Virus record (IMG/VR): IMGVR_UViG_3300027920_000641
DNA: 64,000 nt
DNA from: a virus
Strand: one strand, 5' to 3'
The position numbers were made by a program, and so were the translations under genes. Numbering within the stretch: position 1 is the first letter of the stretch; each line of letters starts with the position of its first letter. Of the stretch, positions 1 to 64,000 are shown in pieces. The notes below the pieces were generated by a model, which ran no database searches, was not told the DNA's origin, and saw only the letters and a list, made by a program, of their open reading frames with translations.

Positions 1-140
1 ACACTAATATATGTTTCAACAATAAGGTCACCAGTCAAGATTAAGTTGCCTTCTATGACAAGTTCTCCTCTAATATCGCCTTCTTTTTTGTAATCATTCA
101 TATTTACCTTTCCACATAGTTTTTATACATTTTTACTACT

Positions 141-374
141 TCAATACATCGCATCCCTAGCCTCCTCAGCAGACTTAGTAGCAATGAGGTGGAGTTGCTT
201 TGAAAAAAATGGTTCTACTTTTTTATCAATAAAGTCCTTAATAGCCTGACACTCGTCACACATATCGAACTCAATATTATCCATATCATGCCAACCACCA
301 CAATAAGTACCATGATTTGATCTAATTTTTTTTAACATCAACGATGCTTCCTCAATCATTTGCTCTGTTGTCAT
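141..374 (-). CDS. hypothetical small Cys/His-containing protein
   Basis: ORF track 77 aa; CGGWH..CDEC motif; part of head-to-tail minus-strand array. Confidence 0.5.
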   Translation of the reverse strand: MTTEQMIEEASLMLKKIRSNHGTYCGGWHDMDNIEFDMCDECQAIKDFIDKKVEPFFSKQLHLIATKSAEEARDAMY

Positions 375-387
375 TCTGTCCTCCCTG

Positions 388-633
388 CTAACTTTTTACT
401 TTAGCCCCTCGCTCCATTCTTTCAATATACCTGTACTCATGCATCCTCAAAGATATGACTTTCTCATTTTGTTTACAGTCAAGTTCTACTCTCCTTGTAA
501 TGCCCCAATGCATTCCATGATGATAATTATCTGCATCAGACTCGTTTGGGAAAATAGCACGAGGTGTTTTTGAATTACCAGAGTTGTAAACAGCCCACAT
601 TATTACTTTCATAACGTATTTCCTGCTAACCAT
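388..633 (-). CDS. hypothetical protein
   Basis: ORF track 81 aa; overlaps next gene start by 8 nt, as is typical for this array. Confidence 0.45.
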
Positions 634-1150
634 CTACTATTACTCCAAGTGCTTTGAAAAAGTCATCAACTTGGCTTTTGTTAATCCTAGTTGTTCCACC
701 CTTGCCGTAAAACTTTACATGCCAAAAGTCAGCACTTCCCAAGTCAGCACCTCTCAAGTTAGCACCTCCCAAGTAAGCACTTCCCAAGTCAGCACCTCTC
801 AAGTTAGCACCTCCCAAGTCAGCACCTTCCAAGTCAGCACTTCCCAAGTAAGCACTTCCCAAGTAAGCACTTCCCAAGTCAGCACCTCTCAAGTTAGCAC
901 CTCCCAAGTTAGCACCTCTCAAGTTAGCACTTCCCAAGTCAGCACTTACCAAGTCAGCACTTCCCAAGTTAGCACCTTCGCTTACAGCTTCCTCAACAGC
1001 TTCTTTTATAGTTGTTTTCTCACTCTCGTATAAAACTTCTCCAGCAAGTGTCTTAATCTGGATTTTAGTTTTACTGGTATTTTTATCCTTCTCCACTTGT
1101 TCTTTTATCAAGGCGTAAGTTTCGTCGCTTATTGTTATTGTTTTAGACAT
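626..1150 (-). CDS. pentapeptide-repeat protein
   Basis: About 20 tandem A(D/N)LxX pentapeptides ([28 protein letters not shown]...); the opposite-strand ORF 671..1033 is its shadow. Confidence 0.85.
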
Positions 1151-1364
1151 TCTGTCCTCCTTTGCCTACTAACCATCTAAATAATACTGATGCAAATACT
1201 GTATCTTCAATAACTTCTAAATCCTCCCACCACTGATTGTCAAAGAACATACCCCAATGGTCACGTAGAGTTTTGGCGAGTTCTTCCCGTAGTGATTCGG
1301 GGAGTTGGTTGTATTCAGCTTCGGTTTGTTCAATCATAGTTTTTTTAACCTTTGGTTTTATCAA
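1143..1364 (-). CDS. hypothetical protein
   Basis: ORF track 73 aa, overlapping starts/stops with neighbours. Confidence 0.45.
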
Positions 1365-1539
1365 TTATTTCAGAGATACATTTGCCACATATATCAAACG
1401 TTCTATCTATGGTATCTGAGTTTGGAGGGTCATATTTTATAGATATTGTTCCATATTTTCGTAAAATATGGCCCTCTGACATTGGGTATAACCGTTCTGT
1501 TTCTTTACAAAAATCACACTTGAAGATATTTGCAATCAT
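1345..1539 (-). CDS. hypothetical zinc-ribbon protein
   Basis: CDFC...CGKC two CxxC pairs, 64 aa. Confidence 0.45.
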   Translation of the reverse strand: MIANIFKCDFCKETERLYPMSEGHILRKYGTISIKYDPPNSDTIDRTFDICGKCISEIIDKTKG

Positions 1540-1694
1540 AGTTGTGCCCTATCGACATTTAATAAATCTCGCAGCTCTGCTTGAAGTTGTTTGCGGCCAA
1601 TCTTAACTCCATATTCAAAGATTTTTTTCAGTTCCTCTTTGTGTTTTTTTTTGTTTTCTTTTTCTTGTTTAGTTAGTTTCATAAAATCTTTTCG

Positions 1695-1913
1695 TCAACC
1701 AACTCTTACTAAGGAACCATTGAATATTTCGTATTTACCTTCTTTGCTTTCTATTCTTTTCTTTCCGCATTCACATTCGCTGCAGATCGCTGTTCCATCA
1801 ACCAGCTGGTAAGAACCAGAGTAGCTACTGTAACTTTGCGTTTTGATCGGATATTTAAGCTTTTTTACCGCGAAGTGGTGCGTATGAAACAGCTTTTTGA
1901 TAAAATTGTTCAT
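1695..1913 (-). CDS. hypothetical Cys-containing protein
   Basis: ORF track 72 aa; CSECECGKK; GGAGAAACAAA-ATG RBS. Confidence 0.45.
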   Translation of the reverse strand: MNNFIKKLFHTHHFAVKKLKYPIKTQSYSSYSGSYQLVDGTAICSECECGKKRIESKEGKYEIFNGSLVRVG

Positions 1914-2179
1914 TTTGTTTCTCCAGCCAGTTTTTTATTTATCTTTGTTTTATCAATCCAGTTAAGCTTCCTGTACATCTGTTTAAAATTATTGAACAGC
2001 CTACTATCAAAAATACCCTCTTTTTTCTGCTTATTACGATGTTGCTTGATTCTTTTCATTTATTGTCTCTCCTTGAATATTTTTACTACTTTCATCTTCA
2101 TCATATTGTGACTCATACATTCCAGTTAGATAGTCAGTAACTAGTTCGTCAAATATTTTGTCATTAATGTCGTCTAGGT

Positions 2180-2920
2180 TCATGTATCTTTTTTCCCGCA
2201 AACAACGCACTCTTTGTATGTGGATAACTTATTTGATGTTGCTTCGCATTCTAGCCAGTAGGGTCGAGCTACTCTAACCATTTTCCATTGATGCCGATGA
2301 TCAACTCTTGCGTGCATTACTGCGTGTTTGCGATACTTGAAAGCAGTTAGTACGTCCTCTAGTGAAACTGGTTTGAATCTTTGGGGGTCTGCTCCAACAT
2401 CAAAGTGGTTTTCTGTTGTGAGAATACCCCTGTGATCGTTTCCATGAAGATGGCCGTGTATGTTGTACCACCCGACGGGCAGATCAGTAACTGGCTCATG
2501 GGTAAATAAAAGATGGAATCTATACTTAATATCTATACCTTTAGCGAAGTCTATCTCTAGAAGCTTGTAGCAATCTGGAATAACCGTAAATCCGCAGTCA
2601 GCATACCACCCAACCGAGTGTTTGTCATGATTCCCGAGAACCAGATACTTCTTACCCATAAGCTTCCTAGTCCACTTAATTGTTTCCTGTTTATTAACCA
2701 TCGTTAGGTCTCCCAGGTGTAGCACCGTGTCCTGGTCATTAACTACTTTGTTCCACGCTGAAACAATCTCTTCGTTAAATGATTCAGTTCTTTCTCCAAT
2801 TTCAAATAGTTTTGAGTGGCCAAAGTGTGTGTCTGCAGTTAAGTATGTAGAGGTGGTAATTTTCATAAGAATAAAATTAATAGTCCAGTAATCCAGCTTA
2901 TTCCCATACAGACCGCGCAA
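2180..2920 (-). CDS. calcineurin-like metallophosphoesterase
   Basis: Motifs DTHFGH ... LGDL ... GNHD ... HGHLHG in canonical order; alternative start at 2866 (MKITT). Confidence 0.8.
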   Translation of the reverse strand: MRGLYGNKLDYWTINFILMKITTSTYLTADTHFGHSKLFEIGERTESFNEEIVSAWNKVVNDQDTVLHLGDLTMVNKQETIKWTRKLMGKKYLVLGNHDKHSVGWYADCGFTVIPDCYKLLEIDFAKGIDIKYRFHLLFTHEPVTDLPVGWYNIHGHLHGNDHRGILTTENHFDVGADPQRFKPVSLEDVLTAFKYRKHAVMHARVDHRHQWKMVRVARPYWLECEATSNKLSTYKECVVCGKKDT

Positions 2921-2984
2921 AACGCGAAGAAACGGCGTTTTATTGTTTCGATGCTACTTTCCACGTTCTCTCCTAGTCCACTTT

Positions 2985-3302
2985 CTATTTACACTCTACG
3001 TTATACTGACCAGACAACAGCATTGGTTTGTCTGTTTTAGGCATTGTGCTGGATGACGAATATCCACTATGTCCCCCGCTACTCCAGTCATACCAAGGGT
3101 ATCTTGGGTAAGTTGGATAGGTCTTAATTAGCTCAATGACGACTGGTCTATTCCAGTTGTTTATCACGGTGTTTGTCTCAAGCGTAAATTGTTTCCACTC
3201 GTTATTGGGGAATAGTTGCTTGAGAGTTTTGATCAGACTATCTAGTTTAACCGACTCCTCTAACTTGATGGTTTTTTTACTTGTGTCGATTTGTAGTTTC
3301 AT
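2985..3302 (-). CDS. hypothetical protein
   Basis: ORF track 105 aa. Confidence 0.5.
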   Translation of the reverse strand: MKLQIDTSKKTIKLEESVKLDSLIKTLKQLFPNNEWKQFTLETNTVINNWNRPVVIELIKTYPTYPRYPWYDWSSGGHSGYSSSSTMPKTDKPMLLSGQYNVECK

Positions 3303-3335
3303 TTTTCCTTTTGTTAACTTTTTATAAACCTCATG

Positions 3336-3782
3336 CTATTCAACAAAGAGATCAAGACAGGCGTAAGCAGCATTCCTCATTGGTTTAGGCATAGCGTCAT
3401 TTTCATCCATTTCTAGAATATCTGCCGCCATCTGATAAATTGACTCCCTTGTGTTGTTTGACTCTAGGTGTTTTAAAGTACAGTTACAGTATTCTTCCTG
3501 TAATCCGTCGGAGTTGCAGGCCTCAACGAATCCAATTTCAAAATCTTGCCACTGGGAGTTACTGATACCAGTTCTACCTCTTTCTTCGGCATATTCCTGG
3601 ATTTCGGTTAAGCTGTATTTTTTCTCTCCCACATCTGGTTTTACAATCCATGCTATTATGATAAACCCAGCGATCGCCAGTCCTACAAGGACGAGGGCAT
3701 TTTTTGTTTGTTCTTTCATTTTGACCTTTTTAACTAATTTGTACTTGTCACTAAGGGGCTTCGTAAAGCCCCCTAGTCGCAA
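3336..3782 (-). CDS. membrane protein (single TM), possible NfeD-like partner of SPFH protein
   Basis: Hydrophobic segment ALVLVGLAIAGFIIIAWIV; immediately downstream of the SPFH gene. Confidence 0.5.
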   Translation of the reverse strand: MRLGGFTKPLSDKYKLVKKVKMKEQTKNALVLVGLAIAGFIIIAWIVKPDVGEKKYSLTEIQEYAEERGRTGISNSQWQDFEIGFVEACNSDGLQEEYCNCTLKHLESNNTRESIYQMAADILEMDENDAMPKPMRNAAYACLDLFVE

Positions 3783-3783
3783 G

Positions 3784-4614
3784 TCATTGCCCCGTGATGT
3801 TCATTAGGAGCTGGTTGTCTCCACTAATTACATTTGGCAACACTCCATTCCATTTCTCATAGAACTTGTTTTGGAGTACCTGAGAGGAGAGTGATTCTTG
3901 TAGCAATCTCTGCTTTTCAGCTTCAGCCTCGGCCTCGGTGATCGTCTGATCTTTCTTAAACTTGGCTGCTTCTGCCTGATTTTTAGCTGTTTCAATCTTC
4001 ACAGCCTCAATCTGCTTGGCTTCAATGGCGTTGATATAGTCCTCTTTGAACTTGATTTCCCTGATACCAACCGAGTCAAGAATGATTCCATTTTCCTCAA
4101 ATGTGCTTCTGAGTGAATCAGCAATCTTGTTTTGCACTTCTACTACGTTGCCAGTGTAGAGTTGATTAGCTTCAAACTCTCTAGGTATGTTTCTAGCCCA
4201 AATCCTAGACTCAGTTTTGACTATCTTTTCTACCAAGGCATTCTCCCCACCAATGTTTTGAGCCACGTAGGTAGCCATTGTTGGGTCAACTGAGAACCGA
4301 ATGGTGTAATACACATCTACCTGCTGGCCATCGCTGGTATTGGTGTCCACTGGGTAGTCTTTGTAGTCTGCCTCAGAGCCTTTTTGCTTTTCCTCAGGGG
4401 TGGTTTCATACGTTACTTTTTTGGTTGAGTAACTGATTGTTCCCTGAATGAACGGAGTAATAAAGTGTGCTCCAGGCTCAAGCACTCGACCAGTTACTTT
4501 CCCAAACTGGGTTACTACTTTAACCTCTCCAGTGCTGACTGTTTTGAATGAGAGAAAAAAAACAAGTATTGCTATTCCCCCCAGTGTTCCAAGCGCATAG
4601 AGTATCTTCTCCAT
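3784..4614 (-). CDS. SPFH/band-7 (stomatin/prohibitin/HflC-like) membrane protein
   Basis: N-terminal TM then GEVKVVTQFGKVTGRVLEPGAHFITPF SPFH core; Glu/Ala/Lys-rich coiled-coil C-terminus. Confidence 0.8.
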   Translation of the reverse strand: MEKILYALGTLGGIAILVFFLSFKTVSTGEVKVVTQFGKVTGRVLEPGAHFITPFIQGTISYSTKKVTYETTPEEKQKGSEADYKDYPVDTNTSDGQQVDVYYTIRFSVDPTMATYVAQNIGGENALVEKIVKTESRIWARNIPREFEANQLYTGNVVEVQNKIADSLRSTFEENGIILDSVGIREIKFKEDYINAIEAKQIEAVKIETAKNQAEAAKFKKDQTITEAEAEAEKQRLLQESLSSQVLQNKFYEKWNGVLPNVISGDNQLLMNITGQ

Positions 4615-4634
4615 AATTCTCCTTTATTATTTTA

Positions 4635-5048
4635 CTACTTTACTACTTCTCTGAAAATAAAAGTTCCCTTAGTATCCTGTTTTTGTCTGCGCCTAGTCCT
4701 AACGGCCGATGAGGTTGCTTCTAAGTTCGGGAAGATTTCCTGCAATTTGCGCCTAGCCCTAGCTACAGTTTCATAACTTGGCAGATCTCCAGAGATTAGA
4801 TCTTCAAGTAAAATCGCTTCTTTATCTCCGAACCAAACCCTCTCTGTCCAGTTGTGCTCGTTCACAATCTTGCCCATTTGTCTGAAGACTTCAGTGAGCA
4901 ATAGTTTGTCTGAGTTCCTGGTTTCAGGCTTATTGATGAGTATATTCTTGATTAAGTCGTATGTTTTCATTTTGCTCCATAAAAATACATGGTAAAGAGT
5001 ATGTAAATTACTGTTGTAATAATAAAAATAAAGACCAAGTTTATCCAT
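4635..5048 (-). CDS. hypothetical protein
   Basis: ORF track 137 aa. Confidence 0.5.
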   Translation of the reverse strand: MDKLGLYFYYYNSNLHTLYHVFLWSKMKTYDLIKNILINKPETRNSDKLLLTEVFRQMGKIVNEHNWTERVWFGDKEAILLEDLISGDLPSYETVARARRKLQEIFPNLEATSSAVRTRRRQKQDTKGTFIFREVVK

Positions 5049-5058
5049 CGATTAAATG

Positions 5059-5265
5059 TCATGCTGTTTTTTCCTTTCTGTCTTCTCGATATTTATCCCA
5101 TCGTTTTTTTGCACTGATCTTCCCCATATTGGAAAAATACTCTCGACCCTTTTCCTTGTTTTTAGCCCCACCAGCACGTCCTAGGGAAGCCATGTATTCC
5201 GATATGATGGGATTTACTGTTGATTTTGTCATATTACTTTCTAAGACTGATCCCCCAAGGGACAC
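5059..5265 (-). CDS. small KGG-motif stress-protein-like peptide
   Basis: GRAGGAKNKEKGREYFSNMGKISAKKRW resembles the KGG-repeat general stress proteins (YciG-like). Confidence 0.4.
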   Translation of the reverse strand: MSLGGSVLESNMTKSTVNPIISEYMASLGRAGGAKNKEKGREYFSNMGKISAKKRWDKYREDRKEKTA

Positions 5266-5458
5266 TCTTATTTCTTTTTTTAACGGCGCTAGCTAACTTT
5301 AGCGCCTTTAGTACGATCTCAGTTCTTTTCCCATTATTTAAGTAGAGATCTTCTACGAAAGCAATGGTTAGTGCGTGGATTAAATCACTATCTTCCCCAA
5401 TAGTTTTTACCTTGATTGTATTGGTATTTTTCTCAATGGAGAAAACAGTTTTGCTCAT
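5234..5458 (-). CDS. hypothetical protein
   Basis: ORF track 74 aa. Confidence 0.45.
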   Translation of the reverse strand: MSKTVFSIEKNTNTIKVKTIGEDSDLIHALTIAFVEDLYLNNGKRTEIVLKALKLASAVKKRNKSVPWGISLRK

Positions 5459-5580
5459 ATAATTTCCTTAATTACCATTTCTAACATTGAGTAAGTGAAA
5501 AACAATGCAAATGCTATTACTAGAATTGTTGCTGATCCAAAGAACAGGATCAAATAGGTTGCTGGGAATATATTCTTCAT
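5455..5580 (-). CDS. small hydrophobic membrane peptide (41 aa)
   Basis: Self-translated MKNIFPATYLILFFGSATILVIAFALFF...; stop overlaps downstream ATG (ATGA); sigma70-like promoter just upstream; coordinates approximate. Confidence 0.3.
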   Translation of the reverse strand: MKNIFPATYLILFFGSATILVIAFALFFTYSMLEMVIKEII

Positions 5581-5618
5581 ATTTTTCTTTCTAATAGTAT
5601 CATATTATGCCATGTTTG

Positions 5619-5795
5619 TCAATGACTCTTTATACACAGGGGGTTCTCTTTATCTTGGTTTATCAACATAGTTTTCATTTTGCAGACAGCAAGTATATCT
5701 CCAGATGGCTCATAAAGTCTCCCAGACAAAAAGAATAGACTGGACGAAGCTATCATGCATAACAAAATTACAATTTTCAAAGTTGTTTTTTTCAT
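5619..5795 (-). CDS. small secreted peptide (58 aa) with signal-peptide-like N-terminus
   Basis: Self-translated MKKTTLKIVILLCMIASSSLFF...; GAGGGG RBS; coordinates approximate. Confidence 0.3.
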   Translation of the reverse strand: MKKTTLKIVILLCMIASSSLFFLSGRLYEPSGDILAVCKMKTMLINQDKENPLCIKSH

Positions 5796-5870
5796 AAGTT
5801 CCCCTCTAGCTCGGGGGATCTTCTCGCTAGTTTTACAACCACCGAGAGATCTCCCCTTTATTGACTAGCA

Positions 5871-6116
5871 TTATTTGCCAGACTCCAATACTGCTTCTAG
5901 TACCACGGCGTACTTATTGCCGTCTTTGTCGAAGATTGTGTCTACCAAGAATGCTTCCTCTACCTTGCACCCAGTTTCTTCGATATTGACTGCTCGATAA
6001 ATCTTGCAAACCTCTCTGTTTGCCGACTCAACTGCTTCCTCTGGGCTATTCGCCGCGACTGAAACCGAGTCCTCTTCCGCTGTTTCTGTTACATACCTTA
6101 CGTCGTAAAATTGCAT
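5871..6116 (-). CDS. hypothetical protein
   Basis: ORF track 81 aa. Confidence 0.5.
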   Translation of the reverse strand: MQFYDVRYVTETAEEDSVSVAANSPEEAVESANREVCKIYRAVNIEETGCKVEEAFLVDTIFDKDGNKYAVVLEAVLESGK

Positions 6117-6316
6117 ATATTTTCTTTCTATTTTTACTAATTACTACTTGACTTTTTTTCTCTAGTCATATAGAGTTATTTTAATCTTTTTTTACATAGC
6201 TTTGTTCCTTAAAATAAGCGCTTAGTAAGAGGGTTCTGGCTATAAGTTTAAACCTGTTATGACTTAGCTCAGTTTCGGTTACCTGCCAAGGAGTGAGTAA
6301 CTGAGTACCAGACTTT

Positions 6317-6775
6317 TTATCTTTCAAACTCTAAGCCTTCTTTTGCAATCACACTAATCCCTCTAGTTTTTGCCCATTTCAGCGCTCCTTGCCACTCTGT
6401 GTCAGTGAAGTCTCCATCGCTAGACACCCTAATTGATGGTATGAAGTTCCCCAAAACTAAGTACACCTTCATCACATATTCGTCATATGGTTTAAACGCA
6501 GTTTTACAACAAGTAAAGTACTCATTGTCTACCGTAAAATACCAACCGCTGTCTTTTGGGTTTGATGAGTACCAGCAGGTTTCGTGTCCATCTTCTCCCT
6601 TACCATTAAACCTGATTTCCTCTTTTGTTACCAGCGGTTTACTTGGGTCGTTATATTCGAGTTGCAGTATTTCCTTTTCCCAACCCTCCTCAATTACTTC
6701 CTTGAGTATCTCCAGTGCTTTATCTGGAATATCCTCTGGTTTCTTAGTGTTGTATAGATAGTGTGTGTAGCCCAT
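6317..6775 (-). CDS. hypothetical protein
   Basis: ORF track 152 aa. Confidence 0.55.
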   Translation of the reverse strand: MGYTHYLYNTKKPEDIPDKALEILKEVIEEGWEKEILQLEYNDPSKPLVTKEEIRFNGKGEDGHETCWYSSNPKDSGWYFTVDNEYFTCCKTAFKPYDEYVMKVYLVLGNFIPSIRVSSDGDFTDTEWQGALKWAKTRGISVIAKEGLEFER

Positions 6776-6784
6776 ATATTCTCC

Positions 6785-7087
6785 TTATTTAATTATTGTT
6801 TTGATACCGACCTCTGTCCAGTGCATGTCCCGCTCTATTCCTAGCCCAAACCGCCCGCGGTACGATTGCAATTCTTCTAGTGCGAATGATCCCCACTCAT
6901 CGTTATGATCTTTGAAGATAGATACATATCCAAAAAAGATTTGATCTTTTGGGTCATATTCGGTTGCATACCAGTCTCCAGCCCCAGTGGGGTTGAAAAA
7001 GTGAGCCACCACAATGGGGTTCTCTTTTCCTTCTTGATTACCGATCTTAGCAAATCTTTCTTCCAAGCCTTTTGTCATTAGTTTCAT
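6785..7087 (-). CDS. hypothetical protein
   Basis: ORF track 100 aa. Confidence 0.5.
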   Translation of the reverse strand: MKLMTKGLEERFAKIGNQEGKENPIVVAHFFNPTGAGDWYATEYDPKDQIFFGYVSIFKDHNDEWGSFALEELQSYRGRFGLGIERDMHWTEVGIKTIIK

Positions 7088-7380
7088 AAGACTCCTATCT
7101 TTTTTAATAGCCCTTGCTCCACAAAAGCTATGTGCCTACTTGGTACTTCTTTGTCAAATATCCTCTTGAAAGCAGATGTTTTAATCACTGCAATTGACCC
7201 AGTATTTTCTTCGATTAATAACACCCCCTTAGTCAAGTACTGTTCCCTACACTCATCGCGTGGTTCGGGTGTAACGGTGTGCATTTCGAAGGTTGGTTTT
7301 AATCTTCGATCCATGAGTAGCGTGCCAGTATCTTTTCTGCAAATCGGGCAAACCGCTAGTGTTACATAAGATTTCTCCAT
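7084..7380 (-). CDS. hypothetical protein
   Basis: ORF track 98 aa; GGGGGGAAGT-ATG RBS; promoter TTGACA-16-TATAGT upstream. Confidence 0.5.
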   Translation of the reverse strand: MEKSYVTLAVCPICRKDTGTLLMDRRLKPTFEMHTVTPEPRDECREQYLTKGVLLIEENTGSIAVIKTSAFKRIFDKEVPSRHIAFVEQGLLKKIGVL

Positions 7381-7400
7381 ACTTCCCCCCTTATTACTAT

Positions 7401-7428
7401 ACTATACTATATTCTCCACAATTGTCAA
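7401..7428 (-). promoter_or_regulatory. sigma70-type promoter (TTGACA-16-TATAGT)
   Basis: Reverse complement reads TTGACAattgtggagaatatagTATAGT; about 14-nt leader to the ATG at 7380. Confidence 0.5.
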
Positions 7429-7453
7429 TATATCTTTCTATATCAAACTATTC

Positions 7454-7624
7454 CTACAACAAATTGATGATGCTGTATTCCTCATTAATGTATTCGATAT
7501 TTGCAACATCTTCTGGGTGTATCTCTGCAAACTTATTTTTTGCATCTTCCAGATCGATTGCTTCTATGACTGCGAGTTCAAAGTCATGTTTATCGGTTTC
7601 CTTAACTCCAAAATAGTAGTTCAT
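7454..7624 (-). CDS. hypothetical small protein (56 aa)
   Basis: Self-translated MNYYFGVKETDKHDFELAV...; GGGGG RBS 5 nt before ATG; ATGA overlap with upstream gene. Confidence 0.4.
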   Translation of the reverse strand: MNYYFGVKETDKHDFELAVIEAIDLEDAKNKFAEIHPEDVANIEYINEEYSIINLL

Positions 7625-7788
7625 AGAACCCCCTTTGCTTCCTCAATTATTTTCATTACTATTGCCTGAGCAACTCCCTGCAAATCACTGGTGGTGTACT
7701 CATCTCGTTTATAAACTAAGTCGAGTATTTCATCTGTGTACTTCAATTCGATCATTACTTTTTTCAGTGCTTTTTCTTCTATTGTCAT
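7621..7788 (-). CDS. hypothetical small protein (55 aa)
   Basis: Self-translated MTIEEKALKKVMIELKY...; GGGGGGAATT-ATG motif. Confidence 0.4.
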   Translation of the reverse strand: MTIEEKALKKVMIELKYTDEILDLVYKRDEYTTSDLQGVAQAIVMKIIEEAKGVL

Positions 7789-7812
7789 AATTCCCCCCTT
7801 GTACTAACTTCT

Positions 7813-7841
7813 ATTATAGCACACTGAGTGTTATATGTCAA
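7813..7841 (-). promoter_or_regulatory. consensus sigma70 promoter (TTGACA-17-TATAAT)
   Basis: Reverse complement TTGACAtataacactcagtgtgcTATAAT; member of a repeated roughly 30-nt promoter family. Confidence 0.65.
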
Positions 7842-7844
7842 TAG

Positions 7845-8054
7845 TTATTTTCCCCCCATCTCGGTCGCTTCTACCAAATGGTTATAAGTACGCTTTTTTT
7901 CAATAGTAAACTCAAACCCGTTTATCATCTGCATAATTGTTGACACTGGTAGGCGGTACTCGTTGCCCTCATCATCAAAAACCCTCAATTGATTATTTGC
8001 GTACATTGTATTCAGTGTTTCAATAACAACTATTTTCTGACCCGCTATTTTCAT
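7845..8054 (-). CDS. hypothetical protein
   Basis: ORF track 69 aa. Confidence 0.45.
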   Translation of the reverse strand: MKIAGQKIVVIETLNTMYANNQLRVFDDEGNEYRLPVSTIMQMINGFEFTIEKKRTYNHLVEATEMGGK

Positions 8055-8056
8055 AA

Positions 8057-8215
8057 TTACTCCTCTTTATACTCCTCATACTCCTCTACTTCTTTTTTGA
8101 ATAGTTCTGGCTTATATGTGCCATTTGCTATATCAACCAGTGTTTCAATCGCATCAACCTCTGGGCTACTTGTACCCAACCATTTTTCTACCATTTCAAA
8201 AGTAACTTTGGTCAT
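8057..8215 (-). CDS. hypothetical small acidic protein (52 aa)
   Basis: Self-translated MTKVTFEMVEKWLG...; GGGGGAATT-ATG motif. Confidence 0.4.
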   Translation of the reverse strand: MTKVTFEMVEKWLGTSSPEVDAIETLVDIANGTYKPELFKKEVEEYEEYKEE

Positions 8216-8224
8216 AATTCCCCC

Positions 8225-8383
8225 TTATTCACTATCTTTATACGCTTCTGGCGAGGTAACTACTTCATGTTCAGTACTATCAACCTCCCCACTCATAACT
8301 AACTCGATTGCTCCTGCTTCATCTTTGGCTTCTACTCGTTCTGCTCTCATCTGGCAATCATAAACAACTGTAAAAAATGGCAT
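8225..8383 (-). CDS. hypothetical small protein (52 aa)
   Basis: Self-translated MPFFTVVYDCQMRAERVEAKDEAG...; AAAGGAAATT-ATG. Confidence 0.35.
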   Translation of the reverse strand: MPFFTVVYDCQMRAERVEAKDEAGAIELVMSGEVDSTEHEVVTSPEAYKDSE

Positions 8384-8397
8384 AATTTCCTTTCTAA

Positions 8398-8556
8398 TTA
8401 ACTATTGGCATTTAATATGTTCAACTCTTTTCTTATTTTTTCAACTAACTCATCTACCTCGTCTCCGTCTAGTGGTTCATTATCATTAAATGATAAGACT
8501 AATTTGTGTATTTTTTCTGCCGATGTCTTTGCGATCCAACTCTTGATATTCTTCAT
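8398..8556 (-). CDS. hypothetical small protein (52 aa)
   Basis: Self-translated MKNIKSWIAKTSAEK...; GGAGGAGGT-ATG RBS. Confidence 0.4.
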   Translation of the reverse strand: MKNIKSWIAKTSAEKIHKLVLSFNDNEPLDGDEVDELVEKIRKELNILNANS

Positions 8557-8702
8557 ACCTCCTCCGTATCGTATATTTCTACCGCGTACAGTCCGTTCTT
8601 GATTGCGAAGTCAACTCTCTTTAGTGCTTCTGCTTCATTTTCCGCTTCTGGGTGTTCATCAAGCGTGATATCGATAAAGTATCTGATCATTTTTTTCTTC
8701 AT
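8553..8702 (-). CDS. hypothetical small protein (49 aa)
   Basis: Self-translated MKKKMIRYFIDITLDEHPEAE...; G6 RBS; ATGA overlap. Confidence 0.35.
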   Translation of the reverse strand: MKKKMIRYFIDITLDEHPEAENEAEALKRVDFAIKNGLYAVEIYDTEEV

Positions 8703-8728
8703 ATTTTCTGCCCCCCTTTATATCTTCT

Positions 8729-8757
8729 ATTATAACATACTGTCTGTTATATGTCAA
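8729..8757 (-). promoter_or_regulatory. consensus sigma70 promoter (TTGACA-17-TATAAT)
   Basis: Reverse complement TTGACAtataacagacagtatgtTATAAT. Confidence 0.65.
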
Positions 8758-8766
8758 GCATCATTT

Positions 8767-8946
8767 CTAAGTAACTTTTTTTGTTTTTTCCCTATCAATT
8801 AATAATTCCGAGTCAACTAGCTTGTAGACTTGCTCCATAATTCCATCGACTGTTTGATCTGCTAACTCGTGCTGTAAAGTCTTAATAAGTCTTGACCTGA
8901 TCACGATGTTTCTAGACAATAGTTTCTGCATTTCTGGCGTGTTCAT
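8767..8946 (-). CDS. hypothetical small protein (59 aa)
   Basis: Internal start MNTPEM of track ORF 8767..9018; GGGAGATT-ATG; ATGA overlap with upstream gene stop. Confidence 0.4.
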   Translation of the reverse strand: MNTPEMQKLLSRNIVIRSRLIKTLQHELADQTVDGIMEQVYKLVDSELLIDREKTKKVT

Positions 8947-9263
8947 AATCTCCCATCTCCCAAGTCCTCCCAGATCTCCGCTAGTAAATCCATATCTGGG
9001 TACTCGGTACACTTGCAAACTACTTTGCCCGTCTGTTGTCTATATCCCCCGTATGGGTATCTGTTCTCTTGCCAGAATGGTACAATCTCGTGGTATTTCC
9101 CCGTATTTAGTACAATCAACCCTCCCCAATCTCCCGCACTACTCATGGTGTCCATGTACTCGACTCTTACAACCGCTTTATACTTTCCAAATATGTCCTT
9201 AGCATCGTACCAACCAAGCCCTCCCTGTTCCCATTTTCTGTCTAGTAGGTGTTTAATTGTCAT
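8943..9263 (-). CDS. hypothetical protein
   Basis: ORF track 106 aa. Confidence 0.5.
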   Translation of the reverse strand: MTIKHLLDRKWEQGGLGWYDAKDIFGKYKAVVRVEYMDTMSSAGDWGGLIVLNTGKYHEIVPFWQENRYPYGGYRQQTGKVVCKCTEYPDMDLLAEIWEDLGDGRL

Positions 9264-9337
9264 AGTCCTCCCGTGCTACTTGATACTATTCGTTCCAATT
9301 TCCAATAACTTTATTTACAGCTCCCATATATTCCCCC

Positions 9338-9514
9338 TTATGCTACTAAGCTTTTTACAATTTCAATTGCGTCTGCATCTTGTTCTAACCATTGTTGGAG
9401 TAGCAATAGCATTTCAAACTTGGCTAGCTTCTTCACTTGTGCTTGTGCATCGCTCCAGTTCCCGTTGACATAGTTATCTATGATTGCTTGCCATTTTTCA
9501 TATCTTGTTGGCAT
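9338..9514 (-). CDS. hypothetical small protein (58 aa)
   Basis: Internal ATG (MPTRYEKW) of the track ORF, preceded by GGGGGAATT-ATG. Confidence 0.45.
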   Translation of the reverse strand: MPTRYEKWQAIIDNYVNGNWSDAQAQVKKLAKFEMLLLLQQWLEQDADAIEIVKSLVA

Positions 9515-9524
9515 AATTCCCCCT

Positions 9525-9701
9525 TTATATTTCAAAATACGTATATCCTAAAAGACCATTTTCTACTTTTTTAAAGTGTTTTTTTAACTCGACAATATAT
9601 TCTTGACTTAATCCTCCTGTACAGATACTTATATTATTTCCACCCGCTCTTTTAATTGAGTTCTTAACATACCTGACTGTTTTTTTAATTCCTAGCTTCA
9701 T
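9525..9701 (-). CDS. hypothetical small basic protein (58 aa)
   Basis: Self-translated MKLGIKKTVRYVKNSIKRAGG...; G8 run upstream of ATG; coordinates approximate. Confidence 0.3.
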   Translation of the reverse strand: MKLGIKKTVRYVKNSIKRAGGNNISICTGGLSQEYIVELKKHFKKVENGLLGYTYFEI

Positions 9702-9713
9702 GCCCCCCCCTTA

Positions 9714-9926
9714 TTACACAATACAATTGTCTGCTACTTTGGTCTTGTTGATTGCTCCCCCTTTGTTTAACCAACCATCTGAGATTAGAGCCTGAGCAGT
9801 TCTCCCGTAACTACCTTGGAGTTCCCAAGCACGTCCACTTTTTACTAAGAATGAAAAAAGCTTGAGTGTCTGGAGGTCTGATAGTTCCCCCGCTTCATAT
9901 GCTATTATTTGATCTAGTAGTGTCAT
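9714..9926 (-). CDS. hypothetical protein (70 aa)
   Basis: Internal start MTLLDQ of the track ORF, preceded by GGGGGGCAAGTT-ATG; the longer form would overlap the upstream gene. Confidence 0.45.
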   Translation of the reverse strand: MTLLDQIIAYEAGELSDLQTLKLFSFLVKSGRAWELQGSYGRTAQALISDGWLNKGGAINKTKVADNCIV

Positions 9927-9951
9927 AACTTGCCCCCCTTTATTACTTATT

Positions 9952-9980
9952 ATTATAACATACCGTGTGCTATATGTCAA
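9952..9980 (-). promoter_or_regulatory. consensus sigma70 promoter (TTGACA-17-TATAAT)
   Basis: Reverse complement TTGACAtatagcacacggtatgtTATAAT. Confidence 0.65.
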
Positions 9981-9987
9981 GTCCAAT

Positions 9988-10638
9988 TTAGCCCGCAAAC
10001 CTGTATTGGAGTGGTACACCTGATTTGATGTATTTCTTAGCTTGTTCCAGATGCTTTTTGTGTTTCTCCTCGATGTCATAATCGACCACCGACTGTGCTT
10101 CTTTTAGGGTATCGTCATACCCGTAATACCCCCAACACGAGTCGACACTTTTCCCCTCTGGATCATTTACCATGTAACCATATACATCGCCACTGATATA
10201 TTGATCGAACGTCTTGACCTCGTTCTCGGCTATTCTCTTAGCATCTGCAATCAGTTTCTTTGTTACCCTCTTGGTGTTCCAATTCTTGCGTATGTCCTCT
10301 TTGGTAACTACAATCCAACCCACTTGCCCACTATCCCATCGATCCGAAAACGGGTAACATCTCATCGTGATCCCGCTATGTTCATAGACAAAAAGTGGTA
10401 AAATAACTGCAATCTCCCCAACCGTCTCAGTGATCCAACCCACGAATGAGTCGTAATCGTCGACATACATGGTGTCCCCGTGTTTATCGCTGTAATAACT
10501 CTCTGGTATGATCGTATCGCCAAGTGTCCAGTTTCTTGACCTGTAATACATTGTTGCCAAGTTATCCCAGTCTCTCGGCGTCATATCGCTAGTATCTTGT
10601 TTAATCTCTATGGTATAACCTCTGTATTCTTCTTGCAT
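9988..10638 (-). CDS. hypothetical protein
   Basis: ORF track 216 aa; GGGGGGAATT-ATG. Confidence 0.55.
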   Translation of the reverse strand: MQEEYRGYTIEIKQDTSDMTPRDWDNLATMYYRSRNWTLGDTIIPESYYSDKHGDTMYVDDYDSFVGWITETVGEIAVILPLFVYEHSGITMRCYPFSDRWDSGQVGWIVVTKEDIRKNWNTKRVTKKLIADAKRIAENEVKTFDQYISGDVYGYMVNDPEGKSVDSCWGYYGYDDTLKEAQSVVDYDIEEKHKKHLEQAKKYIKSGVPLQYRFAG

Positions 10639-10647
10639 AATTCCCCC

Positions 10648-10998
10648 CTATTTAATTTTTACTTGTGAAGACTCAATATACTCAATTTCTTTGATTGCAT
10701 CTTGTAAAGCGTCCTCTTTGTTTGCCCTAGCTATATTTAGTGTGTTTTGCCACAAAAAACTCCCCTTACTATCCGTGCATCTAACTATTGCTTGATACAC
10801 TGGTTTACCTATTCCAATTGCTCTGGTGTGTGGTGTTAGCATGTCCCCCCCCTGCTTGGTGCAGTACTCTACCGCATCAACTATGTTACTAAAATACTTT
10901 GGTATTACTAAATCCAGCCCGTACACGGCGTAAAACTTTTCTGTTCCCTCTACCCCCATGAACAGCTTATAATCTTTGATGAAGTCAATTAGTATCAT
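10648..10998 (-). CDS. hypothetical protein
   Basis: ORF track 116 aa; preceded by the conserved leader element ggtagcaagtag..agggggacatc-ATG. Confidence 0.5.
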   Translation of the reverse strand: MILIDFIKDYKLFMGVEGTEKFYAVYGLDLVIPKYFSNIVDAVEYCTKQGGDMLTPHTRAIGIGKPVYQAIVRCTDSKGSFLWQNTLNIARANKEDALQDAIKEIEYIESSQVKIK

Positions 10999-11014
10999 GA
11001 TGTCCCCCTCTTTA

Positions 11015-11066
11015 CTACTTGCTACCGTGAGCGGGTCATTACAACCCGCCCCCGCTAGTAACTAGC
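11015..11066 (-). promoter_or_regulatory. conserved double-hairpin leader element, copy 1
   Basis: The palindrome gctagtaactagc plus the hairpin gcgggt-N7-acccgc plus a conserved ctacttgctacc leader; a near-identical copy lies at 12709-12758. Confidence 0.45.
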
Positions 11067-11613
11067 CTATTTGGTAGTGTCTAACCGTGAACGGGTTATA
11101 TCCCTCAACCTTGGTACTATTCAGCTTTTCAACATCTAGATTGACTTGATCGAACGTGTTGACGTCTGGATTTTTGATCCCCGCAACTGCTAGCTTAATT
11201 GTCTCATCAAGTATCGGCAAAACTTCATCTGGTTTCGCCCCGCAATAGGTGCAAATTGCCGTTGCTTCAATTCTCATGAATTGATATAACCTACTGTATA
11301 AATACTTGCGTTGCTCGGTTGTGAATAATTCCCAGTTATCGGATATCCAACTACACAACCCGCCCAAGTCCTCGACCTTGTAAAAACTCCTGACTTTAAA
11401 CTTGCAGAACCCATCGGTTTGATCGAGTAACATAATGTCGTGATATGTTCCCGCGTGTGGTTTATTTAATTTCCCCGTTTTTGGATTGATCGATTGAGTA
11501 ACCCCGCGAAAACCCTTGTTGGCTTTAAACTCGACCCAGAAAAACATACTAGTTCGTAATCGCCCGTATGGGTAGTCAGTTACCTCTACTTTTTTTGTAC
11601 TATGCTGTAGCAT
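11062..11613 (-). CDS. hypothetical protein
   Basis: ORF track 183 aa; GGGGGAAATT-ATG. Confidence 0.55.
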   Translation of the reverse strand: MLQHSTKKVEVTDYPYGRLRTSMFFWVEFKANKGFRGVTQSINPKTGKLNKPHAGTYHDIMLLDQTDGFCKFKVRSFYKVEDLGGLCSWISDNWELFTTEQRKYLYSRLYQFMRIEATAICTYCGAKPDEVLPILDETIKLAVAGIKNPDVNTFDQVNLDVEKLNSTKVEGYNPFTVRHYQIG

Positions 11614-11660
11614 AATTTCCCCCTTGCTATTTTATTACTATTCTTGACTAATTATCTCTA

Positions 11661-11689
11661 ATTCTAGCATACCGAGTGTTATAAGTCAA
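11661..11689 (-). promoter_or_regulatory. sigma70-type promoter (TTGACT-17-TAGAAT)
   Basis: Reverse complement TTGACTtataacactcggtatgcTAGAAT, the same family as 7813/8729/9952. Confidence 0.5.
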
Positions 11690-11708
11690 TAGGTATTTCT
11701 ATATCAAA

Positions 11709-12191
11709 CTATCTCATTTCAAAAATGATTTCTACATCACACAACCCACCGCAACCCAAATTGTCCCGCGTTTTTCTTGACAAATCCGCCACCCTACCAT
11801 GGCGTGCAAATCCGCCTGTATCAGTTACTATCGCCGTCGTGGTTGCCCCCGTTTCCGTGTTTTTGATAGTAACCTGCTTGTTGAGTAGCTTGTACTTGCG
11901 TACCGTCTCGGGTACAAGTGCAATTGTAGCCTTGTTGTCATCTAGTTTTTCCCCGTTCGCCATGATCAACCCATCATTGCAACCCAAACAGCCACCAGTC
12001 CAGTAGTAGGACGCTTGACCCCTGACAGTCAATGGTGCAATGGTAGGCGTCGGCGTAGGTGTAGCCGTTGGCGTTGGCGTAACCTCTACGGTCTCAGCTT
12101 GTGCCACTTGTGCCATTGGTTCGCGTTCCCGTGCAACCTGCAGACCACCAAGGCACAACCCCACCCCAACCAGTACAATTTCTATTTTCAT
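11709..12191 (-). CDS. secreted 3D-domain (MltA/YabE/Rpf-type) protein with TPTP linker
   Basis: Signal peptide MKIEIVLVGVGLCLGGLQVA, (TP)n linker, C-terminal KATIALVPETV...TDTGGFARHGRVADLS matching the 3D-domain pattern. Confidence 0.5.
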   Translation of the reverse strand: MKIEIVLVGVGLCLGGLQVAREREPMAQVAQAETVEVTPTPTATPTPTPTIAPLTVRGQASYYWTGGCLGCNDGLIMANGEKLDDNKATIALVPETVRKYKLLNKQVTIKNTETGATTTAIVTDTGGFARHGRVADLSRKTRDNLGCGGLCDVEIIFEMR

Positions 12192-12265
12192 ACATTCTTT
12201 GCTACTTGCTCGAGTAGTTTTGTGGCTTTTTTAACTTGCATAAGTTCCCCCCTTTATACTTGATA

Positions 12266-12466
12266 CTAGATTGATACATTTAACCCAAACCGCCCCGCCG
12301 TTACTATCTGGACGCCGTCATACCCGTTATCGCTTGCGTACTGTTTCCAGTCTGCTAGCGTCCCGACAGGTGCAAACCCGCCCGCCCCCGCCAATTGATA
12401 CTCTCGATCAACTTCTGGCGTACTATCTTTGCTATAGCTTGCCCGCTTGATGTATAGCGTGGTCAT
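12266..12466 (-). CDS. hypothetical protein (66 aa)
   Basis: Internal start MTTLYIK of the track ORF, preceded by GGGGGAATT-ATG. Confidence 0.4.
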   Translation of the reverse strand: MTTLYIKRASYSKDSTPEVDREYQLAGAGGFAPVGTLADWKQYASDNGYDGVQIVTAGRFGLNVSI

Positions 12467-12498
12467 AATTCCCCCTTGATACTTTATACTATAGGTCG

Positions 12499-12693
12499 TT
12501 ACTTGCCTACTAGATCCCAATTATGAGTTACACCCAGAGATTGCCAATATGCGATACTCTCACACTCGTATATCTGTTTCTTGAGCGTGCATATATCGCG
12601 GTTATTCGCCAACCACGTATTACGTTGATTGATTGGATCAAACCCGCCAAGCTTGCATAGTTCTGCAACCGTTAGCCGTGTATAGTGTCTCAT
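12499..12693 (-). CDS. hypothetical protein
   Basis: ORF track 64 aa; preceded by the conserved leader element copy 2. Confidence 0.45.
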   Translation of the reverse strand: MRHYTRLTVAELCKLGGFDPINQRNTWLANNRDICTLKKQIYECESIAYWQSLGVTHNWDLVGK

Positions 12694-12708
12694 GATGTCC
12701 CCCTTCTG

Positions 12709-12758
12709 CTACTTGCTACCATAAGCGGGTACGGATACCCGCCTAGCTAGTAACTAGC
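12709..12758 (-). promoter_or_regulatory. conserved double-hairpin leader element, copy 2
   Basis: ctacttgctacc + gcgggta-cgga-tacccgc hairpin + gctagtaactagc palindrome. Confidence 0.45.
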
Positions 12759-13119
12759 GTTCTATAAAGTGCATTTTACCGTCTACTTCGAGCGTAATAG
12801 CTTCTTGTCCCCACTCTCGAGCCTTTGCAAGTGTGAAGTTCAATACATTCTCGGCGTGCTTCTCTAGATCCTCGGTGGTCATGTTAACCGTAACTTTGAT
12901 GATGTTTTCAGTTACAATATCCCCCGCGTTACTCTTGTAATATCCCAAGCTTCTCTGGCTTGAGTTCGCCCCGCCTACTAAACCCGTGAAAAATAATGAT
13001 ACCTCGGACGCTCTAGCGTTGTGCTGGTCTCTGGTTATCTTGGTTCGTACCTCTTGTGTGCTAGGCACTTGAAAAGTGATACTGTGATCTAGTGTGAACA
13101 TGTTGTCAAATACTGTCAT
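12754..13119 (-). CDS. hypothetical protein
   Basis: ORF track 121 aa. Confidence 0.5.
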   Translation of the reverse strand: MTVFDNMFTLDHSITFQVPSTQEVRTKITRDQHNARASEVSLFFTGLVGGANSSQRSLGYYKSNAGDIVTENIIKVTVNMTTEDLEKHAENVLNFTLAKAREWGQEAITLEVDGKMHFIER

Positions 13120-13129
13120 ATAGTCCTCT

Positions 13130-13321
13130 CTATTGGTTTATACTTTGATACAGTTCTATATCGATCTTCTCTAGTTCCCCGAGTACCTCTGGAGAAAAAC
13201 TGTCAATCTCTTCTCTGGCTTGATCTGGATCGAAGAAAAACTCGGTTGTCTCCTCGAGTCTCTCGACTTCAGCCCGTAGGTTTTCAGATCTGGTGTGATC
13301 TGGTCGGTTGTGTTCTGTCAT
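13130..13321 (-). CDS. hypothetical acidic protein
   Basis: Track ORF 13130..13369; likely start at the internal MTEHNRP, preceded by GGGGGGACAGC-ATG. Confidence 0.45.
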   Translation of the reverse strand: MTEHNRPDHTRSENLRAEVERLEETTEFFFDPDQAREEIDSFSPEVLGELEKIDIELYQSINQ

Positions 13322-13432
13322 GCTGTCCCCCCTCTTGTAATTATTACGTAAGCCGTTGTAGTGGCTCATTTTAGGCTTTTTACTTGTTTGATATCTTATA
13401 CTGCTAGTTTTAAATTGTAAGCCGTTCTGGTG

Positions 13433-13486
13433 CTATCTAGTAGCTATCTAGTACTTGTCTAGTGTTATCTAGTACTTTGCTAGTGG
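13433..13486. repeat. iteron-like array: 5 direct repeats YTRTCTAGTRS at 10-11-bp phasing
   Basis: ctatctagtag / ctatctagtac / ttgtctagtg / ttatctagtac / tttgctagtgg in tandem; a further ctgctagtt copy at about 13401. Confidence 0.6.
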
Positions 13487-13770
13487 CTTAGATGTACACC
13501 AGTTCCCGCCTATCTGGGTTGTCTGGGTTTTTTTGTGAATGTGCGTGTCTGCTGTCTATTATGGGGATAACAAGCAGATTGTAAACTAGATCTTACTGTA
13601 TCAAACTGTATCATTTGTAGTCAGTTTTCAATTACTTATGCTATTCAGTCGTGCAATTGATAATTATTAAGCCGTTATAGATACGCACTCGAGGTGGATT
13701 GGATCGTATAAGATATATTATGCGACGTAGTGTGCATAGTACTACATACGCGACATGGGTATATATTACT

Positions 13771-13964
13771 TGCGTGCGTGCGTGCATGCCCCTGCTACAG
13801 GGGGGAGGGGGGGTACTACCTCGAGCGTCCAGAGGAAACTATATCTATCTATATCAGAATATATCACCCCCCGCACAGGGGGAAGGGGGTAAAGCCCAAG
13901 CTTATTGTATAAGTCCTGGACGGGATATGTGTCACATCTGGATATGGGGGGGCACCCCCCCATG
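13771..13964. promoter_or_regulatory. GC-rich structured island: (TGCG)3 tract plus three C-run/G-run hairpins with flanking G-runs
   Basis: tgcgtgcgtgcgtgc; CCCCTGctaCAGGGGGgaGGGGGGG; CCCCCCgcacaGGGGGaaGGGGG; GGGGGGGcaCCCCCCC; predicted ORFs in this region are probably spurious. Confidence 0.55.
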
Positions 13965-14014
13965 GTACAAAAAGCCTAAATATTATTGAACTCAAAAAAT
14001 TTTTTGAAAAATTT

Positions 14015-15016
14015 CTACAATTTCAGGTCAGAACCATCATAGGGCCTGTTGCAGTTGCACTCGGCGCAAATGTATCTGAGGTTAGATTGAGCATGTGCTC
14101 CTCCCGCTGCAAGGGGAAGAATATGATCGAGGTGTTTTCCATCTGGGTAATGAGAGTTATCAGCCATTAGTTTTCCACAAACTGGACAGTTAATGGTGTT
14201 TTGTTTTAAATCAATTAACCATTGTGAACTAACTCTCTCTACACCATTCTTTCTCTTTAGAGCTCTTCTCTTACCCTCTTTATTTCTTGAATCAGCACTT
14301 CCCTCTGGGGAGGAATAATAACACTTCTTGCAATATCCATGCCCTTTGTGTGGATATCTTTGGCTGTGACAATTACGACAGTTTTGATAAGACTCACTCC
14401 ACCTTCTAAGCACACATTCATGGGAACAATAGTGAGTTCTTTTTGATGGACATACCAAATAATTTGTTCCGCATGTCCAACAAGTTCTGCTTTCTTTAAT
14501 TGTATTAGCAAGTTTAAATTTTTTAGCGTAAAAAAGACCAACACATCTTCTAGAACAAAACCTACCTTCACCATCGCGAGGATTCTTTTCTTTAAAAAAT
14601 TGTGTTCCGCATACTTCGCAGTGACCTATCTCTCGTTTTTTGTGACACATCTTACACAGACCATTGCCAACATGTTTTCTTTTAGTAGTTCCGCACCTAA
14701 CGCATTGAGGGTATTCCCTAGACCAGGTAAGAAGTTTTTTGTAGGTATAGGGAGAAGATGGACTTTTCCGCAAAGCATGATAGTTTTTCATTTGACAGGA
14801 ACGCGAACAATATTTCCCCGCCCCATTACGTCGCTGAGAAGGACAGTTAACATACGCGATGGGAACATACTCCTTTTTGCAAAACTGGCAGATTCTAGAA
14901 AGAACTGGCTTTATTCTACTTTTACTAGAACAACTGCGAGAACAATAGAGTCCTTTAGATGACCCTTTGGGTAGAAATAGCTCGTGACAGAATAAACACT
15001 CGGCAGGCTGGCGCAC
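14015..15016 (-). CDS. Cys-rich multi-zinc-ribbon HNH endonuclease
   Basis: At least 6 CxxC...(F/Y)CSRxC ribbons followed by the C-terminal HLDHILPLAAGGAHAQSNLRYICAECNCNR HNH motif. Confidence 0.7.
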   Translation of the reverse strand: MRQPAECLFCHELFLPKGSSKGLYCSRSCSSKSRIKPVLSRICQFCKKEYVPIAYVNCPSQRRNGAGKYCSRSCQMKNYHALRKSPSSPYTYKKLLTWSREYPQCVRCGTTKRKHVGNGLCKMCHKKREIGHCEVCGTQFFKEKNPRDGEGRFCSRRCVGLFYAKKFKLANTIKESRTCWTCGTNYLVCPSKRTHYCSHECVLRRWSESYQNCRNCHSQRYPHKGHGYCKKCYYSSPEGSADSRNKEGKRRALKRKNGVERVSSQWLIDLKQNTINCPVCGKLMADNSHYPDGKHLDHILPLAAGGAHAQSNLRYICAECNCNRPYDGSDLKL

Positions 15017-15050
15017 TTGGTCAGTATAACAGAATATTCCATGTCTATCA

Positions 15051-15079
15051 TTGACATTTGCGACATTGTCTGTTATAAT
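15051..15079 (+). promoter_or_regulatory. consensus sigma70 promoter (TTGACA-17-TATAAT)
   Basis: TTGACAtttgcgacattgtctgtTATAAT; the predicted TSS coincides with the ATG at 15087 (leaderless). Confidence 0.6.
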
Positions 15080-15086
15080 TACTGGT

Positions 15087-15524
15087 ATGATTAAAATATT
15101 TCCTCAAGTAGAACAGAAAATAGTAACTCTATATGTTAAAAAGAAGCTTTCTTGTAGAGAAATTAAGGAAGAACTTGGTTTAAACATCTCTGTTCGCCAG
15201 ATACAGAGGCGTTTGGGGAAACTAGGAGTGATTCGCAAGCCTGGAGAGGCATTTGCACTAGCTGTTGCCCAGGGAAAAGTGACTTATTACCGCAAGCCGA
15301 AGTCTTTAAATGCCCCAAAAACGGTTCTTTCTACTCTACAGCGGCACAGAGTACTTAGTAGAGATGAATTCAGGTGTCAAGACTGTGGAAATAAGGTTGA
15401 AGATGGTATTCGACTAGAAGTTGTTTTTAAAAATGGGAATATATTGGATAAGCGAGATGAGAATCTTCATTCTTTGTGTAATTTGTGTAGACTTGGTAGA
15501 CAACGGAGTGAAACTGCCTATTGA
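15087..15524 (+). CDS. HTH-domain protein with degenerate HNH-like zinc finger
   Basis: LSCREIKEELGLNISVRQIQRRL HTH; C-terminal CQDCGN...LHSLCNLCR; track ORF trimmed to the first ATG downstream of the promoter. Confidence 0.45.
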   Translation: MIKIFPQVEQKIVTLYVKKKLSCREIKEELGLNISVRQIQRRLGKLGVIRKPGEAFALAVAQGKVTYYRKPKSLNAPKTVLSTLQRHRVLSRDEFRCQDCGNKVEDGIRLEVVFKNGNILDKRDENLHSLCNLCRLGRQRSETAY

Positions 15525-15662
15525 CTTTTGGCTTTTAGCTAGTTACGCTCTGTACGACGTCGCAACGCGAGTGTTCGCGTCGCTAGTACGAGCGTAAAAG
15601 TTCGAAAAAAAGGGAAAAGCACCATATTTATCTTTAGGATTACTAAGGATTTTAACGAAAGG

Positions 15663-15851
15663 GTGAATATGATTGGGATTTTGATAACTATAGTTATCTT
15701 TTTGGTAATTTTTTATATTGCTAAGTTGATTATTGCCAGTCTCGGCTTGCCTGCGAATATTGTGCAAATTATCTACCTGGTAATGGGCCTACTAGCACTG
15801 CTCTACTTGCTAAGCCTGTTTGGTTTGTTCTCATTTCCTGGAGTAAGGTAG
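15663..15851 (+). CDS. small membrane protein (2 TM)
   Basis: ORF track 62 aa, almost entirely hydrophobic. Confidence 0.45.
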   Translation: MNMIGILITIVIFLVIFYIAKLIIASLGLPANIVQIIYLVMGLLALLYLLSLFGLFSFPGVR

Positions 15852-16231
15852 AGACTGCTGACCTTAAGAATGGTCTTGACAAATCTTCGTTACTTGAGTA
15901 ATATATAGGTGTCTTAGTTCTATTTGGTTTACAAGAAAACACTCAAACTCTGGGTGTTTTTTTGTTACTAAGCGCTTATTCTGAGTATTGACTTCATGTA
16001 GTAAAGATGATATACTGTTGTCATCAAAAGCACAGTTAATAAATTGAGTATTTACTCGTGTTCTTGTCGCAAGCCACCTTGCTAGTGGTCTATGTCAAAA
16101 CAGAGTTGCCTCGAGTGAGAACCAAAGGAGGACAAGAGTGGTGAATAATCTCACGAACTGCAGTTTGCTACCATATAGACTGATCTATCTAGTCATGGTG
16201 GCACGAGTAAGTACTTAATAAGAAAGGGAAT

Positions 16232-16648
16232 ATGAAGCCAGAAGAAGTTACACAATACATGAATGCTCTAAATCAGGGAATTGCTGATCTAGCAACCAAA
16301 CTGCAACAACCAGCAGAAAAAATATTCGAGTTGTTTCTAAGACAAAACTATGTCAAAGGAGTGGTGGGTATTTTCCAAATTATTGCAATTATCATAGGCA
16401 CAGTATTTCTTGTTAAGTTTTTTCAATGGGGAACTAAAAAAGATAAAGACTGTTGTGGTGGCAATAAGTTCTCAGATCCAGATTATTTTCCCCATATAAT
16501 GCTTTGTATAGGAATGGCTATTGTTATTTTGATTTCTTGGATTGCAGTTCTTTTTGGTGGATTTGAAGACGTCATATCTCGATTCATTAATCCAGACTAC
16601 ATGGTTATCAAAGATATTGTCTATTTAATACAACATAATACAAATTAA
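16232..16648 (+). CDS. membrane protein (2 TM)
   Basis: ORF track 138 aa with two long hydrophobic helices; AAGAAAGGGAAT-ATG. Confidence 0.5.
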   Translation: MKPEEVTQYMNALNQGIADLATKLQQPAEKIFELFLRQNYVKGVVGIFQIIAIIIGTVFLVKFFQWGTKKDKDCCGGNKFSDPDYFPHIMLCIGMAIVILISWIAVLFGGFEDVISRFINPDYMVIKDIVYLIQHNTN

Positions 16649-16658
16649 AAAGGAGCTT

Positions 16659-16886
16659 ATGCCAACAGATACATTTCGAAAAGCGTACACGGAGTTAACC
16701 GATTTACAGAAAGAAAACGTGGCTGTTATTAAGGAAGCCGCTGTTATCTTGGAGGAGGAATTCAACCATGCCGTTCCAACTGATGAAAGAAGTGAGCGAA
16801 GCCGCTGCATGGCCATTGCTAGAACTAATTTAGAACAAGCTATTATGTGGGCAATCAAGGGTGTTACTACTCCAAGTGAAAAATAA
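16659..16886 (+). CDS. hypothetical protein
   Basis: ORF track 75 aa; AAAGGAGCTT-ATG. Confidence 0.5.
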   Translation: MPTDTFRKAYTELTDLQKENVAVIKEAAVILEEEFNHAVPTDERSERSRCMAIARTNLEQAIMWAIKGVTTPSEK

Positions 16887-17046
16887 GCTCATTAAACTAC
16901 TAGGTGGGTATACTGAGGAAGAGGTAGAAAAAATGATCTTTTCCGCTCTTTGTAAATACAAGTTAATCAAAATGCTCAAGAAAAACAACGGAACTGATAA
17001 ATTACCAGACTACGATACTTTTACTGATGGAATGAGGGAGAGATGA
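16861..17046 (+). CDS. hypothetical small protein
   Basis: ORF track 61 aa; possible start at the internal Met (16933) after GAGGAAGAGG. Confidence 0.35.
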   Translation: MLLLQVKNKLIKLLGGYTEEEVEKMIFSALCKYKLIKMLKKNNGTDKLPDYDTFTDGMRER

Positions 17047-18260
17047 AAACATTTTGTTTTGGAACACCAGACGAGGGAGCTTTAACCCAAGCACGTAATT
17101 GCGAAGCGGAAGCAGAAAAGATAATTCTAATGGCTGATAACCATAAAGGCTATGGTATGCCAGTTGGAGGCGTGGCTGTCTACAAAAATAAGGTAAGTCC
17201 AGCAGGTGTGGGATTTGATATATCTTGTGGTAATAAAGCGGTCAAGCTCGATATTGATTATGATTCTATTAAAGACAGATTACCAGAATTAGCAGGTCAG
17301 ATATGGGAAAATCTCTCATTTGGCATTGGTAGAAAGAATGAAACCCCAGTATCACACGACTTATTTAACGACCCATCGTGGCAAGAGGTTGACTTTTTGA
17401 GAGAAAGACCTGAGTTAAAATTAAAAGCAGAACAACAGTTAGGTACAATCGGTTCAGGCAATCATTATGTAGATGTGTTTAGGGATGAAAACAATCAAGT
17501 TTGGGTTGGTGTTCATTTTGGTAGTAGGGGATTCGGACACACTATTGCTTCTCATTTTATGCAGTTAGCTGGTGACAATCCAAATATTATGGATGAGACA
17601 CCCCACACACTGTCTCTCGATACAAAAGAGGGGCAAGACTATTTTAGGGCTATGGAGTTAGCAGGTAGATACGCTTATGCTGGGCGTGATTGGGTATGTG
17701 AAACAGTTGCTAATATCTTGGGTGGAAAGATAGTTGATGAGGTTCACAATCATCACAACTACGCTTGGAAAGAAACACATGGTGGAATTGAGTATGTGGT
17801 TGTGAGAAAAGGTGCTACTCCTGCATTTCCTGGTCAAAAGGGATTTGTTGGTTCAACTATGGGTGGTGTTTCAGTAATTATTGAGGGAGTGGATAGTGAG
17901 AGATCAAAAGAAGCATTTTATTCTGCTATGCACGGGGCTGGTAGGGTTATGAGTCGAACTCAGGCTGCTGGCAAGTGGAAAAAATCAGTTGAAACTAGAA
18001 CTAAGCCAGATGGAACTGAATATCAGTTTAAGAAAAGAGTGAGAACTCAAGGGCTGGTCGATTGGGATAAAGTAAAAGCTGAATTGATTGGAAAAGGGAT
18101 TATTCTCAAAGGTGGTGGGGTAGATGAAGCCCCAGAAGCATATAAGAATCTTGAGGAAGTCTTAGAGTTACATAAAGGAACTATCAACATTTTACACAGA
18201 TTAACACCACTAATTGTGTGTATGGCTGGTAGTGACGAGTTTGACCCGTACCAAGACTAG
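17043..18260 (+). CDS. rtcB: RtcB RNA 3'-phosphate/2',3'-cyclic-phosphate ligase
   Basis: GTIGSGNHYVDVFRDENNQVWVGVHFGSRGFG and SAMHGAGRVMSRT are near-identical to E. coli RtcB motifs (GTLGTGNHFIEI...HSGSRGIG; HGAGRVMSRT); 405 aa versus 408 aa. Confidence 0.9.
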   Translation: MKTFCFGTPDEGALTQARNCEAEAEKIILMADNHKGYGMPVGGVAVYKNKVSPAGVGFDISCGNKAVKLDIDYDSIKDRLPELAGQIWENLSFGIGRKNETPVSHDLFNDPSWQEVDFLRERPELKLKAEQQLGTIGSGNHYVDVFRDENNQVWVGVHFGSRGFGHTIASHFMQLAGDNPNIMDETPHTLSLDTKEGQDYFRAMELAGRYAYAGRDWVCETVANILGGKIVDEVHNHHNYAWKETHGGIEYVVVRKGATPAFPGQKGFVGSTMGGVSVIIEGVDSERSKEAFYSAMHGAGRVMSRTQAAGKWKKSVETRTKPDGTEYQFKKRVRTQGLVDWDKVKAELIGKGIILKGGGVDEAPEAYKNLEEVLELHKGTINILHRLTPLIVCMAGSDEFDPYQD

Positions 18261-18292
18261 TCTTTATATAGTAATTGTGATACCATACATAC

Positions 18293-18766
18293 ATGGTTAA
18301 AGGATTCAAACATAGTGAGGAAACAAAACAGTTAATTTCAAAAGCTGCAAAAGGAAAAGGGAAGGGCGGCTTTAATGTTAAAATTAATTGTCCTAGTTGC
18401 CAATTAATAATGTCCCCCGCCAATTTAGCAAAACATCTTGGTAGGTGCGAGAAGACAAGGGGGCTCTTTCTTATGGGTAAAGAATTAAGTGTCAAAGAAC
18501 AAAAAATACTCAGAATGATTTTGAAGCCAACAGGATGGACTTTAGAAAATTATATATATCAACATAACAAACAAAATGATAGGTGTTATATTTGTGGAGA
18601 ATTGACCAAGAAAAGACTCTATGCAGACCATTGCCACAAAGAAAACAAACCTAGAAAACTACTTTGCGTCTTGTGCAATACAGGACTTGGGGCTTTTAGA
18701 GATGACAAACAAATACTATTAAAGGCTGTATCATATTTAACGGAGTTTGACCCGTATAAAGATTAA
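18293..18766 (+). CDS. Endonuclease VII-like (T4 gp49 family) HNH nuclease
   Basis: N-terminal CPSC..C zinc ribbon; DHCHKENKPRKLLCVLCNTGLG matches the DHxH..RGLLC..CN..G Endo VII signature. Confidence 0.7.
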   Translation: MVKGFKHSEETKQLISKAAKGKGKGGFNVKINCPSCQLIMSPANLAKHLGRCEKTRGLFLMGKELSVKEQKILRMILKPTGWTLENYIYQHNKQNDRCYICGELTKKRLYADHCHKENKPRKLLCVLCNTGLGAFRDDKQILLKAVSYLTEFDPYKD

Positions 18767-18779
18767 ATAGGAGGAAGAA

Positions 18780-18875
18780 ATGTCAGAAATCGAAATACTA
18801 AGGGGAAAAACACTTACTGAAATAACTGGTAAAGCTGGTGACGATGAACTTTTAGGAGTGGGGGACAAGGAATGA
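18780..18875 (+). CDS. hypothetical small protein (about 31 aa)
   Basis: AGGAGGAAGAA-ATG RBS; self-translated MSEIEILRGKTLTEITGKAGDDELLGVGDKE; coordinates approximate. Confidence 0.3.
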   Translation: MSEIEILRGKTLTEITGKAGDDELLGVGDKE

Positions 18876-18950
18876 CCCCTCTCACTCCGATTTCGAAAGA
18901 AATTCCCCTACTGCCAGGTGTTTATAAAGTAGTAATTATTAGGAGAAAAT

Positions 18951-19343
18951 ATGTTCAACTTCAACCAACCCCAGCCAGTTACTAAGGAAAGCAAGAGTAC
19001 TCTCGAATTGATCAAGCGCAGGCATGACATGGAGAGAGAGGAAGATAGGCGCAGACATGAAATGGAAATCAGGGAGATCGCGGCTAGGCATGCAATTGAG
19101 CTAGAAAAAAAAGACTTCGAGATCAAACATTTTAAAGATGAAGAAATTAAAAAGTTAGAAGGCAAGCTTCAAGAAGCGTCAATAACTATTGCTGTTTTGC
19201 AAAAAGAAAATAAGATGCTAGATAAAATTGTTGATCTAAATGGAGATATTGTCGATGTTAAAAACCTAGTAACGAAGTTGATTGATAAACTCCCTCAAAT
19301 AGATTTAAAAAGTCTGACGGTAAACAACAATGGCAACAGTTAA
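18951..19343 (+). CDS. coiled-coil protein
   Basis: ORF track 130 aa; Glu/Lys/Arg-rich heptads; AGGAGAAAAT-ATG. Confidence 0.5.
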   Translation: MFNFNQPQPVTKESKSTLELIKRRHDMEREEDRRRHEMEIREIAARHAIELEKKDFEIKHFKDEEIKKLEGKLQEASITIAVLQKENKMLDKIVDLNGDIVDVKNLVTKLIDKLPQIDLKSLTVNNNGNS

Positions 19344-19665
19344 TAACCCATGGGGATTGTTTCCCAGGGGGGGTGTTCCATACGGAAATGCTTGGCTTGA
19401 ATATCAAGCTGGGTTAATTGCAGCGGACTTCGGCAGGGAGTACCTAATGGAGTACGGTATTTCCCCAACAGTTGTGGCCAATCAGAATCTGCAGCCAATC
19501 TCTCTTGCCAGCATGGAGCGGGCAGTCCGTGAATTACCGAGGTGGGTGGAGGAACCGCCTGGTCAAGTGTGTCGGGAATTCCAACATCCCGATGAATGTG
19601 AGGAGCTCACTATAAAGAAAAACAAGACTTTGCACAAGCTGTATTTCGAAAGGTTTAGAAAGTAG
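19330..19665 (+). CDS. hypothetical protein
   Basis: ORF track 111 aa. Confidence 0.5.
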   Translation: MATVNNPWGLFPRGGVPYGNAWLEYQAGLIAADFGREYLMEYGISPTVVANQNLQPISLASMERAVRELPRWVEEPPGQVCREFQHPDECEELTIKKNKTLHKLYFERFRK

Positions 19666-19667
19666 CG

Positions 19668-19895
19668 ATGAACAAAAAATCGTCACCAGACCATCCAGAG
19701 GGATATATATTCTTCCATAATAGAAAGGGAATTAGGGTATTTGAATCCGAATTCGCAATGGGCAGCACTGTCCCTGTTTCTCACAAGATGACTTTCCTAG
19801 AGAGGTTTATTGAAGAACTTAAACAGCGCTGGCTGTGGTTTAAACTCAACCGTCGGCTTCGCAAGGCATGGAAAGCTAGTTCCTCAAAAAAATGA
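19668..19895 (+). CDS. hypothetical protein
   Basis: ORF track 75 aa. Confidence 0.45.
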   Translation: MNKKSSPDHPEGYIFFHNRKGIRVFESEFAMGSTVPVSHKMTFLERFIEELKQRWLWFKLNRRLRKAWKASSSKK

Positions 19896-19929
19896 GGTAT
19901 GATAGAATGCTATTTTTGTAAGAACAATC

Positions 19930-20304
19930 ATGAGAAAAGCAGAGTTCAAAGACTATATTTTCACCGCACAAATACTGATTACCTTTGGGAGCATGAAGGA
20001 AATTAGTGAGTATATTGAAAAAAAATATAAAGTTAAATTTGACTTACATCCACAATGGGGTGCATTTTCTGGAGAACTAGATGGCAAGTATCACATGCAT
20101 TTTGAAGAATACGGGTTTAAGCCAATAGTACACGAGACTAATCATGCTGCTTTTGACATACTCAATGACAGGGGAATCAGGCTAACTCCTCACACTAAAG
20201 AGGTGTTCGCATATTATCAATCATGGCTGGCTAGTAAGTGTCGAGATTATTTGGAACAGTGGACTCAGTCCAAAGTAGATAGATATAGAAAGGGGAAATC
20301 ATGA
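19930..20304 (+). CDS. hypothetical protein
   Basis: ORF track 124 aa. Confidence 0.5.
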   Translation: MRKAEFKDYIFTAQILITFGSMKEISEYIEKKYKVKFDLHPQWGAFSGELDGKYHMHFEEYGFKPIVHETNHAAFDILNDRGIRLTPHTKEVFAYYQSWLASKCRDYLEQWTQSKVDRYRKGKS

Positions 20305-20513
20305 GTGGAGGATTTTGCGATGTTTGTGGAAAGCCTACTCAGGCAGTACCGAGTAACCCGAACCGTTTTCGAAGAACTTGTTCTGAGGAGTGTTTGGGAA
20401 AACTAAGAACCATGAATGCCAGGAAGAGTCCGTTGAGGCTCATGACATATAGCAAGAAATACAAACTACCATCTGATATGGGCAACTCAAGAAAAGAGAT
20501 ATTATATGAATGA
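20301..20513 (+). CDS. zinc-ribbon protein
   Basis: CDVCGK...CSEEC. Confidence 0.45.
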   Translation: MSGGFCDVCGKPTQAVPSNPNRFRRTCSEECLGKLRTMNARKSPLRLMTYSKKYKLPSDMGNSRKEILYE

Positions 20514-20694
20514 TGATTTAGACGACTTATCGCCGACAGATAGTGAGGAATTGGACAGACTACTTAGCCCAGATGTCTTCTTCTGCAGATTTTGTGGAGA
20601 AGAGCTAGTTGGAGAAATGGTGCTTTTTAATCATGAGAAATGGTGCGGTAAGCCAGATGAGCTACCGAAAAAGACACTTGACAAAGATGTATAA
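20506..20694 (+). CDS. small zinc-finger protein
   Basis: CRFCGE...HEKWC C2HC pattern. Confidence 0.45.
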   Translation: MNDDLDDLSPTDSEELDRLLSPDVFFCRFCGEELVGEMVLFNHEKWCGKPDELPKKTLDKDV

Positions 20695-20714
20695 TATGGT
20701 ATAGTATAGAGAAT

Positions 20715-20915
20715 ATGGGAGTTCACAAAAGCGACTCATTTCCTTCATATAACATGTCTCCAACATCGGAGATAACAGAAATAATTTTGTTTGTTACGAT
20801 TTACGCAGGAGTTACGATTTGGTCTTTACTATCGGGGTATTTTATGCTTTTTTTCTGGATGCTAATTCCTCCAATTCTTTTCTTCTCCTGGTTATATAAA
20901 ATCCGCCATCCGTAG
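20715..20915 (+). CDS. small membrane protein
   Basis: ORF track 66 aa, 2 hydrophobic helices. Confidence 0.4.
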   Translation: MGVHKSDSFPSYNMSPTSEITEIILFVTIYAGVTIWSLLSGYFMLFFWMLIPPILFFSWLYKIRHP

Positions 20916-20961
20916 CGATGGTATTGACAGTCATCATTTAGTCATATAGTGTATAACTATA

Positions 20962-21180
20962 ATGGCGAGAATTATCATTTCCCTTACGGACGAACTTTTA
21001 GAAGAGCTTAACGAGTATACTCAGCGTAGATCTTATAATCGTTCAGAGTGTATTCGTCATGCTATTAGGAATCTTATTCAGGAAGGAGTAATGTATGCAG
21101 TTCCTCAAAAAAATATTTCAGAAAAAGCTAACAATGTCAGATCTTTCAATTCAGAGGGATTGGGAGTTAGTAACTCGTAG
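20962..21180 (+). CDS. ribbon-helix-helix (CopG/Arc-like) DNA-binding protein
   Basis: MARIIISLTDELLEELNEYTQRRSYNRSECIRHAIRNLIQEG is a typical RHH fold signature. Confidence 0.6.
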   Translation: MARIIISLTDELLEELNEYTQRRSYNRSECIRHAIRNLIQEGVMYAVPQKNISEKANNVRSFNSEGLGVSNS

Positions 21181-21451
21181 CTACGCACCGCCTCGCAAAG
21201 ACCTAGCTGGTCTTAACTTGTCTGAGGAGTTAGCTCAAAAGGCTATTTGTGGAGTAACTACCTACCTATGGCAAGACAGAAACTCAGGCGATTTACGCAA
21301 GGAAGAAATGCTCGGGAATGATTCAGACGAACTTGCTGAACTTGTAGAGAAGGTTGAGAGATCTGGAATGCAGTATATCAAACTCAATGGCAATGTATAT
21401 GCTATTGCTAAATGGGTGCCGTCTAACGATCAGACAGTTCCTTTGAAATAA
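21134..21451 (+). CDS. hypothetical protein
   Basis: Track ORF 21095..21451; start moved to the internal Met to limit overlap with the RHH gene. Confidence 0.4.
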   Translation: MSDLSIQRDWELVTRSYAPPRKDLAGLNLSEELAQKAICGVTTYLWQDRNSGDLRKEEMLGNDSDELAELVEKVERSGMQYIKLNGNVYAIAKWVPSNDQTVPLK

Positions 21452-21455
21452 CATT

Positions 21456-22004
21456 ATGGGAGAACCAGTTGTACTAGATGTAACTGATAGTCATAAGCTT
21501 GTTAAAACTGACGTGCCTACGCGCAAGGGTGGTAAGAAGCCGAAGACGATGACCATGACCTCAAAAGATGGCAAGATTATCGAGGTTGAAGTAACCGAGT
21601 TATTCATGCGCGAATATCTTAAAAATGGTGGAAACGCTACCGCCGCCATAAGGAAAATCTTGCCAGAAACTCAGGCCGCTACCGCTGCCCAGCTGGGTTC
21701 GCATTATCTTGGCCAGGCTAAAAAAAGAGGTCTTTTTAGGGTTATTATCGAAAAGAAGGGCTATCATCTTGGGAAGCTAATGGATGTGGCGCTTGAGAAA
21801 ATGGATGAGTCTAAAAGACCAGACTGGTGGGACCGCATTATGAAGCTAGGCGGATATGAGGACTTCACTCCAGCTGGGGGGAATCAGACGGCCGTTACAG
21901 TGACCGCTAATATCTTTGAGGCCCACAGAAAAATCAAATCAGACTATGTTGATGGAGAAGTAGAAGATATTGAAAATCCTGCCGATAATGAAGATAAATT
22001 ATAA
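21456..22004 (+). CDS. terS: terminase small subunit
   Basis: FMREYLKNGGNATAAIRK matches the TerS (Terminase_2) helix-turn-helix signature; immediately upstream of TerL. Confidence 0.65.
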   Translation: MGEPVVLDVTDSHKLVKTDVPTRKGGKKPKTMTMTSKDGKIIEVEVTELFMREYLKNGGNATAAIRKILPETQAATAAQLGSHYLGQAKKRGLFRVIIEKKGYHLGKLMDVALEKMDESKRPDWWDRIMKLGGYEDFTPAGGNQTAVTVTANIFEAHRKIKSDYVDGEVEDIENPADNEDKL

Positions 22005-23577
22005 GAAATTTATTTTAGAGAATTTCAAGGTTTTAGACAAAGAGACGCAGATACCAGTTCCTTTTGAGCTTAATGTTGTCCAGGAAAAGTATTATGATAT
22101 TTTGCAGGAACAGTATGGCGCAGAGATGGAGGGAGTACGAGAAATTGTGCTTAAGGCTCGTCAGGAGGGTATGTCTAGTTTTATCCTTGCCCTTTTTACT
22201 GTCGATTTTTTGCTTCGTCCATATTCAGTTTCCATCTGTATTTCTCACAGAAAAGATGCTACTGATATTCTATTCAAGAAAGTTAAATTCTACATTCATT
22301 GCTATCTAGAGAATCTTGCCAAGAAGCTTGACGTTCCAGTTGAGAAGATTGAGAAGGAGTGGTTGTTATCAGATAACAAGTCTTTAATTGAAAACGCTGA
22401 GAATCATGCTACTTTCTACATTGGTACTGCTGGAGCCAAGGTTGGTGGTCGAGGTGGATCTGCTCGGAACATACTTTTCTCAGAAACTGCTTTCTATCAG
22501 GATACAGAACTGGTGACTGCACAAGAAATCGTGGTAGGTACAGCGCAGCAGGTTCCTCAGGGCAGAGGTATGATTTTCCTAGAATCAACGGCTAATGGTG
22601 AGGGTAATTATTACCAGGCAGAGTGGGAGCGTTCTAATTTGCCAGCTAGACCAGACGGTACTAAGCATAGTATCTACTACCCAAGGTTTTTTGGCTGGGA
22701 GGATTTCTATACTGAGGAATGGGTTAACCAGAAACGAGGAGAATTTCCTACCGAAAAGCTATGGAAGCAGGAATATCCGCGTACAAGTGAGGAGGCGTTT
22801 ATTACCTCTGGTACCCCATATTTCAATAATGAAATTCTTGACGCTATGATGAAGGCTGCGCCAGATCCCGTCCTACAAGGCAAGTTTTCTCCAGATGGAT
22901 CATTAGACCTTTTGACTGATGATGAAAACCCACTGGTTCGTATTTATAGACAACCAAAGTATGGAGAGCAATTCGTCATCTTTGCCGATCCAGCTGATTC
23001 CCAGGACTTTTGTGCCGCGGTAGCTTGTTCGAAGAAGGAGTATGATTTTCCCATTGTCTTTAACGCAGTACTGGCTTCATCTCAGTTTGGTTATGAATTA
23101 TACGCAATGGCAAAATATGTGTTCAATCTTACGGGATTATGGCCAAAGCTAGCTGTCGAGAGAAACACTGGTCAGGCTACTATCTATGTTCTCAAGACGC
23201 TGAACTATCCAGATCTTTTTAGAATGGTTGACTTTGCTTCTACCGCAGGTACGTATGAAAAAGGAGAAATCGGTTGGGTTACTACTGGGCAACTGTCTGG
23301 TGGAGAACTACAGGGAACAAGAAGAAAAATGCTAGATGACTTTGCTCTGGCAATTGGCCAGAAGATGCCTCGAATTTATGATAAACAGCAAATTAAGCAA
23401 ATGAAGGGGTTCCAGATTTATAAGGGTAGAGCTCGAGCAAAGTCAAATATGAAAGATGACCTTGTTATGGCTAGTTGTGGAGCATGGCAGGTACAAATTT
23501 TAACTCCCTCTCTTGATTGGGGAGATTATGACGCGGAGGCAATGAAACAAAATCGCGAGAAATGGAGATTTAAGTAA
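21970..23577 (+). CDS. terL: terminase large subunit
   Basis: Deviant Walker A LKARQEGMSSF, acidic nuclease-domain residues (FADPADSQDF), 535 aa, between TerS and portal; alternative start 21988. Confidence 0.8.
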   Translation: MKILPIMKINYKKFILENFKVLDKETQIPVPFELNVVQEKYYDILQEQYGAEMEGVREIVLKARQEGMSSFILALFTVDFLLRPYSVSICISHRKDATDILFKKVKFYIHCYLENLAKKLDVPVEKIEKEWLLSDNKSLIENAENHATFYIGTAGAKVGGRGGSARNILFSETAFYQDTELVTAQEIVVGTAQQVPQGRGMIFLESTANGEGNYYQAEWERSNLPARPDGTKHSIYYPRFFGWEDFYTEEWVNQKRGEFPTEKLWKQEYPRTSEEAFITSGTPYFNNEILDAMMKAAPDPVLQGKFSPDGSLDLLTDDENPLVRIYRQPKYGEQFVIFADPADSQDFCAAVACSKKEYDFPIVFNAVLASSQFGYELYAMAKYVFNLTGLWPKLAVERNTGQATIYVLKTLNYPDLFRMVDFASTAGTYEKGEIGWVTTGQLSGGELQGTRRKMLDDFALAIGQKMPRIYDKQQIKQMKGFQIYKGRARAKSNMKDDLVMASCGAWQVQILTPSLDWGDYDAEAMKQNREKWRFK

Positions 23578-23578
23578 T

Positions 23579-23911
23579 ATGCAAAATATACCAAACACAG
23601 ACTATTACGAGTCAAGAAAATACAATAACCAGAAATTTATGGAACTAATAAAGGTCAATATGCCAGAGTTCTATATTCTGGCAGATATGGTAACAAAGTG
23701 TCAGGCAAATCCTTCCATACTTTTCCATGTTATTAAGCATATGGGCGAAATTGCTAACGGCACTGGTTTTGGTCAGGTGCACATTGTTATTGAAGAAGGG
23801 GTAGCGAGATTTGTTCGCGGAGAACACTCTACCAGGCTAAATGAACCAGTTATTTTTAATTTAGGTGAGTCTTCAACCGATGAAATAGGGCCGTCGGAGA
23901 AGATGGGATAA
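23579..23911 (+). CDS. hypothetical protein
   Basis: ORF track 110 aa. Confidence 0.5.
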   Translation: MQNIPNTDYYESRKYNNQKFMELIKVNMPEFYILADMVTKCQANPSILFHVIKHMGEIANGTGFGQVHIVIEEGVARFVRGEHSTRLNEPVIFNLGESSTDEIGPSEKMG

Positions 23912-23993
23912 AATAATTTAGGTTGTTGACATGTTGAATTGTAGTATGATAGTGTCCTTTGACATAGGTTGATCAGAGAAACAATCTCGGTTT

Positions 23994-24047
23994 ACCGACC
24001 AATACAACTCTCAAGAATAGTAGGGTTTTCCGTGGTCGGTTTTTTTG
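23994..24047 (+). terminator. putative intrinsic terminator (8-bp stem, long loop, T7 tract)
   Basis: accgacca ... tggtcggttttttt upstream of the portal gene; coordinates approximate. Confidence 0.35.
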
Positions 24048-24063
24048 TACCTATAGGTTTTTT

Positions 24064-26217
24064 ATGGCTGTAGCTGACAAAAGTAAATCAAAAAACAAAG
24101 AAGGTCAAATATTCACTGACGTTAAACGTCATATGGAACTTGGCTTTCAGGAGACTGATAGGCGAACCACGGGTAAGAACCGTATCGGAGCTATTTCATT
24201 TAACGAAGCAGATGAGCTTTTCCGCTCATGGTTAGATGAGGCCTCCTGGCCATACGACGCCCTGTTATTTGATCCTCGCATTTTTACTTTCATTTTCGAA
24301 AAGACTTCAAGATTAATTTCTAATAAACCAAAGGGCAAGCTGACTCCTAGAGAGGGCTCAGATATGCTTTCTGCCAAAATTAATAATTCTCTTCTGGATT
24401 TCCAATGGGATAATTCTAATATTGGTGGCACCATGCTTTCAAAATGGTCATTAATGGATATTAATGCCCGCAAGTATGGTTCATCTTTCGCGCTTGTTCC
24501 ATGGAGATATGAGACGGATGATAGAGACCGCACTGTTTTCGATGGTCCAGACATGAAGGTTCTGAACAACAGAGATATAGCTCATGACCTTTCTGCCACC
24601 GCTATCGAGAACTGTAACTGGTTCCAGGTTCGCCAATATGTAACGTTCCAAGACTTGCAAAATGTTAACGATGCTGCCCGCACTGGTCCAGTGTACAAGA
24701 ATCTAGATGTCCTTAAGGAGAAGGTTTCTACCGCAGAAGTCCATGGTGGAGAGAATGGTGGAGATACTAGATCAGTCAACTGGTTATCAAGGAATCGATC
24801 CATCTCTGGTTTGGAATTAGATCCAGTCGGCAAAGATCCTGTTTTCAGGACAATTGAAATAGTAACCGAGTATCGTAGAAATCGCTGGATAACTATTGCT
24901 CCAAAACACGGAGTGGTTATTAGAGATATCGAGAACCCATACCAGAATAATGAAATCCCTATTGTCATGTTGCGTTACTATCAAATAGATGATGACCTTT
25001 ATGGTCTAAGTGAGATAGAGCCAATTAAGGGGTTACAGAAAGCTATTAACGCTCTTCTATGCCAGTATGTTGATGAGATCAATCAGAAACTCTATTCCCC
25101 TATTGCCATTGGGCCAGGAGTTCGACAACACACTCTGGAGTGGGGAAAAGGCGCTCGTTGGATAATGAACAACCCAATGCAGGATTTCAGAATTGTTGAG
25201 TCTAGATCAGATGCTGCTCAGTACTTCAACAATACCTATGGAGTTTTAGTTAATGCCATGATGACTGCCCTTGGGGAATCATCACTTGGAGTTTCTAACA
25301 CACAACCATACCAGACAGATAAGACTGCTACCGAGGTTAAGGCTCTTCAACTTCAGCGTAACGCCAGAGACAATTATAACCAGATTTTCTTGGGTGAGGC
25401 AATCAAACGCCAATATATGCTATGGCATTCAATGAACCAAGCTCTTTTATTCTCTGATCCAAAAACTGCTCACTATATTATCAGAATTAGTGGAAGTGAC
25501 GCACTTAGATATTTCCAAGAACGTGGTTTAGATAAGATGTCTTTCGATGCAGACATTGCTGGAACTCAATTCGAGACAGAGAACATCCTCGGTATTAGAA
25601 AAGACCCAGAGAAGGTGCTGTCAAACAGTATGCTTCCAGTCTATCCTATTGCCATTGAGGAAGAAGGAACAACCCGCTTTGAGCCAAAGTTGAAGCTAGA
25701 GCAGGGAACCAGCAGAAGCGGACAATTATATGTTACGCCAGATGATCTGAAGGGTGTTTTTGACTTTTCGATTGACGTTCAATCTATGCAGGTTTCTGCT
25801 GATGAAGAGCAAAAGCAGGGAAGACAGCAGGCTATCCAAATGATCAGCACTAATCCAAATGTAATTCAAATGCTTCAATCAGAAGGTGTCAAGCCGAAGT
25901 TCAAAGACTTATTTGTCCAATGGTTAGAAGACCTGGGATTCCCAGATGCCGATAGGTTTTTTGAGAGTGCTGGTCAAGGCGCTGCTGAGGGCGGTGACCC
26001 AATGGCTGCTATCAAAGAAGCAATGGCTAAGGCGGGTGGCGGCGCAGAGGAAGCTGGGGCACCACCAACAGATACTGTCCCCTCTGGTATACCAGGAGGA
26101 ACTAATCCTAACGCAGGTGGGGAAGCTCCACAAGCAACTCCATTTGCAGTAAATAGGGATTCTGGGCAAGGGCTAGGTCCGATAAGTCCAAAGTCATTAG
26201 GAGAAATGGGAGCATAA
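24064..26217 (+). CDS. putative portal protein
   Basis: 717 aa, position directly after the terminase genes, Gly/Ala/Pro-rich acidic C-terminal tail; no motif verification possible. Confidence 0.55.
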   Translation: MAVADKSKSKNKEGQIFTDVKRHMELGFQETDRRTTGKNRIGAISFNEADELFRSWLDEASWPYDALLFDPRIFTFIFEKTSRLISNKPKGKLTPREGSDMLSAKINNSLLDFQWDNSNIGGTMLSKWSLMDINARKYGSSFALVPWRYETDDRDRTVFDGPDMKVLNNRDIAHDLSATAIENCNWFQVRQYVTFQDLQNVNDAARTGPVYKNLDVLKEKVSTAEVHGGENGGDTRSVNWLSRNRSISGLELDPVGKDPVFRTIEIVTEYRRNRWITIAPKHGVVIRDIENPYQNNEIPIVMLRYYQIDDDLYGLSEIEPIKGLQKAINALLCQYVDEINQKLYSPIAIGPGVRQHTLEWGKGARWIMNNPMQDFRIVESRSDAAQYFNNTYGVLVNAMMTALGESSLGVSNTQPYQTDKTATEVKALQLQRNARDNYNQIFLGEAIKRQYMLWHSMNQALLFSDPKTAHYIIRISGSDALRYFQERGLDKMSFDADIAGTQFETENILGIRKDPEKVLSNSMLPVYPIAIEEEGTTRFEPKLKLEQGTSRSGQLYVTPDDLKGVFDFSIDVQSMQVSADEEQKQGRQQAIQMISTNPNVIQMLQSEGVKPKFKDLFVQWLEDLGFPDADRFFESAGQGAAEGGDPMAAIKEAMAKAGGGAEEAGAPPTDTVPSGIPGGTNPNAGGEAPQATPFAVNRDSGQGLGPISPKSLGEMGA

Positions 26218-26218
26218 T

Positions 26219-26557
26219 ATGGCAGAAACTAATCAAGTCAAAACCAACCTTACTGAGGAAGAAGAGAGAGAGTTACGCCAAGGGCAAGATCTCTACGCTA
26301 TGACTAAATCAGCTGGCTGGGCAACTATAGAGGCATGGTTAAGGGACCTTTCTTTTCACTCTTGGGTTGATCCAAGAGATATCGAAAACAGCCCTAACTC
26401 TGAGAAGGAGTATCTGTGGAGAGAGTTAAACGCATTTTATGCCGCTAACAACGCTAGGGAGTTAATGGAGAGAGTACAAAAAGCCATTAACCAAAGTGAG
26501 TATCTCAGCAAGGTAAAGACTGGAGATATAAAGCGCGGTGTAGGAATGAAAATATAA
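26219..26557 (+). CDS. hypothetical head-morphogenesis protein
   Basis: ORF track 112 aa, between portal and scaffold. Confidence 0.45.
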   Translation: MAETNQVKTNLTEEEERELRQGQDLYAMTKSAGWATIEAWLRDLSFHSWVDPRDIENSPNSEKEYLWRELNAFYAANNARELMERVQKAINQSEYLSKVKTGDIKRGVGMKI

Positions 26558-26559
26558 TT

Positions 26560-26841
26560 ATGACAAATATAGGGTTACTGCCACCTTTACCACCAAGTGA
26601 CAGAGACTCTCTTGATCAGAACAGATATGACGGATTCTATAAAGTTAAGGCAAGAGATTTTTGGGGAGAGAATGAGATCCACCACCTGGATGGCTCCCCA
26701 ACAAAGAGCTGTAAGCACGAGTTTACATCTCAGAAAGGAGGAGTCAGGTGCACTAAGTGCAACTTTGGGCTTCTTGGAGTAGGGCTTTCCGCTAAAGACG
26801 GAGTGGCCTTAGTCCAAGGAGAGCCAATCAGCTTTCCTTAA
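26560..26841 (+). CDS. hypothetical protein
   Basis: ORF track 93 aa. Confidence 0.45.
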   Translation: MTNIGLLPPLPPSDRDSLDQNRYDGFYKVKARDFWGENEIHHLDGSPTKSCKHEFTSQKGGVRCTKCNFGLLGVGLSAKDGVALVQGEPISFP

Positions 26842-26928
26842 GAATGTTGGCAATTCCAGCCACACACACTCAGACGCGGATGCACGCGCGTCATATCATT
26901 AACTAGTGCATGAAAGGAGGTGAGTGAT

Positions 26929-27786
26929 ATGGAACCAAACACATCTAGTGCCCAAGCAGCACAGCCTAACACTCAGGTGGCAGAACCAGTAACAGCGCCA
27001 GTACAACCTGTACAAATACAGGCGCCGATTACGGAACCATCGCAGGATGCAGTAGCTGGTCGAACGAGAGAGCAGTTTGACAAACTACTAGAGAGCAACA
27101 GTCGTCTCTATGAGCAGAACGAACTGATGCGAAAGGAAATGCAGGACAGACTCGGTGGTTTACCACAGAGTGCTCCAGCAGCTCCGCAACCTGATCGGTC
27201 AAAGGCTCCAGCGGCTAATACTGATTACGACTTCTATGAAGTTGATCCGACCTCGGGAGAGACATTTATCAACCGAGAAAAGCTCAACAAATATATGAAG
27301 GACATTCAGGAAAAAGCTAACAGAGCCGAAGTAACAGTGCAAAACATTGTTAAGACGACCGAAGAGAGAGAAATTGAGCGACAAAATACCGAAGCATACG
27401 CTGTCTACCCAGAGCTCAAACTGGGAGCAGAAAAGTTCGATGCAAGCTTCTACCGTCAGGTAAGAGGCACGCTGACAGACTCAATGCTAAACGCAGGTGA
27501 ATACGGTGGTCGCCCATTAACCTTTAAAGAGGCTGCTGATTTTGTGAGGGGCATAGCTCCTGGTGCAACTCCAGTAGCAGATCAAGGAACTTCTTCAGCG
27601 AATGAAGGAGCGGCTTTGAAAGAGGCGGGGTCAGCCCAAGTGTCGTCCCAGCATCAACAGCAGATACCACTGCAAGATGCTGATGAGCTCAGAGCTCTAC
27701 AGGTAGCGACGCGATATGGAAGCACTGAAGCCCTAGCTGAACGCATTAAGCACTCTCCGCATATTAAGGCTGGAGAGCAAGCCTAG
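26929..27786 (+). CDS. putative scaffolding protein
   Basis: AAAGGAGG RBS 7 nt before the ATG at 26929; acidic, Ala/Gln/Pro-rich, coiled-coil (REQFDKLLESNSRLYEQNELMRKEMQDRL); position between portal and capsid. Confidence 0.5.
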   Translation: MEPNTSSAQAAQPNTQVAEPVTAPVQPVQIQAPITEPSQDAVAGRTREQFDKLLESNSRLYEQNELMRKEMQDRLGGLPQSAPAAPQPDRSKAPAANTDYDFYEVDPTSGETFINREKLNKYMKDIQEKANRAEVTVQNIVKTTEEREIERQNTEAYAVYPELKLGAEKFDASFYRQVRGTLTDSMLNAGEYGGRPLTFKEAADFVRGIAPGATPVADQGTSSANEGAALKEAGSAQVSSQHQQQIPLQDADELRALQVATRYGSTEALAERIKHSPHIKAGEQA

Positions 27787-27910
27787 TAATGGTTGATACC
27801 ACTTCTACCATTACTGGAAATTAGCAGTGGTAGAAAGGACAAAAAAATATGGCCTGGGGTTGATTAAACGGCCCCATATAATGAAGCCAAATGCTGGAAC
27901 ACCCTAAAGC

Positions 27911-27938
27911 TTGACTTACTTAAATTATGGCGTATAAT
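27911..27938 (+). promoter_or_regulatory. sigma70-type promoter (TTGACT-16-TATAAT) for the LAGLIDADG gene
   Basis: TTGACTtacttaaattatggcgTATAAT; the ATG at 27949 sits at the predicted TSS. Confidence 0.55.
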
Positions 27939-27948
27939 AGTAGCCATA

Positions 27949-28464
27949 ATGAGTGACAATAGTCAAGATATTACAATGGGCAATCAGCAGGAAAGACTGC
28001 TCTTTAAGATTGGATACCTCATAGGTATCATCGATGGAGAAGGATCTTGCCAGTTTGGATATAAATATCTTTATAAAGGATGTAAGGTTTTTACTCCTAA
28101 AATAACTATTTATAATACCAACCCAGCAATCATTCTTCAAACGAAAACATTCTTGGACGAATTGGGTTTTTCTTATTACTGTTACGCCACAAAAATGCAT
28201 GGGAAAGAACAGTGGCTAGGATGGAGAGTAGAATTAATAGGTTTGAAAAGAATCAAAGAATTGACAGATCTATTGCTACCATATCCAAGCGGTAAAAAAG
28301 AAAGATTGCAGGTGCTGAATGATTTTTGCACCTACAGATTGTCTAAGAATAAAGAAAAATATGCAGAAGAGGACCAAAAATATTTTATAAAGTTGCGCGA
28401 TTTGAATCGACTTTATAGGGGAAAAAGAGCAGAATCCTCAGAGACTACACGCTTCACGGTTTAG
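27949..28464 (+). CDS. LAGLIDADG homing endonuclease (single-motif)
   Basis: KIGYLIGIIDGEGSC is a LAGLIDADG motif; 171 aa; alternative start 27976. Confidence 0.75.
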   Translation: MSDNSQDITMGNQQERLLFKIGYLIGIIDGEGSCQFGYKYLYKGCKVFTPKITIYNTNPAIILQTKTFLDELGFSYYCYATKMHGKEQWLGWRVELIGLKRIKELTDLLLPYPSGKKERLQVLNDFCTYRLSKNKEKYAEEDQKYFIKLRDLNRLYRGKRAESSETTRFTV

Positions 28465-28659
28465 CGCCGATGATATAGTCCGAACTCCATCGAAATATGG
28501 AGACTGAACAAGAAATTAGTTCAGAGTATCAAATAACATTGATATATCAACAATTTTGCTTATCACTTATCAGGACGCTGCAAGACGCGAGGATTTACTT
28601 GACGTTATTGGAGATGTTTCACCAGATAAAGTTTAGTCTGGCACTAGGTTTAATTATGA

Positions 28660-28688
28660 TTGACAAGTTAATAGGGCAGTGATACACT
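28660..28688 (+). promoter_or_regulatory. sigma70-type promoter (TTGACA-17-TACACT) for the HNH gene
   Basis: TTGACAagttaatagggcagtgaTACACT; ATG 28695 at the predicted TSS. Confidence 0.5.
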
Positions 28689-28694
28689 ACACAA

Positions 28695-29201
28695 ATGACT
28701 ACTGTCTCAGGTGTATGTGCACAATGCGGAGTTTTTTTTACGGCTTTTAATCGTAAGGAATCTAAGAATTCTTTTTGTAATCAAAAATGTTATTTTGCAT
28801 TCAAAAGATTACACAGACCAGAAGCAAACTGTATTTGTGAATGGTGTCAAGAAAAATTCTATAGAAAACAATCCGCTATCAAGAATGGAGAAGGAAAATT
28901 CTGTTCAAGAAAATGCAAACATACAGCACAAAGAGAAGGTATAATTATTAGGGGAGAGTCATACAACGATAGACACTTGATTAGGCAATCATCAGCTTAT
29001 AAGAGCTGGAGAGCAGCAGCTAAGAAACTTAAAGGTAATCGTTGTGAAAAGTGCGGTGCAGAGGAAGGTAAAAAGTGTGATTGTTGCGGATATATAATTT
29101 ATCTGCATGTTCATCACATTAAACCATTCTCAACATACCCAGAACTTAGATTCGATCCATCTAATGCTTCTGTATTGTGTCCTAAATGTCATCATAATTG
29201 A
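28695..29201 (+). CDS. HNH homing endonuclease
   Basis: Zinc ribbons (FCNQKC, GKFCSRKC) followed by the HVHHIKPFSTYPELRFDPSNASVLCPKCHH HNH motif. Confidence 0.8.
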   Translation: MTTVSGVCAQCGVFFTAFNRKESKNSFCNQKCYFAFKRLHRPEANCICEWCQEKFYRKQSAIKNGEGKFCSRKCKHTAQREGIIIRGESYNDRHLIRQSSAYKSWRAAAKKLKGNRCEKCGAEEGKKCDCCGYIIYLHVHHIKPFSTYPELRFDPSNASVLCPKCHHN

Positions 29202-29416
29202 GCGGGTGAAAAATAATTAGAGGTGAATTGCTGGAAAGTCCAGAAAGGATAATCAGCAGCCAAGCCAAGGAATTGCGAAAGGTTCTTGGAAGGTTCGACG
29301 GTCAGGACTGAGGAAACAATAATGTCCACAAGTGCCTCTCCCGAAAGGGAAGATATGACCTGAACTATACGGTTGAACGCATAGAAGCAAGAAATAGAAA
29401 ACTTGCGATAACACAA

Positions 29417-30247
29417 TTGGAAACACCTTTGATGACTCTCTTTGGTACATCAACAGTAGCAAACACTCTACACGAGTGGTTGAAACTAAACGTTAGTCGC
29501 CCAGTATCTGTTACGGCAGATATTGAAGGAGCTGACACTACTTTTGGTGACTTGACACAACCTTCAAGAGAAAGTAACGTAACTCACATCATCAAGCAAG
29601 CAGTTCAAGTTTCACGCACAGAACGACGTGTTAATGTCGCAGCTATGGGTGATCCTTATGCTTTCCAAAAAGCAGAGGCTCTTCGAGAGCTTAAAATGAA
29701 GATGGAATATGCCCTTCTTAACTCTACTAAAGCATCTGGTTCATCTGGTGTTGCTCGTTACATGACGGGTATTGATGCCTTCATCACTTCTATCGTAACA
29801 GCTCGTAACTCTGGTACTTCGTACTCAGAAACCGAACTTAACGATATGTCTGCTGATGGGTATCTCGCTGTGAGATCTGACAAAGTGTTCGACATGTTGC
29901 TATGTACTGTCAAAATCAAGCAAGCAATTGCTGGTTTCGGTGGTAACTCAACACGTTACATCGACGCATCTGAACGACGTTTAACCAAGGATATCTTGGT
30001 TTACGATTCAGCCGTTGGTTCACACAAAATCATGCATCACAGAGATGTTAGAAACACTGCTGGGTCTGTAACCGTTTATGGTCTTCGCGAGGAGATGCAT
30101 AAAGTTGCTTATCTCGACAAACCTATGTTTGAAGAGTTAGCAAAAGTTGGAGACGCAGATCGTGGACATTGGGTAACTGAGTTCACGGCAGAAGTGCTTG
30201 AGGAAAAAGCTGACATGAAGCGTACTGGTTATAATCAAAACGGATAA
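29417..30247 (+). CDS. putative major capsid protein
   Basis: First large ORF after scaffold; 276 aa; positional inference only, no motif confirmation. Confidence 0.45.
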   Translation: METPLMTLFGTSTVANTLHEWLKLNVSRPVSVTADIEGADTTFGDLTQPSRESNVTHIIKQAVQVSRTERRVNVAAMGDPYAFQKAEALRELKMKMEYALLNSTKASGSSGVARYMTGIDAFITSIVTARNSGTSYSETELNDMSADGYLAVRSDKVFDMLLCTVKIKQAIAGFGGNSTRYIDASERRLTKDILVYDSAVGSHKIMHHRDVRNTAGSVTVYGLREEMHKVAYLDKPMFEELAKVGDADRGHWVTEFTAEVLEEKADMKRTGYNQNG

Positions 30248-30425
30248 GTTTTTTGATTAGTAACTATAGTCCAACGACAGATTAAAACGGAGGGTATCTA
30301 TCACGCTCCTAGTCGTTGAAAAGATAGACATTAAGTATTTCTCCTGACAAGGTTTGAATACTTAAATCAATATAAACTGGGGCCTCTGTGTTTTGCAAAC
30401 CTCACGGGGGCTCCAGTAGATACAT

Positions 30426-30812
30426 ATGCAACCAATTGTTATTAACGAAAACGGTAAAATAAGAGAAGTCGAGAAAGTAGAACTCGCTGAAAAGATTGTG
30501 GAGATGCGCGGCAAGAAAGACCCGTGGGAAGTTATAGATAAACTTTTGGGGGTCTGGGCCACAACTACTCCAGATGAAGTCGAGGCAGTTCTGATCAATG
30601 TGGACCAGTACAGAGAGTCACAGCATGATCAAGAATTTGGCCAGACGGATAATGGGAAAGATTTTGAAAGAAGATTCAAACTGGCTTTTCCTAGAAATTT
30701 AATGTTAATGATTCGTACTCAGTATAAGGCAGATGAGCTGCCAATGGACCAGAAGTTTTTTGAAGAATTTGGGAAGAGGTACCCGATATTCAAAGTTAGC
30801 CAGAAAGATTAA
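30426..30812 (+). CDS. hypothetical protein
   Basis: ORF track 128 aa. Confidence 0.5.
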   Translation: MQPIVINENGKIREVEKVELAEKIVEMRGKKDPWEVIDKLLGVWATTTPDEVEAVLINVDQYRESQHDQEFGQTDNGKDFERRFKLAFPRNLMLMIRTQYKADELPMDQKFFEEFGKRYPIFKVSQKD

Positions 30813-30814
30813 TT

Positions 30815-31126
30815 ATGCCAGCAACAAGAATCAACGAGATCGAGCGAGCCTACTTCATTCGAAAGCTTGGTGGGACTAATCTTCCCAGCAAACCATTTAA
30901 CCAGATAAAAAGAGAATATATAGCTGCTTTTGTAGGTGGAGCCAGTGGGAAAATTAGTATGAGTGAGCTTGAGACCCTCTGGCTAAGAAAGATTGCTGCA
31001 GACTTTGGTTATACTCCAGAAGAAAGCACTCCTGGTTTATGGAAGCAGGCAGTTATGAGCATAGCTCAAGTTCCATCTAGGTTTGTCGAAGAGAACAGAA
31101 TGATATTTTTTATTAACGCTAGTTGA
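30815..31126 (+). CDS. hypothetical protein
   Basis: ORF track 103 aa. Confidence 0.5.
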   Translation: MPATRINEIERAYFIRKLGGTNLPSKPFNQIKREYIAAFVGGASGKISMSELETLWLRKIAADFGYTPEESTPGLWKQAVMSIAQVPSRFVEENRMIFFINAS

Positions 31127-31173
31127 CAAAACAATGGTTAGTGACATAGCGTATGCATTAACAAGGAGTTTAT

Positions 31174-31350
31174 ATGAGAACATCTGCACCGAAATCAACA
31201 ACATCTGGAAGCAAGTCGGCTGCCCCTTTTGGCAAAGACGCAATGCCTACTAATGCTGCCAAACTAGGTACATTAGGTACTATGTTAAAGGCCATTAGAC
31301 ACATTGGGCGTCCAGAAAAAAGTGCGACGAAACCACCGTTCGCAAAGTAA
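31174..31350 (+). CDS. small basic Lys/Ala-rich protein (58 aa)
   Basis: AAGGAG RBS 5 nt before the ATG; self-translated MRTSAPKSTTSGSKSAAPFGKDAMPTNAAKLGTLGTMLKAIRHIGRPEKSATKPPFAK; the minus-strand ORFs overlapping it are probably shadows. Confidence 0.4.
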   Translation: MRTSAPKSTTSGSKSAAPFGKDAMPTNAAKLGTLGTMLKAIRHIGRPEKSATKPPFAK

Positions 31351-31415
31351 AAATAAGCGCTTATTACTATAGAGTGGAGTGTTATGAAGCAGCTTTTGCG
31401 CACTAACACCGACTT

Positions 31416-33890
31416 ATGAAAGATAGCTTGTCGAAAATACACCTCAACATGATCGTCGGTGACTTCGAGTCACCAGAAACTCTTGATAGATCCATAAACT
31501 CAGTGAAAAAGTACGTAGACGATATCTACGTTACTGTCACTTACTCAGACAAAATCCCTACTAAAAAGTCCAAATTAATTATTCTGCTCAAGAAGCATAA
31601 GGCTCATATATCATATTTCAAATGGGTATACGATTTTTCTGCTGCTCGGCAGTTTGCTCTAGATCAAGTTCCTGTTGCTCCAGACAGCTTAGTTTACTGG
31701 CAAGACACAGATGACGTCCTAGCCAATGGTGAGTCTTTAAGAAGCATTGCCGATGAAATGGTTGAGCGCCAAGTTTCTGCCACATACTTTGACTACTGGT
31801 ACCAGGTTGAGCTCGATGAAAAAGGAGAAGTTGCTGAGATTTTAGTTAAGCATAGAAGAGAGCGCATTATTCGTCACGATAATACTTGGAAATGGGTGGG
31901 CGCTCTTCACGAGACCCTAATAGAGCAGAAGCAAGAGAATCTTATCAGGGAATTCAGGCCAGAGTGTTATGTGGTTCATCTACCAGCAAATACTCATGCC
32001 GATGTTAATATTGAGAGAAACATTGAAATATTAGAAGAGACCGCGAAAAAACAAGAGGGCAAGGATCCAAGAACTCTTATTTATCTGGCTAAGGCATACT
32101 TTGACAAAGCCAAGATGTCTGTAGGCGATGATAGGAAGATCTATTCGAATCTAGCCCTAACACTTTTCCATGACTATTTAGAGGGAAGCGGTAAGCCTGG
32201 AACAGAAGATTATCGACCTGCCTCTGGTTGGAAAGAGGAGCGATCTAGTGCCTATTCCTATGTTGCGGAAATAGCGCTGTTGTCTCAGTCTCCAGAGATT
32301 GCTATTCAGGCGTATCTTTCTGCTATCACGGAAGCTCCAGAGTTTCCAAACTACTATGTTGATCTAGCAATGGCTTACCTAGCTACTAATGACTATAAGA
32401 AAGCAAAACACTGGCTTAGGGTTTCAACCGCTGTTCCTCAGCCATCGACAACTATGATCACATTCCCAAGAGAGTTGAAGACTAGGGCTCTCGAGGTTTC
32501 TTTCCAGATTAACCTACATGAAGGAAAATTTGATGAAGCGGTACAAGACTGCGAAATGCTTGCTAAGATACTTCCTAAAGATGAGGTTATAAAAGATAGG
32601 CTCAAGACAGTGATTGCCCTTGGAAACCTAAACAAGGCTTGCCAGTCTGCTGTCTTTCTTGGAAAATATCTAGAGTCAGTCGGAGAACCAGAGAAAGTTC
32701 CTCATCTGATCAAGTCGTTCTCTAAAGATATGGAAAAAGAGAAGTTTGCCTCAGAGATGAGACATCGCTTCAATCCAGTTAGAAGATGGGAAGAAGATGA
32801 ACTAGCTATTCTTTGTGGCCCTGGCTATGAGGAGTGGACTCCAGATTCAATAAAAACTGGTCTTGGTGGTAGCGAGGAGGCAGTTGTTTATCTCTCCAAT
32901 GAGTTGAAGAAGCTCGGTTGGAAAGTGACTGTCTATGCTAACCCAGGTGGTAAGGCTGGAGATTTCGATGGCGTCAAATATGAACCATGGTATAACCTTA
33001 ATCCTCTGGATTCCTTCAATGCATTAGTCTTGTGGAGAGCTATTGGGTTTGTAGACGTTAACCCAAGAGCAAAGTTCACTATGCTATGGCTCCACGATGT
33101 TCCAAACAATCCAGATTTTACTCAAGAAAGAGTCGACAAGGTTGACAAAATAGCTGTATTATCAGAGTACCACCGATCGCTACTTCGCGTGTATAAGGAT
33201 GGAGAGTATATCCCTATGCCTGATGATAAAGTTTTCTTGACAGGTAATGGAATTCCCGAACTTGGACTAGAAACCTGGCATGGCAACCCTAAGAAAATTA
33301 TCTATGCCTCATCTATTGACAGGGGCCTAGTTTATTTGCTGAACAATTGGAAGAGGGTCATTGCAGAAGTTCCAGAGGCAGAGTTACATGTCTACTATGG
33401 TTTCGAGATTTTTGATATTATGCACCGAGACAACCCAGAGAGAATGAGGTGGAAAGAGCAAGTTCTTGGGCTAATGAACCAGCCTGGTATTATCTACCAC
33501 GGTAGAGTTGGACACGAGGAGCTGAATAAGGCATATAATAGTAGCGGTGTATGGGCGTACTCTACCGACTTTACGGAGATCAGCTGTATTTCCGCGATGA
33601 AAGCTCAGGCGCTGGGTGCTATCCCAGTAACAATGACTTTGGCTGCTCTCGATGAGACAGTTAAGAATGGTGTCAAAATTGATGCAGATATCACTTTGCC
33701 AGAGGTACAGGCGGAATATGCTGATGCTCTGATCAAGGTTTTGAAAGATGAAAAATATCAAGAAAGAATTAGAAAAAACATGATGGTCTGGGCTCGCAAA
33801 CAGTTTGCTTGGAGTAATGTTGCTGCAATTTGGGATGAGACTATGCGCGTCTGGGTTCAGAATCCAAATAAACATTGGGAGTTTAAGTAA
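31416..33890 (+). CDS. multidomain glycosyltransferase: N-terminal GT-A (GT2-like, DxD) + central TPR repeats + C-terminal GT-B (GT4-like)
   Basis: N-terminus YVTVTYSDK...WQDTDD; TPR-like LIYLAKAYFDKAKM / YVDLAMAYLATNDYKKAKHWL; C-terminus GHEELNKAYNSSGVWAYSTDFTEISCISAMKAQALGAIPV, a GT-B EX7E-type motif. Confidence 0.65.
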   Translation: MKDSLSKIHLNMIVGDFESPETLDRSINSVKKYVDDIYVTVTYSDKIPTKKSKLIILLKKHKAHISYFKWVYDFSAARQFALDQVPVAPDSLVYWQDTDDVLANGESLRSIADEMVERQVSATYFDYWYQVELDEKGEVAEILVKHRRERIIRHDNTWKWVGALHETLIEQKQENLIREFRPECYVVHLPANTHADVNIERNIEILEETAKKQEGKDPRTLIYLAKAYFDKAKMSVGDDRKIYSNLALTLFHDYLEGSGKPGTEDYRPASGWKEERSSAYSYVAEIALLSQSPEIAIQAYLSAITEAPEFPNYYVDLAMAYLATNDYKKAKHWLRVSTAVPQPSTTMITFPRELKTRALEVSFQINLHEGKFDEAVQDCEMLAKILPKDEVIKDRLKTVIALGNLNKACQSAVFLGKYLESVGEPEKVPHLIKSFSKDMEKEKFASEMRHRFNPVRRWEEDELAILCGPGYEEWTPDSIKTGLGGSEEAVVYLSNELKKLGWKVTVYANPGGKAGDFDGVKYEPWYNLNPLDSFNALVLWRAIGFVDVNPRAKFTMLWLHDVPNNPDFTQERVDKVDKIAVLSEYHRSLLRVYKDGEYIPMPDDKVFLTGNGIPELGLETWHGNPKKIIYASSIDRGLVYLLNNWKRVIAEVPEAELHVYYGFEIFDIMHRDNPERMRWKEQVLGLMNQPGIIYHGRVGHEELNKAYNSSGVWAYSTDFTEISCISAMKAQALGAIPVTMTLAALDETVKNGVKIDADITLPEVQAEYADALIKVLKDEKYQERIRKNMMVWARKQFAWSNVAAIWDETMRVWVQNPNKHWEFK

Positions 33891-33901
33891 AAGGAGGTTA
33901 T

Positions 33902-34102
33902 ATGCAATTTAATGAACCAAAATCTACAACGGGGGAATGTCCTGTTTGTCATAAGCCAGTGATTAGAAGAACAACTAGGGGTGGAGTAAACTTCTGCTCT
34001 AGGGTGTGTGCTAGTGCCCCAAAGTATGCACAGCGCTACCGCGGAAGCTCGTCTGGTCCACTGGATAGACCAACAATGGTATCAAAAACTAAATTAGTAT
34101 AA
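33902..34102 (+). CDS. zinc-ribbon protein
   Basis: CPVCHK...FCSRVC; AAGGAGG RBS. Confidence 0.5.
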   Translation: MQFNEPKSTTGECPVCHKPVIRRTTRGGVNFCSRVCASAPKYAQRYRGSSSGPLDRPTMVSKTKLV

Positions 34103-34114
34103 AGAAAGGACTGT

Positions 34115-34333
34115 ATGCCCGATAATAACCCAGTAACAGTAAGCGAGGAGATTGCAGACTTATTAAATCTATCTCTAGCTCTAGCTAACGCCGTAGAGTA
34201 TCGCTTCATGGCTCCAGATCATGGGGCGATCATATGGAAGAAGTTTTTACGCTCTTCCTCTATTGACGTACAAAAAGTAGAAGTCGTAAAAGAAGATAAG
34301 AAAGCCTTGAAAGGAGGAGTCTATGTTAGTTAA
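34115..34333 (+). CDS. hypothetical protein
   Basis: ORF track 72 aa. Confidence 0.45.
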   Translation: MPDNNPVTVSEEIADLLNLSLALANAVEYRFMAPDHGAIIWKKFLRSSSIDVQKVEVVKEDKKALKGGVYVS

Positions 34334-34817
34334 AAAAGTTAACCCAGATTGGATGCCGTCTGAGAATCCAGGTATCAAAGTTGGAGAGACCATTGAAATT
34401 ACCAATCCGAGACAACTTGTACTAGATGGTACTGTAGTTGCCGTTGGTGAACATGGTGAGGAGCAAAGTCCATATGAGTTGTATGGTGTGTTAGTAGATG
34501 CCGAACTTGAAGAGTTTAAAGAATTCGCTAAGATGAAGCAAGCAAACGCTTTAAAGAAGAGGTTGGAATCAGAACAAGAGGATTTGCAAAAACTCTCCGC
34601 TGAGTTAGATAAAAAAGAAGCTATGGTTACTCCAGCTGCGCCTGCCCCTGCGCCAGTAGCTGCCCCAGCTACGGTAGAACCAGTCGCTCCAGCTACTAGT
34701 GAGCCAGTTAGATATACCGATGCTACAGCATGGTCAGAGCTTGTAAAAGCTGGTAATGCCCGTGGTATATATAAAGTCGGTATGAACAAAAAAGAGCTTG
34801 TTGCTGCTCTAAACTAG
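34323..34817 (+). CDS. hypothetical protein with Ala/Pro linker
   Basis: ORF track 164 aa; AAGGAGGAGTCT-ATG; the opposite-strand 180-aa ORF is a low-complexity shadow. Confidence 0.5.
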   Translation: MLVKKVNPDWMPSENPGIKVGETIEITNPRQLVLDGTVVAVGEHGEEQSPYELYGVLVDAELEEFKEFAKMKQANALKKRLESEQEDLQKLSAELDKKEAMVTPAAPAPAPVAAPATVEPVAPATSEPVRYTDATAWSELVKAGNARGIYKVGMNKKELVAALN

Positions 34818-34830
34818 AAAGGAGGGGACT

Positions 34831-35712
34831 ATGGCGATAAAGAATCGTCAAACGATCCTTTTTATCTATGACATGGAACCAGAAATGGTTCCGCTATGGA
34901 AAGACGGCTTGTGGGCCGCTCTTCAGATTCTCAGGAAAGATTTCAGCGTAGTAATGGTGAATCTGCAAGAAAAACCTGGTTTTGATTCCCTGGCCACCAC
35001 AAATGGTTCGAAGATATTTGCGCTTGCCTGGGGGGCATTTGGTAGTAGACCAGAACAGTTCTTGTTTGGTCGCCCGAATCAGTTCTATGCAGCTCGCGGT
35101 TTGTGTCTAGCTGGTTATTCTCTTCCATCGCTTGGGTTAACTAATAACTACGATGTCGTATTCTACGAAAACAACTGGGCGCTGGAGTGGTTGAAATCTC
35201 CCCAAGTAAGTCGGGTGTTTAAAAACGAGCCAGCCTTGGTTCATGCCTTTGGAGTTAATACCAATATTTTTAAACCAGACGATGCTTTAAAATACGGAGC
35301 TAATGCACCAGTTTTAGATTATCTCTCAGTTGGTAGCTTTTCATACTGGAAACGTCATCAGAACTTAATTCAGAAAAAAGGAGTTAGACTGGCTGTTGGA
35401 CAAGTTCAGAAAAACAACCTTGTTGAATCGGTAGATATAATGGGTCAGCTTATGTTGAACGGTGTGGGTGTGATGGATTCCATTGAACCGTGCAAGCTGC
35501 AAGCACTTTACAATTTGGCTAACGTTGTTTATATTGGTGCTGAACTAATGGGCGGTGGTGAGAGAGCAGTTTTAGAAGCTAGGGCTTGTGGCAGAAACGT
35601 AGAGATAGAAAAAGACAACCTAAAATTAGCAGAATTGCTTCATTCTCCCATTTGGGATGAGGAATATTATGCGTATAGTCTTCGAGAGGCTATAACAAGT
35701 GCCATTTTGTAA
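34831..35712 (+). CDS. glycosyltransferase-like protein (GT-B C-terminal-like)
   Basis: AAAGGAGGGGACT-ATG; NLANVVYIGAELMGGGERAVLEARACGRNVEI resembles the GT-B donor-binding motif. Confidence 0.4.
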   Translation: MAIKNRQTILFIYDMEPEMVPLWKDGLWAALQILRKDFSVVMVNLQEKPGFDSLATTNGSKIFALAWGAFGSRPEQFLFGRPNQFYAARGLCLAGYSLPSLGLTNNYDVVFYENNWALEWLKSPQVSRVFKNEPALVHAFGVNTNIFKPDDALKYGANAPVLDYLSVGSFSYWKRHQNLIQKKGVRLAVGQVQKNNLVESVDIMGQLMLNGVGVMDSIEPCKLQALYNLANVVYIGAELMGGGERAVLEARACGRNVEIEKDNLKLAELLHSPIWDEEYYAYSLREAITSAIL

Positions 35713-35769
35713 TAAAAAGCCGTTTTTGAGCCTTACACGGGCTCGTCTCGAGTAAAAAAGTATGAAAAT

Positions 35770-36363
35770 ATGTTATCTATAGTCATTCCGACCTATACAT
35801 TGAATAAAGAGCTAGAGGAACTAGCAATAAGATGCCTTCTCAGTTACAAAGACTATGCCGACGAAGTGATTGTAACGGAAGATGGCGGAATGTTTTCTCC
35901 AATGTTAATGGAAATGTCCGATCATTATATTTATAACAAAAAGAATGTCGGGTTTACACGAAACGTGAACACTGGTTGGAGATTTTCTAGTGGCGACTAT
36001 ACTGCCATCATTAACTCCGACACAGAGTTAACTAGTGGCAATTTGGCTGATTTGTGTATTCCTGGAAAAGTAACGAGCCCACATATTTCTAACCAATATA
36101 TTGATAGACTAGCTGGACCGTTTTTTGTAGTTCCTGAAACGGTGAAAGAAGAGCGTGGTCTTTTGATCGAAGATATGAAAACCTATTCATCAGATTCTGA
36201 GTTTGACGCGAGGGTAGCTGACATCTTTATGAAGGTTCCTTCTGTAGTTATTTACCACGAGCAGGCACAAACAGTAAAAGCGGCTGGGGTTGAGGGTGGT
36301 GCAGAACAAGCTAGGGATAGGGAAATTTATGCTCAGCTCATAAGGGACGGAAAGGCAAAATGA
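35770..36363 (+). CDS. family-2 glycosyltransferase
   Basis: MLSIVIPTYT N-terminus, VTEDGG, NVGFTRNVNTGW, as in the GT-A fold. Confidence 0.65.
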   Translation: MLSIVIPTYTLNKELEELAIRCLLSYKDYADEVIVTEDGGMFSPMLMEMSDHYIYNKKNVGFTRNVNTGWRFSSGDYTAIINSDTELTSGNLADLCIPGKVTSPHISNQYIDRLAGPFFVVPETVKEERGLLIEDMKTYSSDSEFDARVADIFMKVPSVVIYHEQAQTVKAAGVEGGAEQARDREIYAQLIRDGKAK

Positions 36364-37025
36364 GAAAGCCCACTGCTCATTGCATTGATTGCGATAAGCT
36401 AATCTGGACATCACACAACCAGCTTCGTTGCAAATCTTGCTCTTTGAAAGGATCATTAAACCCTAATTGGAATCCACATCGAATTAGAACTTGCAAACTA
36501 TGTGGGTCTAAGGTCAGTAAAAATAGTAGCGGTTTATGTCAGCCTTGTTATAGGAGAAATATCCCAACTAAATTAGAAAATCCGTTGTCAAAGGGGAGAT
36601 ATCAGCCCTGTTTAGTCTGTGATCAACCAGTCTGGGTTCCTCCTTGTTATTTTGGGATTAAAAAGTTATGTAGCTCGAAATGTAAAAGCATATACTGGTC
36701 ACAAAAAACAGGTGATAAGAATTTTAACTGGAGGGGCGGTTCCTCCTTTGGCAATTACCCATCTGGATTTAATCGAATCTTAAAAGAAATTATCAGGAAA
36801 AGGTGCGGCAGAGTATGTTTGGGGTGTGGGAAAATGGAAGAGGATGAGTTAAGATCATTAAATAAGAAATTATCAGTTCATCACGTTGATTATAATAAAG
36901 ATAATTTAAATTTAAACAACTTAATATTGTTGTGCTCTTCTTGTAACAGTAAGGCCAATGCTAACAGACCGAGTTGGACATATTATTATCAAGTAAGATA
37001 TGGATTATTACAATATGAAAATTAA
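36360..37025 (+). CDS. HNH endonuclease with multiple zinc ribbons
   Basis: CIDC..CKSC, CKLCG..CQPCY, then LSVHHVDYNKDNLNLNNLILLCSSCNSKAN as the HNH motif. Confidence 0.75.
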   Translation: MRKPTAHCIDCDKLIWTSHNQLRCKSCSLKGSLNPNWNPHRIRTCKLCGSKVSKNSSGLCQPCYRRNIPTKLENPLSKGRYQPCLVCDQPVWVPPCYFGIKKLCSSKCKSIYWSQKTGDKNFNWRGGSSFGNYPSGFNRILKEIIRKRCGRVCLGCGKMEEDELRSLNKKLSVHHVDYNKDNLNLNNLILLCSSCNSKANANRPSWTYYYQVRYGLLQYEN

Positions 37026-37449
37026 TTTAGGAAGTGGAACAGATTACAGAAAGGGATGGATTAATATTGAGGTGTCTAAAGATGTAAAGGCAGATTATTA
37101 TCTTGACGTTGCGAAAGAAGTGTTGCCGTTTGCCGATGGTTCTATCGATCATATAGAAGCTATAGACTTGTTTGAACATATTTTATATCCTATTTTCACA
37201 TTCAATGAATGTTGGAGAGTTTTAAGAAAGAATGGGACAATGTATATTGAAGTACCCTATGGAGGTACAGAGGATTACTATAAAGATCCAACTCACGTGA
37301 GACCTTTTATCCCAAAAACATTCAAATATTTTGCGGAGTGGAATACCTCTCCAGCTTATGGAATCAAAACATGGGAAATTATTAGAATCCACTCAACATT
37401 GGGCGGAGAAAATCAAAATAGAATTTATGTCACCATGAGAAAACCATGA
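37000..37449 (+). CDS. class I SAM-dependent methyltransferase (Methyltransf_11-like)
   Basis: INLGSG (motif I), LPFADGSIDHIEAIDLFEHI, VLRKNGTMYIEVP (post-II/III). Confidence 0.65.
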   Translation: MDYYNMKINLGSGTDYRKGWINIEVSKDVKADYYLDVAKEVLPFADGSIDHIEAIDLFEHILYPIFTFNECWRVLRKNGTMYIEVPYGGTEDYYKDPTHVRPFIPKTFKYFAEWNTSPAYGIKTWEIIRIHSTLGGENQNRIYVTMRKP

Positions 37450-38270
37450 CAATCTATCTTAATTGTGAAGATAACAAGATCACGCTAAATAAGAAAAACT
37501 ACCTGATGAGGGCAGCTGAGCAGATGGGTATTAACGTTTTTTTCCAGTGGACTCCTCCCTGTGAAGCTGAATTTGTTCTTAATATTGAGCCATACTCCAC
37601 TCTAAGAACTGGAACCAAATGGACTGGGGCATGGTGGATAGACACGCTCTTAGACAATGTTAGATTCAATACTGAGTTTTCTTATATAGATACAATCTTT
37701 CTCGCAGGCAATTCCCATAGGATAGAGCCCAGAGATAATCATCGGCTGCTTTTCCAAGCTGCGGATTCTGAGATTCATAGACCAGTGGCAGTAGAAAAAG
37801 ACTGTGACTTCATTTTAGCTGGGTCTATGGGTCTAGACATTTATAGGGAAAGAGAGGCCGCAATCAAAGCACTTAGAAGTGAGGGTTTTGTTTTTGTAGG
37901 AGCGGGGAAAGACTTTGCTCCCAATGAATATGTTAAACAATTGAATAGGGCAAAAGTCCAGTTTATTCGTTCAATGGATGTTGATGGCCATGGTGAAGTT
38001 GCTCAAAGATTTTTTGAATGCCTAGCTATTGGCCCAGTGCTTACTAATTGGACGGATGACTTAGTCCACACTGGCCTAGTTGAGGGAGTTGATTACTTAG
38101 CATATCGTACTATTGATGAGCTTGTGCAAAAAATGCACATGTTGGTAGATGATCATAGTTATGCTCAGAAAATTGCAGAAAATGGTAGATACAAGTCGAG
38201 GCTATATCATACATACCAACATAGGGTTCTAACCATTATGGAAGTAATAAGGGAATATTCTTTGCCATGA
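37446..38270 (+). CDS. glycosyltransferase, GT-B fold (Glycos_transf_1-like C-terminal domain)
   Basis: RFFECLAIGPVLTNWTDDLVHTGLVEGVDYLAYRTIDELVQKMHMLVDD matches the E..A.G.PV...DG GT1/GT4 signature. Confidence 0.5.
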   Translation: MTIYLNCEDNKITLNKKNYLMRAAEQMGINVFFQWTPPCEAEFVLNIEPYSTLRTGTKWTGAWWIDTLLDNVRFNTEFSYIDTIFLAGNSHRIEPRDNHRLLFQAADSEIHRPVAVEKDCDFILAGSMGLDIYREREAAIKALRSEGFVFVGAGKDFAPNEYVKQLNRAKVQFIRSMDVDGHGEVAQRFFECLAIGPVLTNWTDDLVHTGLVEGVDYLAYRTIDELVQKMHMLVDDHSYAQKIAENGRYKSRLYHTYQHRVLTIMEVIREYSLP

Positions 38271-38815
38271 TAGATAGTGACCACTCTAAAAAACAAGATC
38301 TTTTCTGGGAGCATTGGGTTGGCCCAATGAACCATTCGGTTAGAAACAAGCGTTTCTTCTGGTGTCTTGAGAAAATGAAGGAGCAAAAGATTAAAACAGT
38401 GATGGATGTTGGGTGTGGTCCAGGATGGCACACAAAGATACTTTTTGATTCTGGCTATGATGTAACTGGCAGCGATATAAGTATCGAGGCAATAAAAATA
38501 GCTAGAGAGAATTTTCCAGATTTGAAATTTCTAGAAATATCTGCTGAGGCCATCGATGGAAGATTCGATGCCATTATTTGTTTGGCAGTACTTAGCATGG
38601 TTGAAGATGACGACAGGGCTGTTCGCCAGCTGGCAAGACATGCACAACTAGGCTACTTTTCTTTACCTACCTACGCAGACCACGAGTTGCACTTGAGGAA
38701 ATATGATCTAGAAAGTGCTAAGAGGCTAATGGAGAAGTATGGAGAAATTATCAATATCGAGATTATGGGTGACCAAGTAATGGTAGAGATAAGATTCTAT
38801 GATAAAACTATTTGA
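38267..38815 (+). CDS. class I SAM-dependent methyltransferase
   Basis: VMDVGCGPGWHTKILFDSGYDVTGSDIS (motif I plus acidic loop), FDAIICLAVL. Confidence 0.8.
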   Translation: MIDSDHSKKQDLFWEHWVGPMNHSVRNKRFFWCLEKMKEQKIKTVMDVGCGPGWHTKILFDSGYDVTGSDISIEAIKIARENFPDLKFLEISAEAIDGRFDAIICLAVLSMVEDDDRAVRQLARHAQLGYFSLPTYADHELHLRKYDLESAKRLMEKYGEIINIEIMGDQVMVEIRFYDKTI

Positions 38816-39647
38816 ACTATACCAGCCACCAGAAGTAGAGATTGCGATCTCGCAAGTTTTAAAGAGTGGCAGATATGTGAAGGGTCCACTTGCTATAGAG
38901 TTCGCTCGGGTTTGGGCAGCTCGGTGTGGAATGAAATACGGAGTATCTGTTGGAAGTGGCGCCCAGGCGCTAGAACTGGCTATACGGGCAGTTTTTGGAG
39001 ATGGGAGATCAACTATTACCTATACTCCCCATACCTTTAAGGCAGTTCCTAACGCAATCAGATTAATGGGTCACATCGCTATCGGACAGCTTTATGAACC
39101 GATGTTATATGCACACCATATCCATGATCACAAACTGGACTATGTTCCATTTCTTGAGGATTGCTCTCATTGTCATGGAGTTGAGCCAGTTGCTGAGACG
39201 GCTATTTTTTCCTTATTTCCAGCAAAAATACTGGGAGCCGTTGGAGAAGCTGGGGTGATTGTAACTAACAACATAAATGTTTTCAAGTTTTGTTCCCAAC
39301 TGGCAGATCATGCTGAACCAGATGGTACAAATGCCAGAATGGATGAAATTCAGGCGGCAGCCCTACTGGCTAAGTTACCGTATTTAGATAGATGGACACA
39401 AAGAAGAAAAGAAATAGTCAAAATGTATGATGCTGGACTTGGGATGCATACCCCTGGGGAGTATCACTACATGTACTGTATCGATGGAAACCAGGGTATG
39501 GTTGATAAGTTATTGTCATTTGAAATTGAATCCAAACTAGTCTATAATGAACCATACGTAGCCCTGCCATTCTACCCAGAATTGACTAATGAACAGGTGC
39601 GAGAAATCATAAGATGCGTCACTCAATTATCGGAAACGGCTTTATAG
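38799..39647 (+). CDS. DegT/DnrJ/EryC1/ArnB-family sugar aminotransferase (short form)
   Basis: VLKSGRYVKGPLAIEFARVWAARCGMKYGVSVGSGAQALELAIRA is the DegT N-terminal signature; FSLFPAKILGAVGEAGVIVTNN is the PLP-Lys region; 282 aa versus about 370 typical. Confidence 0.6.
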   Translation: MIKLFELYQPPEVEIAISQVLKSGRYVKGPLAIEFARVWAARCGMKYGVSVGSGAQALELAIRAVFGDGRSTITYTPHTFKAVPNAIRLMGHIAIGQLYEPMLYAHHIHDHKLDYVPFLEDCSHCHGVEPVAETAIFSLFPAKILGAVGEAGVIVTNNINVFKFCSQLADHAEPDGTNARMDEIQAAALLAKLPYLDRWTQRRKEIVKMYDAGLGMHTPGEYHYMYCIDGNQGMVDKLLSFEIESKLVYNEPYVALPFYPELTNEQVREIIRCVTQLSETAL

Positions 39648-40423
39648 CCGAGAAACACGCTGAAGCGATTAAGCAGTATGGTGGAGAGCTCTACGGTAGT
39701 TATGATACTATTCCCTCCAGAGCAAAATACGGAATTCCTTTTTCTAACCCAGAAGAGCTAATTGAGAAAAGTGACGTTATTCATATTTGTGCCCCAAATG
39801 TTTTTCATATTCCCTATCTCAATATGTGTAAGGGTAAAAAGGTGATTGTTGAGAAACCTATCGGGATTAGTGTTGAGCAGACTAAGTTGATTACCAATAA
39901 TAATGCGGCCGTGTGCTACCAGAGGAGATTCAATAAACAGTGTCAAGAAATAAAAATGATGTGTGGCATAGAGAAGCCTACCCATATTTTTGCTAACATT
40001 TTCGTACAAAGAGATCCTCAATACTGGGAGTGTTGGAGGGGGGACAAAGATTATTCTGGTGGTGGAGCATTCATGAATATTGGTATTCACTATCTTGATT
40101 TAATGCAGTGGTGGACTGGAGAAGCTGGTAGGGTAGAAAAAGCCGAAATAGGGGTGTTTGACAGGGCTGTAGATGAGGGTGGTTCTGCTGAGCTGGTTTT
40201 TGGAGAGACTAAGGCAAGAATGCTCTTATCGTCACGATTCCATAAGAGGGAAATAGAGGTAATGGTAGTTTGGAAAAATAGGACTTTTATATACGATGTT
40301 GATGATGCCACTCATCTAGATGTTATGCGGGATTATCTGGGAAATGGAATTTCTTTTGTTACTCCAAGAGAAGCAATCCCCAGTCTCAAATTAGCAGAAG
40401 AGATATATAAAATAAGCGCTTAG
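39614..40423 (+). CDS. Gfo/Idh/MocA-family NAD-dependent sugar oxidoreductase (WbpB-like)
   Basis: IIGNGFIAEKHAEAI Rossmann motif, VIHICAPNVFH, EKPIGISVEQ, the classic family motifs. Confidence 0.75.
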   Translation: MRHSIIGNGFIAEKHAEAIKQYGGELYGSYDTIPSRAKYGIPFSNPEELIEKSDVIHICAPNVFHIPYLNMCKGKKVIVEKPIGISVEQTKLITNNNAAVCYQRRFNKQCQEIKMMCGIEKPTHIFANIFVQRDPQYWECWRGDKDYSGGGAFMNIGIHYLDLMQWWTGEAGRVEKAEIGVFDRAVDEGGSAELVFGETKARMLLSSRFHKREIEVMVVWKNRTFIYDVDDATHLDVMRDYLGNGISFVTPREAIPSLKLAEEIYKISA

Positions 40424-40425
40424 TA

Positions 40426-41169
40426 ATGAAAATAAGTGTAGTAACACCAAGTATAAGAAAGGAAGGACTTTATGTCGTCAAAGAAGCTCTCAAAAGGCAA
40501 ACAAACCAGGACTTCGAATGGCTCATTGGGAGCTCGTTCGATCCAAAAATACCAGATGGGATCTGGGTTAGAGACGATTTTCTGGGTGGGTATTGGTCTC
40601 TTAACCGTATTTACAATCGGCTTTTTAGCAGGGTATCAGGTGAAATTGTGGTTTCCTGGCAAGATTGGATATACGCCGATAGAGAAGCCCTTGATAAATT
40701 CTTGTTCAATGTCTCCAGAGTATCAGCAGTGGTATCAGGAGTCGGTGATCAATATGAAAGAGTCGGACAGTTCGGCAAACCTGAAATAAAAATATGGTCT
40801 GATCCAAGAAAGACCGACAAATATGGCAGTTTCTATGAATGCAATCCGAGTGATGCCGAGTGGAATTTCTGTGCTTTCCCCACTTCATTTATCTATGATG
40901 TGGGGGGTTTTTGTGAAAAGTTAGATTGGACTGGGTTTGGAATGGATGGATATCAGGTTAATGAGAGATGGGATCTTTTGGGTTATAAATTTTATCTTGA
41001 CCAAGCTAATGAGTCTTATACTATTAGGCATGATAGAAGTGCCCATGGAGGAAAGGAAAACTGGAATCAAAATAATAATCTTTCAAATGGTCAATATGAA
41101 AAGGTTCGTCAGGAGTTTATTAATAAGGGAGAATGGCCAAGAATGAAATATTTAGGCATTAATAAATAG
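40426..41169 (+). CDS. family-2-like glycosyltransferase
   Basis: MKISVVTPSIRKEG N-terminus of GT-A type; 247 aa. Confidence 0.5.
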   Translation: MKISVVTPSIRKEGLYVVKEALKRQTNQDFEWLIGSSFDPKIPDGIWVRDDFLGGYWSLNRIYNRLFSRVSGEIVVSWQDWIYADREALDKFLFNVSRVSAVVSGVGDQYERVGQFGKPEIKIWSDPRKTDKYGSFYECNPSDAEWNFCAFPTSFIYDVGGFCEKLDWTGFGMDGYQVNERWDLLGYKFYLDQANESYTIRHDRSAHGGKENWNQNNNLSNGQYEKVRQEFINKGEWPRMKYLGINK

Positions 41170-41174
41170 TTGCT

Positions 41175-41909
41175 ATGTCATACAAAAATAAAGCAGATGC
41201 CTTGTTATATTATAAAAAATGGTATCAAAAAGTAAAACATCGTTATTCCAAGTTGTGTATTCATTGTCAAAATAGTTTTCAAACAAGATATAAACAACAA
41301 TCATGCTGTTCACTGGCCTGTGCTGGAGCACATAGAAAAAATACAGTTATTTGTTTACAATGTGGTAGAGCTTTTTATGCACCTCCTTCAAAGAAAAGAA
41401 GATTCTGTTCACAAAAGTGTTTTATGTCGTCTCCAGCTCAAAAAGAGGTAATGAGAATACGCATGCAACAGCGATGGGCAGATGGGGAATTTAAAGATTT
41501 TAAGTGGCCTGGACCCTCCGCCGAATACAGAGAGTGTTGTAGAGCGAGATTCAGAAAACTAACGGGAAATAGAAATCATATGTGGAAGGGCGGTATCTCA
41601 AAGGTAAAAAATCAAGTCAGAAAAATGCCAGAATATAAAAAGTGGAGAAATAGTATTTTTGAACGTGACAACTACACATGTTTACTATGTGGTGGGAGAA
41701 GCAAAAAGGGTTGTCATCAGGATATAAATGCAGATCATCACCCAATTGCTTTTGCTAAAATTATTGCAGAAAACAATATCGAGAATATACGGAATGCTTC
41801 TGTTTGTACGTTATTATGGGATATTAACAATGGGAGAACTCTTTGTCTCAATTGTCATAAAGATGTGACTTTTAAAAACCTGGCCAGTCTTGGACTTTCT
41901 AAAACGTAG
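41175..41909 (+). CDS. HNH endonuclease with multiple zinc ribbons
   Basis: CIHC..CCSLAC, CLQCG..FCSQKC, CLLCGG...HHPIAFAKII...LCLNCHKD. Confidence 0.75.
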   Translation: MSYKNKADALLYYKKWYQKVKHRYSKLCIHCQNSFQTRYKQQSCCSLACAGAHRKNTVICLQCGRAFYAPPSKKRRFCSQKCFMSSPAQKEVMRIRMQQRWADGEFKDFKWPGPSAEYRECCRARFRKLTGNRNHMWKGGISKVKNQVRKMPEYKKWRNSIFERDNYTCLLCGGRSKKGCHQDINADHHPIAFAKIIAENNIENIRNASVCTLLWDINNGRTLCLNCHKDVTFKNLASLGLSKT

Positions 41910-41924
41910 TTAGTGTGATATGAC

Positions 41925-42404
41925 ATGTGTATGACAGAAAAAGTGGTAGCGCCAGTCTCTGCACCAGTAGTTGCACCAGTTGCTGCACAATCTCCCACTG
42001 TTCAAATTACTGTTCAGAATCCAACCCAGACAGCTCCAGTAGAAACTCCTAAAGAAGTTCCACCGTTATCTGGACCAGATACGGATACTATTATTCCTAA
42101 AGAACCATACTACATGGACCCTATGTTTTATGAGGTGGCTAATTACTTTGGAATTAAGCAAGAAGAATATTCTGCCGCGAAACTTAAATTGTCAGATATA
42201 GTTGACTACATTATCCAGGAAAAGAAATCTAATAAAACTGAAGACATTATCATTGGCCTTAGAGAGCTAGAAGACTCAGTGCAACCCCCAGCTTGGGGAG
42301 AACGCAGGTATACCAACGTACATCGCTATGTTCGTTTAGCGAGTAAAAAGAATGCTATTGAGCAGGCTATGGGCGCGTTTAAAAAAGGAGGTTTCAGTGG
42401 GTAA
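41925..42404 (+). CDS. hypothetical protein with Pro/Val/Ala-rich N-terminus
   Basis: ORF track 159 aa. Confidence 0.5.
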   Translation: MCMTEKVVAPVSAPVVAPVAAQSPTVQITVQNPTQTAPVETPKEVPPLSGPDTDTIIPKEPYYMDPMFYEVANYFGIKQEEYSAAKLKLSDIVDYIIQEKKSNKTEDIIIGLRELEDSVQPPAWGERRYTNVHRYVRLASKKNAIEQAMGAFKKGGFSG

Positions 42405-42768
42405 TCTATCTGGCAGAATGCCAACCCAAGCATTGGACAAGGAACAATCGGACAGGGTAGAACGCCGAAGAAGAGTGGCCACATACGTTGACGGGAATGT
42501 AATTGCGTATGAGTCTGTGAATTTCACTGTCTCAGAAGACCAGTCTGTTTTGAATGTTATTACGGACTTGGGGCGTAAATGCCACACTGGTTATTTCATC
42601 AATGATGGACCAGGAGATATCAAGGTTGAGTTCAGCATCGATGGGACAAACTATGGTGGTCTTCACGTATTGCGTGGCGGAGATGCCATTTCCTTAGATG
42701 ATCTGAATATTAGTAAAATACGGCTAACTTACGTAGATGACTGTGAGTTTCGCTGTCTAGTGGGGTAA
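42397..42768 (+). CDS. hypothetical protein
   Basis: GTG start 5 nt after AAGGAGG; track ORF 42352..42768 trimmed. Confidence 0.45.
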   Translation: MGNLSGRMPTQALDKEQSDRVERRRRVATYVDGNVIAYESVNFTVSEDQSVLNVITDLGRKCHTGYFINDGPGDIKVEFSIDGTNYGGLHVLRGGDAISLDDLNISKIRLTYVDDCEFRCLVG

Positions 42769-42769
42769 T

Positions 42770-43006
42770 ATGAGCACAATTATACCGAGAAGAAGTTCTG
42801 GGGAAGTAACTACTTTAATTGATGACGCGGGCGGTGACACGACCTATTTTGGGCGAGCTAAACTCGGGACTGCCACCAATGTCTCAAAATGGCAAATACT
42901 GCGCATATCAGTGGACGGAACAGTAGTTATGTTCCAGTACGCAAATGGTAGTCGAAGATACAACCAAAAGTGGGATGATAGGGCAGATTTAACATATTCT
43001 AATTAG
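42770..43006 (+). CDS. hypothetical protein
   Basis: ORF track 78 aa. Confidence 0.45.
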   Translation: MSTIIPRRSSGEVTTLIDDAGGDTTYFGRAKLGTATNVSKWQILRISVDGTVVMFQYANGSRRYNQKWDDRADLTYSN

Positions 43007-43027
43007 TAATTTTTCGGAATAACCAGA

Positions 43028-43885
43028 GTGGCATTGTTAACAATCATAATTCCATCGAAAACTGAGCGTTTTTTAGAAAAGACGATTCGTGATGTTCTGC
43101 TCAACGCAACTGGTGATATTGAGATTTTACCTATTCTAGATGGTTACAGTGTCCCAAAAGAGGAGTTTGTTGATGACGCTCGAGTCAGGTATCTTTCGAT
43201 GCCTCCATCAAAACATACTCAAAAACGACAGGGTATTAATCTTGGAGTTGCAGAGGCAACTGGTGAGTATGTGATGTCTCTTGATGCGCACTGTTTGGTG
43301 GCCAGAGGTTTTGATGAACAATTAATTAAGGACCACCAACCAAACTGGGTGCAAATCCCTCGTAGACACAGGCTTGACGCAGAAAAATGGGACTTACAAC
43401 CACAGGGGGATAAAAGACCGCCTATTGATTATGAATATATTATGTTTCGTCCACTAATTTCAAAAGATCAAATGGGTTTGCACGGTTTCAAGTGGGAATC
43501 AAAGACCATTGAAAAAATGGATATACCCATCGATGACACAATCACTTTCCAGGGTTCCTGCTGGTTCATGACTAAAGACTGGTTTAATAAAATGGGTTTC
43601 ATGGATCTTGCCTACACGGGTTGGGGTCAAGAGGCAGAGGAAATCAGTTTTACTACCTGGAAGAATGGCGGTAGAGTAGTGACTAACAAGAATACTTACT
43701 ACGCTCACCTTCACAAGGGGGCTAAGTATGGGCGCATGTACTGGATGAGTCGAGATGAAAATCGTAAGAGCTATGCATATTCTTCCGATTTCTGGTTGAA
43801 TAAAAACAGGGACTTTTTTATTAGTTTAGTAGAAAAATTTATGCCCATGCCAGGGTGGCCAAAGGATTGGAGAAAGTTATTATGA
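43028..43885 (+). CDS. family-2 glycosyltransferase (DAH-motif type)
   Basis: LLTIIIPSKTERFL, ILPILDG, MSLDAHC, QGSCWFMTKDWF; paralogous to the N-terminal domain of 45930..47534. Confidence 0.65.
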   Translation: MALLTIIIPSKTERFLEKTIRDVLLNATGDIEILPILDGYSVPKEEFVDDARVRYLSMPPSKHTQKRQGINLGVAEATGEYVMSLDAHCLVARGFDEQLIKDHQPNWVQIPRRHRLDAEKWDLQPQGDKRPPIDYEYIMFRPLISKDQMGLHGFKWESKTIEKMDIPIDDTITFQGSCWFMTKDWFNKMGFMDLAYTGWGQEAEEISFTTWKNGGRVVTNKNTYYAHLHKGAKYGRMYWMSRDENRKSYAYSSDFWLNKNRDFFISLVEKFMPMPGWPKDWRKLL

Positions 43886-44490
43886 ATGCACTAGATTATT
43901 TTGTTGACAAATATAAAATAGATTTGAGTCAGCCTTCTCCTATTTTTGTTCCAATCGGTAGGTTCAAGGATATCCCAAAACTTTTTGCAGAGCTTGGATA
44001 TACTGAAGGCGCCGAGATTGGGGTATATCGAGGTAGTTATAGTGAAACTCTACTTAAAAGAATCCCTAATTTGCACCTTATTGGAGTCGATTTGTGGGAG
44101 ACTTATCGGGGTTATAAAGATTTCTCTTCAACAGATATAGTTGATGCCGAATCAGAAGCCAGAGAACGTACCAAAAAATACAATTGTCAGATGGTTAAGG
44201 GGTGGAGTGACGAAGTTGCAAAAACAATTCCCGACGAAAGTTTGGACTTTGTTTTTATTGATGGCAATCATAACTACGAATGGTGTGTATGGGATCTTGC
44301 TAACTGGTCGAGAAAAGTTAAAAAAGGCGGTATTATTTATGGGCATGATTACGATGACTATTCTAGGTCGAAACGGTGGGCAGAGATGCAAGTTATTCCA
44401 GCGGTAAACGGATGGATGGAGGCGAAAAAAATTAGTCCCTGGTTTGTAATTACAAACAATAAGAATCGTTGCTGGATGTATGTTAAATAG
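43855..44490 (+). CDS. class I SAM-dependent O-methyltransferase (Methyltransf_24/TylF-like)
   Basis: GAEIGVYRGSYS, LIGVDLWE, DFVFIDGNHNYEWCVWDL, GGIIYGHDY. Confidence 0.65.
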   Translation: MAKGLEKVIMNALDYFVDKYKIDLSQPSPIFVPIGRFKDIPKLFAELGYTEGAEIGVYRGSYSETLLKRIPNLHLIGVDLWETYRGYKDFSSTDIVDAESEARERTKKYNCQMVKGWSDEVAKTIPDESLDFVFIDGNHNYEWCVWDLANWSRKVKKGGIIYGHDYDDYSRSKRWAEMQVIPAVNGWMEAKKISPWFVITNNKNRCWMYVK

Positions 44491-45166
44491 GGTTTCAATC
44501 ATTATCCCAGTTTATCAAAGTCACGAAATCGTAAGAAGGCAGTTGCTTTATTTGGATCGACTAAGTCTTCCGATCGAAGTAATTATAGTTGATGACAATT
44601 CAACTCCGCCTATTGACGGGGCAACATTACGGATGAACAACGATTTAGCATGGACACAGGGACTTGCCCGTAATGCTGGAGCAGAGTATGCATCTGGGAA
44701 TTATTTGTTTATGACAGATATAGACCATATTCTTTCGAAAGAAGCCATTGAGGATGCCCTAGTTTTCACGGGAAATAAAATGATATTTAGAAGACAAATA
44801 GCCATACTCGATGAAAACGGAGAAATTAGACAAGACAGTACCACCCTGGAGGATTGGGGTTACGAGAATAAAAACCTAGGCGCCTCTGTTCATGGAAATA
44901 CGTTTGTAATTAAGAAGACGGTTTTTGATGAACTTGGTGGCTATGACGAGCATGCTTGTACTAGAGGGTATCACCCTGTTTCTAGGAGTGGCGATGATTG
45001 TTTTTTTAACTCTAAATGGAATAAGAAATATAGGGGGGAAGCTCCAGCCGTTGGAAGAGATATTTATATGTTTCCCATCGGTCGATTTCATAAAAATGGC
45101 GATCTAAATCCGAAGGGCCTATTCCATAATTTAAGTCAAAGCAAGCAAGAAAGGATGTACAAATGA
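44480..45166 (+). CDS. family-2 glycosyltransferase
   Basis: VSIIIPVYQS, EVIIVDDNS, GLARNAGAEYASGNYLFMTDIDHIL (DxD). Confidence 0.8.
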   Translation: MLNRVSIIIPVYQSHEIVRRQLLYLDRLSLPIEVIIVDDNSTPPIDGATLRMNNDLAWTQGLARNAGAEYASGNYLFMTDIDHILSKEAIEDALVFTGNKMIFRRQIAILDENGEIRQDSTTLEDWGYENKNLGASVHGNTFVIKKTVFDELGGYDEHACTRGYHPVSRSGDDCFFNSKWNKKYRGEAPAVGRDIYMFPIGRFHKNGDLNPKGLFHNLSQSKQERMYK

Positions 45167-45948
45167 ACAAAGCGATAATTGGCTATGGCTGGGTTGGAAA
45201 GGCGATGAGCGTCCTTTTCCCAGATGCTTTTATTTATGACCCATATTATTTTGACGATTCTGGTTCTGTTTTTTTGAGTGATCAAAATGTCGTTAATGAA
45301 TGTGATGTTGCTTTTATATGTGTTCCGACTCCAAGTATTGACGGAGGGAAACTGGATGTCTCTATTGTGGAAGAAATTGTTGGCTGGTGCAAATGCCCAC
45401 TGATTGTTATCCGCTCTACTGTCAACCCAGGAACCTGTGATTATCTTGCAAAAAAGTATAATAAGCGCTTAGTGATGCAACCAGAGTATTTAGGAGAAAC
45501 CATTAACCACCCGATGACCGACCAAAAAACTCGTCCATTTCTAATCATCGGTGGTGAACCCGATGACCGAAGAATGCTGATTGATCTTTACACATCAGCT
45601 TATAACGCTAACATCAACATCCGACAAGTAACTGCTTATGAAGCAGAAGTTATCAAACTCTCTGAGAACAGAGCTATAGCCTTCAAAATTGCTGAGTGTC
45701 AGGAGTTATATGATGTCTGTATGGCCTCAGGCGTTGATTACTATGTTATAAGAGAGGCGGTTTATTCTGACGACCCGCGCTTTAACCTATGGTGGACATT
45801 CATTTATCCAGAAAGAAGGGGGTTCAATTCCAAGTGTTTGCCAAAGGATGTATACGCTTGGGCAGCTTGGGCAGAATCAGTCGGTTATAAACCAGCGGTA
45901 ACAAGAGCATTGCTTGAAAGGAACAAACAATGGACCTCTCAATTTTAA
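45163..45948 (+). CDS. UDP-glucose/GDP-mannose dehydrogenase-family protein (short, WbpA-like)
   Basis: IIGYGWVGKA NAD motif, CDVAFICVPTPS, catalytic-Cys motif FNSKCLPKDV; 261 aa, so the C-terminal UDP-binding domain is absent. Confidence 0.6.
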   Translation: MNKAIIGYGWVGKAMSVLFPDAFIYDPYYFDDSGSVFLSDQNVVNECDVAFICVPTPSIDGGKLDVSIVEEIVGWCKCPLIVIRSTVNPGTCDYLAKKYNKRLVMQPEYLGETINHPMTDQKTRPFLIIGGEPDDRRMLIDLYTSAYNANINIRQVTAYEAEVIKLSENRAIAFKIAECQELYDVCMASGVDYYVIREAVYSDDPRFNLWWTFIYPERRGFNSKCLPKDVYAWAAWAESVGYKPAVTRALLERNKQWTSQF

Positions 45949-47534
45949 TTCCAGCAAGATCAGAAATGTTCTTAGCAAGAACAATACAGGATTTATTAGA
46001 ACACATCGAGGGTAATACCGAGATACTGGTCGGCCTCGATGGAGCTTGGGCTGACCCTCCTATTACCGACAACCCGAAAGTTACTATAGTCCATGTCTCA
46101 GAGGCTATTGGTCAAAGAGCCATGACTAATCAGTTGTGTCGCCTTTCTAAGGCAAAGTATGTGATGAAGGTAGATGCTCATTGTGCGTTTGATCAGGGGT
46201 TCGATGTCAAGATGATAGCGGATATGCAAGATAACTGGACAATGGTTCCAATTATGCGCAATCTTCACGCGTTTAACTGGGTTTGTTCTGAAGGGCACAC
46301 TCGTTACCAGGGACCCTCTGGTGCCTGTGAAAAATGTGGAAAAGAAACAACTAGAGATATAGTATGGATTCCTAAAACCAATCCTAGTAGTACCTCATAT
46401 TGTTTTGATCCAGAGCCGCATTTTCAATATTTCGGTGAATTCAAAAATAGACCAGAGGGAAAAGGGGATTTAACTGAAACAATGAGCCTCCAGGGTTCAT
46501 GTTTTATGATGACTAGAGATAAGTATTGGGAGTTGAATATCAGCGACGAGGAGTTTGGTTCATGGGGCAGTCAAGGAATAGAAGTAGCCTGTAAAACATG
46601 GCTGTCTGGCGGTCGCGTCGTAGTTAATCATAAAACATGGTACGCTCACCTGTTCAGAACACAAGGTGGTGATTTTTCGTTTCCTTATCCCCAGTCTGGG
46701 AAAGCTGTCAGTAATGCCAAGAAGAAAGCAAAAGATCTCTTTTTTAATAATAAATGGGATAAACAGATTCATCCCCTATCATGGTTAGTAGAAAAATTCT
46801 GGCCAGTACCAGGTTGGACTGAAAATGATCTCAAATCTCTTAAGAAAGAGCCAACCAAAGGGGTTCTTTATTACTCAGACAACGCCCTCAATATGCGCTT
46901 AGCCAGTAGAGTACGTCAACAAATTCAGAAATCAGGACTACCAGTCACCTCGGTCACTCTCAAACCGACTCCTTTTGGTAAGAATATAGTTATTAAAGAA
47001 CCAAGGGGTTACTTGACTATGTTTAAGCAAATTCTTGCTGGTCTTGAAGCAATGACTGAAAACATTGTCTATTTCTGCGAACATGATGTCCTATACCATC
47101 CAGATCATTTTAAGTTTACACCAGAAGATCAGTATAAGTTTTATTACAATGGCAACTACTGGTTTGTCAGATTGAAGGATGGCTTTGCTATTCACTATGA
47201 TGTCAGTCCTCTTTCTGGCCTTGTTGGTTATCGAGAGCAACTTATTGTCCATTTCAAAGAACGCGTTAGTATGATAGAAAAATTAGGAGACGAGTATAAA
47301 CCGCTTCATATGGGTTTTGAACCAATGACCCATAAGCGAATCAAGTGGAATAACTGGTTTGAGTATGAGATATTTATGCCAGAGAATCCGAATATAGACT
47401 TGGCGCACGAAGGCAATTCTACTTGGAAGCGGTGGAAACAAAAAGACTTTATTAAAAAACCAGCATTTTGGGAAGAAGGCACAATAGATACTATCCCAGG
47501 ATGGGAAAGCATAAAAGAAATTTTGAAACAATAA
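45930..47534 (+). CDS. family-2 glycosyltransferase (DAH-motif type) with large C-terminal extension
   Basis: LSILIPARSEMFL, ILVGLDG, MKVDAHCAF, QGSCFMMTRDKYW; 534 aa. Confidence 0.6.
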   Translation: MDLSILIPARSEMFLARTIQDLLEHIEGNTEILVGLDGAWADPPITDNPKVTIVHVSEAIGQRAMTNQLCRLSKAKYVMKVDAHCAFDQGFDVKMIADMQDNWTMVPIMRNLHAFNWVCSEGHTRYQGPSGACEKCGKETTRDIVWIPKTNPSSTSYCFDPEPHFQYFGEFKNRPEGKGDLTETMSLQGSCFMMTRDKYWELNISDEEFGSWGSQGIEVACKTWLSGGRVVVNHKTWYAHLFRTQGGDFSFPYPQSGKAVSNAKKKAKDLFFNNKWDKQIHPLSWLVEKFWPVPGWTENDLKSLKKEPTKGVLYYSDNALNMRLASRVRQQIQKSGLPVTSVTLKPTPFGKNIVIKEPRGYLTMFKQILAGLEAMTENIVYFCEHDVLYHPDHFKFTPEDQYKFYYNGNYWFVRLKDGFAIHYDVSPLSGLVGYREQLIVHFKERVSMIEKLGDEYKPLHMGFEPMTHKRIKWNNWFEYEIFMPENPNIDLAHEGNSTWKRWKQKDFIKKPAFWEEGTIDTIPGWESIKEILKQ

Positions 47535-47535
47535 C

Positions 47536-47922
47536 ATGTATAATGCAGAAATAAAAGCATCAATTTTAAGTTTTTGTATACTCTTAATTATAAGTCCATT
47601 AGCAGTACATAATCAAGTGAATGATTATCGTATAGAAAATAAGTTACAACCGTTAGTATTTAATAAGAGTTTGTGTAAAGTAGCAGAAGTACGAGCGAAT
47701 CAGATACAAACAGATTGGTCACACAAAAGTTTTTTTAAAGAAGTAAAAAAAATTAAATATGCACAAGCTGGTGAAAATTTAGCAAAAGATTTTAATAATG
47801 AAGAAGATTTAGTAAATGCATGGATAAACTCAAAAGCGCATAGACAAAATTTATTAAGACCATATACACGGCATTGTATAGCTTGTGTTAATAATCATTG
47901 TGTACAAATACTTATAAGGTAG
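47536..47922 (+). CDS. secreted CAP/SCP/PR-1-like (YkwD-type) protein
   Basis: Signal peptide, then GENLAKDFNNEEDLVNAWINSKAHRQNLLRPYTRHC matching the SCP-like GEN...W..S.gHr.N.L pattern; strongly AT-rich codon usage. Confidence 0.55.
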   Translation: MYNAEIKASILSFCILLIISPLAVHNQVNDYRIENKLQPLVFNKSLCKVAEVRANQIQTDWSHKSFFKEVKKIKYAQAGENLAKDFNNEEDLVNAWINSKAHRQNLLRPYTRHCIACVNNHCVQILIR

Positions 47923-47942
47923 CAAATTAATAAAATTATTTT

Positions 47943-48617
47943 ATGAAAAAAACAATTTTCACTTTAAATGTTAATAGTTACTCACCAGAAATAACAACAC
48001 TTACATATCCTCTTATTCATAAGTATGCTGAAAAAATAGGTGCTGATTTTTATGTTATTTCAAAACGTAAATATCCAGATATGCCTGTAACATATGAAAA
48101 ATTGCAAATTTATGATTTAGCAAGAGAAATGGGCAATGATTGGAATATTTATCTTGATTCAGATACATTAGTACATCCAGATACAGTTGATTTTACATCT
48201 TTAATTTCTAAAGATACAGTTATGCACAATGGTGCAGACATGGCAAGCATTCGCTGGAGATATGATAATGTATTTTTGCGAGATGGTAGAGATATTGGAT
48301 CATGTAACTGGATGGCAATTGCTTCTGATTGGTGTTTAGATCTTTGGAGTCCACTTGATATTCCGCTTCAAGAAGCGTTAAATAATATTTTTCCTACAGC
48401 AAATGAATTGCAAACAAATATTACTAAAGAACATTTAATCGATGACTATACTTTGTCAAGAAATATCGCGCGATATGGATTAAAATTTATTACAGCAAAG
48501 GATGTAATGAAACAAAAGGGTATTGAGGCTGCTAATTTTTTCTGGCATCAATACACATTACCAACAGATGAAAAGGTGGTGGAAATTAGAAAAATAATTA
48601 AAGCGTGGGGGATATAA
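47943..48617 (+). CDS. putative GT-A-fold glycosyltransferase-like protein
   Basis: YLDSDTLV DxD-like motif; AT-rich like the preceding gene. Confidence 0.35.
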   Translation: MKKTIFTLNVNSYSPEITTLTYPLIHKYAEKIGADFYVISKRKYPDMPVTYEKLQIYDLAREMGNDWNIYLDSDTLVHPDTVDFTSLISKDTVMHNGADMASIRWRYDNVFLRDGRDIGSCNWMAIASDWCLDLWSPLDIPLQEALNNIFPTANELQTNITKEHLIDDYTLSRNIARYGLKFITAKDVMKQKGIEAANFFWHQYTLPTDEKVVEIRKIIKAWGI

Positions 48618-48618
48618 A

Positions 48619-49533
48619 ATGGCCGCAAATTCAATCTCATTTAATAATAATAATACTTGGACAGCACCTAATAATGATATTGTAATGGTTGAGTGTTGGG
48701 GCGCAGGCGGTGGTGGAGGTTCAACAACATCTGCATCTATAGCTTCTGGTGGTGGAGGTGGTGGAGCGTATGCTAGAGCCAATGTGCAAGTGGTAGCAGG
48801 TAGAACATACAGTATACAAGCTCCTCCTGGTGGTGCTAATGGTGCTGCCAATGCCAACGGTGTAAGTGGTGTATATTCACAATTTGCATGGAATAACACA
48901 AATAACTGGACAACTTATGTCAGAGCAGCTGGTGGATTATTTGGTAGAGCTACTACTACTAGAGGTGCTGGTGGAACAGTCGCTAATAGTTTTGGTGATA
49001 TTGCTTTTGCTGGAGGAGTCGGAGCTAATGGTGTAAATGCTACAGGTATAGGAGGCGGTGGTGGTGCAGCAGCAGGAAATGCAAATGCTGGTGCGGCTGC
49101 TTCAGGTGCAACTGGTGGTACTGGTGCGAATGGTGGAGGAAATGGAGCGACTGGTGGAGCAAGTGGAGCTAATGCTACGGACAACGCTGAAGCACCAGGT
49201 GGAGGTGGAGCTGGAGCTGGAAATAATACTGGAACTGGTAGATGGGGTAGTCCTGGCAAAAATGGCACTGTAAAAATCACATTTAATGACAACGCTACAA
49301 TAAGTGGAAAAGTTACAACGGTCGGAGCAAACCAAGCTGATGCAAGAGTAATGGTTATAGCATCAACTGATAATAATGCAGCAAATAGTTTTCTAGTAGG
49401 AGTAGCCACAGCAAATGCCGAAGGAAACTGGACTATGACAGTACCATCGGCAAAAGTAATATCAGCCGTAGCCCAACACAACAATGCCACAGCACAATAT
49501 ACAAGCAAGGCTGCCCCGTTTGTAGCAAGTTAA
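48619..49533 (+). CDS. glycine-rich domain protein (minor-tail/fibre-like)
   Basis: WTAPNNDIVMVECWGAGGGGGS...GGGGGGAYARANV resembles the conserved Gly-rich domain of phage minor tail proteins; the 197-aa minus-strand ORF opposite is a shadow. Confidence 0.5.
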   Translation: MAANSISFNNNNTWTAPNNDIVMVECWGAGGGGGSTTSASIASGGGGGGAYARANVQVVAGRTYSIQAPPGGANGAANANGVSGVYSQFAWNNTNNWTTYVRAAGGLFGRATTTRGAGGTVANSFGDIAFAGGVGANGVNATGIGGGGGAAAGNANAGAAASGATGGTGANGGGNGATGGASGANATDNAEAPGGGGAGAGNNTGTGRWGSPGKNGTVKITFNDNATISGKVTTVGANQADARVMVIASTDNNAANSFLVGVATANAEGNWTMTVPSAKVISAVAQHNNATAQYTSKAAPFVAS

Positions 49534-49534
49534 T

Positions 49535-52500
49535 ATGGCATATACCGTACCAGCTACTAATGCAATGAATTTTGCGTTAGAGGTACATACTCCACCAGCT
49601 ACCAATGCAATGAATTTTGAGATTGCCGATGGGACAGCTCCAACGGTTGCTTTGAACACACCAGCGGATAGCTCAGGCATAAATGATACAACTCCAACAT
49701 TAAATTTTACTGGAACAGATGAAGAAGAAGATGATGTTGAATATCAAGTACAAATATCGCCAGCAAAAACAACGCTTGCATTAGAACTCAGAGAAAACTC
49801 AAACGATTTTCATAATAACTTTGACGGAACTGATACAAATATTTCCTATGGAATGACTACCACAAAATTATCAGCAATATTTAATGGAACATCGTCAAAA
49901 ATACTAATTACCAATACAATAGCAAGTCTGAGCGTTTTTTCTATTGGTTTGTATGTTTACACAACGGACAATGTGTCTGAGAGAAAGTATTTTGTTAGAG
50001 ATGCGACTAGTGGTACAGATTGGGCATTTTATGTGGGGCAGTATGACGGAAAATATTATTGGGGTATGCAAACAGATACTTGGCATACATACTATACATT
50101 AACTACTGTAGGACTAAATGAGTGGAAGTCAATCATATTCACTTATGATGGTACAACTGCAAAACTTTATGTAAATACAAGTTTGATTGATACACAAACG
50201 CCTGGCAGTATTGTCAGCCAAACTAGCAAACCATTCAAGCTAGGCTATTTAGATACGCAACAATTTCATTCTGGTTCTTTATTTAATTTTTTTGTATTTG
50301 ATTATGTTATATCAGAGGATGAAAGAAATGCTCTGTTTGCTTGTGGTGGGGTTGGATTAAATTATCCCTTTTTTGTTGAACCACCTGGGGCAGAAACATA
50401 TAGTTTCCCCTATGCTCTCAGTTATCAATCAACATTAGATAGTGGTTTTACATCTGGACATCCATTCGGCTCTGGTGATGCGATAGATTTTACTATACCG
50501 ATTACCGATGAGCTTGATGTTGGCACTGAGTATTTCTGGCAAGTAAGAGCTAAAGATCCGCTTGGGAGCACTATATATGGAGATTGGAGTGCAATGAGGT
50601 CATTTGAGGTATTATCTTCATCTAGTCAAAGTCCAAGTCAAAGTCCAAGCCTTAGTCCATCAAGTTCTGTTTCACCAAGTGAAGCGTCAACATGGTACAA
50701 CGCAAGCTGGTTATATAGAGTAAAAGTTACTGTTTTGGCCACAGAAGTTGATGTAGATTGCACAAATTTTCCAGTTTATTGTGACTTATCTGATTTACCT
50801 GCTGATTTTCATACTAATGTAAAAGCAAATGGCGCAGATATTAGAATAACAAAAGCAGATGGCACAACAGAAATTCCAAGAGAAGTAGTTTTCTATGATC
50901 AGGCTACTGATACTGGAGAACTTCATTTTAAAGGTGATATAGATTCTGATACAGATACTGATTTTTATGTTTATTATGGAAATTCTGGTGCCACTGAGCC
51001 AGCCATAGATTCTACTTATGGTGCAGAAAATGTCTGGTCATCAGATTATGAGGTTGTTGCGCATATGCAGCAAGATCCTAGTGGAGGTGCACCTCAGATA
51101 TTAGATAGTACTACTAATGATGTAGATGGCACAACAAATGGTTCGATGGCATCAGGTGATTTAGTTGCTGGGCAGTTGGCAGGTAATGCTTTAGATTTAG
51201 ATAGTGATGATTGGATAAATTTTGGTGATAATGGTGATTATAGAACTTATGATAAAACAGTGTCGATATGGGTAAGTACGAGTGATACAGATGCTTATAT
51301 AGTGGCAAAATCAAAGTATGGTGCAGAATCAGGTAGATGGGCAATAGGTACTCCAACAACTCCAACATCTTTTGTTAATGTAGGTGGCACAGATTCTGTG
51401 ATGTCATCAGCTTCGGCAATAAATAGCAGTTGGCACTTATTGACAATGGTTGTTGATAGAAACAGTTATCACAAAATGTATGTTGATGGTCAACAAGTTG
51501 CATCAAATACAGGAACAAATATTACTAATTATTCTGCTTCAGATTTGAATACAGCAAATATACTTCTTGTAGGTGGTTATAATGATGCCGCAGGAACAAG
51601 TATACACGCTTCTGCTTTTAAATATGTTGGAAAAGTAGATGAACTAAGAGTAAAGAAAGCAGCAGATTCAGCAGAATGGATCTCGACTGAATATAACAAT
51701 CAATCAAGCCCAAGTACTTTTTATGATGTAGGAATACAAGAAGAAAATACAGCTGCTTCTTCATCAGTATCTCCTAGTCAAAGTCCAAGCTTAAGTCCTA
51801 GTTCAAGTATAAGTCCTTCGCAAAGTCCTAGCCAAAGTCCAAGTCTTAGTCCTAGTTCAAGTGTTTCTCCATCATTTCCTCCAGATGTAAATACGTATTA
51901 TTTTGATGAAAGTGATGAAGGAGTAACAGATCCAAATAATGTTTGGACGAATGATGCAAATGCTTTTGACAGTGATGCGACTCCTTCAACGTATGCTAGT
52001 ACATCAACAGTTGGTTCTGTCTCTAGTAATTATCTAAAGGCTGAAGGAACTTCTGCTCCAAGTTCAGCTACAACAACTATTACTCAGGTTAGAGCTAGAA
52101 TGTATGGCAGGAGTGGTTGGGGTAGTTATCTTACTCTTACCGCACCGACAGGAGGATGGGATTGGGGACATGTCGCTGCATTAGAAATTAAATGTTATTC
52201 TACAAGTTCAGAAACTGGCAATGTTAGTGCTACTGTTTATACTGATGGTTTAGGAGAATCACTTGGAGAAATTTCGAGCAATAGTGCTTTGCCTGGATCT
52301 AGAGTTTATAAAATTGAAATCGAAGTTACTTCTGATCCTGTTGATGAATCGTCATCTATTAGTCCAAGTGTAAGTCCAAGTTTAAGTCCTAGCCAAAGTC
52401 CTTCACTTAGTCCATCATCTAGTGTAAGTCCTAGCCAAAGTCCTTCACTTAGTCCATCATCTAGTGTAAGTCCAAGTCAAAGTCCTAGTCAAAGTCCAAG

Positions 52501-54157
52501 CTTAAGTCCTAGCTCAAGTGTAAGCCCTAGTCAGAGTCCTAGTCAAAGTCCTAGTCTTAGTCCATCATCTAGTGTAAGTCCTAGTCAAAGTCCTAGCCAA
52601 AGTCCTAGTCTTAGTCCTAGCTCAAGTGTAAGTCCTAGTCAAAGTCCTAGTCAAAGCCCTAGTCTTAGTCCATCATCTAGTGTAAGTCCTAGTCAAAGTC
52701 CTAGTCAAAGTCCTTCACTTAGTCCTAGCTCAAGCATAAGTCCTAGTCAAAGTCCTAGTCAAAGCCCTAGCCTTAGTCCATCATCTAGTGCAAGCCCTAG
52801 TCAAAGCCCTAGTCAAAGTCCAAGCCTTAGTCCTAGCTCAAGCGTAAGTCCTAGCCAAAGTCCTAGTCAAAGCCCAAGTCTTAGTCCTAGTTCAAGTGTA
52901 AGTCCTTCACAAAGTCCTAGTCAAAGTCCAAGTCTTAGTCCTAGTTCAAGCGCAAGTCCTTCACAAAGCCCTAGTCAAAGTCCAAGTTTAAGTCCTAGTT
53001 CAAGTGTAAGTCCTTCACAAAGTCCTAGTCAAAGTCCTTCACTTAGTCCATCATCTAGTGTAAGTCCTAGTCAAAGTCCTAGTCAAAGCCCTAGTCTTAG
53101 TCCATCATCTAGTGTAAGTCCTAGTCAAAGTCCTAGCCAAAGCCCTAGCCGCAGTCCTAGTAGCTCTGTCAGTCCATCCGAAATATCGTCTGAGTCTTCA
53201 TCGATATCACCATCTAGTTCACTTTCTCCAAGTGTTTCTCCATCACTTAGTGCCAGTCAAAGTCCTTCACTTAGTCCAAGCAGTTCAGTTAGTTCATCTC
53301 TCAGTCCTAGTTCCAGCAAATCACCTAGTGAAAGTCTTTCCCTCAGTCCTTCAGCAAGTCAGAGCCCAAGTAAATCTCCAAGTCAATCCCCCTCCCTTAG
53401 TCCAAGTAGTTCTGCTAGTCCCAGTCAATCTCCGAGTGCAAGTCCTTCTATTTCTCCAAGTTCAAGTAAGTCACCTAGCCAGTCACCTTCGGTTAGTCCA
53501 AGTCTTTCTCCCTCTAGTTCAAAAAGTCCAAGTCAAAGCCCTTCAGAGTCTCCTAGTTTAAGTCCCTCAAGTAGTGAAAGCCCTTCTCAATCTCCATCAG
53601 GGTCACCATCTTTTTCACCAAGTGCCTCGATCAGTCCATCAGTCTCTCCTTCCCAATCTCCTAGTTTAAGTCCATCTACTTCTCAGTCACCAAGTCAATC
53701 ACCCTCCATCTCTCCTAGCCTATCACCAAGCAGTTCAAAAAGTCCAAGTCAAAGCCCCAGTCAAAGTCCCTCACTTAGTCCTTCCTCAAGTGCAAGTCCT
53801 AGTCAAAGTCCTTCCTCAAGTCAATCTCCAAGCATAAGCCCATCTGTATCCCCAAGTAGCAGTGTTTCTCCATCCACAAGTCCAAGTTCGTCTCAATCAC
53901 CCAGTCAGTCTCCATCTGTTTCAGAAAGTGAATCTCCATCTATCTCGCCATCTCCTAGCCTTAGTCCTAGCTCTAGTGTAAGTCCAAGTCAGAGCCCTAG
54001 TTTGTCTCCATCAAGTAGTGAATCTGCATCTGTATCTCCTTCGCCATCCCCACCTTTTTCTTCTGGCTATTCAAAACTGGCATATTTTGATAATGAAGTT
54101 GGTTATTATATTCGTATGATTGGTCATATCCCTTACTACAAAAAAGTTATTGAATAA
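49535..54157 (+). CDS. giant fibre/adhesin-like protein: LamG/ConA-like domains + DUF2341-like domain + about 15 tandem 18-aa Ser-Pro repeats
   Basis: WHLLTMVVDRNSYHKMYVDGQQVA and NEWKSIIFTYDGTTAKLYVN match the LamG pattern; WYNASWLYRVKVTV..NFPVY...DIRIT..DGTTEIP...FYVYYGN matches the DUF2341 pattern; (SPSQSPSQSPSLSPSSSV)n. Confidence 0.75.
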   Translation: MAYTVPATNAMNFALEVHTPPATNAMNFEIADGTAPTVALNTPADSSGINDTTPTLNFTGTDEEEDDVEYQVQISPAKTTLALELRENSNDFHNNFDGTDTNISYGMTTTKLSAIFNGTSSKILITNTIASLSVFSIGLYVYTTDNVSERKYFVRDATSGTDWAFYVGQYDGKYYWGMQTDTWHTYYTLTTVGLNEWKSIIFTYDGTTAKLYVNTSLIDTQTPGSIVSQTSKPFKLGYLDTQQFHSGSLFNFFVFDYVISEDERNALFACGGVGLNYPFFVEPPGAETYSFPYALSYQSTLDSGFTSGHPFGSGDAIDFTIPITDELDVGTEYFWQVRAKDPLGSTIYGDWSAMRSFEVLSSSSQSPSQSPSLSPSSSVSPSEASTWYNASWLYRVKVTVLATEVDVDCTNFPVYCDLSDLPADFHTNVKANGADIRITKADGTTEIPREVVFYDQATDTGELHFKGDIDSDTDTDFYVYYGNSGATEPAIDSTYGAENVWSSDYEVVAHMQQDPSGGAPQILDSTTNDVDGTTNGSMASGDLVAGQLAGNALDLDSDDWINFGDNGDYRTYDKTVSIWVSTSDTDAYIVAKSKYGAESGRWAIGTPTTPTSFVNVGGTDSVMSSASAINSSWHLLTMVVDRNSYHKMYVDGQQVASNTGTNITNYSASDLNTANILLVGGYNDAAGTSIHASAFKYVGKVDELRVKKAADSAEWISTEYNNQSSPSTFYDVGIQEENTAASSSVSPSQSPSLSPSSSISPSQSPSQSPSLSPSSSVSPSFPPDVNTYYFDESDEGVTDPNNVWTNDANAFDSDATPSTYASTSTVGSVSSNYLKAEGTSAPSSATTTITQVRARMYGRSGWGSYLTLTAPTGGWDWGHVAALEIKCYSTSSETGNVSATVYTDGLGESLGEISSNSALPGSRVYKIEIEVTSDPVDESSSISPSVSPSLSPSQSPSLSPSSSVSPSQSPSLSPSSSVSPSQSPSQSPSLSPSSSVSPSQSPSQSPSLSPSSSVSPSQSPSQSPSLSPSSSVSPSQSPSQSPSLSPSSSVSPSQSPSQSPSLSPSSSISPSQSPSQSPSLSPSSSASPSQSPSQSPSLSPSSSVSPSQSPSQSPSLSPSSSVSPSQSPSQSPSLSPSSSASPSQSPSQSPSLSPSSSVSPSQSPSQSPSLSPSSSVSPSQSPSQSPSLSPSSSVSPSQSPSQSPSRSPSSSVSPSEISSESSSISPSSSLSPSVSPSLSASQSPSLSPSSSVSSSLSPSSSKSPSESLSLSPSASQSPSKSPSQSPSLSPSSSASPSQSPSASPSISPSSSKSPSQSPSVSPSLSPSSSKSPSQSPSESPSLSPSSSESPSQSPSGSPSFSPSASISPSVSPSQSPSLSPSTSQSPSQSPSISPSLSPSSSKSPSQSPSQSPSLSPSSSASPSQSPSSSQSPSISPSVSPSSSVSPSTSPSSSQSPSQSPSVSESESPSISPSPSLSPSSSVSPSQSPSLSPSSSESASVSPSPSPPFSSGYSKLAYFDNEVGYYIRMIGHIPYYKKVIE
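52351..53170 (+). repeat. tandem 54-nt coding repeat (about 15 copies) encoding SPSQSPSQSPSLSPSSSV
   Basis: Near-identical units with synonymous variation; continues as degenerate Ser-Pro repeats to about 54060. Confidence 0.85.
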
Positions 54158-54240
54158 TGACTGATTATCTAGTTGACTAAATTATTTTAGTTAGATATAG
54201 TGACAAGAAAATAGTTAGATAGCAAAGCAATTGCGTTTAA

Positions 54241-54268
54241 CCACCTAATAAAAGAGGTGGTTTTTTTT
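54241..54268 (+). terminator. rho-independent terminator
   Basis: ccacct-aataaaag-aggtgg followed by T8. Confidence 0.75.
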
Positions 54269-54298
54269 ATTACTAAGCGCTTATTACAAGGAAATTCT

Positions 54299-54982
54299 AT
54301 GTCAAGACTAACAGTTGAATCCATCATGCAAGCTATTGCCGCTACTGTTAATCAGGAGTCTGCGGCTCCTAGTTCTGGATCTAGTGAGTGGAGTTTGTGG
54401 CTTCAATATATTAATCGATCTTATAGCGAGTGGGTTCAAGCAAACGACTGGGAATCGTTAAGAAAAACTTATTTTCCTAGCATTACAGGGTCGTCAATGG
54501 CTTCGGTCCCGCTTCCTCTTGATTTCAGGAAACTAGCTGCTAGTCCGATTTTGTATGGAGGTACCACTAGTGGAGAAGAAGTCCCAGAGGTTCTGCTAGA
54601 ACAAAGACGACAGTTTAATGAGACAGACAAGTTTTTTTCTACTATTGGAAATCACTCAGACGGCTTTACTCTTTTATTCCATCCAGCCACTCTTGCTTCT
54701 GGAGCCTCATTGGAAGTGCAGTACTACTCAACTCCTACGTCGCTTGCCTCTCCATTGGAAGTACCGATTACTAGTGATCCTCAGTACCTGATTGATAGGT
54801 CAATAGCATATATTCTGGAAGCTCGCTCAGATCCTAGATTTCAACTAGAGGAGAATAAGGCAAGAGATAGGCTGATGGCTATGATAGAAAATGTGAATGC
54901 GGCTAAATATAATTCTTATGCTGGAAGCGCACCTGTTTTGACTACTTTAAGAAAATCTGGTTTCCGTTTAGGAAGAAACTAG
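54299..54982 (+). CDS. hypothetical structural protein
   Basis: Track ORF 54257..54982 trimmed to the first ATG after the terminator and palindrome. Confidence 0.5.
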   Translation: MSRLTVESIMQAIAATVNQESAAPSSGSSEWSLWLQYINRSYSEWVQANDWESLRKTYFPSITGSSMASVPLPLDFRKLAASPILYGGTTSGEEVPEVLLEQRRQFNETDKFFSTIGNHSDGFTLLFHPATLASGASLEVQYYSTPTSLASPLEVPITSDPQYLIDRSIAYILEARSDPRFQLEENKARDRLMAMIENVNAAKYNSYAGSAPVLTTLRKSGFRLGRN

Positions 54983-55135
54983 GAAAGGATTACTACGCCA
55001 ATAGTTCGGTTAAAACCACCAGTCTTCAATCCACCAAAGGAGAGTATTGTCACATATGATACTTGGAGAAAAGGCTTAAATCTTCTACTCAGAGAGAATG
55101 AGATAGAAAAGTCAGAGGCAGTAAATCTTACTAAT

Positions 55136-56947
55136 TTGTTGTTAATTGGATCTGGGGTTCCAACAAAAAGATGGGGTTCCCATGATCATTTTGTTGGTTC
55201 TCCAACCCTTAGTTTGTCAACTCGATTTATTTTGCCAGTTAAGGATGTTGATGAATCTAGGCAGGTTTTATCATTTACAGACTGGGGGAACCTGGTCAAA
55301 AAATCTGGTGCCTCATACACAAAATTGACTGGAGCTTCTTGGGCGTCTGGGTCTCAGTTAGAGGGAACCCAGCTTGGTGGAAATGTTTATTTAGTTAGTC
55401 CTGGAAGAGAAATGGTTAGATATGATTTCGAAAACCTAATATCTTTTCCAACTCTTTCCACTCCAGAGACCCCACTGGCCAGTAACGTTTCTGGAGCAAC
55501 TGGGGCATATACTTGGTCTTGGAGAGTCACTGCAGTATCAAAATCTGGTGGAGAAACAATAGGATCAACTCCTATTTCTTTGGCCTCTATGCCACAAAAT
55601 CTGGCTGATACTCTTATCAGAGTTGCTTGGACAGCAGTTTCCGCAGCTTCTGGAGATCTGACTGGATACAATATTTATCGAGGAGACCCAGGAGACGAGA
55701 AGTGGATTGGAGGAGTGGGTCCAGCAATTACTGCTTTCTTTGATAGTGGGGCGGCGGCCAATGATCCTTTCAGAACAGTCCCAGTTACAAACTCCACTGG
55801 TGGTCCAAAGGCAAAATATATTATTCGCTTCCAAGATAGGCTAATTATCGCAGGGATCCCTGGAGAGCCAACTAAGATTCTTATTTCTGGTCGTTATCCA
55901 GACCAAGAACGTTTCGACTGGTATGCTGGTGGTGGATATGTCCTGATAGAACCAGATTCTGGTGAGCACATTACTGGGCTGGGTATTCACCAAGAGAAAC
56001 TAGTTGTTTTCAAAGAGAACTCCGTGTGGCAACTCAGCTTGAACCAGATCCAGTTTGGTCAATACTTGATTCTAGATCCACAATATAAGTTGTTGACCGC
56101 CTCTCAAGGCTGTTCTTCTCACAGGTCAATTGTTGCCGTAGAGAATGATTTGATGTTTTCTAACCGCAAGGGTATCTATATTTTACGATATGAGCCTCAA
56201 TTATTGACTGTTTTGAATGCTAATGAAATTTCTGCAAAAATCAAACCATTTTTTGAGGGTTTATCAGACGCAGACCTAGTTTCTTCAGCAGGTGGCTATA
56301 TAGATAAAAAATACGTTCTTTCATTTCCAAATAGCAAAAAAACAATTGTGTTCGATAGAGAAAGACTTTCTTTTACTGGACCATGGACTACTCCATTTGG
56401 TATTAGCCAGTGGGCTAAGTATGTTGATGTAGCTGGGGAAGAAAAATGGATAGCGGCAGATTCAACAGATGCTTACGTTACTGAGTTTTCGAAAATATAT
56501 CCAGATGATAAAAATACTGCCATTCGCACTATTTTCAAGTCTAAAAAAGAGGACTTCGGAGATTGGACAATTTTTAAAACCATTAATGAAGTGTTTATGA
56601 ACTTCCGTTCGCTCAGGGGATCTGTCGATATAAACATTTATCTCGAGGAGAGAAGTGGAAATACGGTAGCCGCCAAATCGTTTACGCTCACATCCGCTGG
56701 TTCCTCTGGTACCTCTGGTTTCGGAACAGATATGTTTGGTTCTACTCCCTTTGGGCTTACAGAAAATGACCCAGAGTTTAGCGATGATGAGTTTCCTCGC
56801 AAAGCTTTTATTTATAAGTCTTCTCGTATTTTCCAGATTGAAGTTCGTACTATTGGAAAAACGGATATTTACGAATTACTGGGAATAAAAGTAGTTGCTA
56901 TTCCCCAATCTAGAGGAAATTCGCCCAGTGCATGGAACGTATCTTAG
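55136..56947 (+). CDS. hypothetical tail/structural protein (603 aa)
   Basis: Long ORF in the tail module; the 5' end is uncertain (TTG at 55136, the first in-frame ATG is much later). Confidence 0.5.
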   Translation: MLLIGSGVPTKRWGSHDHFVGSPTLSLSTRFILPVKDVDESRQVLSFTDWGNLVKKSGASYTKLTGASWASGSQLEGTQLGGNVYLVSPGREMVRYDFENLISFPTLSTPETPLASNVSGATGAYTWSWRVTAVSKSGGETIGSTPISLASMPQNLADTLIRVAWTAVSAASGDLTGYNIYRGDPGDEKWIGGVGPAITAFFDSGAAANDPFRTVPVTNSTGGPKAKYIIRFQDRLIIAGIPGEPTKILISGRYPDQERFDWYAGGGYVLIEPDSGEHITGLGIHQEKLVVFKENSVWQLSLNQIQFGQYLILDPQYKLLTASQGCSSHRSIVAVENDLMFSNRKGIYILRYEPQLLTVLNANEISAKIKPFFEGLSDADLVSSAGGYIDKKYVLSFPNSKKTIVFDRERLSFTGPWTTPFGISQWAKYVDVAGEEKWIAADSTDAYVTEFSKIYPDDKNTAIRTIFKSKKEDFGDWTIFKTINEVFMNFRSLRGSVDINIYLEERSGNTVAAKSFTLTSAGSSGTSGFGTDMFGSTPFGLTENDPEFSDDEFPRKAFIYKSSRIFQIEVRTIGKTDIYELLGIKVVAIPQSRGNSPSAWNVS

Positions 56948-56964
56948 TTTAAAAGGATAAAAAT

Positions 56965-57642
56965 ATGACAGAAAAACTTTGGAAAGCAGCAACAACAAAT
57001 GCTTTCTCAACAACTCTTGATGGAAGTATCACGCTCTCTGACCAAACCATAACTCTTACGTCGGTGGTTGGGCTAGAGGCTCCAGGGATTCTAGTTATCG
57101 ATAGACAAGACGGCAACGAACTTAACACCCCTGGTTTACGCGAGTACATTTCTTTTGAGGGTATCTCTGGAAATGATCTTACAGATGTTACTAGAGGAGT
57201 AGGCAACTCAACTGCCCAATCTCACTCTTCTGGAGCCTTGGTAGAAGAAGCTTTATCAGTGACCCATTGGAACGACGCAGTAACTTACAATACGGCTTCT
57301 CGTACAAGAATAGCTCAACTAGAGGCTGACAAACTTTTATTTTCTGAAACAGATGGGGCAACTGTAACTTTTGATTTAGACGAATCTAAGATTCAGACGG
57401 TTGTACTAGGTGGGAATAGAACCTTAGTCGTAAGCAATGCAGCGATTGGAGAAGTTTTTGTCATTCGTTTAAAGCAGGGAGCTGGCGGAAGTAAGGCGGT
57501 AACTTGGTGGGACACTATCGCATGGCCAGGAGGTTCTGCCCCATCTCTTTCTACAGCTGAGGATGCAGTAGATACTTTCGGGTTTATTTGCACAGCAGAA
57601 AATATGTATGACGGTTATTTTATAGGATTTGCGTTAGCATAA
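56965..57642 (+). CDS. tail fibre-like protein, paralogue A (shared N-terminal anchor domain)
   Basis: About 105 N-terminal aa roughly 75% identical to 59095..59874 (KLWKAATTNAFSTTLDGSIT...STAQSHSSGALVEEALSVTHWND); AAAAGGATAAAAAT-ATG. Confidence 0.55.
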   Translation: MTEKLWKAATTNAFSTTLDGSITLSDQTITLTSVVGLEAPGILVIDRQDGNELNTPGLREYISFEGISGNDLTDVTRGVGNSTAQSHSSGALVEEALSVTHWNDAVTYNTASRTRIAQLEADKLLFSETDGATVTFDLDESKIQTVVLGGNRTLVVSNAAIGEVFVIRLKQGAGGSKAVTWWDTIAWPGGSAPSLSTAEDAVDTFGFICTAENMYDGYFIGFALA

Positions 57643-57653
57643 AAGGAGTCTTT

Positions 57654-57842
57654 ATGACAGAAACAGTTTTTAGAATCGTTGGATTTGAGATCAAAACTCC
57701 AGAGGGAAACTTCATGGAGAGTTGCACCTTTTGGATATATGCCAAGAAGGAAGATGAAGCTATGAAAATAGCCAAGTCTAAAGGAATCAAGAAAAAATAC
57801 TGGCAGACAATAGAAGTAATAGAGAAAAAAGAAAATGCTTAG
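57654..57842 (+). CDS. hypothetical small protein
   Basis: ORF track 62 aa; AAAGGAGTCTTT-ATG. Confidence 0.45.
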   Translation: MTETVFRIVGFEIKTPEGNFMESCTFWIYAKKEDEAMKIAKSKGIKKKYWQTIEVIEKKENA

Positions 57843-59076
57843 TCCTAACGTTATTATTCCGTTTTCTGGAAATCACGCTGATGTTCCCTCTGGTTTTGCT
57901 AGAGTTACCGATCTAGACGGCAAGTACCCAAAAGGGTATGGTGCGGAAGTAATTAATACTTCTGGTGGAGCTGCAACACATACTCATACTAGTCCTGGTC
58001 ACACTCACTCACTTGCCCCCCATACTCATACTGCTACCTTACCATCTCCTGGGACAAGTGGCGGTACTAGATCTTCTGGGGGAGATTTGCCTGTTTTGAA
58101 TCATACGCACTCGGTTACTACTGATAACCCGAGCTCAACAACATCTTCTTCGACAGCAGTAACCTATGGTTCTTGCTCGAATGATCCTCCATACTACACT
58201 GTTATTTTTATCAAATCTAATGGCTATAGTTTTATTCCTCCGAATGGCATGGTTATAAGAGAGTCTACTACTAGACCTGGGATGACATTCCACTCTGCTT
58301 CTGCTGGAAAATATCTCAAGGGAGCTGGGACTGGGGCCAATGCTGGTGGGACTGGTGGCTCTGTTACCAATGTTCACAATATTACGCATGGTCATACGAT
58401 TGGCGCCCATACACATACTTTTACCTCATCAACTTTATCTCCAACAATAACTTCTCCAGATACGTGGGAGATGGTGAGGGGTGCTCATAATCACTCTGGG
58501 ACTACTGGAAATAGCTCGTCTGATACGGTAAATAATAATACTGATGACTTAACGACTACGGAAACTGTTGAACCATCTCACAGAAAACTTAATCCATTTA
58601 TAAACGATGGAGCCAGTGGTGTTCAGGCTGATGTTGGAGACATAGCTCTCTGGCTAGATTCAGTTAGCACCATCCCCCCCAACTGGTTAATTTGCGATGG
58701 AACTAATGATACTCCTAACATGACCGATGTTTTCTTAAAAAATAACACCACTGCTACGAGTACATCTACTGGTGGTAGTAACACTCATACTCATGCTGCG
58801 CAGGGTCATACTCACACTGGAGCATCTCATACGCACTCTGTTCCATCAGTATCACATACGGCTGGCAATGGTAATTCTCCTGGAGGATCAGTCGGAGATG
58901 GTATGCTTGCTCCTTCCCCACACGCTTCGACCACAACAAGTTCTACGGCATTATCTCTGTCTTCAGCCAATACAACGGCCGATAGTTCTGGTAATCAACC
59001 AGCTTATTTAACAGTTGCGTATATTCAGATGAAATTTTCTATTATAGGAGGTGGATTTTTATTCAATCTACTTTAA
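57835..59076 (+). CDS. tail-collar-domain fibre protein (three tandem collar-like modules)
   Basis: Three occurrences of the (F/Y)LKG..GG...H.H..GHTH..HTH motif, with PNWLICDGT and PPNGMVI starts, matching the phage tail-collar pattern. Confidence 0.6.
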   Translation: MLSPNVIIPFSGNHADVPSGFARVTDLDGKYPKGYGAEVINTSGGAATHTHTSPGHTHSLAPHTHTATLPSPGTSGGTRSSGGDLPVLNHTHSVTTDNPSSTTSSSTAVTYGSCSNDPPYYTVIFIKSNGYSFIPPNGMVIRESTTRPGMTFHSASAGKYLKGAGTGANAGGTGGSVTNVHNITHGHTIGAHTHTFTSSTLSPTITSPDTWEMVRGAHNHSGTTGNSSSDTVNNNTDDLTTTETVEPSHRKLNPFINDGASGVQADVGDIALWLDSVSTIPPNWLICDGTNDTPNMTDVFLKNNTTATSTSTGGSNTHTHAAQGHTHTGASHTHSVPSVSHTAGNGNSPGGSVGDGMLAPSPHASTTTSSTALSLSSANTTADSSGNQPAYLTVAYIQMKFSIIGGGFLFNLL

Positions 59077-59094
59077 TATTTAACAAGGAGCAAT

Positions 59095-59874
59095 ATGGCA
59101 AATAAACTTTGGAAAGCAGCAACAACAAATGCTTTCTCAACAACTCTTGATGGAAGTATCACTGACTCAAGTAGTAGTATTGTTTTAACTTCTACGACTG
59201 GGCTTCAGGCCCCTGGTGTCTTGGTTATAGATAGGCAGGATGGGAATGGAGAGAATACTACTGCTATTCGAGAGTACGTTACATTTACGAGCATTAGCGA
59301 TAAGACCCTAAACTTGGTAGGAAGGGGAGCAGCTGGGTCAACTGCCCAATCTCACTCTTCTGGCGCCCTAGTTGAGGAAGCTCTATCAGTTACTCACTGG
59401 AATGACTTATTATCTTTTTTAGAAATTTCTCATAATTCGCTAGGTGGGATTGCTAGTACTTCTCTAGCTAGTCTTTCCGCACTTAGGGTACACAACCACC
59501 TAGACGCGTCAGGAGCCTCCATTTCGGGCATATTCCCGATCCACCCAGGCTGGCTAGTGGGCAGGGGTGTTTCTTTACCAACTACAACTGTTGGCAAGCC
59601 ACTGCCAGTGCCACAATCTGGAACAATCAGGTTCTTCAGCGCAGTTCTTCGTTCTCCTGCCTCTGGATCAGACTTGATTATTGATATCAACAAAAACTTT
59701 TCGACTATTTTCACAGATCAGGGAACTCGTTTAACTATTCCTGGAGGAGGAACATACGCATCTACCGCATCTATCGCAGTTACCAGTATCGTTTCTGGAG
59801 ATATTTTATCTATGGATATTGACCAAGGGGGTGGATCAGCACAAGACTTAACAGTTCTAGGGAGAATAGAGTAA
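59095..59874 (+). CDS. tail fibre-like protein, paralogue B
   Basis: N-terminal domain homologous to 56965..57642; divergent C-terminus; AAGGAGCAAT-ATG. Confidence 0.55.
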   Translation: MANKLWKAATTNAFSTTLDGSITDSSSSIVLTSTTGLQAPGVLVIDRQDGNGENTTAIREYVTFTSISDKTLNLVGRGAAGSTAQSHSSGALVEEALSVTHWNDLLSFLEISHNSLGGIASTSLASLSALRVHNHLDASGASISGIFPIHPGWLVGRGVSLPTTTVGKPLPVPQSGTIRFFSAVLRSPASGSDLIIDINKNFSTIFTDQGTRLTIPGGGTYASTASIAVTSIVSGDILSMDIDQGGGSAQDLTVLGRIE

Positions 59875-60401
59875 TGGCGAAAATCACGTTTTGTACCAGT
59901 GGGAAAAATTGTGCTGAAAAACTCCAAAAAACATACATCAAAAATTTGTTAACAGGAAAAGACTTTGGATGCGACTTCGTTCTAGTTGATCAAAGCGCAG
60001 ACGGCAATATATCCGAGTGGATTAAGGATAATTTATCTGGACACATAGATTCTGGCCTCTTATTTTACGATAGGGTTTCTATGGAATATAGCTATGGGGG
60101 TATCATGAACTTCGCTCATCGTTTGGGCAAGCAAGAACTACTTTGCAACTTACCTCCCGAAGCTGAGTTAAATAGTGATTTTATTGACTGGGTTATGACT
60201 CAATATTCCGTCAATGATAATGTTATTATAAAAAATATAGCTAACTCAAAGATGGTCCTGGTTAAAAGAAGTGACTTCACTGCGGTTAATGGTTACAACA
60301 CTGGCTTAACAAATCCAAAAGAAAGCCGCGATGATTTTATAAACAGAATTTTATCACTTGGAAGGAAAGTTTTAGAATATAAACTAATCATCAATACATA
60401 A
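59874..60401 (+). CDS. putative GT-A-like glycosyltransferase fragment
   Basis: MVLVKRSDFTAVNGYNTGL resembles the galactosyltransferase C-terminal (..vNGf.N.f.GWG) region; weak. Confidence 0.3.
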   Translation: MAKITFCTSGKNCAEKLQKTYIKNLLTGKDFGCDFVLVDQSADGNISEWIKDNLSGHIDSGLLFYDRVSMEYSYGGIMNFAHRLGKQELLCNLPPEAELNSDFIDWVMTQYSVNDNVIIKNIANSKMVLVKRSDFTAVNGYNTGLTNPKESRDDFINRILSLGRKVLEYKLIINT

Positions 60402-60403
60402 AT

Positions 60404-62002
60404 ATGTCCTACGCATATAAAGCCACAATAACAATTGACCACACAAAAGTCTCTGGTTCTGGTGATTTGACTGATTTTCCAGTCTTGATTTCTGGTACAT
60501 ATGATGGAACTGGCAGCGAGCCAGATTTAAGGGTGGGAACTAGCGGTGGCAATGTAACTTCTACGAGTGGGTACGATATTATTTTTACCTCTGACTCTGA
60601 TGGAAATACTCAACTTGACCACGAAATTGAAACCTATGTTTCAACTACTGGTGCGGTTTGTTTTTGGGTTAGATTACCGACACTTGACGGTGATGCAAGC
60701 ACAACTATCTATATGTGGTATGGCGATTCTGGTGTTACAACTTCTCAAGAAGATGTCGCTGGTGTATGGGATGCTGACTACGTTGGTGTATATCACTTAA
60801 AAGAAACCCCAGACCATACAGCGGATGAAGTAAAAGACTCTAGTGGTAATAATCATGGTACTGGAGCGGGAACCCTAACTTCAGTTACTGGCGCATTTGG
60901 TGGTAAAGCCATCAACTTTGGAGGAGCTGGTTATGTAGACTTAGGTGCTAGATCAGACCATAATTTTAGTGGCAACTTTACTGTATCGGCATGGGCATAT
61001 AACGCCAGCGGGGGAATAAGTAACTGTAACGTAGTTGCTCATGATCAAAGTACGGGCAGGCAGTGGGATATACATGTATCAGGGGATACAACTTTTTGGG
61101 CTGATGTTGCTAAGTCTGGCAGTTATAAAGTGGCAGAGGTTTCAAGTGGTTTTGCGAATGGGGCTTGGAAACATCTGGTGGGTAGATATAACGGCAGTAA
61201 TATTGAGGCATTTACTAATGGTTCAAAAACTACTGGAGAAGCCGTAACAGGCGCACCAGATAGTCACCCGACAACTCACTCATCAATCGGAACTTATTAC
61301 ACTTTTGGCTCTTATGTTTTTCCTGGATATATTGATGAAGTTAGGTTATCGAAGATTGCTCGGAGTGATGACTATCTGATTACTGAATACAATAATGGTA
61401 GCTCACCATCTACATTCTACACAATGGGAGATGAGACAGAGGCTGGCGGTCCATCATCTAGTCAAAGTCCAAGTGTAAGCCCCAGTCAGAGCCCCAGTCA
61501 AAGCCCCTCACTTAGTCCTAGCTCAAGCCAGAGTCCCAGTCAAAGCCCTTCACAGAGTCCAAGTCTTAGTCCTTCCTCAAGCATAAGTCCTAGCCAAAGT
61601 CCTAGTCAAAGCCCTAGCCGCAGTCCTAGTAGCTCTGTCAGTCCATCCGAAATATCGTCTGAGTCTTCATCGATATCACCATCTAGTTCACTTTCTCCAA
61701 GTGTTTCTCCATCACTTAGTGCCAGTCAAAGTCCTTCGCTTAGTCCAAGCTCAAGCCAGAGTCCCAGTCAGAGCCCTAGTCAATCCCCTTCACTTAGTCC
61801 TTCATCAAGTGTAAGCCCTAGCCAGAGCCCCAGTCAAAGTCCCTCACTTAGTCCTAGCCCAAGTCAAAGTCCTAGCCTTAGTCCTTCATCAAGTGTAAGC
61901 CCTAGCCAAAGCCCTAGCCAAAGCCCTAGTAGCTCAATTAGTCCGAGCGTTAGTCCATCACCATCTCCAGAAGATGATGAAAGTTACTGCTTTCTACTTT
62001 GA
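60404..62002 (+). CDS. DUF2341/LamG-domain protein with C-terminal Ser-Pro repeats
   Basis: N-terminus YKATITIDHTKVSG..DLTDFPVLIS...DIIFTSDSDGNTQLDHEIETYV...IYMWYGD matches DUF2341; NCNVVAHD...WKHLVGRYNGSNIEAFTNG matches LamG; C-terminal (SPSQSPSLSPSSS)n. Confidence 0.7.
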   Translation: MSYAYKATITIDHTKVSGSGDLTDFPVLISGTYDGTGSEPDLRVGTSGGNVTSTSGYDIIFTSDSDGNTQLDHEIETYVSTTGAVCFWVRLPTLDGDASTTIYMWYGDSGVTTSQEDVAGVWDADYVGVYHLKETPDHTADEVKDSSGNNHGTGAGTLTSVTGAFGGKAINFGGAGYVDLGARSDHNFSGNFTVSAWAYNASGGISNCNVVAHDQSTGRQWDIHVSGDTTFWADVAKSGSYKVAEVSSGFANGAWKHLVGRYNGSNIEAFTNGSKTTGEAVTGAPDSHPTTHSSIGTYYTFGSYVFPGYIDEVRLSKIARSDDYLITEYNNGSSPSTFYTMGDETEAGGPSSSQSPSVSPSQSPSQSPSLSPSSSQSPSQSPSQSPSLSPSSSISPSQSPSQSPSRSPSSSVSPSEISSESSSISPSSSLSPSVSPSLSASQSPSLSPSSSQSPSQSPSQSPSLSPSSSVSPSQSPSQSPSLSPSPSQSPSLSPSSSVSPSQSPSQSPSSSISPSVSPSPSPEDDESYCFLL

Positions 62003-62073
62003 TGCTTGACAACAGTGTCGTTAGCGTGATTGTATACACACACATAGTTATTCAGCCGAGAAACGGCGCTTAA

Positions 62074-62101
62074 CCACCCAGATAAAAAGGGTGGTTTTTT
62101 A
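62074..62101 (+). terminator. rho-independent terminator
   Basis: accaccc-agataaaaa-gggtggt followed by T6. Confidence 0.75.
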
Positions 62102-62118
62102 TTATAAAAGGAGAACAT

Positions 62119-63246
62119 ATGGCAGAATTTAATCTTAATAACTTAAGCCAAGCTGCTAGAGACGCAATGTTTAATCAGCTCAATAGTATCGCCAACGGGG
62201 GAGAGGTAATCGCAACGGCGGAAATCGAAGATGGTGCAGTTACTGAGGATAAAATAGCGACGGGGGCAGTAAGTGCTGGAAAATTAGCTAGCACTATTGA
62301 TCTGGCGTCAGTTGCTCTCACAAGTTTGAGAATTGAGTCTGGAACTCCAGTTAATGCTGTTGCGGCAACACAAACTCTAACTCTTACTGGAGTAATTGTC
62401 CCTGGATCTCATGCTGAAAGTGTTTTGACTAGTAATGGTACAAATGTTTCTGACACTAATACGGTAACAATTGGAACCACGGTTTATCGATTTAAAGACA
62501 CAATGGCTGCTGCCTATGATGTTAAGATTGGTGCAAGCGCAGCTATTTCTTTAGATAATTTGAAGGCCGCGATCAATGGGACTGGGACTGCTGGGGTAGA
62601 ATGGTTTGCTGGTACAGTTGCTCACCCAACAGTGGTAGCGACTGATAATGCCGATACAACTCAAAAGATTATTGCTCGAGTTCCTGGCACCGCTGCTAAT
62701 ACTGCGCCTACAACTATATCGGCCGCTACTCTCTCATGGCCAGATACTACACTGGGAGGAGGAACTGGAGATAGTAATCCAGGGGTGGCCACAGAAACAG
62801 TTACTATTGACACAGTAACTTACAGTTTCGTAAATGTCTTATCAGAGACCAATGGGGCAGCAGCAATAGCCAATCAGGTCCTGTTTGGCAATGACTCGGC
62901 AGCAGCTCTTGACAATCTTAAACTAGCCATTGATGCTGGCGCAACTATCGGTACTAATTATAGTACTGGAACTGTCGTGCACCCTACAGTTACAGCAACT
63001 ACAAACGCAAATGATTCTCAGATAGTAGCAGCGAGAACAAAGGGAGTTGCTGGCAATTCTATTGCTACCACAGCCACACTCGCTAATGGAGCCTGGGGAG
63101 ACACAACATTAGAAGGCGGTATCAACGGCACCGTTGGTCTTGCCAAAGAGATCCTTCTTGATGCCAGTTTTCTTTATGTCGCAATTGCGGCTAACACTAT
63201 TGCTGACGCCAACTGGAGAAGATTTACTGTAGGAAATGTTTATTAA
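62119..63246 (+). CDS. hypothetical structural protein with internal roughly 110-aa duplication
   Basis: AAAGGAGAACAT-ATG; the repeats NLKAAINGTGTAGVEWFAGTVAHPTVVATDNADTTQKIIARVPGTAANT and NLKLAIDAGATIGTNYSTGTVVHPTVTATTNANDSQIVAARTKGVAGNS. Confidence 0.55.
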   Translation: MAEFNLNNLSQAARDAMFNQLNSIANGGEVIATAEIEDGAVTEDKIATGAVSAGKLASTIDLASVALTSLRIESGTPVNAVAATQTLTLTGVIVPGSHAESVLTSNGTNVSDTNTVTIGTTVYRFKDTMAAAYDVKIGASAAISLDNLKAAINGTGTAGVEWFAGTVAHPTVVATDNADTTQKIIARVPGTAANTAPTTISAATLSWPDTTLGGGTGDSNPGVATETVTIDTVTYSFVNVLSETNGAAAIANQVLFGNDSAAALDNLKLAIDAGATIGTNYSTGTVVHPTVTATTNANDSQIVAARTKGVAGNSIATTATLANGAWGDTTLEGGINGTVGLAKEILLDASFLYVAIAANTIADANWRRFTVGNVY

Positions 63247-63256
63247 GGAGTAATTT

Positions 63257-63634
63257 ATGCCAGACCAACCTAATCTAGATAGTCTAAACTTCGACAAGAA
63301 TCCATTTATGGAAATGCTTGGCGGAGGGCTACAAGCTGCTCAACAAATGCCTCAAGAAGGTGGAGATGAGCAAGCAATGACAATGACTCAGCAGGGTGGC
63401 GGTGGTCAAGGCGCTCCACAAGTGGGGGCGGTTGGCGGGGCTGGTAAACCAAATCAGCTAGAGTATGGTCAAAATCCAGATAGAACAGGATTCCTTGTCT
63501 CTGCTATTCAACAACTAGAAAATTATATTAAGAATTCTACTCAGAAAGATGAGATTTCAACAGTCCGCGGACTGATTTCACTACTTTCTCAATTAGTAAA
63601 TAAAGACCAGCAGTCAATGGCTGCCGAGCTATAA
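63257..63634 (+). CDS. hypothetical protein (Gly/Gln-rich centre)
   Basis: ORF track 125 aa; AAGGAGTAATTT-ATG. Confidence 0.5.
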   Translation: MPDQPNLDSLNFDKNPFMEMLGGGLQAAQQMPQEGGDEQAMTMTQQGGGGQGAPQVGAVGGAGKPNQLEYGQNPDRTGFLVSAIQQLENYIKNSTQKDEISTVRGLISLLSQLVNKDQQSMAAEL

Positions 63635-63643
63635 AGGAGATAT

Positions 63644-63853
63644 ATGCCAATTGGAGTAAAAGGATTAGGATGGGATGTAGAAAAAAGTAGTTCTAAAAGG
63701 GGCCGCGATATTAAGAGTATGAAAAATACTAAAGTGGTTAGGCCATCTGCCACCCCAACCTCAAGACCTACCCTTACCCCACAGCAGATAAGATCAATCA
63801 AGCAATCGCCAAAGGGGAAGTTACCAAGTTTTTTAAATAAGTATTTAGCTTAA
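63644..63853 (+). CDS. hypothetical small basic protein
   Basis: ORF track 69 aa; TAAAGGAGATATAT-ATG. Confidence 0.45.
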   Translation: MPIGVKGLGWDVEKSSSKRGRDIKSMKNTKVVRPSATPTSRPTLTPQQIRSIKQSPKGKLPSFLNKYLA

Positions 63854-63864
63854 AGGAGATATAT

Positions 63865-64000
63865 ATGCCATCTTATGCAATGTCTAGTTCAACCAACCCG
63901 TGGGCTTTAAATTATAACCCATCCATGTCTGGTTTTAATAAGCTTCCGATGTCCAGTGAATCTAATCCAGCAGCTGCTGTTTATAGACCACGCACTGGAG
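63865..64000 (+). CDS. hypothetical protein (5' partial, runs off window)
   Basis: Same TAAAGGAGATATAT-ATG initiation context as the preceding gene; MPSYAMSSSTNPWALNYNPS... Confidence 0.4.
   Translation, partial: MPSYAMSSSTNPWALNYNPSMSGFNKLPMSSESNPAAAVYRPRTG

Follow-up and report, generated by a model that had tools for sequence, protein, structure and literature searches.

The window analysed here is a 64,000-nt stretch of the virus record IMGVR_UViG_3300027920_000641, which derives from an uncultured, distantly SU10-like phage with a genome of about 110 kb. Its tail-gene cluster holds, beside a GTG-start SU10-type adaptor gene and tail proteins, two genes for lectin-headed proteins in which Ser-Pro-Ser (SPS) repeat accounts for as many as about 600 residues: gene 1 (49535..54157, plus strand, 1540 aa) and gene 2 (60404..62002, plus strand, 532 aa).

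Architecture of the two genes

Gene 1 is modular. A LamG module is followed by a short SPS linker (50618..50677, plus strand), a DUF2341-LamG module, a second SPS linker (51758..51877, plus strand; a Logan contig ends within it, at 51862), a domain of ~150 aa without assignment, a long SPS array and a short non-repeat C-terminus. The array begins as a homogenised tandem repeat (52365..53148, plus strand) with a unit of 54 nt or 18 aa (SPSQSPSQSPSLSPSSSV) in about 14.7 copies, whose Ser codons are mostly AGY (0.79), and ends as a degenerate distal SPS region (53282..54070, plus strand) in which the AGY fraction is 0.49 and TCT, TCC and TCG are abundant. Gene 2 is simpler, with a DUF2341-LamG head (aa 1-346; 60404..61446, plus strand) followed by an SPS tail at 61442-61970.

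Both proteins match Laminin_G_3 (LamG, PF13385), at 81 bits for gene 1 and 68 bits for gene 2, each passing. DUF2341 (PF10102, gathering cut-off 23.4 bits) passes in gene 2 at 37.3 bits and falls below the cut-off in gene 1 at 20.9 bits, where homology is backed by BLASTP between the two genes (E=4e-18; heads 28% identical in amino acids). The DUF2341, LamG and Ser-Pro architecture that a sequence-only reading had assigned to both genes is thus borne out. A model of the gene 2 head (AF2, pLDDT 93) adopts a Concanavalin-A-like jelly-roll fold, and Foldseek places it near AbnA carbohydrate-binding domain 4, the clostridial neurotoxin Hc-N/NTNH and a trans-sialidase lectin domain (E about 1e-9); a PDB sequence search with the head gave no match. 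PHROG matches of the two genes are weak, with one 'virion structural protein' family at 1e-5 and otherwise families of unknown function. The term 'fibre gene' used in the sequence-only reading is plausible but unproven, the evidence being ConA-like lectin heads and these weak PHROG matches, with no virion-attachment domain identified.

The gene 2 head recurs on two unrelated metagenomic contigs at 81-83% nt and 86-90% aa identity. The corresponding proteins, P0001 (90% aa) and P0002 (86% aa), are complete genes that stop shortly past LamG and have no SPS tail, and their nucleotide homology to gene 2 breaks off at 61437-61446. A search of IMG/VR for related loci of the head found none, megablast of 49535-62002 against GenBank phages gave no match, and our literature search found no description of phage DUF2341-LamG fibres.

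A shared block in the SPS stalks

Genes 1 and 2 share a segment of 131 nt that is 100% identical (53138-53268 and 61607-61737). Beyond a single mismatch (A at 53269, G at 61738) a further 12 identical bases extend the match to 53281 and 61750, giving plus-strand copies of 144 nt at 53138..53281 in gene 1 and 61607..61750 in gene 2 that are 99.3% identical. The sequence-only reading had reported an identical segment of about 140 bp at 53141-53280, which falls inside the block, and a partner copy at about 61609-61748, which is right to within one to two bases, the copies being offset by 8469 nt. The identity also survives careful alignment, in which the many mismatches that the reading had named as its refutation are replaced by one. 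Each copy starts on the first base of a codon in its ORF, so that the reading frame is shared, as had been claimed, and both encode the quoted peptide, QSPS-RSPSSSVSPSEISSESSSISPSSSLSPSVSPSLSASQSPS-LSPS in copy 1. No other copy is present in the window or the 8 kb beyond it.

The block stands out sharply from its surroundings. Identity is 100% over the 131 nt, 73% in the in-register upstream flank and 35-55% downstream, where the alignment collapses. Apart from the block, the longest exact match that the SPS regions of genes 1 and 2 share measures 31 nt, and even inside the homogenised array of gene 1 no exact repeat exceeds 80 nt. Given the flank identity, the probability of a 131-nt run is about 3e-18. 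Of the 56 codons aligned in the upstream flank, 47 specify the same residue and 25 of those 47 differ synonymously (51 nt differences in total), while in the block 1 of 48 codons differs. This contrast at synonymous sites, together with the short length of the next-longest match, indicates that the identity is not due to chance. Nor is it a remnant of a recent whole-gene duplication, since the heads are old paralogues.

The copies lie in the same phase of the 18-aa (54-nt) SPS unit, and such units flank the block on both sides in both genes. In gene 2 the block takes the form of an insertion of 39 non-periodic codons that splits one otherwise perfect 18-aa unit, between ...SPSQSPSQSPS and LSPSSSQ..., with the phase kept. 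The segment lies in a low-complexity and presumably disordered stalk or linker that bears the ConA-like lectin heads.

Because the copies are direct repeats, the inversion products that the sequence-only reading had envisaged cannot form between them. Its other suggestion, deletion of the intervening 8 kb, would work in so far as the loss of 8,469 nt would leave a predicted in-frame fusion of 1332 aa; the predicted product would nevertheless be defective, since the deletion would also take out the SU10-type adaptor gene along with the tail-gene cluster.

Origin of the block

The block very probably records a recent transfer within a single phage genome, in which a short tract passed non-reciprocally from one paralogue to the other. 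Its identity borders are abrupt, identity extends to synonymous sites and both genes provide homologous flanks, as expected of gene conversion. Such a transfer could proceed by gene conversion through homologous recombination or by replicative template switching; both this enzymology and the event's neutrality are our inference. The arrays of the two genes, built on one 18-aa unit (SPSQSPSQSPSLSPSSSx) and with ~73% DNA identity, would flank the block with homologous sequence. In gene 1 a degenerate 39-codon stretch marks the passage from the homogenised array to the degenerate distal region, and this stretch, with a few flanking repeat bases, would have been copied into one unit of the gene 2 array. 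The absence of the SPS tail from close relatives of the gene 2 head further supports a recent transfer. The earlier proposal of recent gene conversion or cassette exchange is strongly backed by the codon contrast (25/47 versus 1/48), with one refinement: what moved is a patch of 131-144 nt in a low-complexity linker and not a functional cassette.

Serine codon usage points to a direction. The AGY fraction is 0.46 in the block and 0.49 in the distal region of gene 1, as against 0.72-0.76 in the gene 2 flanks. In the block, 9 of 24 Ser codons are TCT, TCC or TCG, compared with 4 of 69 in the gene 2 flanks (Fisher p=5e-4) and 49 of 144 in the gene 1 distal region (Fisher p=0.8 against the block). 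The Ser-codon signature of the shared segment is thus that of the gene 1 distal region and not that of the gene 2 flanks, and from just these 24 codons we infer gene 1 as the probable donor and gene 2 as the recipient.

An alternative in which a third source (another SPS gene in the unseen part of the genome, a co-infecting relative or the host) gave the block to each gene separately is unlikely. It draws some plausibility from the ~37 kb of the roughly 110-kb genome, the remainder of Ga0268730_1000040, that lie outside the sequence covered, and from the gene 2 DUF2341-LamG head, itself a cassette common to unrelated contigs, which indicates that exchange between genomes occurs in this family. 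However, neither the exact 41-nt core of the block (searched in IMG/VR and in the JGI metagenome collection, the latter evidently without the source samples) nor a degenerate pattern derived from its peptide (searched in IMG/VR) found a match, two copies are all that the window and the 8 kb beyond it contain, and in codon usage the block resembles the distal region next to it in gene 1, which is what a segment native to that place would show. That the copies stay identical because selection acts on the nucleotides themselves, through an RNA fold, a transcript with a regulatory or antisense role or a DNA site bound by a protein, is very unlikely. The minus strand folds marginally better than shuffled sequences (z = -2.45, matched by 4 of 200 shuffles), but the coding strand folds no better than shuffles (z = -0.67) and the window contains no Rfam family, and we reject an RNA element on these grounds. 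Promoter- or terminator-like sites specific to the block are likewise missing, the minus-strand TTGACT matches recurring in every SPS unit, and in the closest relatives of gene 2 the tail is absent altogether.

The assemblies bear on whether the second copy exists at all. If the block were native to one gene and a de Bruijn-graph assembler had mis-threaded it into the other, or if the window were chimeric, contigs would be expected to falter here, and three JGI contigs do: Ga0268730_1000053 stops at window position 53264, 127 nt into copy 1, Ga0268730_1000040 begins at 53142 and so keeps exactly the final 127 nt of copy 1, and Ga0268731_1000140, from another sample, ends exactly at 61737, the last base of the exact match in copy 2. 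These ends mark the repeat as a branch point of the assembly graph. Branching at the block, however, needs both contexts in the reads. Ga0268730_1000040 continues straight through copy 2 with gene 2 context on both sides, and Ga0268731_1000140 contains all of gene 1, with gene 1 context on both sides of copy 1, as well as the upstream junction in gene 2. All three contigs are 100% identical to the window, with no difference across the region between the two samples, and two contigs on record encode gene 1 at full length, one of them a further contig of 65,192 nt. With both contexts contiguous in independent contigs, we reject an assembly artefact, which is extremely unlikely; the patch instead accounts for the breaks that short-read assemblies of this phage show at precisely this position. 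The probability that the copies are the template and variable repeats of a diversity-generating retroelement is close to nil. Two in-frame copies of ~140 nt in a lectin-containing, putative receptor-binding gene, with A in one copy at the mismatch, have the outward form of such a system, but a single mismatch in 144 nt is not the multiple adenine-specific variation expected, the block lies in a low-complexity linker and not in a C-type-lectin variable region, and the larger ORFs scanned include no reverse transcriptase. This candidate is rejected as well.

Transfer between the two paralogues has a parallel elsewhere in the window. A second conversion-like patch, a 59-nt exact match, links two other paralogous tail genes with copies 2,130 nt apart, at 56974..57032 (plus strand, 5' end of ORF 56965-57642) and 59104..59162 (plus strand, 5' end of ORF 59095-59874). 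The window also encodes at least five HNH endonuclease ORFs, a possible origin of recombinogenic breaks.

Comparison with known systems

An intragenomic copy-paste patch of this kind is an ordinary form of phage mosaicism. In the T-even tail-fibre and adhesin genes gp37 and gp38, short conserved motifs, for example glycine-rich ones, flank swapped hypervariable segments (PMC3157838). The present case resembles them in its short repeated coding motifs around the exchanged segment, its mosaic genes and its sharp identity borders, and differs in that the exchange lies within one genome, between two paralogues, and in an SPS stalk rather than a specificity domain. No change of receptor specificity is therefore expected. 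Within a phage tail-gene cluster, the patch is a clean, datable case of gene conversion inside one genome, with 0.7% divergence in the block against synonymous change in about half of the same-residue flank codons, and it illustrates how low-complexity linker arrays can serve as portable homology for shuffling sequence among receptor-binding genes.

The arrays themselves recall the serine-rich repeat adhesins of Gram-positive bacteria (PMC6973325) and the tandem repeats of mucins (PMC8249670), which form O-glycosylated stalks. As in those proteins, long Ser-rich arrays are joined to a folded binding domain, and such repeats readily recombine and become homogenised. The likeness is confined to function. 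Here the proteins are phage-encoded and have no aSec system; the products of genes 1 and 2 open with a folded head and have neither a signal sequence at the N-terminus nor LPXTG at the C-terminus. Their repeat unit is SPSQSPSQSPSLSPSSSx, in contrast to the SASx-type dipeptide repeats of the bacterial adhesins, and their glycosylation is a candidate property suggested by the neighbouring genes. Closer in kind are DUF2341-LamG proteins of uncultured phages (P0122-P0143), whose head modules are 41-67% identical in amino acids to the second module of gene 1 and whose heads are likewise spaced by repeat linkers and followed by long C-terminal repeat arrays. Those proteins differ in having repeat types of their own (SERGLYIxG, TKDLDYxV and SSATLDxxNxTQKHTL), and the SPS array appears to be specific to the lineage of this phage.

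A glycosylation island beside the stalks

More unusual than the patch is the glycosylation island that adjoins these mucin-like SPS proteins. It spans about 17 kb directly upstream of gene 1 (31416..48617, plus strand) and encodes a TPR-GT1/GT4 fusion, four GT2 enzymes, one GT1-like enzyme and a weak GT21 match, together with a DegT aminotransferase, a GFO/IDH/MocA oxidoreductase, a UDP-glucose/GDP-mannose dehydrogenase and methyltransferases. HNH endonucleases are interspersed through it. A PDB sequence search with the TPR-glycosyltransferase gave no match. From this genomic adjacency, the SPS stalk is plausibly O-glycosylated by the island. A wider reading, which we offer tentatively and consider doubtful as a whole, is that the two proteins are phage 'mucins', lectin heads on SPS stalks densely O-glycosylated by the phage's own island; the TPR fusion could recognise the substrate, conversion would keep the stalks co-adapted, and the acidic SEISSESSSIS block might be a priming or hinge motif and not a neutral passenger.

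Glycosylated virions are known from the mycobacteriophages Che8 and Rita, in which phage glycosyltransferases have been tied to virion protein glycans (Freeman et al. 2023, as related in PMC11256854). According to that secondary account, about two glycosyltransferases modify capsid and tail-tube proteins in these phages (PMC11256854). By comparison, the present phage encodes at least seven glycosyltransferases along with nucleotide-sugar enzymes, and Ser-Pro repeat makes up as much as 40% of the proteins encoded beside them, an arrangement known from the genes alone. The unusual size of the island makes this phage a testable candidate for extensive glycosylation of virion proteins outside the mycobacteriophages.

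Architecture of genes 1 and 2

The two putative fibre genes, gene 1 (49535-54157, 1540 aa) and gene 2 (60404-62002, 532 aa), had been described in the sequence-only reading as sharing a DUF2341, LamG and Ser-Pro architecture, and their module order confirms it. Gene 1 encodes a LamG module, a short Ser-Pro-Ser repeat (SPS) linker, a DUF2341-LamG module, a further SPS linker, a ~150-aa domain, a long SPS region and a 34-residue non-repeat tail. The long SPS region consists of a homogenised tandem array (52365-53148; ~14.7 copies of the 54-nt, 18-aa unit SPSQSPSQSPSLSPSSSV), a block shared with gene 2, and a degenerate SPS stretch of ~790 nt. In gene 2, one DUF2341-LamG head (aa 1-346) precedes ~180 residues built from that 18-aa unit. 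Identity between this head and gene 1 module 2 is just 28% (E=4e-18), which makes the genes old paralogues. Modelled with AlphaFold at high confidence (pLDDT 93), the gene 2 head resembles concanavalin-A-like lectin domains, namely the AbnA arabinanase carbohydrate-binding domain 4, clostridial neurotoxin Hc-N/NTNH and the trans-sialidase lectin domain; carbohydrate binding by the head is plausible on this model. The label "fibre" is reasonable from the position of both genes beside an SU10-type adaptor gene (54257-54982) and tail-protein PHROGs. Directly upstream of gene 1 lies a Gly_rich_2 ORF resembling a tail fibre assembly protein (48619-49533), and shortly upstream an ORF with a CAP/SCP-family (cysteine-rich secretory protein) domain (47536-47922). 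The interval between gene 1 and the adaptor gene carries a promoter-like site (54173-54201, 10/12 matches) and a strong terminator-like hairpin with a T-run (54239-54262), suggesting a possible transcription-unit boundary.

The gene 2 head is most similar to P0001 (90% aa identity) and P0002 (86%), whose genes are complete on contigs L005 and L006 and end 12-40 residues past the LamG domain, without an SPS tail; the tail of gene 2 is apparently a lineage-specific addition. These contigs match the window in DNA (81-83%) only over 60404-61446, and their flanking genes are unrelated, so the head behaves as a mobile cassette. Since the gene 2 tail and the gene 1 array repeat one 18-aa unit, the tail was most likely derived from the array in an older event; by now, roughly every second synonymous site differs between them. 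The homologues of gene 1 (P0122-P0143) are 700-1600-aa proteins of many uncultured phages with 1-3 DUF2341-LamG modules, whose linkers and C-terminal arrays are long, lineage-specific and unlike SPS (SERGLYIxG, TKDLDYxV, SSATLDxxNxTQKHTL). The repeat shaft is highly variable, and the SPS array is the form it takes in this lineage. A literature search found no description of phage multi-module DUF2341-LamG repeat-array proteins.

A nearly identical block in both genes

Base-by-base comparison of both regions upholds the claim of a verbatim in-frame segment: 53138-53268 equals 61607-61737 exactly over 131 nt and, with one mismatch (53269 A versus 61738 G), the block reaches 53281/61750 (144 nt, 99.3% identity). 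The peptide quoted for it was correct, and the gene 1 segment given as 53141-53280 falls inside the block; the partner copy had been placed 1-2 bases off. The two copies lie in direct orientation at an offset of 8,469 nt, and both begin at codon position 1 of their long ORFs.

Public contigs reached through exact-protein look-ups are 100% identical to the window in the compared block region. In JGI sample 3300027923, Ga0268730_1000053 spans window positions 188-53264 and Ga0268730_1000040 begins at 53142, each keeping exactly 127 nt of the 131-nt repeat, as would be expected where an exact repeat of length k or more is assembled with a de Bruijn graph of k=127, a value of k that we infer. Ga0268730_1000040 continues unbroken through gene 2 and copy 2. 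Ga0268731_1000140 from sample 3300027924 takes in all of gene 1, copy 1 included, and stops exactly where copy 2 does, at 61737. Two JGI contigs carry the complete gene 1 protein on record; one of them, at 65,192 nt the longer, is probably where the window came from. As contigs from two samples carry both copies, each independently seen in its own context, the block is rejected as an assembly product; it is the reason that short-read assemblies break at this point. The contig from the other sample, L007, is identical to the window over 46965-61737, lacks 9526-9705 (a 180-nt indel) and has 22 differing sites over 11 kb, which indicates strain variation. It departs from the window left of position 165, and the window's left end (1-187) is possibly joined or circularly permuted.

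Some mutual similarity is expected of Ser-Pro-Ser-rich genes. Three measures taken on the sequence (exact-match length, run chance and synonymous contrast) nonetheless show the block standing far above the SPS background. Apart from the block, the SPS regions of genes 1 and 2 match exactly over no more than 31 nt, and exact repeats within the gene 1 tandem array reach at most 80 nt. Identity over the 158 nt upstream, aligned at the same offset, is 73%, so that a 131-nt run has a chance of ~3e-18. Upstream flank codons specify the same residue in 47 of 56 cases, with a synonymous difference in 25 of these 47, against 1 codon difference in 48 inside the block; downstream, the alignment loses register. 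A sharp step in synonymous divergence is a classic mark of recent sequence transfer, and the abrupt step at the block is such a signature.

Direction and nature of the transfer

Serine codon usage in the block (AGY fraction 0.46; TCT/TCC/TCG 9/24) fits the adjoining degenerate distal region of gene 1 (0.49; 49/144; Fisher p=0.8) and not the SPS flanks of gene 2 (0.72-0.76; 4/69; p=5e-4). In gene 2, 39 non-periodic codons split one otherwise perfect unit (...SPSQSPSQSPS / block / LSPSSSQ...), and the period is restored once they are removed. From codon usage and this interruption, we infer gene 1 as donor and gene 2 as recipient. Flanking SPS units would provide the homology for a short conversion tract of at least 131 and at most 144 nt, bounded by mismatches at 53137 and 53282, that brought a 117-nt heterology along. 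Either recombination or template switching could be the mechanism, the two looking alike by sequence alone. The gene conversion proposed earlier is well supported by the synonymous step, with its size, direction and consequences refined. Speculatively, recombinogenic breaks might come from the HNH endonucleases of the window. At least five such free-standing ORFs (14015-15016 on the minus strand, 27949-28464, 28695-29201, 36360-37025 and 41175-41909) lie among structural and glycosylation genes, an unusually high homing-endonuclease-like load.

A third-party donor of the block is unlikely: ~37 kb of the genome lies outside the sequence compared, but the block core is absent from the viral and metagenome collections searched (IMG/VR, JGI metagenomes) and its codon usage fits gene 1. 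Still less probable is an RNA or regulatory element. The minus-strand fold (z = -2.45) would favour one, but the coding-strand fold (z = -0.67) does not, Rfam gave no match within the window and a promoter/terminator scan found none specific to the block; on these grounds it is rejected. That the copies form a diversity-generating retroelement pair has a negligible probability and is likewise dismissed, with no reverse transcriptase among the scanned ORFs and a single mismatch only.

The proposed transfer from gene 1 to gene 2 seems to have a counterpart, intragenomic homogenisation being apparently recurrent in the tail-gene cluster. Two paralogous tail ORFs, 56965-57642 and 59095-59874, have an N-terminal domain in common, with 62% aa identity across 124 residues. 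Within their first 23 codons, 20 of which are identical, they match exactly over 59 nt (56974-57032 and 59104-59162); across codons 24-124, 22 are identical and 34 synonymously different. Selection on the translation-initiation region is an alternative explanation for this patch. Host-recognition genes of phages are well known for mosaicism and conversion of this kind (compare T-even gp38; PMC3157838), and the block is a new instance.

Recombination between the copies is predicted to delete 8,469 nt and leave an in-frame 1332-aa fusion. The deletion suggested earlier would also take out the adaptor and the tail genes in between, so that any such genomes would be defective; the suggested inversion is impossible between direct repeats.

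A glycosylation island upstream of gene 1

The phage resembles SU10 in its major capsid protein, portal and adaptor, though only very distantly (capsid protein at most 31% identical to any GenBank phage), and the two JGI contigs taken together imply a genome of probably ~110 kb. Gene 1 is separated from the capsid gene by ~17 kb of glycosylation genes (31416-48617) with at least seven glycosyltransferases, among them an 824-aa TPR-GT1/GT4 fusion, four GT2 enzymes and one GT1-like enzyme, together with a DegT aminotransferase, a GFO/IDH/MocA oxidoreductase, a UDP-glucose/GDP-mannose dehydrogenase and methyltransferases. Its place immediately before genes whose products contain hundreds of Ser-Pro-Ser residues suggests that the SPS arrays may be O-glycosylated, mucin-like stalks; the island is a candidate for glycosylating virion proteins. 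Serine-rich repeat adhesins (PMC6973325) and mucins (PMC8249670) would be functional analogues of the predicted stalks, and virion glycosylation has been reported in F1-cluster mycobacteriophages such as Che8 (as related in PMC11256854). The possibility of glycosylated stalks is a more promising lead than the conversion patch.

Elsewhere, 17043-18260 encodes an RtcB RNA ligase homologue (Pfam E=1e-70), despite which the window holds no tRNA genes. On the minus strand, a 174-aa ORF (626-1150) contains a 15-nt tandem repeat (681-1025, ~16 copies or more) and encodes a pentapeptide-repeat protein whose units include ADLGS and ANLRG.
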